A stretch of 64,000 nucleotides of DNA from contig NC_088810.1 of NCBI RefSeq assembly GCF_011386835.1, positions 10,354,001 to 10,418,000 of the forward strand, written 5' to 3'. Below the pieces are notes generated by a model, which had not been told where the DNA came from, did no database searches, and was given only the letters and a program-made list of their open reading frames with translations. The translations under genes were made by a program, and so were the position numbers. Positions 1 to 64,000 of the stretch are shown here, one piece after another. How positions within the stretch are numbered: the first letter of the stretch is position 1; the number at the start of each line of letters is the position of its first letter. Source of the DNA: Chrysemys picta bellii (lineage: Eukaryota).

Positions 1-50
1 TGGGACATCTGGTCACCCTAGCACACCCCCAGGGAGTGGCAGGGACCCAC

Positions 51-638
51 TAGGGTGACCAGATGACAGGAAGAAAATATCAGGACACAAGGGGTGGGGT
101 AACCAGTGGAGCAAAAAAAATCAAAAACTGAGTGCTGCCGGTGTAACGACACAAACAGCTCCCTCTCCCAATTCTCTACTGTGGCCCAGTGCTGCTGGCA
201 GTTGGGGTGGGGAGGAAGCCGAGAACAGCTGAGTGCTGCGGGCAGAGGAGATTATGCACCCTCCCTTAGCTATGCATACCTTCGAGGGTGACCAGATGTC
301 CCGATTTTATAGGGACAGTCCTGATTTTTGGATCTTTTCCTTATATAGGCTCCTATTACTCCGCACCCCCCGTCCCGATTTTTCACACTTGCTGTCTGGT
401 CACCCTAATACCTTCAGCCTCTGGTTTTCAGGAGAGGGGGGAAAAAACCAACCGAGAACAGCTGAGTGCTGCCAGCGGTCAGAGGAGACGAAAAAAAAAA
501 AAAAGCCGAGAACAGCCGGCGGAGGGGGAAAAAAAAAAAAGCGGAGTGCAGCATCCCGACCGAAGATCAATCGGGATGCGGGACAAATACCTAAATATCA
601 GGACGGTCCCGATTTTATCGGGACGTCTGGTCACTCTA
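51..638. mobile_element. Non-autonomous hAT-type MITE (TAGGGTGACC TIR family)
   Basis: TIRs tagggtgacc (51) and ggtcactcta (638); exact 8-bp TSD GGACCCAC at 43-50 and 639-646; 8-bp TSDs are typical of hAT. Confidence 0.85.
284..407. mobile_element. 124-bp hAT MITE nested inside the 51-638 element
   Basis: gagggtgacc...ggtcacccta; exact TSD ATACCTTC at 276-283 and 408-415; same length and family as 53645-53768. Confidence 0.85.
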
Positions 639-705
639 GGACCCACACATGTGAAACAGAGCTCATTTCTAGTTCAGTCCCATCTTTTCAAAAAAGAACT
701 TTAGG

Positions 706-801
706 TAGGGTTAACATACATCCGTATTTTTCCAGACATGTCAGGCTTTTTGGTTCTTAAATCGCCGTCCGGGAGGAAAATACGGATGTATGGTAACCCT
801 A
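706..801. mobile_element. Short hAT-like MITE (TAGGGTTA/TAACCCTA termini)
   Basis: Inverted termini tagggttaacatacatccgta / tacggatgtatggtaacccta; similar ends at 24188 and 24698; no clean TSD. Confidence 0.6.
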
Positions 802-2260
802 TTGGTACAAAATATACATACTATGGCACATCTCTTAAATCAGAGCTTTTTATAGGGATCCGGTTGCTAAGAAATGAAAGGCTTTTTTTTACATTTTTTT
901 TTAAGTCATCCCTGCCGGGGCCCTGCCGAAAATGTTCGAATTGGGCCCCGCACTTCCTAAAGCCGGCCCTGCAGCTAGGCACCGGGGTGGAGTGTGCCAG
1001 CGAGGCCCAGACAGATGCGGCTGAGTGAGCTGATCTCCGGCCTGGGCAGCCGTAGGGAAGCCACTGGGGGCTTCAGTGCCATTGACTGCAGGGATAACGC
1101 CGACATGCTTCATTTAGTGCTCCTGACAGTAAGTCCAGTGATTCGCTGTCACTTTGTGAGGGTGGGAGTGGGGTTGTCACAGCTGTAAATATTTTCAAAG
1201 GGGGCCCAGCCCTAAACGTTGGAGAACCCCTGCTCTAGAATGGGTTTTAAACCACCAGACGCCCTTTAGGACAGTAACATTTTCCATCTAGTTCCCTAGG
1301 CCGGAGCGTCTCAGCTCACCATCGTCCCAGAATCCCCCTCCTACCTAGTCTCGGATTCAGGTACGATGCCCTGAATTTAAACACCTGACAGACTCTAGCA
1401 ATTGTTGGGGAAGTTACTGTCTTTGAGCTCCGCTCTAGCTCAACTCCCAGATCTGGGCTGGAGCAGAAAACCCTGAGGTAGGTTCTCCAGCCGGGGCCGG
1501 ACACAGAGTTGGTCGGAAAGCTTTTGATAGAACCGTTTTCCATTGGAAAAGGCCGTTTTGTCAAAATTAAAATCTTTGGTGGGGACGTGTTGGTTTTGGA
1601 TGGGAAAAGTCTAAATGAATTATTTTGACATTCTCATTCTGGGCGCTATTCCTGGCCTTCTGGCTGAGTCCCTTTCTGTGACTCAGTTTCCTCCTGTGTA
1701 CAATTGAGGTATTGATACTGACCTTTCTGAGGCGCTTTGAGATCTACAGATGAAAAACACCATCTAGAGGGGAAGGATGGCCCAGTGGTTGTTGGGCACT
1801 AGTCTGTGACTTGGGAAACTCAGGCAATTCTCTGCTACACAACAGACTTCCTGTATGGGCTGGGGCAAGTCACTTTAGGCACCTAGCTTCCCTTGAAATC
1901 AGTGATGTTGCCTGAGTCTGCAGAGAGCCTGAGCCAATTGCTCTGAAATCAATGCAAGTTACGTGCTTAAATACCTGTGAATTTCTAGGCCTCAATTTCC
2001 CCATCTGTAGAATGGGGATAATAGCCCTGCCCTATCCCCAGATGTGGTGGAAGGATAAAGACATTAATGAAGCCAGAAGCGCTTTGAGCTCTACTAATGA
2101 AAAGCACTGTGTAAGAGCTAGAGATCATTTATTGTGCTGGCTTTAATGGCGCTGGGCTAAGTCACGCTAGATGGGAGCTGATCCCCACGGCCTTATTTTT
2201 ACAAGTAATGGTAACTTGCAGCTTGGTCTGGAGTCGTCTGAGCGGCTGATTCTCCTCCGG

Positions 2261-2926
2261 CTATGGCAGCATGCAGGTGATCTTCATGATGGTTTTGGAA
2301 TACTCATGGGAGGCTGGCTTGAACTCGTCCACCAGCGGCTGAAGCTCCCGAATCACTGTCTCCAGTTGGTCTCTCTCTATGCCGCCCAGGATCGCGCTGA
2401 AAATCAAGTCGACACCCACACCCAGGAGTGCACCAACAAATATGGCGCCGACAATGGAGGAACCGACCTTGACCACGAGCGTCATCATTTTGCTCATGAC
2501 GCTGGTCGTCACCTTCGATGACACCAGCTTGATTAGGATCCCCAACGCTAACCCAGTGAAGCCGCTCACCCCCTTGGCCCAATTGTGGAGAATCTGCATC
2601 TTCTTGGCATCAGGCTCCTGGAAATCGTGAAGCTTTCGGTAGAGATCTGGCTCCAGTTCGCTCTTCAACCTTGCATCGATGGCCTGCAGCGTGTCTTGGA
2701 TGGACTGTATGGCTGCGAGGAGTACGTCGCAGTTCTCCCGGACGGTGCCGTTCTTGTTCATCTTAATGGGGTGCAACTCGCAGTGACAGTGTGTGTTTAA
2801 GGCTTTAATCAGATCGTTGGTGGTATCAAAATTGAGCTCTATGCAGTTGATCAGGTCCTGGTGTAACCGCACCACCTCCTCCCGCCTCGCTGGGTTGCCA
2901 GGGTACAGGATATCGCTCCAGGACAT
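2261..2926 (-). CDS. SMCO3: SMCO3-like protein A (221 aa), single coding exon
   Basis: Intact ORF. MSWSDILYPGNPARREEVVRLHQ..LN.H...GTVRENCD...LEPDLYRKL matches the recalled SMCO3 pattern ([20 protein letters not shown]...GTIKENCD...LEPTLYRKL). Acceptor cctctcctggcAG at 2938-2939, 11 nt before ATG; AATAAA at 2128-2133 (-). A paralog, not necessarily the SMCO3 ortholog. Confidence 0.88.
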   Translation of the reverse strand: MSWSDILYPGNPARREEVVRLHQDLINCIELNFDTTNDLIKALNTHCHCELHPIKMNKNGTVRENCDVLLAAIQSIQDTLQAIDARLKSELEPDLYRKLHDFQEPDAKKMQILHNWAKGVSGFTGLALGILIKLVSSKVTTSVMSKMMTLVVKVGSSIVGAIFVGALLGVGVDLIFSAILGGIERDQLETVIRELQPLVDEFKPASHEYSKTIMKITCMLP

Positions 2927-4177
2927 TCTCGAGAGAGCTGCCAGGAGAGGAAGAGGAAGGAGGCGTTAGTAACCCTCCCCACTGCACACACACCCCCGTG
3001 CAAATCACAGACTTAGCCAGTGCAGAGACTCAGCTGCCATTAAAACAAAAAAGTCTCCAGGGCTCCGATCCCCAAAGGTCTTTAGGTGCCTAATTCCCGT
3101 CAGTCCGTGGGAGTTCTGCGCCTAAACACCTTGGAGGTTCTAGGGAGGAAGGACTCGGCCAGTGGGTCCCGCACCCCCGAAAGCGTCACACCCCAAACCA
3201 CGGGGTCTCGGGAGGAAAGTGCCGCGAGGACCCAGCCAGAGCCTCCAGCTGGGAGAGGGAGAATCCGCCCAGCAACCTCGGGGCTCTCAGCCCCGCTCCC
3301 CAACAGACCCTCAATGGCCAGAGATCCCCCTCGCCCCCGCAGTGCCCCAGCTACTGCCCCAGACACCCCCACTTCTCCCCCCACGTTACCTCCCCACATT
3401 CCCCCGATCTCTGTCCCAGCACCCACCCCCTGCACCCCAACACCTTCCAGCACCCCGAACCATCCACCCAGGAGCGCGGCAGCATCCCCCATCTACCCGG
3501 CCACCTCCTGCCCCAGCCGCGGAGCTGCCCAGTTCCCGGCAGTTGCATGACTTGCTCCCTCCCCCCTGCTGCCCGGGGGGCCCAGCTGTGGGGCAGAAGC
3601 TGCCGTTTCTGGCTGTCTGCAGATTAGCCCATGAAGTAATTTGCTCAAAACGCCAGGCCTGGAGCTGGTCGCAGCTGGGCAGCTTTGTTCTGGCTTCAAG
3701 GGGCACCTGGGGATAGTTTCATTTTTTGCCTCCTCCCCAGAGCTGGGCGCAGTCTCTAGTCAGGGTCTCCCGCTATCCGGAGGGGATCCCACCTCCCGGC
3801 TCCCACTCGCTATTCACCCGTTTCCCCAGCCCAGGGTCGCGCTCACCCGCTTGGCCACAGCATCCCCTGGGGCGCTCACGGGCAGCTGGTTCCACAGGAC
3901 ACCTGGGTCCTTCCCAGAGCTGCAGCTCGCCAGGGTCCCACTTTGGAAAGCAGAACTCCCTCCCCCGCATCGGTTACAGACAGGGCAGCTCCCCCCTCTC
4001 ACAGCGACCCCCCCCCAGTCTGTGGGTGACCGATGTTCTTTGTCCCTAGACATGGCACCTTGCCAGGGGCTGCATGAATCCCCTGTTGTTGGAGGAGCCC
4101 AGTTCGCCAAGCGATCCGGGGGCTCTCACTGCACGACCCCTGCTCCGATTCGTGTCTCCGCCGATGGGGCGAGTTAC

Positions 4178-4324
4178 CTGCTCGCTGGGCGGGGGGGAAG
4201 CCGAGGGGCCGTTCGCCTGGGCAGAGGTCAGCTCGGGTCCGCGGGCAGCAGCCTGGGCTCTCCGGAGAGGATCCCTTTGCTGTGACGCTCCCCGCACGCC
4301 GGAGCAGGGACTCTCGCCTTTATA
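4178..4324 (-). promoter_or_regulatory. TATA box and non-coding exon 1 of gene A
   Basis: TATAAA at 4319-4324 (-); donor CAG|GTAACT with the intron starting at 4177; both conserved in the mirror copy (51186, 51333). Confidence 0.7.
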
Positions 4325-4752
4325 GGAGGCTGGTCCTTGCTGTCACTTCCCAGTCAGCCGCCGAGATCCCATTGGCAGACCCGGAGCCAGCTGTGGTCAG
4401 GAGCGCGGTGCCAGTGGATGTCACATGGGCCTTCAAGTGGCTGCTTCGTGCCTGCGGCTTCCAGTTCCCCGCGTGGTTTCCAGGAACTCGAGTCTGGCTG
4501 GTTTCCAAGCCCCCGTTTGCGCCTCAGTCACGAGGGGCAGAAAGATCCAGGATCGAATCAATCCATGAGCCCGGCCGGGCCCCCGCTGCGAGCGCCTCCT
4601 GCTGGCAGTGCCCGGGGGAATTGCTACCCCGCCCTTTGGCTTGTGCCAACTTCCCCTTTCTCCCCTAACGGGAGCTTTATAAGGAGAGGCGGAGAGCCGG
4701 TGTCGTTCGCTCCTTCGCCCACCGGGACAGCAACCGCGCCGAGGAGCTACAG
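4325..4752. promoter_or_regulatory. Bidirectional promoter between genes A and B, plus non-coding exon 1 of gene B
   Basis: GAS consensus TTCCAGGAA at 4478-4486; ATTGG near 4372; TTTATAA at 4676-4682 (+); donor CAG|GTGAGA at 4753; CpG-rich. Confidence 0.6.
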
Positions 4753-6361
4753 GTGAGAGCCCCCGACCCCACCGATCGGGTCGGAATCGACGCGGGATAC
4801 GGCTCGGGGCTGAGTCCTTTCGCTTCGGCCTTTATACGCCACCAAACAGCCCTTTAAATCCCGTCCCCCGGGATACAGACCAGCTGCGCGCAGCCGGCGC
4901 ATTGCACCCTTAGCCACAAGAACCTGCTTCCAGCGGGGGGGGGGGGGGGGGGGGGACGGACGCAAACTTTTATGGCTGGGCCGGGCCCCCTTTGAAAATA
5001 GTTCAGGCTCTGACGACCCCACCACATGCCCCACAAGTGTTAGCAAATCACTGGGCAGAGAGGAGAACTGAGTGAAGCCTCTAATCGCCATCCCTGCATC
5101 AACGGCGCTGAAGCCCCAGTGGGCATCGCTGGCGCCCTCCACCCCGGTGCCTGCCTGCTCTCTTCGGCTGGGCTGGTAGGAGCCTGCATTGGCTTCAGCT
5201 CTGTCCTCGTCTCTCTGCCCGGGTGCAAACTCTCCTCCTACGGCCCTGCTTCGCACTTCCGCTGCTGAGCTGCAATACAATGAAACCTCGTCCTGCCCGA
5301 GCTGTGGGGTGCTGCTGCCCGTGCCCCTGTGCTGCTGCCGGCGGCGGCACTGCCCCCAGAGCTGGGCGGCTGGAGAGCTGAAACCCCTCCCCGGCAGAGT
5401 CCTCGAAATATGGTACCTCTAGAGCTCGTGATCCCCCTACAACAGCCTCGCACCCCCTTCTGGGGCCGGCCCCCTAGTTTCAGAAACACTGACTGGGGAG
5501 TTTCCGAAATGATCTTCTTCAGCGGGCACAGATCACTTCCACCCGGCGTCATCACTGATCCACACCCACGCATCCAGCTGCTGCCCCAGTCTTGGGGACC
5601 CTGGGGACCCTCTCCGGGTGCAGCCCTGCCGAGAGCTGGAACCCCCAGCCAGCCGCCGGCCCCCGGGGTGCAATGCAGCCCTTGAGGGTATGTCTGCACT
5701 GCAACTAAACCCCTGTGGCTGGCCTGCCGGGCTGCAGACTAGCAGTGTAGACGTGCAGGCTTGGACTGGAGCCCAGGTGGTGGGACTGTGCCTGGGGGGT
5801 TGGTCCCAGAGCCCGGGCTCCAGCCTGAACCCAGATGTCTGCATGGCAATTTTTAGCACCCCAGCCTGAGTCAGACCAGATGCCGCTGTTCCACGGGGCT
5901 TTTAGTCCAGTGTCGACGGACCTGAGACTCCCCCGTCACTTCGACACTCCCTGTCCCCGGACTCCACCCCAATGGCGCGCTGCCTCTGGTTCGCAGTGTC
6001 GCTCTCTTGGGGCCCGCAGTAGCTGCAAAGTGGGTAACGGACTGACGTGCTTTGCACACCCCATCTAGCACAGCAGTGCCCCTGTACCTCACCACCGCCA
6101 TTCTGGCTCTCCTCATTAGCCATATAAACGTCAGATCCCTTTCTGGGTCTTGCTAGACTCTCTGCATCAGCAAGATCATGAGGCCGTGAGTTCCACAGGT
6201 AACTCCCAGGGTTGTTGTGAAATAGCATTCCCTCTACTCCATTTCATAGGGGCTCCCTGTCGGTTCCATTGCACATCCCCTTGGCCTTGTGCTGGGGATC
6301 CTGGAGGGGAAACTCTTTAAGCTCCTCACCTGCGCTCTCTGCTTTGTTTCCCAGCCTCGTG

Positions 6362-7195
6362 ATGCTGTCCCTGTTCTCCGGCACAGAGAGCGAAAGAGAG
6401 AGGCTCGTGCGCGCCAGCCAGTCCCTGCTCAACTCCCTGGAAGGATGCATCTCAGGCACCCACGCTCTGCTCCGCATCCTCAACCAGCACCTTGACACCA
6501 GCGTGTCCCTGGAACCAGTGGGGGGCAGCGTCGGCGTGGGGGAGAACTTGGAGCGCCTGCTGCGGGCGGCGTGGGAGATACACGCCGCAGCAGAGCAGAC
6601 GGACAGACACGTGCGGAAGAACACCAGCCGGGACCTGTACGCCCGCATGGCCTCCCCCCACACCTCACTGCAGGAGAAGGGGGCCATCGTCCGGGACTTC
6701 CACCAGGCCACCATGGGGATCTTCGGCAGCGTGGGTGGCCCCATGGTGGCCGTGCTACTGCAGAACGCCGGCCTCCCGGAGCGGCTGGAGGCGGCTCTGC
6801 GGGAGTTGGAGGCCTCCCCGGTCCTGCACCTGCCGATGGACGCCCTGCGCCAGAGCAGCAAGGAGATCGCCAGGGCTGTGTCCGCTTGTGCCACCCCTGG
6901 GGGCCCAACTGTGGAAACGGCTGCAGAGCCCCCCGAGAATGGCCCCTTCTCTGGGACCGGCGTGGTGCAGAGTCTGGGCGAATACCTGCCCGATGTCCTC
7001 ACGGGGCGTCGTGCTAGGAACGCCCTGGCAGCGGCCGCTGGGCACCTGGAGGAGGCGCTTCGGGCACTGGCACCGGCCTGCAAGTCTTTCCAGTTGGCGG
7101 CTGCCGCGGCTGAGGTCTACATGGCCCTGATCACGGAGCAGCAGCCGGGAACGGGAGAGGGGCCGGGCCAGAATCCTGCCGGCGTCGCCCATTGA
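6362..7195 (+). CDS. Divergent SMCO3-family protein B (277 aa), single coding exon
   Basis: Intact ORF; acceptor tttgtttcccAG at 6353-6354, 7 nt before ATG; AATAAA at 7329-7334. ERERLVRASQSLLNSL..T..LLRILNQHL...GENL..LL.A..EI...TD......DLY aligns to the N-terminal helices of gene A. An intact paralog is at 45306-46139. Confidence 0.8.
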   Translation: MLSLFSGTESERERLVRASQSLLNSLEGCISGTHALLRILNQHLDTSVSLEPVGGSVGVGENLERLLRAAWEIHAAAEQTDRHVRKNTSRDLYARMASPHTSLQEKGAIVRDFHQATMGIFGSVGGPMVAVLLQNAGLPERLEAALRELEASPVLHLPMDALRQSSKEIARAVSACATPGGPTVETAAEPPENGPFSGTGVVQSLGEYLPDVLTGRRARNALAAAAGHLEEALRALAPACKSFQLAAAAAEVYMALITEQQPGTGEGPGQNPAGVAH

Positions 7196-10100
7196 TCCAT
7201 GCAGGCAGAGCCGTGACAGCGCCCCCTCACCACAGCTCACGCACGGGCAGGCTTTGCCCCGGGCTCTGCGCTGGTTAACGAGCCCGGCAGAGCCCAGCAT
7301 GTGGGGCTGGCAGCCGGGAACCGCAGCTAATAAAGGGAACTGAGCAAAACCCCAGGCCTGAGTCTTACTGGTTTGTCCCGGGTGGCGTGCTGGCCCAAGG
7401 GCCTTAGAACGAGACTCCCCACCCGGCCCCTGGGGAAAATCAGGAGTAACTTGGGGAGAGGGGGGAGCAATGGGGCCAATTCCCCTCTCTGATGTAAATC
7501 AGGAGTAACTCCATTGATGTCAAAGGGCCAATTCCCTTTCACTCTGGTGTAAATCAGGTGTAACTCGGTGGGGGGGAGGGATCAATAACCTGAACCACAA
7601 ACGAACTGGTTACGGTTATTTTTCCTGCAATTTTTTTGTGTGGGGGCGTTTGCTGAAAAAACAAAATAATAAAAAAATCCATTTTCAAAACCCTTTTCTG
7701 GTAAAAATAAAAACCCAGGTGGTGGTTTGGGTTGAAAGTTTGTGGTTTCGGTTTTTTAAAAACTTCCTTTAAAAAAAAAAAAAAAAAGAATTGAAAACCT
7801 GATTTTTCTTTGTTACTTCAAAACTGACACGTTGGTCCCAGCTTTGGTTCCAGGGTTTTCCCGGGTTTTGCAAACTGCCTCATTTCATGTGCAAACAGGG
7901 AGCCCAGATCCCCCGATATCAGGGGCTTTGTCTGGGAACCCCCAGACCGGGCAGGACGCGGGGTGGCCAGGGCTGGGTGTGAGTCAGAGCTCATTCCCCA
8001 GCGGGCTCTCAGGTCTGGGCGTTGACCCGGCCCGTGGTACTTTGGGCTGGGCTGGGCCAGAACCCACCCGCCCGCAGGGCCCCAGGGTGCAGCAGGGGGC
8101 TCCGGAGTCGCACTGCAGTGGAACCAGCAGCAGGGAACAGATGCTGGGGTCAGGGAGCCACAGGTCCGGTGCTCTGGGACAGTCGCTGGGGGGGCTGTAC
8201 AGGGGCCAGCCCCCCCTTAGGGTCTCACTCTGTCGCCAGGGGAAGCCACTTGGCTTCACCACCTCCTGGGACCCTACCTCGGTGCTTGCAGTCCCCTCCC
8301 TGCAGCGACTCCACCTGAGACGGACTTCTAAGGGAGACGTGTACCCCCAAAGGGGGCACTGCCCCCAGCATCTGCTGGGGCTCCCAGCCGGTGGGGGAAG
8401 GGCAGGCGGGTTTGTTAGGTGGCTGCACCCAGCATGGCCTGTCCTCAGTCAACCAGAGAGCCGGAAGCTACAGCCTGGTCCATGGGCAGCTCCGGGCCCC
8501 AGCCAAATATGTCCGACCTTGGCTCCCGCTCTTCCAGCTGGCTTCCTGCAAGGGGTGGGGGGGAGTCACCCTGGGCGTTAGTTGCTAGATCGGCAATGTC
8601 CCGGCAGGTTGGCTTTGCCATTGTCTTCATGGACTCGCCAGCGTCACGGGCCCCAAATCAAGACAGGCAGGATCAGCCGCCCCTGGGTGGTAGCTTGCCC
8701 TAGAGAAAACAGCCCTTTCCAGCCCACAGGGGCCAGCGTGGCACATAGGGGAAACTGAGGCACAGACAGTCTTCATACAAAATAATGCAGACACTTCCCA
8801 CTGCGCTACTCTGTGCAGGTGCAACCTGAGACTCACAGGAAACGCATGTGAGCAGAGCTCCCACGACTGCCAGCTGGCATGGACATAGCCACGGGACTCA
8901 GTAACTCCCCTGCCCCCATGTATCTTGGGTGTGGGGCAACACGCGCGCACACACACACACACAGAGCAGGGCTCATCCCCTCCAGCAGACACACATGCAC
9001 ACACACATACAGCACCTCTATGTCCAAGGGGTTCCTACGTGCATCAGATAAGCCCCCAACCCCCCCTCCCTCCCAGAGATTCCCTCATGTGACTGGGGTA
9101 TGTGCCCCAGCCTAAGTGGTGTCTAATGGTTAGAGCAGTGGGGGCTGGGAGCCAGGACACCTGGGTTCTGTCCTGGCTCTGGGAGGGGAGGGGAGTGGGG
9201 TCTAATGCTTAGAATACGGGACTGTGCACCAAGACTCACTGCAGCCGGAGGGTTTTTGGCAGTTCTGCCAGGGTCATTACACGTTTGCAGGCCCATCTTC
9301 CAGTCCCTGCCCGGCCCACTCGCCCTATCGGGTGGCAATGAGGAGGCACCGGGCACCTGATGGTTGGGGGAGAGGAGAGGGGAGGAGATCGGAGGCCCAG
9401 GATCAGGACCCAAGCCCAAGTTTCCACCTCTGGCTTGTTGGCTCTGGGCCAGGGCCCAGCCTCTCACCTACATTCCCTGCCATTCCCCTGCACTGGACCC
9501 ACAGCTTGAAGTCTTGGGATTCCCCAGCCTGGCCCCAGGTGCTCCGTACGCTGGCTGGAGTCACTCTGGGGTAAATCAGGAGTAAAGCCATGGGGACCGA
9601 TTCCTTTCGCCCTCACCTGGGGGTAAATCATTTCTGTAGTTCTTCTCAGAACCCTCCCCAATTGTCGAATGTCCTGTTTGACATGTGGCTCCCCCGCCCA
9701 CCCCAGAGCTGGGCGTGGTTTCCAGTCAGGGTCTCCCCCATGCTGTATCCAGAGGGGACCCCACCTCCCAGCTCCTACTCTCTAATCCCCTGCTTCTCCA
9801 GCCCAGGGCCGTGCTCCTCCTCTCACCCAGGGAGCTCTGGTCCAGTGGGTTCCACCAGGATCTCTGGGTCCTTCCCGCATTGCTGCCTTCCAGGGTGCAG
9901 CCCCCCACCATGTAACTCCTACCAATATCAGTTGTGTCCCTCTCTTAGCCAGTGTACTGGGCGCTCATGGTGGGTTGATTCTCCTTGAAAATCTACCGAT
10001 TTGTCCCATGTCACAAGAGGAGTCCGTGGTGGATTCGAACCCAGATCTCCAAATGGAGGCTGGCCATTATCAAAGAGTCTGTAGCACAAGTAGGGATATT

Positions 10101-10779
10101 AATGACTTACGTTTATGGGCAGTGCTATGGCCAGTGGGAGATGCCACCCCTTAGACTGCACAATCATTGGGAGACGCCAACTCTCAGAGTGTTCGGCCAT
10201 TGGGTAGAGCGCTTGGCCGTTGGGGGAGACGCCACAGCTCTCTGAAGCTCCTTTCATCAACCGTGGGTGCCAAGAAAAGTTGATTTGGCACCAACCATTG
10301 GGGATCTGCCAAGCGACACGTCTAAGCCTTGCTCCTGTACCCGATGTGACCCCCACGCTACGGGAATGACGCTGGGCGAAATGAGGACAACCCACCAATA
10401 GCAGGTAGTTAGGCCGGGGAAGGAAGGACACTTTCTGCAGCCCAGAAACCCTGCTCTCTGGCTGGGAGGGAGTTAAATGCCAGAGGATGTTGGGAGAAGG
10501 ACGAGGAGGGGAAGGATCGGTCTGGATGCGCCATTAACGTGGGCGGAGATTGGGGGAGAGCCTGGGGACCACGGCCCCCCAAACTGGATACGACCCACAG
10601 GCGACGTGTGGAGAGGCACCTAGATTTCTCCCTGGCAGTTGGTCCTGCTCCCTCCCCACAAAGGAACATTGGGATGGGTGGTGGGGAGGTGATGCCAGGA
10701 GCTTTGTCCCTGCTGGTCAGTTCCCCCCTGGGCTGGGAACAGGGAGGGCAGCAGAGCAGTGACCCGCGGCAGAGCTCCA

Positions 10780-11115
10780 CTTTGTATGGACCCATCTTCT
10801 GTTGCGGAGGGAGAGAAGCTTTCGCACGGCTGTTGGATGGACACCAGGCTAAACAACTCCAAATGCCGGTCCCTCACCTGTGCTGCCATGCACAAATTAA
10901 GGTCTGCCAAGGTTTGGTTTGCTGACTGACAGCCAGGGTGGCTTCCTGACTATCTCCCATTTCTGGGAAAGGGGCAGCTCAGCCTGTTACTTTCGGTTTC
11001 CATCAGAGTCAGATGGAAATGCAGGCTCCAAACTGGCTCTTGGGACTGTCCCAAGCTCCCTGTCAATCAGACGGGGCTGTCTGAGCAATTTAAGATTCTC
11101 CATTGCTTGCACTTG
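10780..11115 (-). promoter_or_regulatory. ISRE+GAS module, copy 1
   Basis: TTCTGGGAA at 10961-10969 and TTTCGGTTTC at 10991-11000; homologous to 15815-16155 (inverted) and 19320-19660 (direct). Confidence 0.6.
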
Positions 11116-11525
11116 CAAACGCAGGCCTTGTCTACACTAGTGTTTTGTCAACAAAAATATTATCCACGACCAAAAAGCATTATAACAACATCGGTAGTGT
11201 ATGTTCACACTACGCTCTGTGTGCTGACAGAGCTAGGGCCAGATTAACTTTTTGTGGGCCCGGTGCCAAACATATTGTGGTTGTGATGGGCCCCTTCCAA
11301 GTGTTGGCCCGGCATGACAGCACCACTGATGCCACAGTAAATGTGATATTGCCGGGATGGGGATGAAAACATTTATTCAAAAACAAAATAAGATATTTGA
11401 AGCCACACTGAGACCTCCACTCACCCCAGAGAGACCAAACTGAGCTAACATCAATGTTCCCAGAATAGTATTGAATTTGGTTTGTGTGGGAGGGGGTTGT
11501 TTGTTAGTTTTGTCTTTTTTTCTTT

Positions 11526-12842
11526 TGTAACCCTTCTGCCTGTCAGAGTTGGCAGCAACAAGGGCCGGGTTCAGTATCTAGGGGTTCTGTTTTAATAACA
11601 CTTTGCAAACCCGGCTCGAGCCCCCACCCAGTGACCTGGGACAATTACATACCACCCCCCGGTCGCCTCTAGGAGGCAATACTTCCCCTCTTGCAAGCAC
11701 GGAGTCTGAGTGTAGCAAAAGCCTTTTATTAAAGGAGGGAAACAATGCGGCATTACACTGGGGAAACACCACAAACAGGATTCATAACACAAACCATGAG
11801 CAAAAGACCCAGCCCCCAAGTAAGTTTGGCAGTGTCTTTTTCCCCTCAGGGTCTTAAGTCCAGCAACCCAAAGTCTCCCCCCCCCCCGGTGTCTGTCCTT
11901 GGTCAGTGCAGCCTCAGAGTTCAGAAGTTCCTCTGCAGAATTTATCTCACAGCCTGGGTGGAAACGGGGGAGGTATGTGGGGCATATTATATGCTCCGCT
12001 GTCTCTCTATAGGGTTCTGCTGCACTCAACACCAGCTGCCCGCTCCACCAACTTGTCTTCAGGCTTCCCCCCACTTAGCAGAGCTCTCAAGCATCACAGC
12101 TCTCAGCAACTTCTGTACTTTATCACGTTTAGCCAGTAGTAGGGGAGCCTCACTGCCACCACTAGACCAAAGCAGGTATATAGAGCCCATTTTATTAGAG
12201 AATATTTAGAAAAAATAAACAATACAGAAAATTTGAAGCATTAGTTATTGGTCATTGGGGGTAACATACAGAGTATAGGGGCATGTTGGTGTTTGGGGCT
12301 GGGCAGCACACATATATACACATTGCAATATCCCCAATGAGGAGTGGGTAACAAGTGGGCAGGTTCAGGAGACGGTTGGCAAGTGATGAAGGTTTAACAA
12401 CCATACCAGAGACAGAGACAGTCATGATTATAAGTAAGTGGGCTGGGTAATGGGGTTGGGGTTGGGGTGACCCTCACATGGCAGGATCTTAACCAAAAGG
12501 CAAAAAATCTGAGTCCACCTTCTCTTACTTACATGGGTTTTGGAACCCATGTCCCTTGCCTGGTAAGTGATGCATAAGTGAGGGCGATTCCCTCCATCCT
12601 AAAATGCCACATATACGTCTACTGTCCTTGATTCACATAACCAGGATAACAACACTTTATTACTCCTGCCCCCATAACAAAGAGACTGGGGGTCCCACAG
12701 CAGCCAAAGTGACCATTTGGCAGGCAGTCCCATCATGCTCGGCAGGGTGGGTGTGTCCATGCAAACGACATCAGCCCCTGAAGTCCTTTTCCACAGCTCA
12801 CCACCAGATGTCAGGGGAGAGCTCATTCTGACTCTGCTTACA
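11526..12842. mobile_element. LTR-like element or solo LTR
   Basis: TGTAA...TTACA termini; near-TSD cttt/tttt; non-coding. Confidence 0.5.
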
Positions 12843-13971
12843 TTTTAAACCCAAGCAGGCCCTGAACACAAGTGCGTAATTAGCACACTTATCAGCCAGA
12901 TTAAGCCTGGATGTAGCAGTCAGTGGTGTCGAACTTGCATCTCCCCATCACATTTTTTTGATAGTGGCATTTTCTACTTTGGTACAATAATGTTTACAAA
13001 ACTTTGGGGTGCAGCGTGGGGAGGAAAATTGCTGGTGCCCATCTTTTGCAGGGAGAAAGAGCCACTGAGAGGAAACACACATAGCCACAAAGGCTACCAC
13101 AATCCAGCCTCAAGCTCCTACGCCAATCTTCACACCTGGGCTCTCCCCTTTCCCCCGTCCCTCCTGTTGTCCCCATCCCACGCAACTAATCCCCTAACAA
13201 AGGCTCTCCTCAATCTCCCTGCTACTGCCCCACCACACTTTTACCCCAGAGCTGTCACCTCCCTCTCTTCTACGACCCGCCCCCACTGAGCCAACCCCCA
13301 CCTTCAACCCAGACTCTCCCCTCCCTCCCTTCCTCTGTCCCCTGTCACACCCTGCTTCCCCTACACCCCGCACACGGAATCACCGCCAGCTCCCCCATTT
13401 CACCCTGACTTGCCCCACAACTACCCTTTCCCCCAAAACTGGGCTGTGACCCCTCCCTTCCCCAGAGTGCAGGGGGGCAGTTTCTGGGCATTCCCACTGG
13501 CAGGGGATGCAGCAGCCAGCACTGACAAGCCCCACTGTCACCACTCCCTCTGTTCCCTAGGACCCCAGACAACCACACCCCACCCTGAAGTGTAGGGTCA
13601 AGACAGTGCCCAGGAGCCCCCAGGAATCACGGTTGCTGGGGGGCTGCCCCCAGCTCCCCACCCCCAGGAGAGGGGGGAGACTCAGGGTGGGGGGAGCCAG
13701 GAGCGTCAAGAGGGAGGGGACCTGCGCTGCCAGCTGCACTACTCGTCCCAGAATGCCCCGCGCCATGCTACCAGCCACCCCAGCTGAACTGGTTGGAGTG
13801 GACCAAAAAGAAACCCCCAAGCAAGGAAATGGTCTGGTGCCGAAACCCCGAACTCTCTGCCCCCACCCCCTGCCTGGTGAACAAAGAGAAACATGGGAAA
13901 TTGGTCCCTTCCAATCTGTCTCCCGCTTTGGAAGACCTGAGGAGATCAGGCACTGGGCTGCTTCTCAGCCA

Positions 13972-14600
13972 CAGAATCATAGAATCGTAGGACTGGAGGG
14001 ACCTTAAGAGGTCACCTAGTCCAGTGCCCTGCACTCATGGCAGGACTAAGTATTATCTAGACCATCCCTGGCAGGGGTTTGTTTAACCTTGAAAACGTCC
14101 AATAATGGAAATTCCACAGCATTCCTGGGCAATTTATTCCAGTGATTAACCACCCTGACAGGAAGGTTTTCCTCAGGTTCACTCTAAACCGTCTTTGCTG
14201 CAATTTAAGCCCATTGCTTCTTGTCCTATCCTCAGAGGTTAAGAAGAACAGTTTTTCTCCCTCCTCCTTGTAACAACCTTTTATGTACTTGAAAACTATT
14301 ATCATATCCCCTCTCAATCTTCTCATCCCAGTGTTTTCAATCTTCCCTCATACGTCATATTTTCTAGACCTTTAATCATTTTTCTTGCTCTTCTCTGGAC
14401 TTGCTCCAGTTTCTCCACATCTTTCCTGAAACGTGGGGCCCAGAACTGGACAAAATATCAAGTTGAGGCCTAATCAGCGCGGAGTAGAGCAGAAGAATTA
14501 CTTCTCGTGTCTTGCTTACAACACTCCTGCTAACACATCCCAGAATGAGGTTTGCTTGTTTTGCAACACTGTTAACTCATCTGTTCCTTCCTAAGTGGAG
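13972..14600 (-). mobile_element. CR1 LINE 3' fragment (older subfamily)
   Basis: Translation [36 protein letters not shown]; attctatg-type tail. Confidence 0.85.
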
Positions 14601-14606
14601 GACTTT

Positions 14607-15500
14607 CATAGAATCATAGAATATCAGGGTTGGAAGGGACCTCAGGAGGTCATCTAGTCCAACCCCCTGCTCAAAGCAGGACCAATTCCCAACTAAATCA
14701 TCCCAGCCAGGGCTTTGTCAAGCCGGGCCTTAAAAACCTCTAAGGAAGGAGATTCCACCACCTTCCTAGGGAACCCATTCCAGTGCTTCACCACCCTCCT
14801 AGTGAAATAGTGTTTCCTAATATCCAACCTAGACCTCCCCCACTGCAACTTGAGACCATTGCTCCTTGTTCTTTCATCTGGTACCACTGAGAACAGTCTA
14901 GATCCATCCTCTTTGGAACCCCCTTTCAGGTAGTTGAAAGCAGCTATCAAATCCCCCCTCATTCTTCTCTTCTGCAGACTAAACAATCCCAGTTCCCACA
15001 GCCTCTCCTCATAACTCATGTGTTCCAGCCCCCTAATCATTTTTGTTGCCCTCCGCTGGACTCTTTCCAAGTTTTCCACATCCTTCTTGTAGTGTGGGGC
15101 CCAAAACTGGACACAGTACTCCAGGTGAGGCCTCACCAATGTCGAATAGAGGGGAATGATCACGTCCCTCGATCTGCTGGCAATGCCCCTACTTATACAG
15201 CCCAAAATACCGTTAGCCTTCTTGGCAACAAGGGCACACTGTTGACTCATATCCAGCTTCTCGTCCACTGTAAGCCCTAGGTCCTTTTCTGCAGAACTGC
15301 TACCTAGCCATTCGGTCCCTAGTCTGTAACAGTGAATGAGATTCTTCCGTCCTCCCGACCTGCTCCATGATTTTTCAGGGACTGAGGTGAGGCTGACTGG
15401 CCTGTAGTTCCCTGGATCCTCCTTCTTCCCTTTTTTAAAGATGGGCACTACATTAGCCTTTTTCCAGTCATCCAGGACCTCCCCCGATCACCATGAGTTT
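14607..15500 (-). mobile_element. CR1 LINE 3' part with the RT core deleted
   Basis: [21 protein letters not shown] joined directly to [10 protein letters not shown]...LDKALAGMI; ATTCTATG tail at 14607-14622; a further CR1 scrap at ~15500-15720. Confidence 0.92.
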
Positions 15501-15814
15501 TCAAAGACTTTGCATTGGTCTATATTGAATTTCATCCTATTGACTTCAGACCATTTTTCCAGTTTCTCCAGATCATTTTGAATTTTAATCCTATCCTCCA
15601 AAGCACTTGCAACCCTCCGAGCTGGGTATCACGTAGAGAGCACACAAGCGTTATACGTGTACTCGCGATGCCGTTATCGAAACCATTGCTGAAGATATTG
15701 AGCGCAGGGAACAGAACCACGTTGTGTCGTCATTTGCACCAGTGCAGAAAGGGTCTAGAATGCTGCTTTTCTGCCTCAGTAGCGTTGTCCACCCGCGTTG
15801 CACTGGGGTGAATG

Positions 15815-16155
15815 ACTTTGCGATGTGCAGGCAATGGAGAATCTTTCATCCCTCAGACAGCCCCGTCTGATTGGCTGGGAGCTTGTGACTGTCTCAGGAG
15901 CCAGTCTGGAGCCTGCATTTCCATCCGACTCTGACAGAAACCGAAAGCAACAGGCTGAGCTGCCCCTTTCCCCGAAATGGGAGAAAGCCAGGAAGCCACC
16001 CTGGCTCTCAGTCAGCAAACAAAACCCTGGCAGAACTTAACACAGAAACACAGCTGAGGGACCGGCATTTGGAGCTGTTTAGTCTGGCATCCATCCAAGA
16101 GCCGCAGGAAAGCTTCTCTCCCTCCACAACAGAAGATGGGTCCATACAAAATATT
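15815..16155 (+). promoter_or_regulatory. ISRE+GAS module, copy 2
   Basis: ATTGG at 15870-15874, GAAACCGAAA at 15937-15946, TTTCCCCGAAA at 15967-15977. Confidence 0.6.
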
Positions 16156-16163
16156 CCCTCACT

Positions 16164-17296
16164 GCGATGAGGTCCCCGGGGTGCAACATGAAGTGTGGGG
16201 CTGCTGAGCCCCTATTTCCCACCAGCCTCGGCTGCCTCTCACACTGTGCTGCTGATGTCAAGCTACACACCTCTGATAGGCCCTGCACTTACACAGCCAT
16301 CCACAGGCAGGGAAATACCCAACTGGGTTACATGAATGCTTCTCCCAGCCACTCATGAACCAACAATAGAGAGGTTCCAGCAACTCCCCCTTCCCACCCA
16401 CCCCCCTGCAGCTTCCCAGCCTTGCACCTCACAACGGTAGCGTCTTGCCCTGGTCAGAAGCCTGGGAAGTGTGAGTTCATTGCCCAGTTCACCACATCTA
16501 CAAAGGAAAGTGGACGTGCACCACCCTTTGTGACCTGAGCAGATTTTCCAAGCACTTCAACCAAAACACACTGGTTTAGGTAAAATATAGAAGAGATTTA
16601 TTACCACACAAAGATAGATTTTAAATGATTATAAGTGGCAAGCATAGAGATCAGAGCTGGTTACTTAAGAAACAGTTTACATTGGACAAACTAAACAGGA
16701 TTTGAATTGAGCAGTGTCTCACCCTGACAGATGGTACAAACAGGTCACAGATCCTCAGTACATAGGCTGGGACTCCCCCAGTTCAAAACCTTTGTCCACC
16801 AGACGTGTTTCCAGGTGTTGAGTAGTGGGGGGAGTGAGGCCAAGTGATGATCTCACTTCCCCTCTTTATAGTTTCTTCCAGCTTGCTGAAAAGACCTGTA
16901 CTGCACATGGGGGTCAGTCAGTCCCCATTGGTCAAGCAGTCTCCATGGCTTACGTGATCTCTCTGAGAAGTCTCCACTGCACACACTCTCTGGGAGAGTG
17001 GATTCTTTCCTTGGTGGGTGTTGATGAGCCATGAACTGCTATCTGGCTACTCCATTGTTGTACCCGAAAGGTTGGTTGTGGGGGTTCCCAACCTCACAGT
17101 ATATTTCAGTAACACATCCAGCAATACTTCAGAACTTCCCATGCAATGCTAGCACATACCAGCCAACAGGATATTAATGTTCAACAGAGCAAGAGTGTTA
17201 AAAATGATACCTCACAAGGCAGACTGAGTACAAAACCGATCCTAATGACATGTCAGTGGTGAATAAAGGGGTTCCAGGGTACTGCTTTGAGGTACA
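16164..17296. mobile_element. LTR-like non-coding repeat
   Basis: TG...ggtaCA termini and general resemblance to turtle LTR repeats; no TSD confirmed. Confidence 0.35.
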
Positions 17297-18823
17297 CTTG
17301 TCATTAACATAAATCCCCTTTGGACCTCACTGTGTGTCTGTGCAACACCCAGCAAGGACCTTGATCTAAGTCAAGGTCTGTGCAAAGACTGCTTAGCCAA
17401 CCCTCTGTCCCTCCAGCTCCAACGAAGGGAGGGGAATGGAGCTGGGTAGACCACCTGGCCCGGACTGGGGAAGCTTGAACAGCTGCTGCCTCATCACGCT
17501 GGGGCTGGCTAAGAGCCCCAGGGGAAGGGAGCCGGGGGGAGCTGGAAAGAGGGAAGCTGCACTAGAGGAACGGCAGTGAGGGGAAGCAGAGAGAGAGCTT
17601 GGCCCCTCTCTCCTGCCGGTGGACTGCACGAAGGGGACTTGTCTGGTGGAAAGGGGGTGGGAGCACAGCCTGTAAATAAAAGCACCAGGTGGGCATTGCA
17701 CCTAAAGGTCTCTGTGTGACATTCTCAGCCCAGCGGGACAGGAGCCAAGGGGGGTCCTGCAGGGACGCTGTTACACTAGCACAATGGGGTTGGGTCCCTG
17801 ATCTCAGTCGGCGCTGCCCTGGTGCACATACTAGTAAAGTTGTTCTCTGGGAGGGTTTGGAAGCGTCTGGCTGTTAAACCCCAAACAGAGACTGAATTCT
17901 AAAATTGCTCCTGTCGGATTTTTGTTTTATTCCCGAGCTGCAGCTTGAGCTCCTGCTGCTGAGTTTAGACACTGACTCGCGTGGTGAGGCTGGGCTGAGG
18001 GTTGGCCGGGTGTCTGGGAATCACGGGCACGGCTTAGACTGACCTGGGGCGTGCAGACTGGAGTGGGATTGTTTAGGGCTCTGATAGTGCTTGGTTCAAA
18101 TGATGCTATGAACCAATTTGCTGCAACAGATTTGCTCTGTATTCTGCAATCAGGACCCAGCGTGCGTTCTGTCTCACTGCTCCGTACTCATTGCCCGTGG
18201 TTTATTATTCTGACTCTTGCAGACACACTCGTACACTTTCAGAAACTGATGGGACCTGGCACTTTGTGCATCTGAGCTTCGAAAAACACAGATTAAGGGG
18301 CCTCGGCTGCACCCCAGCAGGTTGAGTATTTCTACATTGGGAAGGGAGCAGATATTCAACTGGACACCAGGAATATCCAGAGTTGTCATAATTAATCATT
18401 GCAAAAATGTGGGAAGGGACGTTGAACCTCAGCTGCAGGGCTTCAACTGCTCTTAATGCTAGTGGGGGGGAAGGGGAGCAAGGCATACTATGGGGAGAGA
18501 TTCTCCCACATCTGCTACTGTGAGGTTATTACACCTTCCTCTGGATCTGCAGTGCTGGCCTCTGTCAGAGACAGGAGACTGATGTAGGTGGACCTCAGCT
18601 CTGACCCCATCTGGCAATGGCTACATTCCAGTGATGAATTTGGGGACCGGATGACTTTATTTGTTACACCTTCAGGGCCATGGCTTGGGATCTAACCTTC
18701 CTCCAGACTGCCAGTCCTGCCCAGTGCCCAGCTAACACATTGGCACTCACGGCACTTGGGCACCGATCTGTGTAACTGGAAGGTGTTAACGTCTCCCCCC
18801 GTCTGCCCCCACCCTATGAGGCA

Positions 18824-19010
18824 GGAGGGGTAGCTAGCTCAGTGGTTTGAGCATTGGCCTGCTAAACCCAGGGTTCAATCCTTGAGGGGGCCACTTAGGG
18901 ATCTGGGGCAAAATCAGTACTTGGTCCTGCTAGTGAAGGCAGGGGGCTGGACTCAATGACCTTTCAAGGTCCCTTCCAGTTCTAGGAGATAGGTATATCT
19001 CCATATATTA
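18824..19010 (+). mobile_element. tRNA-derived SINE
   Basis: A box (tagctcagtgg), B box (ggttcaatcc), CR1-like 3' end; same family at 26816, 30769 and 63130. Confidence 0.88.
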
Positions 19011-19319
19011 TAATTATTAGCTGCTCCTTTTTCTCTCATTGCATAAAATAGACAGTTATGAACCCACATCACAACTGCAGATTATACAAATGCATCCAAA
19101 GATTGAAGCCAAATTACTAAATAAAAACCTTGTGTGATTTTAGGGGTAGGCTTTTCTGGAGACCCCTTTTGATGAATTGTCTGAGGGATCCAACCCATGG
19201 GGGTGGCAGGCAGAGGTAGAATATAGTGAGAAAGGGGGTTTCCCTAATTTTGCTTTTGTTTTTTCACCTGGGAAAATGTGACAAAAGAAAATGATGCTAG
19301 AGTTTCTGAGTGAGCCAAG

Positions 19320-19660
19320 GTGGGTGAGGGAATGTCTTTCATTGGACCAACTTCTGCTGGGGAGAGAGACAAGCTTTGGAGCTGCTGTTTGAAGAACGGT
19401 AAGCAGCTCCACATGGTGTTCCCTCGCCTGTGTTTCCTGGCAAGAGAAGGGCTGCCAGAGTTTTGTTTGCTGACTGAGAGCCAGCCCCGCTTCCTGGCTT
19501 TCTCCCATTTCTGGGAAAGGGGCAGCTCAGCCTGTTGCTTTCGGTTTCCATCAGAGTCAGATGAAAATGTCGGCTCCAAACTGGCTCTTGGGACTGTCAC
19601 AAGCTCCCTGTCAATCTGAGCGATTTAAGATTCTCCGTTGCTTACACCTTGCAAACGCAG
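19320..19660 (-). promoter_or_regulatory. ISRE+GAS module, copy 3
   Basis: TTCTGGGAA at 19509-19517, TTTCGGTTTC at 19539-19548. Confidence 0.6.
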
Positions 19661-19828
19661 GCCTTGGCTACAGTGGATTTTGTTGACAAAACTATTATCG
19701 ACAACCAAAAAGCATTATAACAACATCGGTAGTGCATGTTCGCACTACGCTTTATGTGCTGACAGAGCGCATCCACACTTGGTGCTTTAGCATCAACACT
19801 GAGAGCAGTGCACTGTGGGTAGCCATCC

Positions 19829-20060
19829 CCAGGTCCAGGTTGGATATTAGGAAACACTATTTCACTAGGAGGGTGGTGAAGCACTGGAATGGGTTCCCTA
19901 GGGAGGTGGTGGAATCTCCTTCCTTAGAGGTTTTTAAGGTCAGGCTTGACAAAGCCCTGACTGGGATTATTTCGTTGGGGATTGGTCCTGCTTTGAGCAG
20001 GGGGTTGGACTAGATGACCTTCTGAGGTCTCTTCCAATGCTAATATTCTATATATCTATG
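19829..20060 (+). mobile_element. CR1 3' end fragment
   Basis: [19 protein letters not shown]...LDKAL followed by the CR1 3' UTR. Confidence 0.88.
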
Positions 20061-20061
20061 A

Positions 20062-20760
20062 TTAAAATGCCAATAGGCTGGCCCCAGCCTCTCCGAGCTG
20101 AGAGAGGCCATCATGGTCACCAAATGATGATCCGAGAATGGGCCCAGCCGAATGCTGGAGGTGTCGGCCCGTGACAGACGGAAGCATGGTAAATAAATTG
20201 GGTCCAACCGGGAGAGGTGTGACCGATTGTCGTCCCCCGGACATAGGTAAAGGTGCTATCATCGTCTGGGTGGGGGTCACACCAGGGAAGGATGGTCCAC
20301 GATCTCCCCGAGGATGCCCGCGGCAGCATAGCAGCTCTTGACTCCTGAGCGGTCCCGGTCCTCAGAGGTGGTGTTGAAGTCCCCAACCAGGACCAGGCAC
20401 TTGTGAGGATCCAGAGGGCCGAGGAAGGCCAACGCCGACTGATAAAAATGCACCCGTTCCGGGCCTGTGTTCGGGGCACAGACTCAACGCCAGCCCCTCT
20501 GCACAGGCCCGTACGTGCAGCAGATGACCCAGCATGACATTGGCGACCCCCAGCACCTCAGGCCGTAGCTCGGGGGAGAACAGGGTGGCCACTCCAGCCG
20601 AATGGGCGCTGAGGTGGCTGAAACAAACTCTGTCCCCCCACTCCAGCCGCCAGCTAGCCTCGACGGCTGGGGCCGTGTGGGTCTCCTGCAGGAAGCTCAC
20701 AGAATACCCCCCTCCCGAAGGAAGGAGAGCACCTGGCACCTGCAGAGACCCACCCTACAG
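20062..20760 (-). mobile_element. Degraded Tx1/L1-like LINE endonuclease fragment
   Basis: FLQETHT..LEWGDRVCFSH..SAGVATLFSPELRPEVL and, after a frameshift, GDFNTTSEDRDRSG (APE endonuclease motifs). Confidence 0.75.
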
Positions 20761-21419
20761 CCCCGGGTATTTAATGTAGCAAAGATGGTAACTGTCATAC
20801 AGAGGGCTGGGGTGGATCCTCACGGGCAGGGGAGTCAACAGCCCCCAGAGGGCCCCACAACAACCTGGTTTCGACCCTGAAGGTCAGCAGGGAGTTGCGG
20901 AACTTGTGGGCCCACTGATAGCCGTGATGTCCTGCCTCTTGGTCCCTCTGCCCTCCCCCAAAAGGGCCTTCATGGCCCAGAGGCTGTGATAGAACTCCCC
21001 CAGCCAGGGCGGGTGCAAGGATGTTTCGCCCCCTAGGCGAAACTTCCACCTTGTGCCCCCCCACTAGCCCTGTGGCAGCTCTCCGCCCCCCCCTCAGCCC
21101 TGAGGCGCCCCCCGTGGCAGCTCCCCACCCTCCCACCCTGAGGCGCCCCCCGCAGCAGCTCGCCTCCTCCGCCCCGTGGTGCCCCCACCCGCGGCAGCTC
21201 CCCCGGCCTGGGGAGCCGTGCGGCAGCTCCCCGCCCCAGCTCACCTCTGCTCCGCCTCCTCCCTGAGCACGCCGTCGCCGCTGCACTTCTCCCGCCAGAG
21301 ATGAAACACCCCCAGAGCTGGTGGAAGGAATGGCAGGGGAAGGAAGGGCCCTGGCAGGTGTCGGGGCCATGGCATGGAGCAGGCCTGCAAAACATGCGGC
21401 CCGCGGGGGCTCACTGTGC

Positions 21420-21847
21420 AGCCCACGGGCAAATGGCGGGGGGAGCTGCCAGCTTCACCCCCTGTCTGTGGGCAGAGCCGGCCTCACAGCCCCACGCGTG
21501 CGCACCACGCTCTGACCGGCCGGCTGGCGAGAAGCGTTGCTGCCGGGTTCGCCCCCTGCCGGGAGGAGGGGGAAGGGGAGGCCGACCTTGCGGCCCCGCG
21601 TGTGCGCGCAAGGCTCCGGCCGGCCGGTCAGAAGCGTGGCTGCCAGGTTCACCCCCTGCCGGGGGGCGGGGCCAACCTCACAGCCCCGCATGCGCGTGCT
21701 GCGCTCCGACCGCCCGGACAGTCAGAAACGCGCACACGCGTGCACGTGTCTCCATCTCCCGCTCCCCCCGCCTGGCGTACAGCGGGTGCGTCACTTCCGG
21801 GGCCTGCTGAGGCGGGAAGCGCTAGGCACGAGGCAGAGCCGGTAAGT
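21420..21847 (+). promoter_or_regulatory. CpG-island promoter with first exon and donor, gene unidentified
   Basis: CRE-half/ETS composite TGCGTCACTTCCGG at 21787-21800; NRF1-like GC motifs; donor CCG|GTAAGT at 21842-21847. Confidence 0.6.
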
Positions 21848-22077
21848 GCGAGCGAGGGGAGGGGCGCCCGGCCTGGGCTCGAGCCACAGCTGGGGGGGAC
21901 TGGGCCAAGACCCCCCAAACTCCCTCTTCGGTTGGGGGTGGGGTGGCTACTGCGCTGGTTGCTCCCAGGGCGGCCTCCGTAGTGATGTGGGGGGGGGTTG
22001 AACTGTCTGTGGGCAGCCGGGAAAACCTGGAGGGGAGGAGGGAGACAGAGTGTGTGTGTGTGTGTGCGCGCGCGCAT

Positions 22078-23298
22078 GGTCGGCTTTAGGCCGATTCAAC
22101 TGAGTCCCCTGAATCAGGCCCCACGCCCAAGCCCCGGTACGGCGTACCGAGTGGCCTGGCTTCCCCAGGGGGCAATTTAAAGGGCCTGGGGCTTTGGAGC
22201 CCCAGGCCCTTTAATAGCCCCCAGAGCCCTGGGATAGCGGGGGGCTCAGGGGATATTTAAAGGGCCAGGGCTCCAGCTGCCTCTACTGCACCCCCTGCCC
22301 ACACCACCCCGCACCCCTGCCCTGCCCGCAGCCAGCCAGCCCCACACATGTCCCAGCCCCACACCCCCTGCCCTGCCCGCAGCCAGCGCCTGTCTACAGC
22401 CAGCCCCACACCCCCTGCCTGCAGCCAGCACCTGCTCCATCCCCTGCCCTGCTTCCAGCCCTGCACCCCCTGCCCTGCCTGCAGCCAGCCCCTGCCGCAC
22501 CCCCTGCCCTGTCTCCTGCCAACCCCTGCCGCACCCCCCTGCGGCCCTGCCCGAAGCCAGCCAGCCCCACACACACCCCTGCCCGCCCCAGCCCCTCACC
22601 CCCTGCCCTGTCTCCAGCAAACCCCTGCCGCACCCCCGTGCCTGAAGCCAGCCAGTCCCGCACTCCTCTGTCTCCAGCCCAGCCAACCCCTGCCGCACCC
22701 CTCTGCGGCCCTGCCTGAAGCCAGCCAGCCCGCCCCATACCCCCCTGTCTCCAGCCAGCCCCGCACTCCTTGCCCTGCCTGCAGCCAGACCCTACCTCCA
22801 ATCAGCCTGCCCTGCCTCCAGCCAGCCCCATGTCCACTGGTGCCCTGCAGTTCCCAGGGCAGGAACCCTGCACACCTGCTTCAATGAGGGGGGCAGGGAG
22901 CAGCTGGGACCCACACATGTGCACACCACTAGGGTGACCAGACAGCAAGTGTGAAAAAACAGAACGGGGTGGGGGGTAATAGGAGTCTATATAAGAAAGA
23001 GACCCAAAAATTGGGACTGTCCCTATAAAATCGGGACATCTGGTCACCCTAGGACACCCCCAGGGAGTGGTGGGGACCCACACATGCGAAATGGAGCTCA
23101 TTAATAACCGATCAACAGCATATATAACACAATGTACAGAATAGATAATTTCATTATTTATATAGTTATGGAAAGTAAATAATACATGGAAGAAATGAAA
23201 GGCTTTTTTTTACATGTTTTTTTTTTCTTCTAGTCATCCCTGCTGGGGCCCCGCCAAAAATGTTCGAATTAGGCCCCGCACTTCCTAAAGCCGGCCCT
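22078..23298. mobile_element. Composite MITE with degenerate C-rich tandem repeats and a nested hAT MITE at 22930-23051
   Basis: Termini ggtcggctttagg / cctaaagccggccctg; its 3' part matches window positions 1-50 and 640-971. Confidence 0.7.
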
Positions 23299-23405
23299 GT
23301 GTGTGTGTGTGGTTTGCACCTGCCCTGCCCTGCCTGCTGCCCGCTTCCCTGGTCCAGGGACCTTATCCCTCCCCGTCCCCTATCCCCCCCAGGGCTCCCT
23401 GGGGC

Positions 23406-24698
23406 TAGGGTTACCATATTTAAAAAATAAAAAAAGAGGACACTCCATTGGGCCCTGGTCCCGCCCCTTTCCCACCCCCGGCCCCGCCCCAACTCCGCCC
23501 ATTCCCCGCTCATTCCCCAAAGTCCCCGCCCTAACTCCCCCTCCTCCCTCCCAGCCACGCGAAAAGGGCTGCCCAAGCGCTACCGGCTTCAGGGTTTGCC
23601 GGGCAGCCTCCAGACCCTGCGCCTCCAGCCGGCGCTTCCTCAGCGCAGCTGGAGCCTGGGAGAGGAAGCGCCCAGCCGGGGGCGCAGGGTCTGGAGGCTG
23701 CCCGGCAAACCCTGAAGCCGGTAGCGCTCGGGCTTTGGGCAGCCCCCTTGCCTCCAGACCCTGCGCCCCCGGCCAGGCACTTTCCCTCCCGGGCTCCAGC
23801 TGCTCCGCTCCTCCCCTGACTCTTTGGCTCTGTTTAAGAGCCAAGCTGCCCGAGCCAGCGCTACCGGCTTCGGGCAGCCCCCTTGCCTCCAGACCCTGCG
23901 CCGCCGGAGCAGAGCAGCTGGAGCCCGGGAAGGGAAGTGCCCGGCCGGCGGCTTGGGGTCCGGAGGCAAGGGGGGCTGCCCGAAGCCGGTAGCGCTGGCT
24001 CGGGCAGCTTGGCTCTTAAACAGAGCCGAAGTCTGAGTCAGGGGAGGAGCAGAGCAGCCGCGGGAGAGGAAGTGCCCGTCCGGTATTTTTCCCGGACATG
24101 TTCGGCTTTTTGGCAATTCCCCCCGGACGGGGGTTTGAGTGCCAAAAGCCGGACATGTCCGGGAAAAAACGGACGTATGGTAACCCTACGTGACTGGTGC
24201 CCGGGGCCGGGGGCGCAGCTCCAGCCCCAGGGGGACGCAAATCTGGACAGTGCCGGCTCCCCGCAACGTGCTGGCGTCCACAACCCCCCGGCGGCGCTCC
24301 CCAGCCCGGCGCTGGCTGCCGAGCGGCGCCCAGAGACACCCCCAACCCAAAGGACAGGGGCCCGCGCCCCCCCCCCTCCGACAGCTTGCTGCCTCACAGG
24401 GGCAGGTTGGTCGCGTCGCAGGGGCCGCTGGGAGTTGTAGTTCTCGGCCGCTCCCCTCTCCCGGCTCTCCCTGGAGCGTGAGGCCCGGCCGGACTACAGC
24501 TCCCAGCATGCCCTGGGCAGGAGCCGCGTGTTGCACTGAGATGATGTCACAGCGGGCGACCCACACACACAAATTCGGAGAGCCTAGCCTCCCTATCTCC
24601 CCGGACATGTTCGGCTTTTTGGCAATTCCCCCCGGACGGGGATTTGGGGACCAAAAAGCCAGACATGTCCGGGGAAATCCGGACGTATGGTAACCCTA
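23406..24698. mobile_element. GC-rich hAT-like element(s) with two right-hand termini
   Basis: tagggttacc at 23406; the ~120 bp terminus ending atggtaacccta occurs twice (ending 24188 and 24698); internal direct and inverted repeats. Confidence 0.6.
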
Positions 24699-25409
24699 GG
24701 CTGAGGTGACACAGGGAGACTGCGGCAGAGCCAGGAACTGACCCCAGAACTGCCAAGGCCTAGTCCAGTCACCCTCCATTAACCAGTCCTCCCTGGCCTT
24801 GGCTGTATTCTGCCAGTTCCCCGCTCCAACCGTTCTCCCTCTACCCCTGCGCAGGGTCCTCATCACACTCAAAGAATTTAATTTTCAGTTTCTGTTTTCA
24901 GGAAATGAGCAGTGTTTGTGAAAAAGGGCCTGGGAGTGGCAGGTGTTAAGTAAACACCACAGATCAGATAAAGGCAGAGATACCCTTTCATGCCTAAGGG
25001 CATGGCTACACTTGCGAGTTACAGTGCATTAAAGCAGCCCTGGGCGCCCTAACTCATGACACGTCCACACTGGCAAGGCACGTAGAGCGCCCGGACTCCG
25101 TGGCTAGAGCACTCCTGGTACTCCACCTTGGCGAGTGGAATGACGTGTGATACGGCCCCGCTGGAGCGCCGCGGCACCAGTGTGGACGCCCTGGTCTGTT
25201 AATGTGCTCCGATCGGCCTCCAGAAGTGTCCCACAATGCCTGTTCTAGCCACTCTGGTCATCAGTTTGAACTCTATTGCCCTGCCCTCAGGTGACCAACT
25301 GTCAGACCTGCCCTTTAAATTTTCTGGGAATTTTGAAAATCCCCTTCCTGTTTGCTCAGCCAGGTGTGGCGTGGAGTGGAGTGCTCTCAGCGAATCTTTC
25401 CAGGTGACC

Positions 25410-27260
25410 ATGCCTCCATGCGCTAGGCGATCCCCAGCATGGAGCAATGGCGAGGTGCTGGACCTCATCAGTGTTTGGGGGGAGGAAGCTGTCCAGTCCC
25501 AGCTGCGCTCCAGCCGTAGGAATTACCGTACCTTCGGGCAGATATCAAGGGACATGATGGAAAGGGGCCATGACCGGGACACACTGCAGTGCAGGGTTGA
25601 AGTGAAGGAGCTGCGGAATGCCTACTACAAAGCCCGCTAGGCAAACAGCCGCTCCGGTGGTGCCCCCATGACCTGCTGTTTCTACAAAGAGCTGGACGCG
25701 ATACTTGGGGGCGACCCCACCTCCACTCCGAGTACCACCATGGACACTTCAGAGCCCAGTTCAACAAGGCAGGAGGAGGAGGGGCAGCAAAGTGGGAGCA
25801 AGGGTGTTGAGGCAGAGGAAGCCATCCCGGCATCCCTAGATGCATGTCGCCAGGAGCTGTTCTCAAGCCAGGAGGAAGGTAGCCAGTCGTGGCGAGCGGT
25901 GCTTGGGGAAGGACAAACACCAGAGGAGGTTCTCGGTAATCGGCTTTTATTTGAGGAAGGAAGTTATTTGGTGCGGGTTTTTGAGGCGAGGATGGTTAGG
26001 GCTGTATGCATGCCAAGATGCAGAATAGGGCGTTGATGTGCTCTCTCACATCGCGGTAATCGGCCCCAGTGATCTCTTCAAAGATCGCAGCCAGAACTTG
26101 GGCTTATACTGTCGTCCTTGTTCCAGTCAGGCTAACATGTCCGTGCCACTGTGCCGTGAGGGGTGGGGGGACCGTTGCTGCACACAGGGAAGCTGCATAA
26201 GGGCCAGGGCGGAAGCCGCATTGCAGTAGAAGACCCTCCCTTGCTTCCCAGGTCACCCTCAGCAGCGAGATATCGTCCAGGACGAACTCCTGTGGAAAAT
26301 GTGGGGACAGTGTTCAGTATAGGGGCTCTCTGCAGCTGTTGGCTCTCCCCAAGGCACAGAAACCTAGAGGACAGTACGTCCGTGAAACAATCAGTCCCCC
26401 TTGACGCTGTGCTTACTCACCATTTTGGGGCTCCTGTGGGTTATGTGCGCTCACTTTGGGATGGGCAAATTATGCTATTGTGTAGCCTGTGCTTGCCCTC
26501 CTTAAGTACGGGGGAATCAGTACTCTGTCTGGTGTGAACAATGCTGCCTCTGTTAAGTGTTGCATTTTACCTTTACAGATGCAAACTTGAGATCTCAGCC
26601 GTCCGTGTTATCACCGGCCAAAAGGCTGCAAAGACTCAGGAAGAGGCCACGTAGAAGCAAAGACGACCTGCTGCATGAAGTAATGCAGCCGTCACTTAAC
26701 GAGAATCTAAAAGCACAGGAGTGGAGGGAGAGTGAAAGGAGGATCCACCAGCAGAATGTGGATCGCCAGCACAAAAGCGCAGAGCTCTGGCAGCAAAACA
26801 CAGATCAGCTGATAAGGGATAGCTCAGTGGTTTGAGCATTGACCTGCTTAAACCCAGGGTTGTGAGTTCATTCCTTGAGGGGGCCACTTAGGGATCTGGG
26901 GCAAAAATCAGTACTTGGTCCTGCTAGTGAAGGCAGGGGGCTGGACTTGATGACCCTTTGGGGTCCCTTCCAGCCCTATGAGATTGGTATATCTCCATAT
27001 TTAAATTTATCATGGAGCGCCAAGTGGACTCGATCCAGGCACTCGTAGCCACGCAGGCAGAGCACTACCGCCCCCCCTCCTCCTGCAGTCGTTGTCCTTT
27101 CCCTTGTGCCCCCATGTCACCTCCAACCCACTTTCCCGAACATCCGAGTTCTTATCGCCACCAGCTGCCTCCATCACTTATAGCGTCAGCCCTCAGCCCT
27201 GAAAAATACGATCCTTACCCTCTGCATTCAACCCCCATCACCGTGCAGTATGGCCATCCT
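25410..27260 (+). pseudogene. Harbinger Myb/SANT-like DNA-binding protein gene (disrupted)
   Basis: MPP..AWSNGEVLDLISVWGEEAVQSQL...LQCRVEVKELR; in-frame TAG at 25638 and the frame resumes (FYKELDAILGGDP); probable intron ~25937-26578; SINE insertion at ~26816. Confidence 0.85.
26816..27005 (+). mobile_element. tRNA-derived SINE inserted in the Harbinger Myb gene
   Basis: gggatagctcagtggtttgagcatt...ggtatatctccata. Confidence 0.88.
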
Positions 27261-27526
27261 GAAGTGCAGCACTCCAGACAGGACATACGCAAATGTGTGA
27301 TTGTACAGTTCCCCTCCCCACCCCCGTTGCCCTTTCTGTTTTCCAAGCAGTTGTGTTTCTTTTCAATAAATGGATTTTTTGGCTTTGAAAACATTCTTTA
27401 TTATTGCATAAAGTAAAAGATCCCTGAGCCCAGGAAAGCAACAGGCACTGCAAGTCAGCGTTGCAAACACAGATTCCTACTAACATTGGAACCATTGCAC
27501 TTCACTCCCGTGCAGGGCACTAGACA

Positions 27527-28771
27527 TTACTGGGGGCTTTCAGCCTCAAATTGCTCCCTCAAGGCACCCCTAATCCTTGCAGCCCCGCGCTGGGCCCCTG
27601 TAATAGCCCTGCTCTCTGCCTGTTCAAATTCAGCCTCCAGGTGTTGAACCTCCGAAGTCCATGCCTGAGTGAAGCTTTCACCCTTCCCTTCACAAATATT
27701 ATGGAGGGTACAGCACGCGGATATAACCATGGGGATGTTGTCATCGGCCAGGTCCAGCTTCCCATTCAGAGAGCACCAGCGGCCCTTTAAACGGCCAAAG
27801 GCACACTCCACAGTCATTCAGCACCGGCTCAGCCTGTTGAACCGCTCCTTGCTGCTGTCAAGGCTCCCTATGCAGGGTTTCATGAGCCACAGCATTAAAG
27901 GGTAAGCGGGGTCTCCCAGGATCACAATGGGCATTTCGACTTCCCCTACAGTGATCTTCCGCTCTGGGAAAAAAGTCCCGGCCTGCAGCTTCCTGAACAG
28001 CCAAGTGTTCCGAAAGATGCGTGAGTCATGCACCTTTCCAGACCAGCCTGCGTCAATGTCAATGAAATGCCCACGATGATCTACAAGCGCCTGGAGAACC
28101 ATAGAGAAATACCCCTTCCGATTAACGTACTCAGATCCTAGGTGGGGTGGTGCCAGAATAGGAATGTGAGTCCCATCTATCGGTCCTCCGCAGTTAGGGA
28201 ACCCCATTTGTGCAAAGCCAGCCACAATGTCCTGCACGTTGCCCAGAGTCACGGTTCTTCTGAGCAGGATGCGATTAATGGCCCTGCAAACTTGCATCAA
28301 CACGATTCCAACGGTCGACTTTCCCACTCCAAACTGGTTAGCGACCGACCGGTAGCTGTCTGGAGTTGCCAGCTTCCAGATTGCAATAGCCACCTGCTTC
28401 TCCACCGTCAGGGCAGCTCTCAATCTCATGTCCTTGCACCGCAGGGGGGGGTGAGCTCCTCACACAGTCCTATGAATGTGGCTTTCCTCATCCAAAAGTT
28501 CTGCAGCTACAGCGTGTCATCCCAGACTTGCAGGACAATGTGATCCCACCACTCAGTGTTTCTTTCCTGAGCCCAAAAGCGGCGTTCCACGGTGGTGAGT
28601 ATGTCCGTGAATGCCACAATGCCATGAATGCCACGTGTCGTATGCATTACTCGAGTCGATATCATCGTCGGAGTCCTCACTGTCCGTTTGGATCGTAAGG
28701 AGTAACTCCACTGCCAAACGCGAGATGCTGGTGAAACTCGTTAGCATATTCCTCAGCAGTTCGGGCTCCAT
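27527..28771 (-). pseudogene. Harbinger (HARBI1-like) DDE transposase, frameshifted
   Basis: IDGTHIP, GDPAYPL and VECAFGRLKGRW motifs split over several frames. Confidence 0.9.
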
Positions 28772-29896
28772 TCCCACAGACCGAAAGGGAAGACAGAGCG
28801 GGCAGCACAAAAAACATTGAAAGATGGCGCCAAATGTGGACAGAAGCAGAGGGATTCCTGGGATGTGAACCGATGCATCATGGGGCGTTGGGACAGGACC
28901 CAGAATGCCCTGCACACCCCGCACCCATCCCACAACCCACGGCGCCAGAATGGGAAGAGGTGCTCTGTGGGATAGCTGTCCATAATGCACCGCTCCCAAT
29001 GCCGCTGCAAGTGCCGCAAATGTGGCCACGCCAGTGCGCTGTCAGCTGTCAGTGTGGACAGACTGCAGCGCTTTCCCTACTGTGCTGTACGAAGGCTGGT
29101 TTAACTCAAAGCGCTCTACATCTGCAAGTGTGCCCATGCCCTAACACAGCAGAGCAAGTATCAATGGAGCAGAGGGGACCGGCATTGGGTGCTTCTACCA
29201 CAGCATCCAAAAGTGAAGCCAGGCCCTGGGATCCTGCCAGCCACCTCGCCCTGGGATGCTGCTGCAGACACAGGAGGGGGAGGCCGGGCAGGGGAGATCA
29301 CAGGGGGAAGGGGAGCACCGTCTGCACTGCCCCATAGCCCTGTGATGAGCTCGCTCCCGCAGCACTGAGCTCTGTGTTTCCTGGCTTCTCCCTTGTAACT
29401 CACAACCTCGGCTCCTGCATTTAGTTTGTGAGGGTTTGGGGGCGGGAGGGAAAAACTGGGAAACTCACCAATAAATGGCACCATGACACGATTCCTGGAG
29501 CTCTGGGCTGCGTCCAGTAAGCTCCGCCGTGGGGCCCCTCGGCGCTGGCCCCTCCCTTACCTGCCCCAGTGACACATGGGGGGGACGTCACAGAGTGAGC
29601 ACTTCGGGGGTCTGGATCGGTGCCGCCTTTGGAGTAACTGGGGGATTCTCCCAAGCAGGACGATGGAGCCAGGGATCAGCATCTCCTCCCCAGCCAGGCT
29701 CAACTCACCCTGCCCAGCCCTAAAAAAGCATTGGGACCTGCTCCCTACTTCTGTATAGAATTCAAACCCAGCCCCTGTTCTGCGGGCCACCCAGTCCCTC
29801 CATTGCTCATATCTGCCCCCACCCCAAGTGCTGTCTGTGGGAGGGGGAGGGATTGTATTATTTTAGATTGAATAAATGGGCCCAAAGAGTCAAAGG

Positions 29897-31530
29897 TGTT
29901 ACCTGACCCTGTCGCTGTCCAACATTAAACATTGTTATACCAGGTTCGGGGTTTGGTGTCCAGAGACCTCAGCCCGCTTAGTGCCATGGCAAACACTGTG
30001 TCAAAGTCATGCCAAAGGTGAGAAATTTATTAACTGAAACACAGGAAAGCAAAAGAAAACAAAGCAAAAATGTTGAAACTGGAATTGAGCGATTGTCTAA
30101 AAAAAAACCAATCAAAACCTACAGGAGTCTCATTTAGAACGGGGTGAATACTGGTGAAAGTCTCTTATTCTTTCAAACAGTCTGTCTTGGTGGGAAGAAA
30201 GGGTTAGTTCTGTTGTTCCATTCTGAGTTGGGAAGGACAGTCAGACTCAGAAGGGGGAGAAGAGATGGGGTAGTGAAGAAGGGGAAATGCGGCTTTTGTT
30301 GGGGTTCTCAGGACACAGGGCGGCTCATCAGTCCTGGGTGGACGCTTTGGGCTGGCCACTTTGGGCTGGCAGGTCAGCCATGACAGCGGTTGCTTTGGTC
30401 CCTGGCTCACCTCCTTGAACAGGGTCATCATCTGGTTTGTTTGGTCCTGTCCCTCTCCTTCACTGGTTCTTCTCAGGCCAGGCCGAGCTGGATGGGCCGT
30501 CTCATCTCGCTGTGCTGGTTCTGTGCAGTGCAGTTGGTTTCAGGATCAGGTGAAAAGCCAAAAGAGAGAGTGAGAGATGAGAGGCGGGAGATAGTGGAGG
30601 GTGGAAAGGAACACCAAAGGCAGGGGAAGACGCAGCAGGATCTCACACATATCAGGTATTTATACTGAACCTGTGATTGAGTGATAACAACAAAACAAAC
30701 TTAATTAAAATCTTTCCCCTTTTGGAGGCAAATTATCAGTCTTTTATTTATTTATTTTTCCTTTATTCGGGGGGAGGGATAGCTCAGTGGTTTGCGCATT
30801 GGCCTGCTTAAACCCAGGGTTATGAGTTCAATCCTTGAGGGGGCCATTTAGGGATCTGGGGCAAAAATCTGTCAGGGACAGTACTTAGTCCTGCTGTGAA
30901 GGCAGGAGACTGGACTCAATGACCTTTCAAGGTCCCTTCCAGCTCTAAGAGATATGGTATATCTCCATATATTATTATTTATTTTCAAAACCACATTTTT
31001 GATGAAAAGGAAAGCATTAATTTTACACTCGATCTTGGTGTGTAGAGGACATTTACTTATCCTGTTGTCAACAAACAGACAGACACAAGAGGGAGGTGAG
31101 GTGGGATAGAAAAGACAGGTCTAATATGGCTTTAATTGATGTTTTTTGGAACTTTTGGCAGCTGGCCAATTATGAGTGGATGCTTTGGCTGGCAAGTCAA
31201 CCATGACACCTGTGACTTTTATTCTGGTTCACAGTCTGGTCAGGATTGTCATCTGATTGGATCCTTTCTCCTTGGACAAGGCCGGCTTGGATGAATACAG
31301 CATCGATAACTTCAGAATTCAATCAAAAGGCAAGAGAGTGAGATAGCATGGGAGAAAAGAAACAGGGGGCAGAAAGTAACACAACAAGGGAAGAGAAAAC
31401 AATACAGGAACGTATGTGCCTGTGTAATGCTGGCAATAAGATATCCCCACGTATGGACTGGGCACCGGAGGACCTGATGATGTGATGATTTTCAGGATAC
31501 ACAGGTAAAAACGAAGTTCCTTGCAGACAG
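29897..31530 (-). mobile_element. LTR/ERV-like non-coding repeat containing a SINE at 30769-30980
   Basis: tgtta terminus and composition; SINE with clear A and B boxes; boundaries uncertain. Confidence 0.35.
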
Positions 31531-31554
31531 GTCGATGGAGGAGCTAGGGGAAAG

Positions 31555-31800
31555 ATGATGGAGATATGTCAGCAGGTCACAGAACAGGCCACCCAAATAC
31601 CCCAAGAGAACAGAAATAAAACACCCCTAATTGTCACCTACCACCTTGCACTGGAACCCATATGTGGTATCATCAAACCACTACAACCCACACTACATGA
31701 GGACCCCATCCTGAAAGACATCTTTCCCAACCCCCCACTTCCAGCCTTCAAACAACCCCCCAGCCTCTCCAAGTTCAAAATCAGATGTAAGCTTCCCACA
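31555..31800 (+). mobile_element. Penelope-like retroelement fragment
   Basis: TPLIVTYHLALEPI..IIK.LQP.L..DP.LK.IFP.PPL.AFKQPP is typical of the Penelope RT-to-GIY-YIG linker; its 5' junction is repeated at ~32535-32620. Confidence 0.7.
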
Positions 31801-32235
31801 GACCACTGGCTGGGCCATTTGGTTCCATGGGTGCAGGATCATGGCCAGTATTTGACAATTTTACCATCTGTAAATTGGTGATAATACAGACCAGATTGAC
31901 ATGGGCACTGTGAGGCTAAATTGATTTCTGTGTGTGAAACACTTTGCTATAAGAGGCCCCTGTAAGAAATGTTCCACTTGTGCATCTGTGACAATGGAAA
32001 ACTCATGAGAGGGGTTTGCATTGGAGCAAGGTTTTAGGCCCTCCTCCTGGGGTTGGAGGCTGCCTCTGATGCTCTGTCTGTGGCTTTGGGCAGCTCCACA
32101 CTGGGCATTAATTCTTCTGCCTCACTTTCCTCATCTGTGAACATGGGGTCAATAATAAATGCCTACGTCCCAGAAGGCTGCAAGACTCAAATAGCTAATG
32201 TTAATGATCTGCTTTGAAGATAAAAGTGCTACATA

Positions 32236-32423
32236 CACCTCTACCCCCATATAACGCTGTCCTCAGGAGCCAAAAAATCTTACCACGTTATAGGTGAAAC
32301 CGCGTTATAGCGAACTTGCTTTCATCCGCCAGAGCGCGCAGCCCCGCCCCCCCGGAGCGCTGCTTTATTGCGTTATATCCGAATTCGTGTTATATTGGGT
32401 CGTGTTATATCGGGGTAGAGGTG
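32236..32423. mobile_element. Tigger/Tc1-mariner MITE
   Basis: TIR cacctctaccc / ggggtagaggtg with TA on both sides. Confidence 0.8.
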
Positions 32424-33625
32424 TATCTGCTAACCATGATTGTCATTATGGGAGAGGTGAATATGTCTTCTGACTAGTTATTGAACAAGCCGAGATGAAT
32501 GGAGATGAAATGCAATGCAGACAGGTTGAGGGATGAGCTGGGGGAAAGATGATGGGGATAGAGATATGTCAGCGGGTCATGGAACAGGTCACCCAAACCC
32601 CTAGTGGTCACCTACCACCGCACACTGGAACCTTCAACCCCAGGAGGGCTCCCTGCTGTGTGTTTCAGGTGTACCTCCATCGCAGAGAGATGTCCTACTG
32701 CTCACCCGGGGGGGGGGGGGGTACCCACAGCCGTGTGTTAACAGCTCCATCAACACCTGTTCTACAGGGTGTGGCAGCCCCAGAGCGGTGAGCTACCCTG
32801 CTCCTGCCATTGTGACCTTCGGGGGAGCAACTCTCACCTCCATGTGAAACCCAGCAAGACCATCCCCAGGACAAGGAATAACCAGGCAATGAATAACGGG
32901 ATCCGCTTAGGGGCGTGGCTTTCAGAAGTGCAGAGCACCCACAACTCCAATTGAACTCAATGGGTACTGTGAGTGCTCAGCCCCTCTGTAGCTCTGCCCC
33001 ACACACGTCTTTAACTCTGCCCCCTACGTGTCTTTCCCATGTTACACTTTCCCTCACATTTATGAGTCTTTCCTCTAATGGCTTCCCAGCCAGGGGCTTC
33101 TTCTAGTGTTAACGAGTTAGGCTGAGTCTCATGTCAAGCCAGGCTCCGTTACCCCACACGGCCAATTACTGTGAGCTGCCCCTAAATGACATTTGCACTC
33201 ACTGTAAGGCCCCTCCCACTGCTCCAGTGGGGTCAAGGGGCTTTAGTGTCAATGAGAATCCAGCCGTGTGAGTTGTGGCCTTTCCACGGCTATTTACCGG
33301 GTGTTTCTGGCTTTGAACTTTCTCACAGTGGATGTATAATGGCAAAGCTGCTCGCTCCTCGGCCTATATTTTCATTTGTGGTATTTGACACTGACCGGGG
33401 AGAAATAAGTGTCTCAAAGTGGTTGCAGACAGGTCTTGATTGTGAAAATTCTCAGCAGAAAGAAAGAAAGAAACAAACATCCTGTGTGAAATGCGGCACC
33501 TTGGAGAGGGTGAGGTTTGCTGCCCTCGCACAGAGCTGGGTAGATATTCTCTCCACTCTGCAACGGTTCTCTCTCTAGCTCCACACAGCTTTTCTGGTGC
33601 ACATTAACAATTAGGTCGCATCATA

Positions 33626-33856
33626 GCGCTCGTCTACATTGGCAACGTTAAAGCGCTGCCGTGGTTTGTGTAGTCATGGCAACTCTCTCCCAGGGCTCTA
33701 AAAAAATCACCTCCACGAGGGGCGTAGCTCCCAGCACTGGTGCACTGTCTACACTGGTGCTTTACAGCGCTGAGACTTGCTGCGCTCAGGGGGGTGTTTT
33801 TCACACCCCTGAGTGAGAAACTTGCAGCGCTGCAAAGCGCCAGTGTTGACAAGCCC
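33626..33856. mobile_element. Harbinger-type MITE
   Basis: gctcgtctaca...tgttgacaagccc termini followed by TAA. Confidence 0.6.
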
Positions 33857-34974
33857 TAAGTCTGAGCTTGTGGTTTTCTGTTTGATCCCGTTCTTTACAC
33901 ACCGATATCGCCAAGGCCTTCTCCACAGTAAGACAAAGTAGCCTCTAATTCTGGGTGTCTCCAGCTTTGGGTGCCCACGATGCTCCACCTTGGGTTCTGA
34001 TTTCTTCCCAGGCGCGCTGAGCACCTGCAGGCTCTGTTCCTTCGGGCGGGGCTTTGCCTGCTCAATATTTCAGAACATTAGGTATGAAATGTCCCATGTT
34101 TGCAAGGTCCCAGCTGTGGCAGAGCCTCACCGATAACTGTCCTGCCACTTCCCCCGTAACAATACACGGGACACCTGAGTTCCAGTCACAACATTTCACC
34201 CGCAGCCTTATCCTGCATCTCTCTAAGGAACAACCTGCGTGGAATGGGGTCAGTGGGATTCTCAATATCAGACTTTGCAGGTCTCAAAAACTGCTTATTT
34301 TAACCCCTACAGTAGAGAGTGTCAACTGAACACAAGAGCCAGAAGGGTGCAACCCCTTGGGCTTTAGAGAGCACGGCCCCTTTAAAACCTCGTCCTGAGG
34401 CAGAGGAAGTGCTGGTGTTCCAGGGGGAGGGGTGGAGAGGCCGAGGGACAGGGGCGTGTGGGTCTCTGTAGCTCCAGACAAGAGGCCCTACAACGAACTG
34501 GCTCTCATGTAGCAAAGCAGCCGAGAACTAGCCCGAAGCCCAGGCAGGAAAGGAGGAAGCCTGCCTGTGTAGGGAAGCTTGGTGGACTGTTTGTTGTACT
34601 ATCTAACAGGATGAGAAATGGCTTGATTCAAATCCTATTAAGTTTAGAGAACTTAGATTGGGGTTTTGTTTTAGTTCTTATGGTGATCTACTTTGATCTC
34701 TATGCTATTATTTATAATCGCTTAAAATCTACCTTTCTGTAGTGAATACGTCTGTTTCATATTTTTTTACCAAAAACACTGTGGTTTGCTCAGGGGCGGC
34801 TCTTTGGTTTTTGCTGCCCCGAGCACGGCAGTCAGGCGGCGTTCAGCGGCATGCCTGCTGGAAGTCCACTGGTCACGCGGATTCGGCGGCATTTCTGCGG
34901 TTGATCTGCCGGTCCCCCGCCTTCGGCCTACCCACCGCCGAATTGCTGCCGAAGCCGCGGGACCAGCGGACCTC

Positions 34975-37900
34975 TGTAGATCAATCTCTGATAATTTTCA
35001 TATGTCTTTACATTGTGCCTCTTCATATAACCTTATGGTGGGTCTACCTACGTGTGACCTCTGTTTTCATGGAACTTTGTATCAAAGCCTCATTTAGAAA
35101 CTTTGCATTGCCCTTGGTATAATATTATAGCCCCTAAGGATAGAATAAGATAGAAGAAAAATTTCTTTTTGCTAGCAGTAGAACAAGAGCTCTCCCCCCC
35201 CCCCCCCACTCTTAATCAATTGCCCTGTTGAATGAATGAGGTGTGAATGAGCAAGGCATGGAAGGCAACACCTCCAGACAGCCTCAACTGTTGGAGAGGG
35301 GCTGGGAGCCAGACCCAAGGACAATAAAACGTGTCAAGTGGGCTCATTAAAGACAAGCAGACATACTGACGGCCTCGGGGGTTAGAAGCAAGCACCTTCT
35401 TTTGGAAACACCCTCTTTGCAGCATTGGGACAACACTCAAAAGAAAGCAGCACAAAGGACCAATGGACACAGACACAGAGTTTAAATCTGGTATAGATTT
35501 GCATAAGACGAAAGCTGCTATAAAAGTGAGGTGTCTTGCAGAGAACCCCGGGTCTCGTCTTGTCAACATGGGAGCATCGATCCGGATCGGCAGAAGCCCG
35601 GCTCCACCCCCTCCCCCATCTAACTCACCTGCCCAGTGAAGTTAAGGGGAGCAACTAATTGGTAACAACAAGACGGAATGGGTTTGTGTGTGTGTGTGAG
35701 TGTAAGTGTAATATATTATATGCATATAATACAGTGTTAATGAATACATGTATTACTAATAAATGTGGCGTTCTGCCTTATTCCCCCTGAAAAGATCCTG
35801 TGCAGTACTTTAAGTACAACATTTTGGTGGAGAATGCGAAAGGGGGAGCAAGCATAGAACCCACAGTTATTATCAAACTGGTGTGCACACCGCCAGCTTT
35901 AGCAAGCCTGGCACTAGAGGAAAAAGAGCGTAAACTTTCAGTTAATTAACCAAACTCTGAAGGATATAGGAGTTTAGGTTTAAATTGTGTTCATGACTGA
36001 GCTAAAGAGGAGAATTTAGTGTTTCTCACTCTGATCCGGGGAAGGATCTAACCAAACTCTGAAGGATATAGGAGTTTAGGTTTAAATTGTGTTATAGAGG
36101 TACATACACCCTCAGCCGTAGCAAGACTGAGCTAAAGAGGAGAACTTAGTGTTTCTCACTCTGATCTGGGGAAGGATCTAATCCGGGGAAGGATTTGTAT
36201 AATTGGTGTATGAACCCTCGGTGGTAGCAGACCGAGTAATACAGAGGGAAGCTTAGCGTCTCTCCCTCTGGCCCAGAGTGGGTTAAAAACATAAGATACA
36301 AATCTTGCTCTGTTAAACCAAACTCTGAAGGATATAGGAGTTTGGGCAGTGTAGTGTGGTTTATGTTTGTTTTGTTTTTTGTAAGTAATATTGTGGTAAT
36401 TTCACAATTTTGAAGAAAATATTTAAGAAACAGAACCAGGAAGGGTGGGGGCTAGTTGGAAAGCCCACCCTCCTTGCTAAATTGGTAGTGGAACAAGGCT
36501 TGTGCCCATGGAAAGGAACTGTTTATTGGAAAAAGCAGGATTGGGCTCAGGCAAGCAATAGATAAAGAAACTGAAAAACAAGTTGGGTACAAAGAGTTAA
36601 AACAGCACTCTCAAATCTTACAGCAGCAGTAACATCAGGAGAAGAAACATTTAAGACCCCAGAAGGGGGCAGACCTTTGGGACCCCTCTGGAGATTGGGA
36701 AGGGGGATATTTGGGATATTTGGGTAAATTCCTCCTCCCAGGGCCAAAATGCCATTGAAACAGTTAACAACAGTGCCTGCTTCTGCCTCAGATCTCCAGG
36801 CCATGGCAAAATGGCTGAAGATTTTAAAACAGAATTTTTTTTTCTAGATGGAGTGTTAACGCCCTTTTACTGAAAGAAAGGGAGGATTTACACCCACAAA
36901 AAAATGCACCACTTAATTAGCATTTGTGCAGCCCCAAGTACCAAACACACTGTGGCAGAGACCAAGCAGGTTCTGCCAGGGTGAAAGCACTGTGCTAATT
37001 TGTTTCCAAGCTTCTATCTTTCAGGCTCTGAACCAGAACATCAGGAGAGCTGGTACCAGCTGAAGAGTTATAAAATACCATGGTTATAGTGTCATGACAA
37101 AGTCTGTGTTCAGTGTTCTGTGTTGCATGTTCTGTGTCTGTCTCTAGTGGTGTCCTGTGCTAGCATTGGGTCCAGAAAAAAGAGGAAATACTACACTAGA
37201 CAGGGCAAATGTCTTTTCCTCTCTCTACTTCCCCCATCTCCATCCAACTTATCAATCACCCCTTGTGTCTAAAACACTTTGGTCCCCAGTGCATCAGGTT
37301 TATTTGTTGTTAGGTTCTCTAATAATCATTTTGTTGTTGATTTTTGTTATTAATACATTTGTATTGTTAGTTACATTTGCTTGTATTATTATTAATTCCA
37401 CACTTTCCTCTATGCACTCTGATTCTATTTCCCCAAGCCCTGAAGGGTAGTTCTTGGGCCCCCGTAACCTGTAAGACCTTGGCCCATAATTGTATGGCCC
37501 CATCTTTCAGGTCCCCAGAAACCTCTGAGAACAACTGTTAAAAATAGGAAATTCTACAACATTTTAGCAACTGAATGTTAGTTAAAGTCCAAATCAGCTT
37601 AACCTTGCATAACAACTGTGGTACTCCTACAAAATCTTATTTGTTGTGTGTGCTTAAAAAGGTCCTGACCTCAGTGACTTTGGGCCTCATTTTGTTTGTC
37701 AATGTACCCAATTATTGTAATAATAATGGTTTTGTTGTATTTCCAATTATTATAATTATAATTGTTTGCATTTGTGTTTATGTTATATCTGGTGTTTAGT
37801 CAATTGTAATGGTTTTAGTTATATTCACCTGGTTATAATTGTTTGGTTTGTTTGCAACAAATACAAAAGATTTATATGGTGACCACTCAAGAATTGTTCT

Positions 37901-38765
37901 TGAGAGGTCAAAAGGGGGACAATGTAGATCAATCTCTGATAATTTTCATATGTCTTTACATTGTGCCTCTTCATATAACCTTATGGTGGGTCTACCTACG
38001 TGTGACCTCTGTTTTCATGGAACTTTGTATCAAAGCCTCATTTAGAAACTTTGCATTGCCCTTGGTATAATATTATAGCCCCTAAGGATAGAATAAGATA
38101 GAAGAAAAATTTCTTTTTGCTAGCAGTAGAACAAGAGCTCTCCCCCCGCCCACTCTTAATCAATTGCCCTGTTGAATGAATGAGGTGTGAATGAGCCAGG
38201 CATGGAAGGCAACACCTCCAGACAGCCTCAACTGTTGGAGAGGGGCTGGGAGCCAGACCCAAGGACAATAAAACGTGTCAAGTGGGCTCATTAAAGACAA
38301 GCAGACATACTGACGGCCTCGGGGGTTAGAAGCAAGCACCTTCTTTTGGAAACACCCTCTTTGCAGCATTGGGACAACACTCAAAAGAAAGCAGCACAAA
38401 GGACCAATGGACACAGACACAGAGTTTAAATTTGGTATAGATTTGCATAAGAGGAAAGCTGCTATAAAAGTGAGGTGTCTTGCAGAGAACCCCGGGTCTC
38501 GTCTTGTCAACATGGGAGCATCGATCCGGATCGGCAGAAGCCCGGCTCCACCCCCTCCCCCATCTAACTCACCTGGCCAGTGAAGTTAAGGGGAGCAACT
38601 AATTGGTAACAACAAGACGGAGTGTGTTTGTGTGTGTGTGTGAGTGTAAGTGTAATATATTATATGCATATAATACAGTGTTAATGAATACATGTATTAC
38701 TAATAAATGTGGCGTTCTGCCTTATTCCCCCTGAAAAGATCCTGTGCAGTACTTTAAGTACAACA
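34975..38765 (+). mobile_element. Non-autonomous LTR retroelement/ERV with two near-identical LTRs (34975-35821, 37923-38765)
   Basis: TG...CA LTRs of 847 and 843 bp; 4-bp TSD CCTC; PBS at 35825-35838; PPT aaaagggggac before the 3' LTR; TATAAAA and AATAAA in each LTR; inserted inside a MITE (~34792-38890). Confidence 0.93.
35825..35838 (+). other. Primer-binding site complementary to the tRNA-Ala 3' end
   Basis: TGGTGGAGAATGCG is the reverse complement of CGCATTCTCCACCA, the recalled 3' end of vertebrate tRNA-Ala(AGC). Confidence 0.75.
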
Positions 38766-39817
38766 CCTCCCGCAGGCGTGCCGCCGAAGGCTGCCTGACT
38801 CCCGCCCTCACGATGACCGGCAGGCCGTCCCCCCGCAGCTTGCTGCCCCAGGCATGCGCTTGGTGCGCTGGTGCCTGGAGCCGCCCCTCGGTTTGCTTTA
38901 GGTGCAAAGGGAAATCTGTTCAGGAACAGGGGCGGGGACATTGTCCTCTCCACATCGAGCGATGGGTGGGCTGGGAAATACACATATACGGGTCAGGCTT
39001 TGACCAGGGCAGGATGGTAGAGCTTTGGGGTCCTATGCTGGGGAGCGGGGGAGGAGCTAAGTGGAGTCTCTCTATTGTTAGTTCCTGAGTGGCTGAGGAG
39101 AAGCATTCACAGAACTGCAGCTGGGTGTGTCCCTGCCTGTGTACAGGAACAGTCTGCATCTTGTCACAGCAGCACAGTGTGAGAGGGGGCCCAGGCTGGT
39201 TAGTCACAGGGCTCTGTGGTACCCCAGTTCCAAGTTGCACCCCGGGTGGAGGGGAACCCGTCACAATGGTGTAGCCCAATGTGCTAGCTTGTCTTTATTA
39301 TATTCACTGCATTGCATTATATTCAGCAGTAATGCAAGGAACCTACAGGCCTGTATCCTGTAAAACATTCGCTTCAGCAAGTTAGCATAAGCCTTGAGGC
39401 CTATGAACTTCGCACAGATAAACAGCCCAACGGAAAACAACAAGTATTGGGGAGCTGAAAATAGAGTGTTTACGGGGAAGTTCTGACCACAGTTTCATAA
39501 TCCAACTGCAGAAGTGTCATGGCAATGAACTGACATACATAACGGGTACATGAGCTACAGCCACTAAAGGGCCATGGTAACAAACTGACCTATGTGATAA
39601 TAAGTTAAGATCATTGATACACTAATCTATGGAAAAAGACACTCCAACACTGGTAAGGGGAGGAAATACAAAGAAGGGAGAGGGAAGAAACCCCTACTGA
39701 ATATGCATTAGACATGGTAACCTCAGCATAAGGTATTGTAATAGTGGCATTCCAGCCTAGGGACGGGAGAAGGAGGAGATGTCGTCCTTGGGAGGTGCCA
39801 GAAGGACGGCCACTGGG

Positions 39818-39915
39818 GATGATGGGGAAGGTGTTGGTGATGAGGATGATGATGGGGAAGGTGTTGGTGATGAGGAAGATGATGGGGAAGGTGCTGGTGA
39901 TGAGGAAGATGATGG
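39818..39915. repeat. 30-bp minisatellite (~3.3 copies)
   Basis: gatgatggggaaggtg(t/c)tggtgatgagga(t/a) units. Confidence 0.85.
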
Positions 39916-40217
39916 CTAACACTTCAGGTTGTTCTGCAGGAGATGGGGTGAGCAGATGGATGTGCATATGGACATTCTGTACTATCTGTATCTACCTTGC
40001 TGAGTTGGGGTGTTTGTGACTGTGCTAAATGTATGAATAAACTAGAGCTGTAAATATAAAAGAGTTCCGCTAGTGGGAGTGTAGCACCTGTGCACATCGG
40101 GGTTCTCAACTACCTAATAAATTAAATAAAATTGGGCCTGATCTTGGGCCCAGAACCTGTCAACCCTCAAAGTATTAACTGGAGATTCTTAAGTGATCAA
40201 TGTAATTAATACATCAT

Positions 40218-40960
40218 CTAAACATCAGGCAACAACGGGGAGGATCGGGGGGAGCATGTGGCCATGGGTACCCATCTTGCTCTGTCAATCTGTTTCCTCA
40301 CTTCCCCAGGTGGGTATTGTAGTTTTACGAATGCTTGATAAAGATCTTGTAGGTGTTTGTCTCTGTCTGAGGGGTAGGAGCAAATTCGGTTGTATCTTAG
40401 GGCTTGGCTGTAGACAATGGATCGTATGATGTGTCTTGGATGGAAGCTGGAAGCATGTAGGTACGTATAGCGGTCAGTAGGTTTCCGGTATAGGGTGGTG
40501 TTTATGTGACCATCACTTATTTGCACTGTAGTGTCCAGGAAGTGGATCTCTTGTGTGGACTGGTCCAGGCTGAGGTTGATGGTGGGGTGGAAATTGTTGA
40601 AGTCCAGGAGGAATTCTTCAAGGGCCTCCTTTCCGTGGGTCCATATGATGAAGATGTCATCAATGTAGCGCAAGTAGAGGAGGGGCACTAGGGGACGAGA
40701 GCTGAGGAAGCGTTGTTCTAAGTCAGCCATAAAAATGTTGGCATATTGTGGGGCCATGCGGGTACCCATAGCAGTGCCACTGACTTGAAGGTATAAGTTG
40801 TCCCCAAATCTGAAGTGGTTGTGGGTGAGGACAAAGTCACAAAGCTCAGCCACCAGGCTTGCTGTGGCCTCATCAGGGATACTGTTCCTGACAGCTTGTA
40901 GTCCATCCTCATGTGGAATATTGGTGTAAAGTGCTTCTACATCCATGGTGGCCAGGCAGG
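40218..40960 (-). mobile_element. Penelope-like retrotransposon RT fragment
   Basis: MDVEALYTNIPH, GTAMGTRMAPQYANIFM, YLRYIDDIF, LYRKPTD motifs; open frame; truncated at both ends. Confidence 0.92.
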
Positions 40961-41764
40961 TACCGCATTCACAGAGCCAAATGTGCCGTCGCGGCGCATT
41001 CTGCATGAGGGAGAGAGTACGGGGGTCTCTGCGGGGAACTGTGACTCTCCACCACCGTGAGGCAGGCTGGGAGTCTGGGTATCCTTTGCTGCCTCATCCC
41101 TCCCCACCAGGCTGCGAGCCCGGGCTGTGGTCGGGCATAGGGGCACCAGTTTAATAATACTGTGTAGGGCCCCAGAAATCCTAAGGATGGCCCTGGCACT
41201 GCCCATGAACATAAGTCGATAACATCCCTACTTGTGCTACAGACTCTTTGATAATGGCCAGCCTCATGTTTAGAGATCCAGGAGATCTGGGTTTGAATCC
41301 ACCAGGACTCCTCTTGTGACCTGGGACAAATCATTAGATTTTCAAGGAGAATCAACCCACCATGAGCGCCCAGCGCACTGGCTAAGAGGGGTACACAATT
41401 CATGTGGGTAGGAGTTACATTGTGGGGGGCTGTACCCTGGAAAGCAGCAATTTGCGAAGGACCCAGAGATCCTGGTGGAACCCACTGCGTTGGAGCTCCC
41501 AGGGTGAGAGGGCGAGTACGGCCCTGGGAGGGAGAAGCAGGAGATTAGAGAGTAGGAGCTGGGAGGTAGGGTCCCCTCTGGATACAGCATGTGGGGGACC
41601 GTGACTGGAGACTGCGCCCAGCTCTGGGCGGGACCCACACATCAAACAGGACAGTGGACAATTGGGGAGGGTTCTGAGAAGAGCTACAGAAATGATTTAC
41701 CCCCAGGTGAGGGAGAGGGGAATCGGCCCCCGTGGCATAGGGACTGGGAGTGGCTGGCTTATTA

Positions 41765-42063
41765 CAGAAGCGGCTTTTCCTCTCCTGGAATTGACACCTC
41801 CTCATCTATTATTGGGAGTGGACTACATCCACCCTGATTAAACTGGTCCTGTCAACACTGGTTCTCCACTTGTGAAGTAACTCCCTGCTCTCCATGTGCC
41901 AGTATATAATGCCTGCATCTGGAACTTTCACTCTATGCACCCGAAGAAGTGAGGTTTTTACCCACGAAAGCTTATGCCCAAATAAATCTGTTAGTCTTTA
42001 AGGTGCCACCAGACTCCTTGTTGTTTTTGTAGATACAGACTAACACGGCTACCCCCTGATACT
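41765..42063 (+). mobile_element. Penelope 3' end fragment
   Basis: cacgaaagcttatgcccaaataaatctgttagtctttaaggtgccaccagactcc...cacggctacccccctgatact; absent from the left arm near 9575. Confidence 0.8.
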
Positions 42064-45000
42064 ATTTACCCTAGGTGACTTCAGCCAGCGTACGGAGCAC
42101 CTGGGGACAGGCTGGGGAATCCCAAGACTTCAAGCTGTGGGTCTAGCGCAGGGGAATGGCAGGGAACATGGGTGAGGGGCTGGGCCATGGCCCAGAGCCA
42201 ACAAGCCAGAGGTGGACACATGGGCTTGGGTCCTGATCCTGGGCCTCAGATCTCCTCCCCTCTCCTCCCCCCAACCATCAGGTGCCCGGTACCTCCACAT
42301 TGCCACCCAATAGGGCGAGTGGATCGGGCAGGGACTGGAAGATGGGCCCGCAAACAAGTAATGACCCTGGCAGAACTGCCCAAAACCCTCCGGCTGCAGT
42401 GAGTCCTGGAACACAGTCCCCTACTCTAACCACTAGACCCCACTCCCCTCCCCTCCCAGAGCCAGGAGAGAACCCAGGTGTCCTGGCTCCCAGACCCCCT
42501 GCTCTAACCATTAGACACCACTTCACCCAGCAAGCTGGGGCACATACCCCAGTCACATGAGGGGAATCTCTTGGGGGGTTGGCGGCTTATCTGATGCACA
42601 TAGGAAACCCTTGGACAGAGAGGTGCTGTGTGTGTGTGTGTGTGTGTTCCCTCACACCCAAGATACATGGGGGCGGGGGAGTTACTCAGTCCCATGGCTG
42701 TGTCCATGCCAGCTGGCAGTCGTGGGAGCTCTGCTCACATGCGTTTCCTGTGAGTCTCAGGTTGCACCTGCATGGAGTAGTGCAGTGGGAAGTGTCTGCA
42801 CTATTTTGTATGAAGACCGTCTGTGCCTCAGTTTCCCCTATGTGCCACGCTGGCCCCTAGGGGCTGGAAAAGGGCTGTTTTCTCTCAGGCAAGCTACCAC
42901 CCAGGGGCGGCTGATCCTGGCTGTCTCAATTTGGGGCCCGTGTTGCTGGCGAGTCCATGAAGACAATGGCAAAGCCACCCTCCTGGGACATTGCTGACCT
43001 AGCAACAAACGCTCACGGTGATTCCCCCCCGCTTGCAGGAAGCCAGCTGGAAGAGCGGGAGCCAAGGGCAGACGCGCTTGGCTGGGACTCGGAGCTGCCC
43101 ATGGCCCAGGCTGTAGCTTCCGGCTCTCTGGGCTGACCGAGGACTGGCCATGCTGGGTGCAGCCATCTAACAAACCCGCCTGCCCTTCCCCCACCGGCTG
43201 GGAGCCCCGCAGATGCTGGGGGGGGGGGGGCAGTGCCCCCTTCGGGGGTACACATCTCCCTCAGGTGTCTGTCTTAGGCAGAGTCGCTGGAGGGAGGGGG
43301 CTGGAGGCGCTGAAGTTGGGTCCCAGGAGGCGGTGAAGCCAAGTGGCTTCTCCTGGTGACAGAGCGAGACCCTAAGGGGGGGGGGGGGCTGGCCAGCTGT
43401 AGGGCCCCCCAGGGACTGTCCCAGAGCACCGGACCTGTGGTTCCCTGACCCCAGCATCTGTTGCCTGGTGCTGGTTCCGCTGCAATGCCCAGTCACCCAG
43501 TTTTGTGAGATCCTTTTGTAGCTAGCTAGAGGGAGTATATGGGAATAGATAGATATTTAAATGATGGCTTCAACCATTTGGCAACGGGGACATTTTGGGT
43601 TCAAATGGTGGGTGTTCCATTAAAAATATTAGTTTCCAAAAACTTGAATAAATGGCGGGTGGGCCAGGATCTTCTTAATCCTTCCCTCCCGCCATTGGCC
43701 AAACACAAAAATGGTGGTGGGGGGGGGTGACCCAACAAGCGGAAGGAGAGTGGGAGGGAGAGGGGGGCAGAGCGGAAGATTGGGGGAGCGGGATGGGGAC
43801 AGCACGGGAGATTTGGGGAGTGGGATGGGAGATTTGGGGAGGAAACTCTGGCAGAAGTGGGGGCAGAAGGCAGGAGCCTGGAGCGAGGGAAGTGGGCATC
43901 CGAACCAGGAGCTGCTTGAAGCAGATGCCATGTAAACACCTGGCCTGGGACTGAAACCACAGAACAGGCCCACCAGGGCGAGCTGCCAGTGCATGGCAGG
44001 GTGGGGGGCTGCATTGGTGGGGGAGAGTCTTTGTGGGTCAAGCCAAGGGACGGGGGCTGCATGCTGCGGGGGGAGGGGGTCTGTGTAACCCCCACTGGAG
44101 CGCCTGAGCCGGTCTTGGCCTGTGTTAGGCCCATGCAGTGCTACTGTTATGGGGCGGGTGAGCCAGGGGTTCACACTCCCTCCCAAGGAGGGAGAGTTGG
44201 GTTTGTGCAGAGGTGGGGGGCCGGGATCTGGGACCCCCCCCCACGCCCCAGGACCCCCCAGCTGACACAGGGAGTTGGGGTCCTTGGAGAGCATGTTTTG
44301 GGGGTCAGTTCAACGGGGCTGTTGGCAGGTCACATTTTTGCTTGGCAGGTAGGGGACCAGGGCGGGAGTGTGAACAACGGGACACTTGTTTTGGGGGACA
44401 GATGGTGGGGAGGTTTAGTTGCCTGTCTAACACCAAGCCCCTAATATCTGGACGTCTGGGCTCCCTGTTTGCACGTGAACAGAGGCAGTTTGCAAAACCT
44501 GGGAGAAAACAGGAACCAAAGCTGGGGCGAATGGGTCCTTTACGAAGTAAAAAGGAAAAATCAGGTGACAGTTTTCAAACTTTTTTCGTTTGTTTAAAAA
44601 AAAAAGGGAAATTTTAAAAAACCGCAAATCACCAACTTTAAACCCAACCCTGCCCCCTCAACCTGTTTTTCTTTTACCAAAAAAGGGTTTGGAAAATTAA
44701 CCTTTTTGTTCTTTTGTTTTTTCAACGCCCCTCCTCCCCCACCCCCCCAAAAAAAAAACCCAGCAGGAAAAGCAGTAACCATTTGTGGCTAAGGTTTTTG
44801 TTTTTCAGTTAAAACCCAGTAGGTTTCAGTGTTTTAAATGTGGCAGGAGAATAGTCGTTGCTTTTCTTCCCCATTTTAACCAAAAACGTGAATGTTTTGT
44901 TTTATCTGAACCCAAAAATCATTTTTGAAAATGGCATTTTTTGAATTACTCCTGATTTACACCAGGGTGAGTGAGGGGGAATCGGCCCCATTGACTCCAG

Positions 45001-45305
45001 TGGAGTTATTCCTGATTTATACCAGAGAGGGGAATCGCTCCCCACCCCGAGTCACTCCTGATTTTCCCCAGGGGCCGGGCGGGGAGTCTGGTTCTAAGGC
45101 CGTTGGGCCAGCACGCCAGCCGGGACAAACCAGTAAGACTCAGGCCTGGGGTTTTGCTCCGTTCCCTTTATTAGCTGCGGTTCCCGGCTGCCAGCCCCAC
45201 ACGCTGGGCTCTGCCGGGCTCGTTAACCAGCGCAGAGCCCGGGGCAAAGCCTGCCCGTGCGTGAGCTGTGGTGAGGGGGCGCTGTCACGGCTCTGCCTGC
45301 GCAGG

Positions 45306-46139
45306 TCAATGGGCAACCCCGGCAGGATTCTGGCCCGGCCCCTCTCCCGTTCCCGGCTGCTGCTCCGTGATCAGGGCCATGTAGACCTCAGCCGCGGCAG
45401 CCGCCAACTGGAAAGACTTGCAGGCCGGTGCCAGTGCCCGAAGTGCCTCCTCCAGGTGCCCAGCGGCCGCTGCCAGGGCGTTCCTAGCACAACACCCCGT
45501 GAGGACATCGAGCAGGTATTTGCCCAGACTCTGCACCATGCTGGTCCCAGAGAAAGGGCTATTCTCGGGGTGCCCTGCAGCCGTTTCCAAAGTTGGGCCC
45601 CCGCAGGTGTCATGAGCAGACACAGCCTTGGCAATATCCTCGCTGCTCCGGCGCAGGGTGTCCATTGGCAGGCGCAGCACCGGGGAGTCCTCCAACCCCC
45701 GCAGAGCCGCCTCCAGCCGCTCCGGGAGGCCGGCGTTCTGCAGCAGCACGGCTGCCATGGGGCCACCCACACTGCCGAAGATCCCCATGGTGGCCTGGTG
45801 GAAGTCCCGGACGATGGCCCCCTTCTCCTGCAGTGAGGTGTGGGGCGAGGCCATGCGGGCGTACAGGTCCCGGCTGGTGTTCTTCCGCACGTGTCTGTCT
45901 GTCTGCTCTGCTGCGGCGTGCATCTCCCACACCGCCTGCAGCAGGCACTCCAAGTTCTCCCCCACGCCGACGCTGCCCCCCACTGGTTCCAGGGACACGC
46001 TGGTGTCAAGGTGCTGGTTGAGCATGCGTAGCAGAGCGTGGGTGGCCGAGATGCATCCTTCCAGGGAGTCGTGCAGGGACTGGCTGGCGCGCACGAGCCT
46101 CTCTCTTTCACTCTCTGTGCCAGAGAACAGGGAGAGCAT
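45306..46139 (-). CDS. Divergent SMCO3-family protein B' (277 aa), paralog of 6362-7195
   Basis: Intact ORF of the same length as B; ~30 aa differences (~89% identity); acceptor AG at 46147-46148; AATAAA at 45167-45172 (-). Confidence 0.78.
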   Translation of the reverse strand: MLSLFSGTESERERLVRASQSLHDSLEGCISATHALLRMLNQHLDTSVSLEPVGGSVGVGENLECLLQAVWEMHAAAEQTDRHVRKNTSRDLYARMASPHTSLQEKGAIVRDFHQATMGIFGSVGGPMAAVLLQNAGLPERLEAALRGLEDSPVLRLPMDTLRRSSEDIAKAVSAHDTCGGPTLETAAGHPENSPFSGTSMVQSLGKYLLDVLTGCCARNALAAAAGHLEEALRALAPACKSFQLAAAAAEVYMALITEQQPGTGEGPGQNPAGVAH

Positions 46140-47179
46140 CACGCGGCTGAGGAAAAAAGCGGAGAGCGCAGGTGAGGGGGCAAAAGCGGTTCCCCACCTG
46201 GATCCCCAGTGCAAGGACAAGGGGGGTGCAAGGGAACTGACAGGCAGCCCATTTGAAATTGAGTAGAGGGAATGTTGCTTCATATAATCCCAGAATTTGT
46301 CTGTGGAACTCACTGCCACATGATCTTGCTGAAGCAAGAGCCGAGCAAGACCCAGAAAAGGGATGTGACATTTATATGGCTAATGAGGAGAGCCAGAATG
46401 ACATTAGAGAAGAATTGTTTTTTAAGTTTGAAAAGATTAAACACTCTCATGCTCCAGGGCATGAACCCACCTCTAACTAACTGCTGTAAGAAAGGAACTG
46501 TCCCTATGGTCAGAATCTCCCTAACCTGCTACTGCGGAGTTCATTTGGTACCGTCACTATCAGAGACAGGACACAGCACAAAGGGCCTCTGGGCTGAGCC
46601 TGTCTGGCCAGTCTGATGGTCCTACTTATACATAAAAAAATGTTTTCCCGCTGCTCTTCCTGATTTCAATGCACTGAAAGCGCCCAGACAAAGCCAGAAA
46701 GGTCCCAGGCTTCATAAGAAAGCTGGCAGCTTTTGTGTCTCCAGCTCAGGCATCTTTTGAACAAGTTTCTGTGCACAGAGGAAAGAATAAAGCACCACAA
46801 ACTTGCCACAGCGAGTTCTTTCCTGCCGCTCGAAAGCGCTGGGGGGCGATTCCCAAAGCACCCACCAGCATTGTCTTCACTACTGAAAGAAGGGCCCCGA
46901 CTTTCAGAGGTATTTCAGCTCCTAACTCCCTTTGGAATTGACAGAAATCAGGAGCCGAAATCCCCTGAAGCTGACAGGGCGAGTTCGGTGCGGGGGAGCC
47001 AAGGGGTCTCTTGTATTTTCATTGTGACAGTTCTGGCTTCCGTCCCCAGCACCCGGAGTCTCAGGAGGACGGGGAATTCCTGGCTACCTGGGCTTGTGGC
47101 CCTGCCAACATAGAGAAATGCCGGGCACGGCAGCTCCTGGAGGCCCAGATGCTAGGAAGCTACTAGGCTCAGCCCCGCA

Positions 47180-49255
47180 CGTGGTGTCAGAGAGAAGGCT
47201 TTGGATTCTTTGACCATGGGATGGTGTTCCAAGAGGGAGGAGTGCTAGGCAGAGACAGGCTCCACTTAACGAAGAGAGGGAAGAGCATCTTCGCAAGCAG
47301 GCTGGCTAACCTAGTGAGGAGGGCTTTAAACTAGGTTCAACGGGGGAAGGAGACCAAAGTGGGGAAGTGGGATACTGGGAGGAAGCACGAGCAGGAGAGT
47401 GCAAGAGGGGAGGACTCCTGCCTCATACTGAGAAAGCAGGATGATCAGTGAGTTATCTTGAGTGCCTATACAGAAATGCAAGAAGCCTGGGAAACAAGCA
47501 GGGAGAACTGGAAGTCCTGGCACAGTCAGGGAACTATGATGTGATTGGAATAACAGAGACCTGGTGAGATAACTCACATGACTGGAGTACTGTCATGGAT
47601 GGATATAAACTGTTCAGGAAGGACAGGCAGGGCAGAAAAGGTGGGGGAGTTGCGTTGTATGTAAGAGAGGAGTATGACTGCTCAGAGCTCCGGTATGAAA
47701 CTGCAGAAAAACCTGAGAGTCTCTGGATAAAGTTGAGAAGTGTGAGCAACAAGGGTGATGTCGTGGTTGGAGTCTGCTATAGACCACCAGACCAGGGGGA
47801 TGAGGTGGACGAGGCTTTCTTCTGGCAACTAGCAGAAGTTGCTAGATCGCAGGCCCTGGTTCTCATGGGGGACTTCAATCACCCCAATATCTGCTGGGAG
47901 AGCAATACAGCGGTGCACAGACAATCCAGGAAGTTTTTGGAAAGTGTAGGGGACAATTTCCTGGTGCAAGTGCTGGAGGAACCAACTAGGGGCAGAGCTT
48001 TTCTTGACCTGCTGCTCACAAACAGGGAAGAATTAGTAGGGGAAGCAAAAGTGGATGGGAACCTGGGAGGCAGTGACCATGAGATCGTCGAGTTCAGGAT
48101 CCTGACAGGATCCTGTAGTGCCCATCTTTAAAAAAGGGAAGAAGGAGGATCCGGGGAACTACAGGCTGGTCAGCCTCACCTCCGTCCCTGGAAAAATCAT
48201 GGAGCAGGTCCTCAAGGAATCAATTCTGAAGCACTTAAAGGAGAGGAAAGTGATCAGGAACAGTCAGCATGGATTCACCAAGGGCAAGTCATGCCTGACT
48301 AACCTAATTGCCTTCTATGACCAGATAACTGGCTCCACGGATGAGGGGAAAGCAGTGGATGTGTTATTCCTTGACTTTTGCACTAAACTGGGAGGAGTGG
48401 TAGATATGCTGGAGGGTAGGGCTAGGATACAGAGGGACCTAGACAAATTAGAGGATTGGGCCAAAAGAAATCTGATGAGGTTCAACAAGGACAAGTGCAG
48501 AGTCCTGCACTTAGGGTGGAAGAATTCCATGCACTGCTACAGACTAGGGACCGAATGGCTAAGTAGCAGTTCTGCAGAAAAGGACAGAGGGGTTACCGTG
48601 GTCGAGAAGCTGGATATGAGTCAACAGTGTCCCCTTGTTGCCAAGAAGGCTAATGGCATTTTGGGCTGTATAAGTAGGGGCATTGCCAGCAGATCGAGGA
48701 ACGTGATCATTCCCCTCTATTCGACATTGGTGAGGCCTCATCTGGAGTACTGTGTCCAGTTTTGGGCCACACACTACAAGAAGGATGTGGAAAAATTGGA
48801 AAGAGTCCAGCGGAGGGCAACAAAAATGATTAGGGGTCTGGAGCACATGACTTATGAGGAGAGGCTGAGGGAACTGGGATTGTTTAGTCTGCAGAAGAGA
48901 AGAATGAGGGGGGATTTGATAGCAGCCTTCAATTACCTGAAGGGGGGTTCCAAAGAGGATGGAGCTCGGCTGTTCTCAGTGGTGGCAGATGACAGAACAA
49001 GGAGCAATGGTCTCAAGTTGCAGTGGGGGAGGTCTAGGCTGGATATTAGGAAAAACTTTTTCACTAGTAGGGTGGTGAAGCACTGGAATGGGTTCCCTAG
49101 GGAGGTGGGGGAATCTCCTTCCTTGGAGGTTTTTAAGGTCAGGCTTGACAAAGCCCTGGCTGGGATGATTTAGTTGGGAATTGGTCCTGCTTTGAGCAGA
49201 GGGTTGGACTAGATGACTCCTGAGGTCCCTTCCAACCCTGATATTCTATGATTCT
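47180..49255 (+). mobile_element. CR1 LINE (end of ORF1, endonuclease, RT pieces, 3' UTR) with two internal deletions, in the presumed intron of B'
   Basis: EN motifs ([20 protein letters not shown]); jump at ~48105 to PIFKKG; FLDF joined to TKLGG at ~48378 removes the FADD core; ATTCTATG tail. Confidence 0.93.
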
Positions 49256-50114
49256 TTCTTAAAATCGGTTTTCAGCCGCTCTCATGATTTTTCCTTAACC
49301 TCAGGCAGTGAGGGGCTGCCCAGAGCCAGGGAAGGAGCTGGAGCAGGCCCCACTATATCCAGGAGTCCAGTGGGTACGGCACTGGGCCGGGAGTCAGAGC
49401 GGCCGGGTTCTCTTGTCAGTTCTGTCATATGGACATTGGGGAAACAACCCTCCTTTCTCTGCTGACCCACCCGGCCTTTGTCTGTCTTCTCTCTTTGCAC
49501 TGTGAGCCATTCAGGACAGGGTCTGTCTCTCGCTGTGTGTGGGCAGCGCCTGGCACAACGGGGCCCTGATCTCAGCTGGGGCAGGGACTGTCTCTGGCTG
49601 TTGATGAAGAATTGGGTATCTCAGATCTGCTTGTACATAGATATACATATATATTTTAAATAAAAGAGCACGGTCAATTAAAGAATCCTGGCTGTCCCAC
49701 AGTCCCTCATTCCCAGGTGCGAGGTGCCTCCTTCCCAGGGTGACTCCCCCGCCTGGCAGAGGCCAGCGGTGGTGATGTACACAGCGGCACTGCTGTGCTA
49801 GAGGGTGTGCAAAGTACATCAGTGTGTTACCCACTTTGCACGTGCCATGGGCCCCGAGAAAGCGACACTGCGAACTGAAGCAGTGTACCATGTGGGAGGT
49901 CCTGGCCCTCCACAGCCAGCCCAGACTGGGGGAGGAGGGGTCCCAGCCCAGCCCTCTGCAGCCAGCCCAGACTGGGGAATCTGGCTACAAATCAGAGAGG
50001 GGATGGTAAAGGGAGCTCTCACCTGCAAGTCTGCTGTCCTGGCAGGCTGAAGGAGCAGACGATGCCTGACTCTCTGCTTCTAAAGTTCCAGTTAGGTGAG
50101 AAAGTGAGAGTTGG

Positions 50115-50321
50115 TGTAAAGCCGACAGACCCCGGTCGTCAGCAGGTGGGATCGAACCTGGGACCTCTGGCGCTTAGTGCATGGGCCTCTACAGCATGAG
50201 CTAAAAGCTACGTGACTGTCCGCTAAGGCAGTAGAGAAGGATCATTTTCTCTCTCTCGTTAAGTGGTCTTGGTGCCACTAGATGGGCCAGACCACCACAC
50301 CCAGGAGGTGGGTGGGTTACA
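50115..50321 (-). mobile_element. 207-bp TGTAA...TTACA element containing a tRNA-like Pol III A/B box
   Basis: The reverse strand reads tagctcatgctgtaga...ggttcgatccc; inverted pentamer termini. Confidence 0.55.
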
Positions 50322-50889
50322 TGGCACAAGCCAAGCCGCACATCAAGCTGCCCACGGCTGGCATCGGAGGGCTAAAAGGGGAAGTTGTTCTGGCCCTGAC
50401 CGTGTTACCCTGACTCAGCTGACTCCAGCCCTGGGGGGTCCTTCTGCTAATGCCCCAAGGGGACGCTCCATACAGAGACCTGCAGCCAACTATCGCTGCT
50501 GCTCCAGAGGAGTTGGTTGATTCTCTGCCTAAGCACCAGCCTCCACTCCCCTCCCAGAGATGAGGAGAGAACCCAGGAGTCCTGGTTCCCAGCCCCGCCC
50601 CCAGCAGACCCCACTCCCTTCCCCTCCCGCAGCTGGGGAGGGAACCCCGGGGCGCTGACTCTGACTCGCCGCCTTTCACCTCTCTCCCTGTCCGGTTCCG
50701 CGATGGGAGAAGCCTGGAGCCGCCCTCCATGGAGGCTGGATGGACTCGGAGGGGTGCTGCCGGAAGCAATTGTCCTGGGCAAGGCCAGCTGCAGGTGCCT
50801 GCAGGCGGGACCCAGCCGGGGCTCGCTGGATCTTTCTGCCCCGCGTGACTGAAGAGGAAACAAGGTCTTGGAAACCAGCCAGACTCGAG

Positions 50890-51332
50890 TTCCTGGAAAC
50901 CACGTGGGGAACTGGAAGCCGCACCCCAGTGGCTTCACCCTGGGTGTGGGCTCCCTTAGCAGTCCGCAGCGTTTGCATCTTCCAGCAGCCTCCTGCGAGC
51001 CGAGCGATCCCACTCACCCCCTTCCCCAGAGAGCAGCGGGGGCGTCTTTCGCGGGTTCCTTGAGCAACAGCTGGGTCCCAGTAGCAGCCTCTTTAAGGCC
51101 AAGGCGACGTCCATTGGCACCGTGCTCCTGCTGCCCACCGCTGTCTGCCAATTGCCCCATCCTAGCCAGCACGGATCAGCTCTCCTATAAAGGCGAGAGT
51201 CCCCGCTCCGGTGTGCGGGGAGCGTCACAGCAAAGGGATCCTCTCCGGAGAGACCAGGCTGCTGCCCGCGGACCCGAGCTGACCTCTGCCCAGGCGAACG
51301 GCCCCTCGGCTTCCCCCCCGCCCAGCGAGCAG
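50890..51332 (+). promoter_or_regulatory. Promoter and non-coding exon 1 of gene A'
   Basis: GAS TTCCTGGAA at 50890-50898; TATAAA at 51186-51191; donor AG|GTAACT at 51333; acceptor AG at 51725-51726. Confidence 0.7.
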
Positions 51333-51737
51333 GTAACTCGCCCCATCGGCGGAGGCACGAATCGGAGCAGGGGTCGTGCAGTGAGAGCCCCCGGATCGCT
51401 TGGCAAACTGGGCTCCTCCAACGACGGGGGTTTCATGCAGCTCCTGGTAAGGAGCCCCATCTAGGGACAAAGAATATCAGTCACCCCCAGGCTGGGGGGG
51501 GGTTGCTGTGAGGGGGGACCTGCCCCGACTGTAACCGATTGACCTTTGGTCTGACCCAGTAGGGCCATTCTTATGTTCTTATGTTAAAGACCTTTGGGGA
51601 TCGGAGCCTGGAGACTTTTTTGTTTTAATGGCAGCTGAGTCTCTGCACTAGCTAAGCCAGTGATTTGGGGAGGGGGCACAGTGGGGTGCGCTGGCTAACG
51701 CCTCCTTCCTCTTCCTCTCCTGGCAGCTTTCTCGAGA

Positions 51738-52430
51738 ATGGCCTGGAGCGATATCCTGTACCCTGGCAACTCAGCAAGGCGGGAGAGGGTGGTGCGGTTA
51801 CACCAGGAGCTGATCAACTGCATAGAGCTCAATTTTGATGCCACCAACGAGCTGATTGGAGCCTTAAACACACACTGTCAGTTCAAGTTGCACCCCATTA
51901 AGATGAACATGAACGGCACCGTCCGGGAGAACTGTGACATATTCCTCGCAGCCATGAAGTCCATCCAAGACACGCTGCAGGCCATCGACGGAAGGTTGAA
52001 AAGCCAACTGGAGCCAGACCTCTACCAAAAACTTCATGATTTCCAGGAGCCTGATGCCAAGAAGATGCAGATTCTGCGCTCTCTGGCCAAGGGGGTGAGC
52101 GAGTTCACTGGGACCATGGCCATGAAGTTTTTCATCAAGCTGGTTTTATCGAAGGTGATGAGCAAAGCTATGAGCCAAATTACCATGATCTTGGCCGAGA
52201 TCGGTGCCTCCGTGGTTGGCGCCGTGGCTGGCATGATACTGGGCGTGGGTGTCGACTTGATTCTCAGCGCGATCCTGGGCGCCATAGAGAGAGACCGACT
52301 GGAGACAGCGATTCGGAAGCTCGAGGCGCTGGTGAGCGAGTTCAAGCCAGCCTCCAAGGAGTATAACAAAACCATCCTGAAGACCATCTACACGCTGCCA
52401 TCGCCGGAGGAGAATCAGCCGTTCAGATGA
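51738..52430 (+). CDS. SMCO3: SMCO3-like protein A' (230 aa)
   Basis: Intact ORF, paralog of 2261-2926; ATTAAA at 52517 and AATAAA at 52531. Confidence 0.88.
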   Translation: MAWSDILYPGNSARRERVVRLHQELINCIELNFDATNELIGALNTHCQFKLHPIKMNMNGTVRENCDIFLAAMKSIQDTLQAIDGRLKSQLEPDLYQKLHDFQEPDAKKMQILRSLAKGVSEFTGTMAMKFFIKLVLSKVMSKAMSQITMILAEIGASVVGAVAGMILGVGVDLILSAILGAIERDRLETAIRKLEALVSEFKPASKEYNKTILKTIYTLPSPEENQPFR

Positions 52431-53040
52431 CTCCAGAGCAAGCTGCAAGTTACCATTACTTGTAAAAATAAGGCCGTGGGGATCAGCTCCCATCTACCGT
52501 GACTTAGCCCAGTGCCATTAAAGCCAGCACAATAAATGATCTCTAGCTCTTACACAGTGCTTTTCATTAGTAGAGCTCAAAGTGCTTCAGGCTTCATTAA
52601 TGTCTTTATCCTCCCACCACATCTGGGGATAGGGCAGGGCTATTACCCCCATTCTACAGATGGGGAAACTGAAGCCCGGAAATTCAAAGGTATTTAAGCA
52701 CTTAACTTCCATTGACCTCAGAGCAATTGGCTCAGGCTCTCTGCAGACTCAGGCAATGTCACTGGTTTCAAGGGAAGCTAGGTGCCTAAAGTGACTTGCC
52801 CCAGCCCATACAGGAATTCTGTAGTGTAGCAGAGAATTGTCTGAGTTTCCCAAGTCACAGACTAGTGCCCAACAACCACTGGGCCATCTTTACCCTCTAG
52901 CTGGTGTTTTTCATCTATAGATCTCAAAGCACCTCCAAAAGGTCCGTATCAATACCCCGACGGTACACACATGGAAACTGAGTCACAGAAAAGGGCTCAG
53001 CTAGGCCAGGAATAGCGCCCAGAATGAGAGTGTCAAAATA

Positions 53041-54202
53041 CAGTAACTCCTCACTTAAATTGTCCCGGTTAACGTTGTTTTGTTACGTTGCTGATCTATT
53101 AGAGAACATGCTCGTTTAGACAACATGCTTGTTTAAAGTTGTGCAATGCTCCCTTATAATGTTGTTTGGCAGCCGCCAGCTTTGTCCACTGCTTGCAGAA
53201 AGAGCAGCCAATTGGAGCTAACTAGTGGGGGCTTGGAACCAGGGTGGACCAGCAGCCCCCCATCAGCTCTCCTAAGTTCCTTGTGCTGCAGCTGCCCAGC
53301 AGGCTATCAATTGCCGGGCAGTTCAGCTGTCCCTCCTCCCACTGCTGTGTGCTGCTCCTGCCCTCTGCCTTGGAGCTGCTCTGGGAGCCTCCTGCTTGCT
53401 GTACAGAGGGAGGGGAAGAGAGGTGCTAATGTCAGGGTGTCCCCTCCCCCCACTCCTGCCTCCCCTCCTGTACCTTATCTCCACAGAGAATGAGGGGGAC
53501 ATGACAGGGCTCAGGACAGAGGGAGCTTGCTGGCAGCAGCTGCTGTCTCAACTTGCTGATCTATTTAAAAGGCAATGTACTTAGAGTGGGTTCAGTGTAC
53601 TTAAAGGGGCAATGCACATCTCTCTCTCACACACAGGGTGTGTCTAGGGTGACCAGACTGCAAGTGTGAAAAATTGGGACAGGAGGTCAGGGGTATTAGG
53701 AGCCTATATAAGAAAAAGACCCAAAAATCAGGACTGTCCCTATAAAATCAGGACATCTGGTCACTCTAGGTGTGTCTCTGTCTCTCTCTGCCATGCTGTC
53801 TCCCCTCCCGCCATTCGGGCTGCCTTTTAGCGTGTGAGGCTACATTAACAACAATGTGTTAACCCTTGAGGGCTCAGCCAAGTGCTAGTTCATCGTTTAG
53901 CAGTAAGGCATTCCCTGGGAAAAATCCCACCCTCTGACTCCACCACCTCAACCAAGCTTCACAGTCATCACTGCTGTGTACAGTATTAAATTGTTTGTTT
54001 AAAATATATATATATAAATTTGCCAGACAAAAGACTATATATATATATATATAGTCTTTTGTCTGGCAAATTTTTTTCCCCTGGAACCTATACCCCCCTA
54101 TTTACATTAATTCTTATGGGGAAATTGGATTCGCTTAACATCGTTTTGCTTAAAGTAGCATTTTTCAGGAACATAACTACAATGTTAAATTAGGAGTTAC
54201 TG
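53041..54202. mobile_element. Tigger-like non-autonomous element, with a nested 124-bp hAT MITE at 53645-53768 (TSD GGTGTGTC)
   Basis: TIR cagtaactcct / aggagttactg; TA TSD; empty site with a single TA in the left arm at 1621-1622. Confidence 0.88.
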
Positions 54203-54373
54203 TAATTCATTGAGACTTTTCCCCGCCAAAACCAATACGTCCCCACCAAACATTTTGATTTTGACAAAACGGCCTTTTCCAATGGAAAACTGTTCTATCA
54301 AAAGCTTTCCGGCCAGCTCTGTGCTCGGCCCAGGCCGGAGAACCTACTTTGGGGTTTTCTGCTCCAGCCCAGA

Positions 54374-55483
54374 TAGGGTGACCAGATCACCAAAGACAAA
54401 TATCGGGACGCGGGGGGGGGGGGGGGGGGGTGACGTGGGGGGGGGGGCGTGGCGGGGGGGGGGGGGGGATGACGTGGGGGGGCGTGGCGGGGGGCGGGGC
54501 CAAAAAAAAAAAAAACTTCCTCCGCAAGTGCTGGAGGGAGGCCCGGGAGACTCAGGGGAAGCGCGGGGCCGGGGTAGTGAGAGTCCGGCCTGGCCCCGAG
54601 CAGGGAGGACTCAGTCGGGCGGTAGGGAGAGGAGGGGGGCGGCCCGCGGGGCCAGGAGGCGGCTGTTCTCCCCCCCGGGCAGTGGGACTCGGGAGCAGCC
54701 GCTGCTGCAGCTCCCACTGCCGCGGGGCAGGAAGCGGCCATGGCGCTCGGCGGCTGCAGCTCTGGCGCCCCCGAACCCCCCGAGCCGGGGCCTGCTGCGG
54801 GGACCCAGCAGCGCGCACGCTGCGCCCAGCCCCTGGCCAGTCGCGTCTGGGCTGCTGCCCAGCTGGTGCTATCCCGCGGCGGCCCCGGAGCGGGGGCAGC
54901 AGGCCCCAGCCCCCCCGTCCCGCTCGGGTCCCGCAGGGGAACGAACGGGGCTGGGCTGCCGATGCCTCCGCCCCGGGGCCGCCGCGGGATAGCACCAGCT
55001 GGGCAGCCCAGACGTGCCTAGCCAGGGGCTGGGCCCAGCGTACGCGCTGCTGCAGGCCCCGGCTCGGGGGGTTCGGGGGCGCCAGAGCCGCCGAGCGCCA
55101 TGGCCGCTTCCTCCCCCGTCGCCTGGCCCCGCGGGTCGCCCCCCTCCTCTCCCACCACCCGAGTCCTGCCTGCACTGGGACAGGCCGGACTGTTACTCAC
55201 CCCGGCCCCGCGCTGCCTCTGAGTCTCCCGGGCCTCCCTCCAGCGCTTGCGGAGGGAGGGGGAATGATGAGCCCGGGGAAGAGGCGGGGATTCGGGGAGG
55301 GAGCCAATCGGGGGAGGAGGGGGCGGAGTCGGGGCGGGGGGGGGGCGCGAGCACTTCCGGGCTCCAGGCTCCGGGGCATTTCCTTGTTTGTCCGGTTGTC
55401 CCGACCGCACGTCGGTCGGGACGCGGGACAAACAAGGAAATATCGGGACGGTCCCGATAAAATCGGGACGTCTGGTCACCCTA
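54374..55483. mobile_element. GC-rich foldback hAT MITE (1110 bp)
   Basis: TIRs tagggtgacc / ggtcacccta; TSD AGCCCAGA at 54366-54373 and 55484-55491; long internal inverted repeats; empty site in the left arm at ~1449-1456. Confidence 0.9.
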
Positions 55484-55500
55484 AGCCCAGATCTGGGAGT

Positions 55501-56813
55501 TGATACCAGTCAGCTCTGTGTTCTTGGGAACCAGGGCGCAGTATCCAGCCTGTCTGACTCATGAAAGACACCGTCCCCACCTGCCTCTGCTGAAACCAAA
55601 ACCGATCAGAGAAAAGACTTGCAGAGAGCAGTGAAGGGCGGTGGGAGACACATCTAGACCCCTCCTGACAAGGGTGACAGCATTAAGGCAATTCCCCAAG
55701 CCTCATTTGCATCAGAAATGGGACAGGGAGACATCTCCATTAGCATACAGAATGGAGAACAGAGATTCCAAGGCAAGAACCGCACTGAACTCTGGGACCA
55801 GAAAAGCAGGGAAAGCAATGCATCATTGGGGATCTCTGCTCCAGATGTTAATGAACCCACGCCTGTACACACCCAGCTCAGCAGTTATCAGACCAATTCT
55901 AGGAATGAATCCTTGATTGAATCCAAAATACCGAAGCAGCCGAATTGCATTGTGAGCTCCCTGGAAGAAAACACCACCCATAGCCAAGAGTGATCAGCTC
56001 CTATTGTCTAGCTTAAAGAAAACCCTTGAGTGATCAGTTTACGCATAAACAAATCTAGTGTTCTCCCTTGGACCATTGTTGTTTCCCTACAGGAAACCCC
56101 GACCCACACTCCAGTAAGTGTTCTGATGCATGGATCCAAACTCTGCATCAGTTCCACTGGGACTTCATCTTCTCCTGACTGATCGCGCTGGGGGCTCTGC
56201 CTGTCTCCAGCACTCCGGACCCTGAGATACCACCACCACCTGGGACTCCTGACTGGTTCAAGCTTCACGGAGTGGCGAGACCCCAGCTCTCTCTCGCTCT
56301 CTCTCTCTCTGTTTTCTTTTCTACCTCAGGTATAACTTCCTAACCCTGACTTGTTTGATCAGGTAGAGTTTTCTATATATGACTTTTGTAATCTTTAATA
56401 ATGTAACTGTTATGTTGGTTTAGGCTCTCCTTGTGTGGTATCACTATTATTCAATAAATAACTTTTATGGTTAAGTTGGTTGCTTCTCTCTCTCTCTCTC
56501 TCTCTCGCTCTCTCAACTTGACTCTTTTGTGTTTTTGGCTTCCCCATTTACTCTGCAGCAACGCTCCTCTTACCTAAGCTAAAGATCCCTGCAGCGCCCA
56601 AAAATCCTGTGGGGTTTGCTCATCAAGTGGGTTACGACCAGAACAGTGGTAACGTGACAGCGGGATAGGGATGTGCTGAACCTGGAACATACGACGGTGG
56701 CAACTTGGAAGTGCTGCTTGGCCCAGCCCACTGAGTCCAGGGATATATAAGGGGTCAGCTTGAGAGTGCTGATTGTCTCAGACCTGCTCTGCTAGAGAGA
56801 GAGAAAGAGAGAG

Positions 56814-56851
<38 letters not shown>

Positions 56852-57567
56852 CCAGGGCCGGCTCCAGGCACCAGCCCACCAAGCTCATGCTTGGGGCGGC
56901 ACCTGGAGGGGGGTGGCGCAGCGCTCCGGCCCCCGGGGAGAGCGGGGCCACGGCCGGGCTCGCCGACCTCCCCCCGGCGCTCTGGCCGCCCTCCCCCGGC
57001 ACTCTCCCCCCGGCCACCGGCGGGAGAGCGGCGAGCCCTGGCTGGGGCTCGCTGCTCTCTTGCCGCCCTGCTCCCTGCACTCTGGCCGCTGGGGGGAGAG
57101 CGGAGCCCCGGCCGGGGCTTGCCGCCCTCCTCCCAGGGCTCTGGCCGCCCTCCCCCCCGGCCGCCGGGGGGAGAGCGGAGCCCCCGCCGGGGCTCACCGC
57201 CCTCCTCCCAGGGCTCTGGCCGCCCTCCCCCCCCGCGCCCTCCCCCCGGCCGCCGGGGGGACGCCACCCTCCCCCGGGGGCTCCGGCCACCCTCCCCCCC
57301 CCTCCTGTGGGCGGGGGGGCAGCCGGCGGCTTTTTTGCCTGGGGCGGCAAAAAAGCCAGAGCCGGCCCTGGCACACGCGCATCCCTGGAGAACCTAAGTC
57401 CTGCAGGAGAGCTCCATTGGGAGGGGACTTGCAGCAGGGAAAAGTAGAGCTCCATATGAAAACACAAGTGACACACACAGTACATTGATAGAGTTACCAA
57501 ACCCCGCCCCAGAAGAGTAACCTTAATAAATGAGTGTACCCCAAAGTAATGGGAAAATTTGGTAACA
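55501..57567. mobile_element. LTR-type insertion (2067 bp) with a nested MITE at 56853-57370
   Basis: tgatacca / tggtaaca termini; TSD GAGT at 55497-55500 and 57568-57571; empty site in the left arm at ~1442-1445. Confidence 0.75.
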
Positions 57568-59609
57568 GAGTTGAGCTAGAGCGGAGCTCAAAGTACAGTA
57601 ACTTCCCCAACCTTTGCTAGGGCCTGTCAGGTGTTTAAATGCAGGGCCTCTGATCTGAATCCGAGACTAGATAGGAGCGGGGATTCCAGAACGATGGTGA
57701 GCTGAGACGTTCCGGCCTAGGGAACCAGTTGGAAAATGTTACTGTGCAAAAGGGCATAAACCCATTCTAGAGCAGGGGGTCTCTAACTTTTTCTGGCTGA
57801 GCCCCACTTTGAAAATATTTCAGGCTGTGACAACCCCACTCCCACCCCCACAAATTGACAGCAAATCACTGGACATACTAGTCAGAGAAGACTAAATGAA
57901 GCATGTCGGCATTATCCCTGCAGTCAATGGCACTGAAGCCCCCAGTGGCTTCCCTACGCTGCCCAGGCCAGAGATCAGCTCACTCTGCCGCATCTGTCTG
58001 GGCCTCGCTGGCGCACTCCACCCCGGTGCCTAGCTGGTCACGACCTGGGCTGGCAGGAGCCTGCATTGGCTTCAGCTCTGTCCTCGTCTCTCTCTGGCCT
58101 GGCTGTAAACTGTCCTCCTACATCCCCACTGCTGCTGAGCTGTAATGAAAGTGAAACCTCGTCCTGTCCGAGGTGTATGGCACTGCCGCCCTTGCTCCTG
58201 CGCGGCTCCGGGAACTGGCAATGCCTTCAGTGCTGGGCGGCCGGAGAGCTGTATCCCTCTCTCCCTGGCAGTGTCCTTGAAATATGGTACTAGATCTCGC
58301 AACCCCCCTACGATAGCCTCGCCACCCCCTTTTGGGGCGTGACCAATGTTCCCTCTAATTTTTTACGTCCATGTGCAGAATAAATTGTATTATGTGCCCC
58401 AATATGGAGGTGATCTGTGGCAGGAGTGGGGCCGAGGGGTTTGGAGTGTGAGATGGGGCTCAGGGCTGGGGCAGAGGGTTGGAGTGCAGGGGGTGAGGGC
58501 TCTGGCTGGGGGTGCAGGCTCTGGGGTGGGGCCAGGGATGAGGGGTTTGGGTTGCAGGAATTTAGCTCGGGAGCCCAAGGTTGAGAAACGCTGTTTTAGA
58601 GAATAAACAGAAATCGCATCCCCGCTAGGGAACGGGGAGGGAATTGCCACGAAAGGTTCCTATTGGCCATTCCATTCTACAGGTGGATTTACTAGGAATC
58701 ATTTCTGTGAAACTCTTCTCATCACCTCCGACCCCTGGGGTTTGAACCAGGCAATCTGTGACCCAGCAAAACCTGGGGCAGCCCAATCAGTCCAGAATTG
58801 CTGTAGGTTCCCAAGGCCCCAACATTTTTGGAAAAAATTGTCCCAGTCTCAAGTTGGACTGAAAAGTCGAAACTCTCCAATGTTTCCATGAGCCGAACTT
58901 TTTCTTCAGTTCCAATCCCTCAAACCGTTTCCTTTCAATCGTTTAGAAATGTCTCATCTCAAGTTTGGACCTTTGCCCCCTCGACGTGTGAATTGGCTCA
59001 AATTTCTAACCAAAAAGTTGTTTTAACTGGAGAAAAAAATGAAGCTTTGGAGTTCAACAATATCCAACCCTGTTAACAAATGTTGGGAGTCGGGTGTTTC
59101 CAAGTTTTGGTTTCTACTTTTTTTGGTGGAAAGCTCCCTGTTTTGTTGCAAACTTCCCACGCAGCTCTGCCCCAAGGGTAACATTTACTAGCCAGGTTTT
59201 TAGTTTTTAAGGGCCTGGCTGGCTTTTGTTATGTGGTTACCAAAGGTTAGAGGTGCTGTTTACCGAGTGATTTCTTCTTCAACAAAGTGTTTTATTATCA
59301 GCTCTTTCATATGTCCTTGTAATATCCTGGTGCAGAAGAGAACCACCAGCCACACAGAGCAACTTGTTCATACTGGGCAATTTTCATCCACAGCTCTCAA
59401 AGATCCCACTCCCCTCCCAGATCTGGGGAGAGAACTCAGGAGTCCTGGCTCCCAGCCCCTCCCCACACCATTCTAATCCATGGGATCCCACTCCCCGCCC
59501 AGAGCGTGGGCTAGAATCCAGGAGTCCGGACTCTCAACACCCTCCTGCACAGGGCCAACTCCAGGGTTTTTGCCGCTCCAAGCAACAAACAAAGGTCAGC
59601 TCCCAGATT

Positions 59610-61247
59610 GCTGCACTGGGCAGTACAGCATGGGGAGAAGGTGACCAGCCCTCTGTGGAGAAAGAAGTGGTTTGGCACTATTTAGAAAAACTGGACGTGC
59701 ACAAGTCCATGGGGCCGGATGCGCTGCATCCGAGGGTGCTAAAGGAGTTGGCGGGTGAGATTGCAGAGCCATTAGCCATTATTTTTGAAAACTCCTGGCG
59801 ATCGGGGGAGGTCCCAGATGACTGGAAAAAGGCTAATGTAGTGCCCATCTTTAAAAAAGGGAAGAAGGAGGATCCGGGGAACTACAGGCCAGTCAGCCTC
59901 ACCTCAGTCCCTGGAAAAATCATGGAGCAAGTCCTCAAGGAATCAATTATGAAACATTTAGAGGAGAGGAAAGTGATCAGGAACAGTCAGCATGGATTCA
60001 TGAAGGGGAAGTCGTGCCTGACTAACCTAATTGCCTTCTATGATGAGATAACTGGCTCTGTGGATGAGGGGAAAGCAGTGGATGTGTTATTCCTTGACTT
60101 TAGCAAAGCTTTTGATACGGTCTCCCACAGTATTCTTGCCGCCAAGTTAAAGAAGTATGGGCTGGATGAATGGACTGTAAGGTGGATAGAAAGCTGGCTA
60201 GATCGTCGGGCTCAACGGGTAGTGATCAATGGCTCCATGTCTAGTTGGCAGCCAGTTTCAAGCAGAGTGCCCCAAGGGTTGGTCCTGGGGCCGGTTTTGT
60301 TTAATATCTTTATTAATGATCTGGAGGATGGTGTGGACTGCACTCTCAGCAAGTTTGCAGATGACACTAAACTAGGAGGCGTGGTAGATACACTAGAGGG
60401 TAGGGATCGGATACAGAGGGACCTAGACAAATTAGAGGATTGGGCCGAAAAAAACCTGATGAGGTCCAACAAGGACAAGTGCAGAGTCCTGCACTTAGGA
60501 CAGAAGAATCCCATGCACTGCTACAGACTAGGGACCGAATGGCTAGGTAGCAGTTCTGCAGAAAAGGACCTAGGGGTTACAGTGGACGAGAAGCTGGATA
60601 TGAGTCAACAGTGTGCTCTTGTTGCCAAGAAGGCTAACGGCATTTTGGGCTGTATAAGTAGGGGCATTGCCAGCAGATCAAGGAATGTGATAGTTCTCCT
60701 TTATTCGACATTGGTGAGGCCTCATCTGGAATACTGTGTCCAGTTTTGGTCCCCACACTACAAAAAGGATGTGGAAAAATTGGAAAGAGTCCAGCAGAGG
60801 GCAACAAAAATGATTAGGGGTCTGGAGCACATGACTTATGAGGAGAGGCTGAGGGAACTGGGATTGTTTAGTCTGCAGAAGAGAAGAATGAGGGGGGATT
60901 TGATAGCAGACTTCAACTACCTGAAGGGGGGTTCCAAAGAGGATGGAGCTCAGCTGTTCTCAGTGGTGGCAGATGACAGAACAAGGATCAATGGTCTCAA
61001 GTTTCAGTGGGGGAGGTCCAGGTTGGATATCAGGAAAAACTATTTCAGTAGGAGGGTGGTGAAACACTGGAATGCGTTACCTAGGGAGGTGGTGGAGTCT
61101 CCTTCCTTGGAGGTTTTTAAGGCCCGGCTTGACAAGGCCCTGGCTGGGATGATTTAGCTGGGAATTGGTCCTGCTTTGAGCAGGGGGTTGGACTAGATGA
61201 CCTCTTGAGGTCCCTTCCAACCCTGATATTCTATGATTCTATGATTC
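59610..61247 (+). mobile_element. 5'-truncated CR1 LINE with an uninterrupted RT frame (to 61157)
   Basis: [16 protein letters not shown]...[11 protein letters not shown]...FADDTKLGG...LDKALAGMI; (ATTCTATG)n tail. Confidence 0.95.
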
Positions 61248-62230
61248 AAACAAACAAAAAAAGCCACGATCGCGATCAGCTCTACCGCTGCTGCTTTAGT
61301 CTTTGTCGGCAATTTGGCGGCAGGTCCTTGGCTCTGAGAGGGAGTGAGGGACTCGCTGTCGAATTGCTGCCGAAGAACCGGACGTGCCGCCCCTGTCCTT
61401 TGGCTGCCCCAAGCACCTGCTTGCTGGGCTGGTGCCTGGAGCCGGCCCTGCTCCTGCACTAGATGTCAGATGAAATAAAAGAAATTGGGGTGTGATGAAG
61501 CCAAAGGCCCTCCTGCTTTTCAATTCACATTGCCCCGAGGCATAGGCAGTGCAGCCAGGATGAGGAGTTGGCTGGCATGGGGTGTGGCTGGCCCTCCAGG
61601 GCATGCCCACAATTGCCTGGAGAATGGAGAAGATGGGTGAGGCAGAGAGCACGGGGCAGGGATGAATGGAGCAGGAAGCACAGGGCAGGGGGGGATTCTG
61701 GAAGTGGGGCGGGTTGAGGAACCCTGGCAGCAGGGGAGATGGGCGAGGATCACAGGACAGGGAGCACAGGGTGGGGAGAGCAATGCTGGCAGTGGGGGAA
61801 ACAGGCAGGGGATCTGGCAGCAGGGGGGGCTGGCAGGGTGGAGAGAATAGGTGAGGGGTGGGGGGGATCCCAGCAGCAGGGGAGCACAGGCCGGTGAGGA
61901 TGGGCCAGGGACCTTTGGGGGAGGGAGGCGGGAGTGCAGGCCGGGGAGAACAGGGGGAAGCCCAGGCTGTGGTGGGAGAATGGGGGGGAAAGCAGGTTGT
62001 GGGAAGAGAATGAGGGGGATCGGGGTGGGGGAGGAGCACATGACCATGGACAGGCCCCACATCACTTCAGAAGTCCAGGTCCCAGGGCCCCGTCAGCTCC
62101 CATCTGCCCCATGGCTCCTCATCTGCCCCCAGCTCTGCACCCCGTGCCCCCAGCTCTCCCTGGGGCTCCTGCTGTTCTGGCAGCTCCCCCCATCGGCCTC
62201 ACCCGGGGTCACCACATGCCTGCGCTCCTC

Positions 62231-62704
62231 CTAGGAGAGCGGCTGCCCGTCCCGCTGCTGGTTCCGCAGGTGCCAGTCCTTGCCGATGCCCAGCTTGGGC
62301 AGGCCGCGGTCGAGTCCCTCCAGCAGGACGCAGGCCTTGCACAGGGGCTGGCTGGCCACGTAGCCGCAGCGCTGGCAGGTGCCGCGGGCTGGCATGCGGA
62401 GGTCGGAGCGCAGCGAGAGCCGCTCGCCCGAGTGGCCCAGGTCAGCCACGGCGCTGGGCCGGGCGGCCTCCAGCTCCTTGAGCAGGGCGCAGGCGTAGCC
62501 GCGGTAGGCGTAGACACACTCGGTGCTGAAGTAGTCCAGGCCCTGGAAGTAGGCATAGGGGACAATCTCCTGGTAGGCGTGGCACAGGGACTTGCAACAG
62601 GGCACCCCCCGCCTGCCCTGTTCCCGCCCCCTGGCACAGCCAGCCCATGTCGCCCTGCAGGAAGTTCATCGGCACCGTCTTGGCCACGTCGTCCGCGTTG
62701 TGCC
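62231..62704 (-). pseudogene. CTU1: CTU1 (cytoplasmic tRNA 2-thiolation protein 1) last coding exon, frameshifted
   Basis: Acceptor ctgcAG then GHNADDVAKTV..NFL.GD; frameshift in the G-run near 62605-62612; then [24 protein letters not shown]...[18 protein letters not shown]. Confidence 0.8.
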
Positions 62705-63129
62705 CTGCAGGGAAGAGCGGAGGAGTCAGGCCAAAGTGGTACAGAGCCCTCCACAGCAGATCTCCTGGGGTCCCTTCCTCCCTGCAATAACCCCCAAATC
62801 AGACCCGAGGGTGTCCCCCCTGCCTCCATCCCACAGCACCCCTCGCACACACCTGGGGAGTTCTTGTCCATGCTGAACAGCAACCCGCAGCTGAGGCCCC
62901 TCCCACCTGCCTCCTGGGGCGATCCTGACATCACCCCGGCCCACACAGTCCCGCGCCACATGCTCTCCAGTACCAGTGTGGCCATCTTGCCCATGCCCAG
63001 CAGCAGGACGGCTCCCAAACCCCACCTGAGATCCAACAGCTGCAGGATGAAGCCCGACAAATCCAGAATGGAAATAAGGGGCAGATTTTCCCCAGTAAGG
63101 GCAATTGAGTCTTTCAAATCAAATTCAAA

Positions 63130-63449
63130 TTCATGGAGATATCCTATCTCCTAGAGCTGGAAGGGACCTTGAAAGGTCATCAAGTCCAGGATTGGGGACT
63201 TCAACAGCAGAGTCCAGGGAAGGGGTAGGGACGGTTTTATGGCCTGCAGCATGCAGGGGGTCAGACCAGATGATCATAATGGTCCCTTCTGACCTTAAAG
63301 TCTATGAGTCTAAGTCCAGCCCCCTGCCTTCACTAGCAGGACCGAGTACTGATTTTGGCCCAGATCCCTAAGTGGCCCCCTCAAGGATTGAACTCACAAC
63401 CCTGGGTTTAGCAGGCCAATGCTCAAACCACTGAGCTATCCCTTCCCCC
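63130..63449 (-). mobile_element. tRNA-derived SINE (interrupted)
   Basis: Reverse strand gggatagctcagtggtttgagcattggcctgctaaacccaggg... Confidence 0.85.
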
Positions 63450-63925
63450 TTGGAGTCTTGGAATGACTGCCCCAGGGATGGGGCAGATTCTCCATCCCTG
63501 AGGGTCTTTCCATTGAGATCGGCAGTCTCTCTAAAAGCTCTGTTCTAGCTCCACCATCAGATTTGAGCTTGAAAGCTACAAAGGGGCAGAGTTAAGGGTG
63601 CTCTAGCTCGACATCCAGATCGGGGCTGAGGCAGAGAAACTGAGTCAGAGAGAGGCAAAAGTGACTTCCCTACAGACACCCAGTGACCTGGAAATACAAT
63701 CCAGGTCACTCCTAGGACCCCCACCCTGCTCTAACCACTAAACACCATTCCCCTTCATGACCTGGGGATAGAACCCAGACCCCATCCAGCTCTATCCCAC
63801 TAGCTGATTAGCGGTTGCCAGATGTTTTCAAAGCTGGCCTAGAGGTGGGTGCGTCTATTTATACCAAAGGCTCCCTGGCTCCTGATTCCTACCTTAGCTT
63901 GGGCGCTGGCAGGAAGAGGTGCAGG

Positions 63926-64000
63926 TAGGGTGACCAGATCACCCAAGGCAAATATCGGGACGCGGGGGGAGGGCGGGGGGGGCGTGGCGGGGGGCGTGGC
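63926..64000. mobile_element. Start of another TAGGGTGACC hAT MITE, cut by the window end
   Basis: tagggtgaccagatcacccaaggcaaatatcgggacgcgggg matches the start of 54374. Confidence 0.8.

Follow-up and report, generated by a model that had tools for sequence, protein, structure and literature searches.

What kind of gene pair is represented by two open reading frames that face away from each other in the painted turtle, Chrysemys picta bellii, and does the arrangement amount to a two-component membrane-active system, as the first-pass annotation had proposed? The locus, examined here within a window comprising the whole 64 000-nucleotide stretch analysed, is the SMCO3–C12orf60 locus of vertebrates as it occurs in the painted turtle, with the unit amplified. 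Genes A and B (Table 1) are intact, divergent, single-coding-exon genes, as had been annotated; gene B starts at the first ATG within an ORF at 6269–7195 and the two start codons lie 3435 bp apart. The predicted acceptors 7–11 nt before the ATG and the polyadenylation signals were also confirmed for both genes, the acceptor-like sites (11 nt before the ATG in A; 7 nt in B) consisting of a polypyrimidine tract and cag. Both sites are kept in four of four Chrysemys units, in Carettochelys and in Emydura, and duck B and cat B display an acceptor-like site slightly upstream of the ATG, while no obvious site was seen before the ATG of duck A, lizard A or lizard B. In a bidirectional-promoter pair the two genes start transcription in opposite directions from sites no more than about 1 kb apart, in a CpG island; the CpG-rich block between A and B (approximately 4000–4900) is a candidate for a shared promoter and first exons.

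Table 1. Features of the SMCO3–C12orf60 locus in the painted turtle window.
Feature	Position	Strand	Remarks
Gene A coding exon (221 aa + stop)	2261..2926	-	SMCO3-like DUF4533 protein; PF15047 E 6e-22; SMCO3-like names in turtles
Acceptor of A (polypyrimidine tract + AG, 11 nt before ATG)	2938..2965	-	Unchanged across the 4 Chrysemys units; Carettochelys has a similar site
PolyA hexamers of A (ATTAAA 2147-2142, AATAAA 2133-2128)	2128..2147	-	
CpG-rich intergenic block	3969..4900	.	GC 0.64-0.68, CpG o/e 0.63-0.91; partly kept in other units
Acceptor of B (polypyrimidine tract + AG, 7 nt before ATG)	6330..6354	+	Kept in the 4 Chrysemys units, Carettochelys and Emydura
Gene B coding exon (277 aa + stop)	6362..7195	+	C12orf60-like DUF4533 protein; PF15047 E 2.6e-20; orthologues named C12orf60-like/homolog
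PolyA hexamer of B (AATAAA, 134 nt past stop)	7329..7334	+	
Gene B2, second copy of B	45306..46139	-	89% aa identity to B
LINE fragment in copy-2 intergenic region (endonuclease + reverse transcriptase ORFs)	47595..49266	+	
Gene A2, second copy of A (230 aa)	51738..52430	+	71% aa identity to A
Inverted segmental duplication carrying the pair, arm 1	1451..10133	.	
Inverted segmental duplication, arm 2	41188..54374	.	

Both proteins scored well above the gathering threshold (28.6 bits) of the Pfam family PF15047, DUF4533 (A, 78.7 bits; B, 73.4 bits, spanning profile positions 1–218 of 225), and the only other Pfam matches at E ≤ 1 were sub-threshold noise (e.g. Clostridium_P47, XRCC4_CC and SKA2). 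A and B share approximately 20–24% identity (BLASTP: 24% over 129 aa, E 1e-10), and their subfamily profiles aligned with an hhalign probability of 99.7% (E 9e-27) over 215 columns that include the C-terminal helix. In a mixed alignment of A and B sequences, the motif residues of the N- and C-terminal helices, R15, L39/L43, L95-Y96, G181, L188 and P204-A205 (A numbering), are invariant or nearly so. Judged by these comparisons B is a genuine, deeply diverged SMCO3 paralogue, a kinship that the first-pass annotation had suggested. B and B2 fall in a monophyletic, weakly hydrophobic 16-row clade (SH-aLRT 99) together with the C12orf60 homologues of duck, Sceloporus and cat, which on phylogenetic grounds makes B the C12orf60 orthologue, and the pair, therefore, the annotated SMCO3/C12orf60 neighbour pair. 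With vertebrate SMCO3 (C12orf69) and C12orf60 the turtle genes have in common the match to PF15047, the names of their orthologues, the head-to-head order and a coding sequence confined to a single exon. They differ in that several units are present in the turtle and one elsewhere, in the length of B (277 aa versus 244–262 aa, owing to a Pro/Ala/Gly-rich insert) and in the unusually diverged membrane and C-terminal part of the window copy of A.

The same head-to-head pair was found in Carettochelys, in Sceloporus (by an MGP-like gene) and in duck (by WBP11), so that the linkage does extend beyond the painted turtle. WBP11, MGP and ART4 adjoin the loci in duck, lizard and cat, whereas none of these genes, nor ERP27, lies within the 64-kb turtle window. 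Close adjacency is not universal, since the two genes were not paired within 10 kb in Emydura or a cat (B without A; in the cat, C12orf60 and ART4 were present and SMCO3 was not found within the 10-kb flank) or in the cyprinid Garra rufa (A without B). In human, ERP27, SMCO3, C12orf60 and MGP are tabulated at one GWAS locus, and grip strength and osteoarthritis both show association signals at the SMCO3/C12orf60 locus (PMC7844411). The earlier statement that no such pair had been described holds for its function and not for its existence: in the literature searched, SMCO3, C12orf60, C12orf69 and DUF4533 figured in gene lists and proteomics tables and in no functional study, and the pair is a conserved neighbour pair known to databases and without a published function.

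The second copy of the pair, annotated at 45306–52430, proved to be inverted and to lie within a large segmental duplication, the two arms of which (approximate limits in Table 1) share 86–94% nucleotide identity. At least four pair units occur on one chromosome of Chrysemys picta bellii, two of these forming the inverted repeat in the window, and every Chrysemys duplication examined contains both genes, in agreement with the proposal that the pair was duplicated as a unit. Besides the two pairs, no further DUF4533 copies were found in the window; its remaining long ORFs represent pieces of LINEs or transposases or lack any Pfam match.

Gene A of the window is the anomalous member of this cluster. 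Its 3′ two-thirds are diverged beyond expectation, its coding sequence is 2–4 times more diverged than its flanks, and no donor for the diverged tract (residues 90–221) was found among all retrieved proteins, the closest of which is 67% identical. The dN/dS of A against its paralogues A2, L006A and L007A is about 1.0, so the window copy may be under relaxed constraint; between species, omega values of 0.47–0.69 indicate purifying but weak selection. Such figures would fit a drift of some amplified copies, window A above all, towards pseudogene status, with function retained in no more than one or two units. We consider this unlikely: the 221-codon ORF of A is intact, its acceptor and polyA signals do not differ from those in other units, the family-invariant residues N65, G181, E184, L188 and F202 are kept, and synonymous divergence is also raised, a feature that relaxed constraint by itself would leave unexplained.

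The two proteins differ in their hydrophobicity. A combines an N-terminal helical bundle with a Gly-rich hydrophobic region of about 60 residues (hairpin region, residues ∼121–183) and a long C-terminal helix; an SMCO3-type membrane segment precedes this helix (KD19 maximum of 2.41 at residues ∼158–176), the main hydrophobic segment having a KD of 2.4 across ∼37 residues, and the region carries small-xxx-small motifs. B keeps the N- and C-terminal helices, with polar helices and a disordered Pro/Ala/Gly-rich insert (∼178–210) in place of the hydrophobic region. It has no convincing membrane segment: its KD19 maximum is 1.41, which assigns B to the other subfamily, and the hairpin is lost in nearly the whole B clade, fish members included, while the A-like and bacterial clades exceed a KD of 2. 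AF2 models were obtained with a pLDDT of 82.5 and a pTM of 0.81 for A (hydrophobic part, pLDDT 56–79) and of 87.1 and 0.81, respectively, for B. Soluble B has homologues of the N-terminal helices and of the C-terminal helix of A, and the models place these helices confidently in a single domain; in A they are therefore likely to sit on one and the same membrane side. With both ends on one side, the hydrophobic region would be a helical hairpin, i.e. a monotopic or two-pass anchor, and not a single pass, and SMCO3 has probably been mislabelled as ‘single-pass’. Neither A nor B has an N-terminal hydrophobic segment fit for a signal peptide, hence the bundle of A would face the cytosol.

Clear homologues were found in gut Clostridia (Oscillospiraceae/Clostridia hypothetical proteins of 244–300 aa, e.g. 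MBR2421334.1) and in one Pseudomonas (a P. hunanensis protein), with one more homologue on a giant-virus-like contig. The Pfam DUF4533 profile did not detect the bacterial homologues, yet they matched the family in profile–profile comparison (99.8%, E 4e-30, 200 columns) and share with it an N-terminal motif, D-x-F-Y-P-x-N-P-x-R-R, and a second motif after the hydrophobic region, D-x-I-x-S-A-I-x-G-A-x-E-R-x-x-L. They differ by an extra C-terminal extension of ∼70 residues and by being encoded by solitary genes in variable neighbourhoods, with no paired paralogue and no conserved partner gene beside them; a bacterial homologue had no match in plasmid and phage collections. Three bacterial members gave weak matches to the helical domains PF21808 or PF18709 (E 0.009–0.07; 13–16 bits versus cut-offs of 25–28). 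Bacterial dynamin-like proteins and mitofusins, the bundles of which bear a membrane paddle or hairpin, resemble the family in having a helical bundle broken by a hydrophobic hairpin, from which the chain returns to the same side, but the family has no GTPase domain and the vertebrate proteins match neither PF21808 nor PF18709.

The first-pass annotation had likened A and B to alpha-helical pore formers of the ClyA/Hbl/YaxAB or apolipoprotein-L kind, acting as subunits or as effector and inhibitor; in such a system a bundle would hide a hydrophobic hairpin that inserts into a target membrane. We regard this as very improbable. The models are indeed elongated and all-helical, and a long helical bundle is common to ClyA, Hbl, Nhe, YaxAB and MakA, with A placing its Gly-rich hydrophobic hairpin between long helices; B, however, has no hydrophobic head or hairpin at all, and the segment of A resembles a constitutive anchor. 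ClyA-type tail helices are much longer than the helices modelled for A and B (about 30–45 residues). HblL1, Hbl-B and MakA were among the 50 best Foldseek matches of B, but with values (E 0.098, TM 0.12; E 0.21, TM 0.18; and E 1.0, TM 0.20, respectively; rmsd > 20 Å) such as any long helical bundle gives, and which leave the pore-former reading unsupported. No PDB match of the AlphaFold models reached E ≤ 0.001, A matched none of these toxins, and the A model found nothing at that level in BFVD. At the sequence level, ClyA, HBL and ApoL families were absent from the Pfam results even at E ≤ 1, and a family-alignment profile search of all PDB sequences retrieved no relative, only spurious matches (best, AP complex sigma, E 0.002, 72 residues). 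The conserved, co-amplified pair does recall tripartite toxins, the components of which are paralogous and encoded by adjoining genes, and the family does have bacterial members, though each of these is a lone gene in housekeeping surroundings, and no gene for a second subunit, for secretion or for immunity was seen close by. A and B themselves lack a secretion signal and are animal proteins of intracellular type.

The reading that we favour as probable for the locus as a whole is an SMCO3–C12orf60 locus encoding a membrane-anchored scaffold, A, and its soluble paralogue, B. Two ancient DUF4533 paralogues, set head-to-head around a CpG-rich spacer, would probably be co-transcribed from it; A would be held at the membrane, and the most likely relation predicted is that soluble B binds the same partners as A, or the bundle of A itself. 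It is also possible, if rather less likely, that A and B are functionally independent, the arrangement having been left over from an ancient inverted tandem duplication and maintained by virtue of a shared bidirectional regulatory region, with B in an unrelated soluble role. The loss of the defining membrane segment across nearly the whole B clade, the low A–B identity, the occurrence of one gene without the other within 10 kb (Garra rufa, Emydura and cat) and bacterial homologues that work alone are all consistent with independence. The persistence of the arrangement in turtles, lizard and bird and the joint duplication in Chrysemys speak against it, but weakly, as both would also be expected from a shared promoter alone. 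A bolder proposal, which we think improbable, is that SMCO3 and C12orf60 form a heteromeric module that acts on or remodels membranes, with a fold common to Clostridia, Pseudomonas and the giant-virus-like contig, and that the turtle amplification and the burst of change in A were driven by immune or reproductive conflict; if true, the family has crossed domains of life.

The turtle locus is no new kind of system. SMCO3 and C12orf60 belong to the vertebrate proteins that still await study; the comparisons made here identify C12orf60 as a membrane-less SMCO3 paralogue that adjoins SMCO3 in sauropsids and probably more widely. Since the family clearly has relatives in bacteria, in which two motifs are sharply conserved, a tractable bacterium could serve for work on its function.

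Genes A and B belong to a conserved locus whose SMCO3-like and C12orf60-like genes had been annotated before; here the locus is amplified. Comparison of the two proteins by BLASTP gave an E-value of 1e-10 (24% identity over 129 residues), and both score well above the 28.6-bit cut-off of the Pfam family PF15047 (DUF4533; 78.7 bits for A and 73.4 bits for B), with B spanning profile positions 1–218 of 225. Subfamily alignments built separately from 26 SMCO3-like and 16 B-like proteins were matched by hhalign from the N-terminal through the C-terminal helix (probability 99.7%, E 9e-27, 215 columns). Since these three comparisons agree, the first-pass annotation, which had related B to SMCO3 by aligning it by eye with A at both ends, was correct. 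Proteins related to B carry the name ‘C12orf60-like’ in Emydura and Carettochelys; those from duck, Sceloporus and cats are called ‘C12orf60 homolog’. When 107 family members were placed in a maximum-likelihood tree, B and its second-copy counterpart B2 fell inside a 16-row clade with these C12orf60-named proteins (SH-aLRT 99). Sturgeon and cyprinid proteins and one further member, encoded on a 1.9-Gb chromosome, also belong to this clade, so the split between A and B predates tetrapods.

No N runs interrupt the window, which is vertebrate DNA, and the two genes in it are intact and divergent as described, with 3,435 bp from start codon to start codon. A polypyrimidine tract and AG precede each ATG (11 nt upstream in A, 7 nt in B), and polyadenylation hexamers follow both stops. 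These putative acceptor sites, onto which a non-coding first exon would be spliced, recur in the second copy and in two other units on the same chromosome, as well as in Carettochelys and Emydura, and an acceptor-like site is also visible shortly 5′ of the ATG of duck and cat B.

Coordinates of genes, signals and repeats in the window, and of the bacterial homologue genes in their own loci
Feature	Position	Strand	Comment
Gene A (SMCO3-like)	2261-2926	-	intact ORF, 221 aa
Acceptor of A	2938	-	
PolyA hexamers of A	ATTAAA/AATAAA at 2147-2128	-	3′ of stop
Gene B (C12orf60-like)	6362-7195	+	277 aa; 6362 is the first ATG of ORF 6269-7195
Acceptor of B	6354	+	
PolyA hexamer of B	AATAAA at 7329-7334	+	3′ of stop
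B2 (second copy of B)	45306-46139	-	protein 89% identical to B
A2 (second copy of A)	51738-52430	+	protein 71% identical to A
LINE/transposase fragments	14606-15448, 19831-20067, 27818-28429, 40218-41006, 47595-49266, 59364-61250		
Bacterial homologue genes	10001-10873 in L009/L010; 6001-~6880 in L014-L019		

Head-to-head linkage was present in Carettochelys (B (+) preceded at 9.5 kb by an A-like gene (-) and followed by another A-like gene), in duck (A-like 4974-5651 (-) and B-like 10001-10783 (+), then WBP11) and in Sceloporus undulatus (A-like 2657-3340 (-) and B-like 10001-10789 (+), then a BGLAP_C/MGP-like gene). Order and naming in other species identify the pair as the annotated SMCO3–C12orf60 neighbour pair, whose human members we take to be divergently oriented too. 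A human GWAS table places ERP27, SMCO3, C12orf60 and MGP at a single 12p12.3 locus (PMC7844411). No pairing was found within the 10-kb flanks in Emydura, cat (where C12orf60 adjoins ART4) or the cyprinid Garra rufa, in which an SMCO3-like gene (10001-10531 of the locus) is without a DUF4533 neighbour within 10 kb. Since B-clade proteins exist in both a cyprinid and a sturgeon while Garra rufa is unpaired, the arrangement may differ in age from the duplication. The assertion that such a pair was undescribed holds in part: full-text literature searches returned zero papers on the function or relationship of SMCO3 and C12orf60, and only gene lists besides a kidney proteomics table in which human SMCO3 protein was detected, but both genes are annotated and already placed in one Pfam family.

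The pair was also said to be kept intact as a second copy at 45306-52430, and B2 and A2 indeed occupy arm 2 of a large inverted duplication (~1451-10133 and 41188-54374, 86–94% nucleotide identity between arms), the spacer of this copy being interrupted by a LINE fragment (47595-49266) with endonuclease and reverse transcriptase ORFs. A tblastn search of the window yielded no family members beyond the two pairs. Two further Chrysemys picta bellii units, L007 and L006, were located on the same chromosome (CM062337.1) at 10.43 and 10.49 Mb, each pairing an A-like gene with a divergently oriented DUF4533 gene, and both units (within 10.43-10.51 Mb) share 92–97% nucleotide identity with the first arm in the window. 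Together with the window pairs they indicate that the whole unit was copied at least three times, giving a cluster of at least four units. In sea turtles (Natator), several B-like proteins were found on one contig. LINE fragments with reverse transcriptase/endonuclease ORFs (mutually 79–94% identical) and a DDE_Tnp_4 (Harbinger-type) transposase fragment lie between and beside the duplicated arms. Direct repeats of ~520 bp (34975-35497 and 37923-38441; 99–100% identical, 2.9 kb apart) may represent either the paired LTRs of a short element or a tandem duplication of very recent date.

Between Chrysemys and Carettochelys, dN/dS was 0.62–0.69 for A-type and 0.47–0.60 for B-type genes, and both are under weak purifying selection. 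Compared with unit L006, window B differs by 2–3%; window A differs by 3.0% in its 5′ flank, 6.6% in its 3′ flank and 13% in its coding sequence. The private differences of window A relative to L006 and L007 (72 of 660 coding sites versus 82 of 2703 flanking sites; Fisher p 6e-15) are concentrated in ~440 nt covering codons ~90-221 (window 2264-2660), where synonymous divergence is also raised (0.21–0.30) and omega is ~1. None of the retrieved proteins was more than 67% identical to A over these codons; over its first 89 residues identity reached 91%. Two explanations would fit this tract: gene conversion, with a diverged and unsampled donor, or a burst of change confined to it.

AlphaFold2 models made with a 135-sequence family alignment were confident and all-helical for both A (pLDDT 82.5, pTM 0.81; long helices 11-47, 62-90 and 182-219) and B (pLDDT 87.1, pTM 0.81; helices 2-43, 59-87 and 216-260), with lower confidence (56–79) in the hydrophobic part of A. 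No N-terminal hydrophobic segment able to act as a signal peptide was found in A. Its residues ~121-141 are weakly hydrophobic and residues ~147-183 strongly so, Gly-rich and with repeated small-xxx-small motifs (19-residue Kyte–Doolittle maximum 2.41); this strong stretch, within ~121-183, spans ~37 residues and contains a Gly-rich break. The corresponding maximum is only 1.41 in B, 1.0–1.8 in the B clade with a single exception, and >2 in SMCO3-like and bacterial members. Where B aligns with the proposed hairpin of A, it has a set of polar helices and then an insert (~178-210) that is rich in Pro, Ala and Gly and modelled with low confidence. Because the homologous helices of soluble B form a single confidently modelled domain, we infer that the N-terminal helices and the C-terminal helix of A share one membrane side; with its flanking helices so placed, the hydrophobic region would be a hairpin rather than a single pass. 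The database label ‘single-pass’ for SMCO3 may be wrong.

The first-pass annotation had likened A and B to α-helical pore formers (ClyA/YaxAB/Hbl, apolipoprotein L) and proposed a two-component system. Searching every PDB sequence with a family profile gave nothing meaningful, Foldseek matched neither model to a PDB entry at E ≤ 0.001, the ClyA, HBL and ApoL families were all absent from Pfam results at E ≤ 1, and a BFVD search returned no match; the resemblance is thus unsupported, and these searches lend no support to a two-component pore-former system. The best Foldseek match of A was a de novo designed bundle (E 0.07, TM 0.30). For B, HblL1 topped the list (E 0.098, TM 0.12), with Hbl-B (E 0.21, TM 0.18) and MakA (E 1.0, TM 0.20) also present (rmsd >20 Å), values that are ordinary among long helical bundles and are not evidence. 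Functional coupling of A and B would be a reasonable hypothesis. The A–B spacer contains a CpG-rich block (~4000-4900; GC 0.64–0.68, CpG observed/expected up to 0.91), and a shared bidirectional regulatory region alone would explain conservation of the pair equally well.

A profile searched exhaustively against 1.84 billion representatives recovered only 211 family members (E ≤ 0.001), one clade of which, comprising proteins of 244–300 residues, is bacterial. One of these, P0155, is a hypothetical protein from an Oscillospiraceae MAG whose gene lies on 55-kb contigs among genuine bacterial genes (GidA, BipA, MetK, radical SAM), and a scan of GTDB species genomes detected relatives in Candidatus Pelethomonas, Oscillibacter, Candidatus Harrysmithimonas galli, a Clostridiaceae isolate, a rabbit Oscillospiraceae MAG and Pseudomonas hunanensis BE56. 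Apart from the Pseudomonas, the clear homologues thus come from Clostridia of the gut (Oscillospiraceae, Oscillibacter, Candidatus Pelethomonas, Candidatus Harrysmithimonas). The Pfam DUF4533 model does not detect the bacterial homologues; profile–profile comparison with SMCO3-like proteins does (probability 99.8%, E 4e-30, 200 columns). The two groups have in common an N-terminal D-x-F-Y-P-x-N-P-x-R-R motif and a D-x-I-x-S-A-I-x-G-A-x-E-R-x-x-L motif right after the hydrophobic region, and differ in an extra C-terminal extension of the bacterial proteins. The bacterial genes are solitary, in varying neighbourhoods, with no second subunit, secretion, toxin or immunity genes found nearby and no match in plasmid or phage collections. 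Another member, P0151, is encoded on metagenomic contigs (L022, 8001-8675; L023, 5919-6593) beside giant-virus hallmark genes (MutS with HNH, RNA polymerase Rpb5, DNA ligase, U-box) and a calpain gene, and one comes from a clam. These bacterial, giant-virus-contig and clam members indicate that the family has moved between domains of life, whichever the direction. The bacterial homologues, which have no direct bearing on the A/B pair, are a tractable system for finding function.

What the first reader, a model, noticed from the sequence alone, without database searches (positions are those of the whole stretch)
4319..4752. Compact bidirectional promoter with a central STAT (GAS) site
Two outward-facing TATA-like boxes 350 bp apart (TATAAA at 4319-4324 on -, TTTATAA at 4676-4682 on +) are each followed by a short exon and a good donor. 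A perfect TTCNNNGAA (TTCCAGGAA, 4478-4486) lies midway. The block gtggtttccaggaactcgagtctggctggtttccaag is identical in the mirror arm (50870-50904) although surrounding promoter sequence has diverged. Known: TTCN3GAA is the STAT consensus. Inference: cytokine-inducible co-regulation of A and B.
Basis: partly seen in the sequence, partly recalled or inferred. Interest (0 to 1): 0.7.

Follow-up and report, generated by a model that had tools for sequence, protein, structure and literature searches.

The report
Shared turtle promoter with interferon-type sites
This is the roughly 350-base shared promoter between two back-to-back, poorly understood genes (SMCO3-like and C12orf60-like) in a painted-turtle genome; both predicted splice junctions are real, and its best-conserved core overlaps a STAT-type site, but cytokine induction is still untested.

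Summary
All three motifs are at the stated coordinates, and the 36-nt block is identical in the mirror arm. RNA-derived contigs confirm both predicted introns exactly: 2938-4177 in 4 runs from 4 studies, and 4753-6354 in 1 run.

Gene A (2261-2926, -) and gene B (6362-7195, +) are both Pfam DUF4533 proteins (SMCO3/C12orf60 family). They are 2-exon genes lying head-to-head in a CpG-rich interval. The window is from a painted-turtle-type genome in which this family is expanded.

TTCN3GAA alone is at chance level: 15 seen against 15.5 expected in the window, and P about 0.065 for the interval. Footprinting across 10 turtle copies shows that 4460-4509 is the best-conserved part of the interval, equal to the A TATA box. 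The footprint centres on GGAACTCGAGTCTGGC, which covers only half of the GAS, and Chelydra has a broken half-site.

A new result: sister copies carry a perfect ISRE (GGGAAAGTGAAAGC) next to the A TATA, as deep as Carettochelys, and an ISRE core next to the B TATA. The window copy is 1-2 changes away from these on both sides.

An interferon-type shared promoter is therefore plausible for the family. STAT dependence, the TSS positions and co-induction remain unproven.

It is a new member of a known kind (compare TAP1/LMP2), of moderate interest.

The parts
2261..2937 (-). Gene A exon 2 with the whole CDS (ATG at 2926, stop at 2261; 221 aa, SMCO3-like)
   Evidence: ORF listed. Pfam PF15047 DUF4533, E 6.3e-22. 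Contigs cover 2206-2941. Best named relatives are turtle 'SMCO3-like' proteins at 74% identity or less.
2938..4177 (-). Gene A intron 1 (GT..AG on the minus strand)
   Evidence: The joint 2937->4178 skips 1240 nt, with ends CT..AC, in X1, X2, X4 and X11.
4178..4294 (-). Gene A non-coding exon 1. The 3' end (donor) is confirmed. The 5' end is only inferred, about 30 nt downstream of the TATA.
   Evidence: Donor confirmed. The exon is 98% identical in arm 2. The TSS is not mapped: contigs run on to 4363, 4388 and 4491.
4317..4326 (-). A-side TATA box, CCTATAAAGG
   Evidence: Read. Kept in all nine aligned copies, including Chelydra and Platysternon, and also in Carettochelys. Fully conserved 9-mers fall here.
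4339..4351 (-). Decayed ISRE, GGGAAGTGACAGC. The homologous site is a perfect GGGAAAGTGAAAGC in Emys, Chelydra, Platysternon and Carettochelys.
   Evidence: The ISRE reporter sequence GGGAAAGTGAAACTA is given in PMC4863739 and PMC10293393.
4371..4375 (-). CCAAT box (GCCAATGGG on the minus strand)
   Evidence: Conserved in arm 1, arm 2, L002, Emys, Malaclemys, Mauremys copy a and Chelydra.
4460..4509 (.). Conserved central core. It holds the GAS-type palindrome TTCCAGGAA (4478-4486), the 8-nt palindrome ACTCGAGT (4486-4493) and two TGGTTTCCA repeats.
   Evidence: Mean conservation in the four distant copies is 0.82-0.97, against 0.69 for the interval. 8 of the 11 fully conserved 9-mers start at 4483-4490. 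Alignments are A2 and A3.
4649..4662 (-). B-side ISRE-like motif. It reads GAGAAAGGGGAAGT here, and GAGAAAGGGAAAGT (a perfect GAAANNGAAA core) in L002 and Emys.
4676..4682 (+). B-side TATA-like box, TTTATAA (within GAGCTTTATAAGGAGA)
   Evidence: Read. Identical in L002, Emys, Malaclemys, Gopherus and Chelydra; one change in Mauremys copy b; absent from arm 2 and Mauremys copy a.
4707..4752 (+). Gene B non-coding exon 1. The donor at 4752 is confirmed. The 5' end is only inferred.
   Evidence: The joint 4752->6355 (GT..AG) lies in X1 contig record 5. The donor ACAG|GTGAGAGC is conserved.
4753..6354 (+). Gene B intron 1
   Evidence: X1. Its first 13 nt, GTGAGAGCCCCCG, are repeated in inverted orientation at 4117-4129 inside A intron 1.
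6355..7195 (+). Gene B exon 2 with the whole CDS (ATG at 6362; 277 aa, C12orf60-like)
   Evidence: Translated. Pfam PF15047, E 2.6e-20. Contigs found in all four runs.
50867..50903 (.). Mirror-arm copy of the core, with TTCCTGGAA at 50890-50898
51184..51193 (+). Mirror-arm A' TATA box, CCTATAAAGG. The A' CDS lies at 51738-52430 (+) and the B' CDS at 45306-46139 (-).

Best explanation
The interval 4178-4752 is the shared divergent promoter of a head-to-head pair of DUF4533 paralogs. One is SMCO3-like, with a membrane segment (A, minus strand). The other is C12orf60-like (B, plus strand). Each gene has a short non-coding first exon and a single coding exon.

The interval is a CpG-rich island about 575 nt long between the two confirmed donors. 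It has a conserved TATA box on each side, a CCAAT box, and a central 50-nt core that is its most constrained part.

The architecture is of the interferon-stimulated type. The ancestral A promoter had a canonical ISRE directly upstream of its TATA box. The B side had an ISRE/IRF-type motif upstream of its TATA box. The core carries a high-affinity STAT-type palindrome.

In the window copy both ISREs have decayed by 1-2 changes while the GAS-bearing core is intact. Any cytokine response of this copy would therefore run mainly through the core (STAT dimers, possibly with a partner on the adjacent ACTCGAGTCTGG), acting on A and probably on B.

What is shown and what is inferred:
- Shown: gene identities, exon structure, splice junctions, motif positions and the conservation pattern.
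- Inferred: TSS positions, factor identity, inducibility and co-regulation.
For: - Both ORFs hit Pfam DUF4533.
- Turtle relatives are named SMCO3-like, and the same head-to-head layout is seen in L002, L003, L008 and L010.
- Both introns are confirmed by spliced contigs.
- GC is 0.66 and CpG o/e 0.80 over 4100-4800, against 0.42 for the window.
- The A TATA is kept in every aligned copy. The B TATA is kept in Emydidae, Gopherus and Chelydra.
- The core 4460-4509 is the conservation peak of the interval. The GAS half-sites are unchanged in Emydidae, Geoemydidae (TTCCGGGAA, a spacer change only) and Testudinidae.
- A perfect ISRE lies next to the A TATA in Emys, Chelydra, Platysternon and Carettochelys, and an ISRE core lies next to the B TATA in L002 and Emys.
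- TTCCAGGAA is among the sequences bound by STAT1 and STAT5 in ChIP-seq (PMC2929187, PMC3907443).
- An IRG-type (IIGP) gene neighbours the pair in Gopherus.
Against: - TTCN3GAA is at chance frequency.
- The conserved footprint is centred on 4483-4498. It covers only the 3' half of the GAS, and Chelydra has TTCCCGGAG.
- The copies sampled from Platysternon, Chelonoidis, Pelodiscus and Carettochelys lack the core.
- Both ISREs are imperfect in the window copy, and the A-side one is deleted in arm 2.
- Contigs cover the whole interval, including both TATA boxes, so the TSSs may lie elsewhere or be dispersed.
- In X2 and X4, B exon 2 is joined to a different 5' piece that is not in the window.
- No paper links SMCO3 or C12orf60 to interferon or STAT.
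Confidence: 0.55

Rival explanations
1. The core is a real cis-element, but the STAT match is incidental. Another factor, or a pair of factors, binds GGAACTCGAGTCTGG and the two TGGTTTCCA repeats (for example ETS-, NFAT/Rel-, SMAD- or BCL6-type factors). The pair is then expressed constitutively or tissue-specifically, not in response to cytokines.
For: - The fully conserved 9-mers are at 4483-4498, offset from the GAS centre at 4482.
- Position 4478 of the GAS is changed in Chelydra while CCAGACTCGAGTTCC is unchanged there.
- The motif is at chance frequency.
- Transcripts of A are present in all four unselected runs.
Against: - Both half-sites are unchanged in 8 copies from three families, and the only change is in the free spacer.
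- ISREs lie next to both TATA boxes in sister copies, which points to an interferon-type family.
Confidence: 0.3
2. The interval holds two adjacent but separately regulated promoters. The core belongs to gene A only, as an upstream element about 155 nt from the A TATA. B is driven by its own TATA and IRF-like region, or by a different far-upstream first exon.
For: - In arm 2 and in Mauremys copy a, the core, the CCAAT box and the A TATA are kept while the B TATA and B exon 1 are replaced.
- The B junction 4752->6355 was seen in only 1 of 4 runs. In X2 and X4, B exon 2 carries another 5' piece.
Against: - The complete two-TATA arrangement is kept in Emydidae, Gopherus, Chelydra and Mauremys copy b.
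- The core sits about midway, 150-190 nt from each TATA.
Confidence: 0.3
3. The identity of the block between the two arms reflects recent duplication or gene conversion among paralogs, not selection on a binding site.
For: - The arms are 89-94% identical in many non-coding pieces.
- Identity between copies is mosaic. Intron 1 of A is 96% identical to L002 while the A CDS is 86%.
- With roughly 93% background identity, a run of 36 identical bases is not rare.
Against: - The same core is the conservation peak in Gopherus, Mauremys and Chelydra, whose promoters are otherwise only 72-78% identical.
- In arm 2 the core survived between replaced flanks.
Confidence: 0.12

Closest known systems
TAP1/LMP2 (PSMB9) shared bidirectional promoter of mammals
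   Same: A short shared interval between two divergent genes. Interferon-type elements drive co-ordinate IFN-gamma induction of both genes (PMC3807107, citing Wright et al. 1995).
   Different: - TAP1 and LMP2 are unrelated genes. Here the two genes are paralogs of one family.
- The TAP1/LMP2 promoter is, from memory, TATA-less. This one has a conserved TATA on each side.
- Induction is experimentally shown there and untested here.
Mammalian SMCO3 / C12orf60 locus (12p12.3 in human)
   Same: The same two DUF4533 family members lie next to each other in one locus with ERP27 and MGP (PMC7844411). The function of SMCO3 is uncharacterised (PMC12470172).
   Different: - Turtles have several pairs. 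There are at least three in this genome: arm 1, arm 2 and L002.
- The turtle A proteins are only about 37-40% identical to the non-turtle relatives found.
- I did not fetch or compare mammalian loci. Unnamed 225-aa hits that could be human were left untouched.
ISRE-TATA promoters of classical interferon-stimulated genes (ISG54/IFIT2-type ISRE, GGGAAAGTGAAACT)
   Same: Sister copies carry GGGAAAGTGAAAGC 8-15 nt upstream of the TATA. This matches the standard ISRE reporter element in 12 of its first 13 bases.
   Different: In the window copy the motif reads GGGAAGTGACAGC (one deletion and one substitution). In arm 2 it is deleted.
GAS elements (TTCN3GAA), e.g. STAT1/STAT5-bound TTCCAGGAA sites
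   Same: An exact palindromic match. The same 9-mer is listed among STAT1 and STAT5A/B ChIP-seq motifs.
   Different: There is no binding or induction evidence here. The surrounding conserved sequence extends 12 nt beyond the GAS on one side.

Membership tests
Bidirectional (divergent) promoter | Two genes on opposite strands arranged head-to-head | tested here: met
   A lies on the minus strand and B on the plus strand. Both first-exon donors (4178 and 4752) are confirmed by spliced contigs.
Bidirectional (divergent) promoter | Transcription start sites less than 1 kb apart | tested here: inconclusive
   The donors are 575 nt apart, so non-overlapping TSSs must be closer than that. However, the TSSs are not mapped: contigs cannot show starts, and they run through the whole interval.
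Bidirectional (divergent) promoter | CpG-island character (usual, not obligatory) | tested here: met
   GC is 0.66 and CpG o/e 0.80 over 4100-4800, against 0.42 for the window.
GAS element (STAT-dimer site) | TTCN3GAA palindrome | tested here: met
   TTCCAGGAA at 4478-4486 and TTCCTGGAA at 50890-50898.
GAS element (STAT-dimer site) | Occurrence above chance | tested here: not met
   15 seen against 15.5 expected in the window. 6.5% of shuffles of the interval contain one.
GAS element (STAT-dimer site) | Half-sites conserved in related promoters | tested here: inconclusive
   The half-sites are kept in 8 copies of Emydidae, Geoemydidae and Testudinidae, with only a spacer change. They are broken in Chelydra (TTCCCGGAG), and the core is absent from four other copies.
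GAS element (STAT-dimer site) | STAT binding and cytokine-dependent activation | not testable with these tools
ISRE (ISGF3/IRF site) | GAAANNGAAA core close to the promoter | tested here: not met
   The window copy has GGGAAGTGACAGC on the A side and GAAAGGGGAA on the B side, and there is no exact core within 400 nt of either A-type TATA in the window. The feature is met in sister copies: L007, L008, L009 and L006 on the A side, and L002 and L007 on the B side.
DUF4533 / SMCO3-C12orf60 protein family (genes A and B) | Match to Pfam PF15047 above the gathering score | tested here: met
   78.7 and 73.4 bits against a cut-off of 28.6.

The most novel reading that the evidence does not exclude
The turtle SMCO3-like/C12orf60-like pairs are an unrecognised interferon-stimulated gene module. 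The module is a membrane-anchored paralog plus a soluble paralog, co-induced from a shared ISRE/GAS bidirectional promoter. It has been multiplied in turtles, and the membrane partner evolves at dN/dS of about 1 or above, as if in a host-pathogen conflict. Individual copies have been rewired from ISRE (type I IFN) to GAS (IFN-gamma or other STAT) control.
Probability: 0.25. Interest if true: 0.6.

Novelty: new member of a known kind. Interest (0 to 1): 0.4.

Why it matters
SMCO3 and C12orf60 are vertebrate genes without a known function. A conserved ISRE-TATA promoter, a constrained GAS-bearing core, multiplication of the gene pair in turtles, and a fast-evolving coding exon together give a concrete and cheaply testable hypothesis: these are interferon-responsive genes. 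The natural promoter variants form a ready-made allelic series for dissecting how a shared promoter divides ISRE and GAS input between two genes. That series runs from a perfect ISRE in Emys and L002, through a decayed one here, to a deleted one in arm 2. If there is no induction, this is simply an ordinary compact bidirectional promoter.

Tried and rejected
- **Motif enrichment.** TTCN3GAA is not enriched, so the motif count gives no support.
- **TSS mapping from public runs.** Only Logan contigs were available, and they cannot show starts.
- **The 35-letter alternative 5' piece on B exon 2 in X2 and X4.** I searched for it in the window and the fetched loci with up to 6 errors and found nothing. 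It remains unexplained.
- **Literature.** Nothing links SMCO3 or C12orf60 to interferon, STAT or turtles. The loach paper listed for SMCO3 has no main-text mention.
- **Fish locus (L011).** No head-to-head partner is called within 10 kb, so it is uninformative.
- **Immune genes elsewhere in the window.** Only LINE reverse-transcriptase and Harbinger transposase ORFs were found.
- **Mirror symmetry of the promoter.** I considered the promoter as a mirror-symmetric product of an inverted duplication. Only a 13-nt inverted repeat at the B donor and in the A intron supports this, and the two ISRE-like motifs are not in mirror orientation. I left it as a side note.
- **Hits not followed.** Unnamed 225-aa hits P0031-P0036 from metagenome or run assemblies could be human SMCO3.

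Full report
**1. The observation**

- TTTATA at 4319-4324 (TATAAA on the minus strand);
- TTTATAA at 4676-4682;
- TTCCAGGAA at 4478-4486.

The 36-mer 4473-4508 recurs without a mismatch, as its reverse complement, at 50868-50903.

The window holds a large inverted duplication. Arm 1 spans about 285-10025 and arm 2 about 41305-54374, with pieces 82-94% complementary.

TTCNNNGAA is not enriched. There are 15 matches in the window against 15.5 expected. 6.5% of dinucleotide shuffles of the 351-nt interval between the two TATA boxes contain at least one. Taken alone, the GAS match carries little weight.

**2. What the genes are**

Gene A is the ORF 2261-2926 on the minus strand (221 aa). Gene B is 6362-7195 on the plus strand (277 aa). 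Both match Pfam PF15047 (DUF4533) far above the gathering score, with E 6e-22 and 3e-20.

The word search returned turtle proteins that NCBI names 'single-pass membrane and coiled-coil domain-containing protein 3-like'. The window's own proteins lie on a 25.56-Mb contig that also carries annotated Chrysemys picta bellii paralogs. The best non-self hit to A is only 74% identical.

In mammals, SMCO3 and C12orf60 sit in one locus with ERP27 and MGP (PMC7844411). The function of SMCO3 is described as not well characterised (PMC12470172).

The mirror arm keeps both ORFs open: A' at 51738-52430 (+) and B' at 45306-46139 (-). The rest of the window holds only LINE reverse-transcriptase and Harbinger transposase ORFs.

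**3. Transcript evidence**

I laid contigs of four public runs from four studies on 2200-7300. The runs contain cDNA, because they carry spliced forms.
- The joint 2937->4178 skips 1240 nt, with CT..AC ends (GT..AG on the minus strand). It is present in all four runs.
- The joint 4752->6355 (GT..AG) is present in X1, in one 983-nt contig covering 4276-4749 plus 6352-6859.

Each gene has a non-coding first exon and an ATG 7-11 nt into its single coding exon.

The TSSs cannot be read from contigs. A-exon-1 contigs run on to 4363 (X11), 4388 (X4) and 4491 (X2). The X1 contig covers the whole interval. So both TATA boxes and the GAS lie inside assembled RNA-type contigs.

Introns are also covered at low depth in the same runs. 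In X4 the contig over 4387-4591 has a depth of 6.8, like an intronic contig at 7.2. This coverage may therefore be background rather than upstream initiation.

In X2 and X4, B exon 2 is joined to 35 other letters. I could not find them in the window or in the fetched loci. Those contigs are a mosaic of B, B' and L002-type letters. A further paralog or an alternative first exon is likely.

**4. Related loci and footprinting**

From named turtle proteins I fetched ten loci:

| Locus | Species |
|---|---|
| L001 | Malaclemys |
| L002 | C. picta, third pair on the same chromosome record |
| L003 | Mauremys |
| L004 | Chelonoidis |
| L005 | Pelodiscus |
| L006 | Carettochelys |
| L007 | Emys |
| L008 | Chelydra |
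| L009 | Platysternon |
| L010 | Gopherus |

The same head-to-head A-like/B-like layout is called in L002, L003, L008 and L010.

The whole interval aligns to these loci at the following identities:

| Locus | Identity |
|---|---|
| L002 | 91% |
| Emys | 89% |
| Malaclemys | 86% |
| Mauremys | 78% |
| Gopherus | 76% |
| Chelydra | 72% |

The alignments A2, A3 and A4 and a per-site profile against the four most distant copies show the following.

(a) The A TATA CCTATAAAGG is kept everywhere, including Platysternon and Carettochelys.

(b) The B TATA (GAGCTTTATAAGGAGA) and the B donor are kept in Emydidae, Gopherus, Chelydra and Mauremys copy b. They are replaced in arm 2 and in Mauremys copy a, which share a different, repeat-like B side.

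(c) Between the TATA boxes the conservation peak is 4460-4509, at 0.82-0.97 against a mean of 0.69. Of the 11 fully conserved 9-mers among 566, eight start at 4483-4490 and two are at the A TATA.

(d) The GAS half-sites are unchanged in eight copies of three families. Mauremys has TTCCGGGAA, a change in the free spacer. Chelydra has TTCCCGGAG, which breaks one half-site, although the neighbouring CCAGACTCGAGTTCC is unchanged there.

(e) The copies sampled from Chelonoidis, Platysternon, Pelodiscus and Carettochelys lack the core.

The constraint is centred on GGAACTCGAGTCTGGC, which overlaps only half of the GAS. That piece contains the palindrome ACTCGAGT.

**5.

There are ISRE motifs next to both TATA boxes.

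On the A strand, 8-15 nt upstream of the TATA, four species carry GGGAAAGTGAAAGC: Emys, Chelydra, Platysternon and Carettochelys. This matches the standard ISRE reporter element GGGAAAGTGAAACTA in 12 of its first 13 bases (PMC4863739 and PMC10293393). It survives in Carettochelys, although BLAST aligned only 206 nt of the query there, at 69% identity, over exon 1.

On the B side, about 15 nt upstream of the B TATA, L002 and Emys carry GAGAAAGGGAAAGT, a perfect GAAANNGAAA core. Gopherus and Mauremys copy b keep GTGAAAGT.

The window copy is one or two changes away on both sides:
- 4339-4351 reads GGGAAGTGACAGC on the minus strand;
- 4649-4662 reads GAGAAAGGGGAAGT on the minus strand.

In arm 2 the A-side motif is deleted.

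The family's ancestral promoter therefore looks like that of an interferon-stimulated gene. In this particular copy the ISREs have decayed and the GAS-bearing core is what remains intact. In Gopherus an IIGP/IRG-type GTPase gene lies 6.7 kb from the pair, which is a weak contextual hint.

**6. Mechanism proposed**

This is a CpG-rich divergent promoter (GC 0.66, CpG o/e 0.80) with a TATA box on each side. Basal activity would come from the CCAAT box and the GC-rich sequence. Inducible input would come from the central core, and ancestrally from the ISREs.

TTCCAGGAA is among the sequences occupied by STAT1 and by STAT5A/B in ChIP-seq (PMC2929187 and PMC3907443), so STAT binding is chemically plausible.

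The closest worked example is the TAP1/LMP2 shared promoter, which is induced in both directions by IFN-gamma (PMC3807107, citing Wright et al. 1995).

My estimates are:
- about 0.85 that this is the shared promoter region of the pair;
- about 0.6 that the core is a functional cis-element;
- about 0.3 that STATs are the factor;
- about 0.35 that this copy is cytokine-inducible at all.

**7. Rivals**

- Another factor binds the core and the GAS match is incidental. The offset footprint and the Chelydra change favour this.
- The core serves A only. Arm 2 and Mauremys copy a keep the core with A while losing the B TATA.
- Identity between the arms reflects gene conversion rather than constraint. 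Mosaic identities show that conversion is active. However, the core is also the peak in promoters that are only 72-78% identical overall.

**8. Novelty and score**

Compact bidirectional promoters and ISRE/GAS promoters are well known. This is a new member of that kind, attached to an uncharacterised gene family that is multiplied in turtles.

The interest lies in the testable idea that SMCO3-like/C12orf60-like pairs are interferon-responsive genes, and in the natural series of promoter variants. Without induction data I score it 0.4.

**9. Limits and rules observed**

I did not fetch or compare the unnamed 225-aa hits P0031-P0036, which might be human SMCO3 from contaminated assemblies.

Noticed in passing
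window 2261-2926 (-), compared with L002, L007, L001, L003, L010 and arm 2: The coding exon of gene A is only 85-87% identical to its closest relatives. In the same comparisons its own intron 1 is 92-96% identical and the B CDS 94-99%. Nei-Gojobori dN/dS for A is 0.90-1.39 (dS 0.11-0.21), against 0.44-0.77 for B. The ORF stays open in every copy. This suggests diversifying or relaxed evolution, or exchange of the exon among paralogs.
   Followed up: partly
L007:6601-6614, L008:7912-7925, L009:6000-6013, L006:5976-5989; window 4339-4351: A canonical ISRE (GGGAAAGTGAAAGC) lies directly upstream of the A-type TATA box in four turtle lineages, as deep as Carettochelys. It is decayed in the window copy and deleted in the mirror arm.
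   Followed up: yes
window 6354 (runs X2 and X4): Contigs holding B exon 2 carry 35 upstream letters that occur neither in the window nor in the fetched loci. The exon part is a mosaic of B, B' and L002-type letters. This points to another paralog or an alternative first exon.
   Followed up: partly
window 4117-4129 and 4753-4765: There is a perfect 13-nt inverted repeat, GTGAGAGCCCCCG. One copy starts B intron 1 at the donor. The other lies 48 nt inside A intron 1 on A's strand. It may be a relic of the inverted duplication that created the A/B pair.
   Followed up: no
L002 (same chromosome record as the window) and one search hit list: This genome holds at least three A/B pairs (arm 1, arm 2 and L002), and many 'SMCO3-like' paralogs are found across turtles. 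The L002 promoter, introns and B gene are closer to arm 1 (93-98%) than the mirror arm is.
   Followed up: partly
L010:15399-16598 (-): In Gopherus evgoodei an IIGP/IRG-type interferon-inducible GTPase gene (PF05049) lies 6.7 kb from the A-like gene.
   Followed up: no
window 47595-49173 (+), 59364-61157 (+), 40218-41006 (-), 27818-28429 (-): LINE-type reverse-transcriptase ORFs and a Harbinger-type DDE transposase ORF are present. The element at 47595-49173 sits in intron 1 of B' and accounts for much of the extra length of arm 2.
   Followed up: no
window 4936-4957: A run of 22 G lies in B intron 1. The read tool skipped 4924-4968 as a repeat.
   Followed up: no
window 10897-11112, 15825-16040, 19447-19619: Dispersed inverted-repeat copies each carry a TTCN3GAA match (at 10961, 15968 and 19509). 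They look like copies of a mobile element, and they account for three of the 15 GAS matches in the window.
   Followed up: no

What the first reader, a model, noticed from the sequence alone, without database searches (positions are those of the whole stretch)
6770..7020. Gene B replaces the membrane segment of A with a polar Pro/Gly/acidic stretch
A has SSIVGAIFVGALLGVGVDLIFSAILGG just before its last helix. The positionally equivalent part of B is SACATPGGPTVETAAEPPENGPFSGTGVVQSLGEYLPDVLTG. B keeps only one short hydrophobic run (MGIFGSVGGPMVAVLL) and is ~55 aa longer. Inference: B is a soluble or peripheral paralog (decoy, chaperone, immunity factor or second subunit).
Basis: partly seen in the sequence, partly recalled or inferred. 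Interest (0 to 1): 0.7.

Follow-up and report, generated by a model that had tools for sequence, protein, structure and literature searches.

The report
Soluble twin of variable membrane protein
In this turtle genome, gene B is an ancient relative of its back-to-back neighbour A that has lost A's water-repelling segment and is copied together with A almost unchanged, while that segment of A differs strongly between copies, so B is likely a soluble, general-purpose partner that keeps a predicted membrane-inserting defence protein in check.

Summary
B (6362-7195, +) is a C12orf60-type gene and A an SMCO3-type gene; both are Pfam DUF4533. B does lack A's hydrophobic segment, but the Pro/Gly stretch does not replace it. 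A156-179 aligns to B151-173, a helix made polar in place; the Pro/Gly stretch is a later 40-residue insertion, absent from 6 of 6 fish-clade B proteins and predicted disordered. The A/B split predates the fish-amniote divergence. New here: the pair duplicates as a head-to-head unit (6 intact pairs), both types are transcribed in related turtles, B's polar helix region is under purifying selection (omega 0.13), and A's hairpin is an island of 17-28% DNA difference in units otherwise about 4% apart, with variants shared across turtle families. Best reading: A is a diversifying membrane-inserting protein and B a generic soluble partner; function and binding are inferred. No fold match; bacterial relatives are A-type and solitary. 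The scan noted the same gene pair before in a lizard (e1-8630451).

The parts
2261..2926 (-). Gene A coding exon, SMCO3-type, 221 aa
   Evidence: (PF15047, 78.7 bits)
2387..2590 (-). A113-180 hydrophobic hairpin region; island of divergence between copies
2390..2461 (-). A156-179, the most hydrophobic, Gly-rich helix
2938..4177 (-). Intron of A (GT-AG on the minus strand)
   Evidence: joint 2937-4178 in 3 of 4 contig runs; ends read
4178..4752 (.). Overlapping non-coding first exons of A and B; likely shared two-way promoter, TATA-like words near 4324 (-) and 4678 (+)
   Evidence: promoter function inferred
4753..6354 (+). Intron of B (GT-AG)
   Evidence: joint in 3 of 4 contig runs; ends read
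6362..7195 (+). Gene B coding exon, C12orf60-type, 277 aa
   Evidence: (PF15047, 73.4 bits)
6707..6760 (+). B116-133, residual hydrophobic helix, counterpart of the first half of A's hairpin
6812..6880 (+). B151-173, counterpart of A's main hydrophobic helix, polar and amphipathic, conserved
6881..7000 (+). B174-213, 40-residue insertion: Pro/Gly loop (pLDDT under 50 at 181-197) plus a short amphipathic helix
7329..7349 (+). AATAAA signal and poly(A) site of B-type transcripts
   Evidence: sequence; poly(A) loose ends at 7349 in 2 of 3 raw RNA runs
45306..46139 (-). B', second copy, 89% identical to B
51738..52430 (+). A', second copy, 71% identical to A

Best explanation
B shares A's family and predicted helical layout but has a polar, conserved helix where A has a variable hydrophobic hairpin, and it likely works as a soluble, co-expressed partner that binds A through the conserved bundle and keeps A from inserting into membranes until triggered. 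Steps: (1) shown: an ancestral hairpin-bearing gene duplicated before ray-finned fish and amniotes split, and the B copy had its hairpin made polar in place; amniote B later gained a loop. (2) shown: A and B lie head to head with overlapping first exons and duplicate as one unit. (3) shown: within the turtle units nearly everything is homogenised except A's hairpin, which keeps old divergent variants. (4) inferred: A is made in the cytosol (no N-terminal hydrophobic leader) and inserts its Gly-rich, only marginally hydrophobic hairpin conditionally into a target membrane, the hairpin setting specificity, as in a defence role. (5) inferred: B is a one-size-fits-all chaperone or restraint; its Pro/Gly loop is a dispensable spacer.
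For: Homology and register. Parallel helix order in the two models (A: H11-47, 62-90, 93-99, 106-119, 125-136, 138-156, 159-167, 174-219; B: H6-44, 59-85, 90-97, 103-116, 125-136, 140-148, 153-177 in pieces, loop, 201-260). B-types form one clade, 29 rows, SH-aLRT 100, quick tree. 6 of 6 intact A genes have a divergent intact B within about 10 kb; the one A without B has ACG for ATG, and the one promoter-bearing B without an A coding exon is frameshifted. Splice joints for both genes in contigs guessed to be RNA, not listed for the probable DNA run; stranded 3' reads for both types in 3 of 3 raw RNA runs of related turtles. B110-173 omega about 0.13, p 4e-8 against 1; B insertion omega about 2, p 0.2. 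A hairpin mismatches 56 of 198, 48 of 201 and 34 of 201 against 3.6-4.9% in non-coding DNA, Fisher p 1e-25 to 2e-9. Hairpin data reject a clade of the two snapping-turtle copies (AU p 0.009) and an emydid clade (p 0.009); the N-terminal data reject grouping A with the snapping-turtle copy (p 0.015). A's best 19-mer sums to +1.2 kcal/mol on the biological scale, B's to +6.0.
Against: No functional data were found for either gene. Bacterial relatives are A-type only: no B-type hit among 307 ORFs of 33 loci, so A can exist without B. Omega of the A hairpin (1.1) is not significantly above 1 (p 0.3); both synonymous and non-synonymous differences are raised, which gene conversion that merely skips an already divergent block could also give. 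The ancestral SMCO3 hairpin is conserved (46 of 67 identical to a mammal-type hit, 41 of 67 to frog), so variability is special to the turtle cluster. Joint duplication may follow from the overlapping promoter alone. Two intact B frames lie without A (though also without the promoter in the 10 kb fetched). RNA reads come from related species and cannot be assigned to these copies or to the same cells. Copy numbers are small.
Confidence: 0.4

Rival explanations
1. B is an independent soluble protein; it travels with A only because their first exons and promoter overlap, and A works alone.
For: Solitary A-type genes in bacteria; overlap of 5' exons forces joint duplication; the earlier lizard report e1-8630451 reached a similar view (unchecked note).
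Against: Linkage is kept at both the chromosome-1-type locus and the turtle cluster; in the two promoter-bearing units that lost a partner the remaining gene is broken; B's former hairpin region is its most constrained part.
Confidence: 0.25
2. A and B are two required subunits of one membrane-inserting oligomer, as in two-part alpha-helical pore formers, A supplying the membrane helices and B a scaffold or peripheral subunit (via B113-139 and B201-214).
For: Same family with unequal hydrophobicity, joint duplication; B keeps a 27-residue uncharged run and amphipathic helices; some bacterial A-types carry extra C-terminal domains, and one lineage lies between an Rhs gene and PRTase-CE, NADAR and baseplate-like genes.
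Against: Bacterial A-types have no B partner; profile comparison with a 4-sequence XaxA-family alignment is at background level (probability 4-6%); no signal peptide-like leader.
Confidence: 0.2
3. B is a matched antidote or decoy that recognises the hairpin of its own neighbouring A.
For: Pairing and the loss pattern resemble toxin-antidote units.
Against: B copies differ by only 1-4% of bases per region, and dN 0.007-0.033 among six of seven copies, while neighbouring A hairpins differ by 17-28%: no matching variation.
Confidence: 0.08
4. B is still an integral membrane protein, using B113-139 as its single membrane helix.
For: 27 uncharged residues; KD 1.6 or more in 7 of 15 turtle B hits; the sturgeon B scores +2.8 on the biological scale, near A-types.
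Against: KD 1.41 and +6.0 kcal/mol in B, with a Gly-Gly-Pro break; only 4 of 58 C12orf60 hits reach 1.6 anywhere.
Confidence: 0.07

Closest known systems
C12orf60 / Pfam DUF4533 (PF15047)
   Same: B scores above the Pfam cut-off, its hits are named C12orf60-like, and it falls in one clade with the genome's own C12orf60 orthologue, which lies beside an ART-family gene. The polar helix and the insertion are shared by amniote C12orf60 proteins.
   Different: B is a turtle paralogue at a second, expanded locus, about 38% identical to the orthologue. The family has no described function in the papers searched.
SMCO3
   Same: A's hits carry this name; same hydrophobic region; A groups with the genome's own SMCO3 (SH-aLRT 99); same opposite-strand pairing with a C12orf60-type gene (human arrangement recalled, same-locus listing seen in a passage of PMC7844411).
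   Different: The hydrophobic region is about 60 residues, more a hairpin than one pass; in the turtle cluster it varies strongly between copies while the orthologue's is conserved.
Two-part alpha-helical pore formers (XaxAB/YaxAB, ClyA family)
   Same: Analogy only (recalled): related helical subunits of unequal hydrophobicity encoded side by side, with a Gly-rich hairpin.
   Different: No sequence or profile support; animal, cytosolic-looking proteins of 220-280 aa; bacterial relatives of A are single genes.
Apolipoprotein L family; bacterial dynamin-like helical domains (LeoBC)
   Same: Helical proteins with a membrane hairpin; weak recurring hints to LeoBC-type helical regions.
   Different: Profile tests gave a 22-column match to ApoL (score 35, reversed control 24) and none to LeoBC (score 15, reversed control 33): not supported.

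Membership tests
DUF4533 (PF15047) | Score above the gathering cut-off of 28.6 bits | tested here: met
   A 78.7, B 73.4 bits
C12orf60-type (B) clade | Groups with C12orf60 orthologues to the exclusion of SMCO3-types | tested here: met
   29-row clade, SH-aLRT 100; amniote subclade 97; quick tree, the careful search did not finish
C12orf60-type (B) clade | Polar S-P-V-L..L.V.DLL-type helix in place of the SMCO3 hydrophobic helix | tested here: met
   B151-173; 22 amniote and 6 fish-clade rows
C12orf60 one-to-one orthologue | Lies at the conserved locus beside the ART-family gene | tested here: not met
   That place is held by G000:C1:88519215; the window is on C20. B is a paralogue. The WBP11 search rang nowhere.
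Integral membrane protein like SMCO3 | A 19-residue segment hydrophobic enough to span the membrane at the position of A156-179 | tested here: not met
   KD mean 0.48 in 22 amniote B rows against 2.00 in 26 A rows; 4.4 against 1.0 charges
Integral membrane protein like SMCO3 | Membrane localisation by experiment or dedicated predictor | not testable with these tools
   No DeepTMHMM-type tool; hydropathy scales only
XaxAB/ClyA-type two-part pore former | Sequence or profile homology to the family | tested here: not met
   hhalign probability 3.9% (A) and 6.1% (B) against a shallow 4-sequence alignment; no Pfam hit for A or B
XaxAB/ClyA-type two-part pore former | Shared fold | tested here: inconclusive
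   No clear match; a missing match does not exclude a family
XaxAB/ClyA-type two-part pore former | Pore formation needing both subunits | not testable with these tools
   Needs a liposome or cell assay
Bacterial dynamin-like helical domain (LeoBC, PF18709, PF21808) | Profile homology over the stalk and paddle | tested here: inconclusive
   Best 11 bits against one LeoBC protein among 109 frames; hhalign below its reversed control, on only 4 sequences; the PF21808 search found no members to compare

The most novel reading that the evidence does not exclude
SMCO3 and C12orf60 are an unrecognised vertebrate defence module: a cytosolic membrane-attacking protein with bacterial relatives (A) and its dedicated soluble inhibitor or chaperone (B), which arose by making the attacker's own hairpin polar. 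In turtles the module is amplified as a cassette in which only the hairpin keeps old variants shared across families, as recognition sites of immune genes do.
Probability: 0.25. Interest if true: 0.85.

Novelty: new variant of a known kind. Interest (0 to 1): 0.52.

Why it matters
Both genes have human counterparts of unknown function. Reading them as a hairpin-bearing protein and its polar twin, inherited as a unit since early bony vertebrates, gives a direct test (express A with and without B). The turtle cluster points to the hairpin as the variable, probably specificity-setting part and to B151-173 as a constrained surface, and supplies natural variants for comparison. The observation as first stated (a Pro/Gly stretch replacing the membrane segment) is the least important part: that loop looks dispensable.

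Tried and rejected
Complex prediction of A with B1-262: no answer (score 0.00 twice, alignments not used, partner fold uncertain); no evidence either way. Fold searches: no Foldseek match at E 0.001 for B or A in PDB or for A among viral models; VIA-align best Z 8.3 for B and 10.3 for A, to designed helical bundles and She2p, within the range expected for helical bundles; no ClyA-family chain among the 50 rows listed. PDB sequence searches gave nothing credible. Atlas: B not held, homologue P0003 gave no usable hit; A gave its own cluster, two unnamed largely bacterial clusters (0.94, 0.90) and DLP_helical at 0.87, a lead only. PADLOC and NCBIfam gave no credible hit for A or B. Links to LeoBC, ApoL and XaxA were tested and not supported. 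Positive selection by omega above 1 in the A hairpin or C-terminal helix: not significant; site models were not available. The run search listed no holder on record as RNA. WBP11 synteny search rang nowhere. PF21808 found in 0 of 251 genomes. PMC9893644 was listed with the SMCO3 term but no passage was found in its main text; its supplements were not read and may bear on a fish expansion. The careful tree did not finish. Models could not be superposed because coordinates are not returned.

Full report
Setting. The window is G000:C20:10354001-10418000 of a 2.37-Gb genome; named homologues point to a turtle close to Chrysemys picta. It holds two gene pairs in an inverted duplication: A 2261-2926 (-) with B 6362-7195 (+), and B' 45306-46139 (-) with A' 51738-52430 (+). 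A and B both pass the cut-off of Pfam DUF4533. A's hits are named SMCO3-like and B's C12orf60-like.

The observation. The quoted stretches are there, and B is 56 residues longer. B lacks a strong hydrophobic segment: best 19-residue hydropathy 1.41 against 2.41 in A; 37 of 41 A-type hits reach 2.0, against 0 of 15 turtle B-type and 1 of 58 C12orf60 hits. The positional claim does not hold. A156-179 aligns to B151-173, and B174-213 is an insertion of 40 residues; insertions are 9-60 residues in the 22 amniote rows and 0 in the 6 fish-clade rows (sturgeon, barb, three bowfin, one with no species shown). The A profile aligns to the fish B profile through this region with only small gaps, and turtle B to fish B with one 39-residue gap. 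Three of four MAFFT modes give the same register; the fast mode shifts it. Against a sharp boundary: the deep A-B profile alignment pairs A172-179 with B206-213, and a shallower one spreads A's helix across the insertion. The model of B (mean pLDDT 82.5) shows helices on both sides and pLDDT under 50 at 181-197; the helix order parallels the model of A (mean pLDDT 83.1, low at 164-176).

History. In a quick 65-row tree all 29 B-types form one clade (SH-aLRT 100), so the polar version predates the split of ray-finned fish and amniotes; the window's A groups with the genome's own SMCO3 (99) and its B with amniote C12orf60 (97). The ancestral pair lies on C1, divergent, 5.6 kb from an ART-family exon; that ART4 neighbours the human pair is recalled, and a table passage of PMC7844411 lists SMCO3, C12orf60, ERP27 and MGP at one locus (passages only). 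A-type relatives occur far outside vertebrates: unnamed eukaryote-assembly proteins, a fern, and bacteria. Among 307 ORFs of 33 bacterial loci only A-type genes were found; five genomes held one copy each.

The unit. The genome has 18 DUF4533 matches, 7 A-type and 11 B-type. Six intact divergent pairs exist. The 4151-4800 segment recurs in 7 units of the expanded type: 5 intact pairs, one with an A that starts ACG and no B, one with a frameshifted B and no A coding exon. Four further B copies (two intact, two broken) lack that segment and an A coding exon in the roughly 10 kb fetched. Contigs guessed to be RNA join 4752 to 6355 (GT-AG) in 3 of 4 runs and 2937 to 4178 in 3 of 4, and the first exons overlap; these joints are not listed for the probable DNA run. 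Three raw oligo-dT or cDNA runs of related turtles show opposite-strand 3' coverage on A and on B, with poly(A) at 7349 in two; reads were accepted from 90% likeness, so they show A- and B-type genes, not these copies. No upstream in-frame start is added by B's first exon, and neither protein starts with a hydrophobic leader.

Unequal evolution. Among 7 B copies omega is about 0.22 in 2-109 (p 2e-6), 0.13 in 110-173 (p 4e-8), 2.0 in the insertion (p 0.2) and 0.49 in the C-terminus (p 0.13); among 6 A copies it is 0.78, 1.1 (113-180) and 1.6, none different from 1. CpG mutability and gene conversion may bias these values. Across three whole units, A's hairpin differs at 56 of 198, 48 of 201 and 34 of 201 bases, against 3.6-4.9% of non-coding bases (p 1e-25 to 2e-9), and B coding regions differ by about 1-4%. 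Hairpin variants cross family lines: A's hairpin groups with a snapping-turtle copy and another with a big-headed-turtle copy. With 26 rows (three duplicates left out), the hairpin rejects a clade of the two snapping-turtle copies and an emydid clade (AU p 0.009 each), while the N-terminal part rejects A plus snapping turtle (p 0.015) and accepts the emydid clade (p 0.63); the test for the second variant was not significant (p 0.10). The ancestral SMCO3 hairpin is by contrast conserved (46 of 67 and 41 of 67 identical to distant orthologue-type hits).

Mechanism. Shown: homology, polarisation in place, later insertion, joint duplication, a constrained B helix region and a divergent A hairpin. 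Inferred: A is a cytosolic protein that inserts a Gly-rich, marginally hydrophobic hairpin (+1.2 kcal/mol for its best 19-mer, against +6.0 for B) into a target membrane, and B is a generic soluble partner that holds it in check (0.40). Rivals: independent B carried along by the shared promoter (0.25), second subunit of a pore (0.20), matched antidote (0.08; B does not vary with A), membrane-integral B (0.07). Weak context for a conflict role: one bacterial lineage lies between an Rhs gene and PRTase-CE, NADAR and baseplate-like genes, another locus is near a SIR2-TPR gene, and some bacterial members carry extra C-terminal domains; most neighbourhoods are unrelated to each other.

Comparison with what is known. 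B is a member of DUF4533 and of the C12orf60 clade, as a paralogue. Membership in ClyA/XaxAB-type pore formers, ApoL or dynamin-like helical domains was tested by profiles and not supported. Six literature searches (listings and abstract starts, at most 40 shown each) found no functional study; none held both 'SMCO3' and 'pore-forming'. A passage of PMC5800059 lists an SMCO3-like transcript as female-biased in mussel gonads. Supplements were not read.

Verdict. A real feature, misplaced in detail, of an ancient and uncharacterised gene pair. The interest lies in the cassette behaviour and the hairpin-restricted divergence, not in the Pro/Gly loop.

Noticed in passing
window 2387-2590: A's hairpin is a 200-base island of 17-28% difference between otherwise about 96% identical units, with variants shared across turtle families.
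   Followed up: yes
window 4178-4752: Overlapping first exons of A and B with back-to-back TATA-like words; the segment recurs in 7 units of the genome.
   Followed up: partly
P0178, P0182, P0219, P0220: Unnamed relatives with a weakened or polar hairpin that fall outside the vertebrate B clade in the quick tree: the hairpin may have been lost more than once.
   Followed up: partly
P0120 (Labeo rohita gene model): A single gene model joins an A-type body to a B-type C-terminal half, suggesting same-strand adjacency in carp or a mis-joined model.
   Followed up: no
P0155 (Adiantum): A fern protein with two tandem A-type domains.
   Followed up: no
L088, L089, L090, L092: A bacterial A-type gene between an Rhs gene (seen in 3 of the 4 loci) and PRTase-CE, NADAR and baseplate-like genes.
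   Followed up: partly
L099-L102, L106, P0246: Bacterial A-type proteins with extra C-terminal domains of 90-130 residues; no Pfam hit for the four scanned.
   Followed up: partly
window 14693-15448, 48106-49173, 59271-61157: Reverse-transcriptase-like frames, by recall CR1 LINE fragments; several are near-identical repeats.
   Followed up: no
window 27818-28459 (-) and 40218-41093 (-): Frames that by recall resemble a Harbinger-type transposase and a Penelope-type reverse transcriptase.
   Followed up: no
window 61900-63150: Long GC-rich open frames on both strands; may overlap an exon of another gene.
   Followed up: no
G000:C11:52000-620000 and C1: 21 apolipoprotein L family matches, most clustered on C11: a second expanded membrane-active family in this genome.
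   Followed up: no
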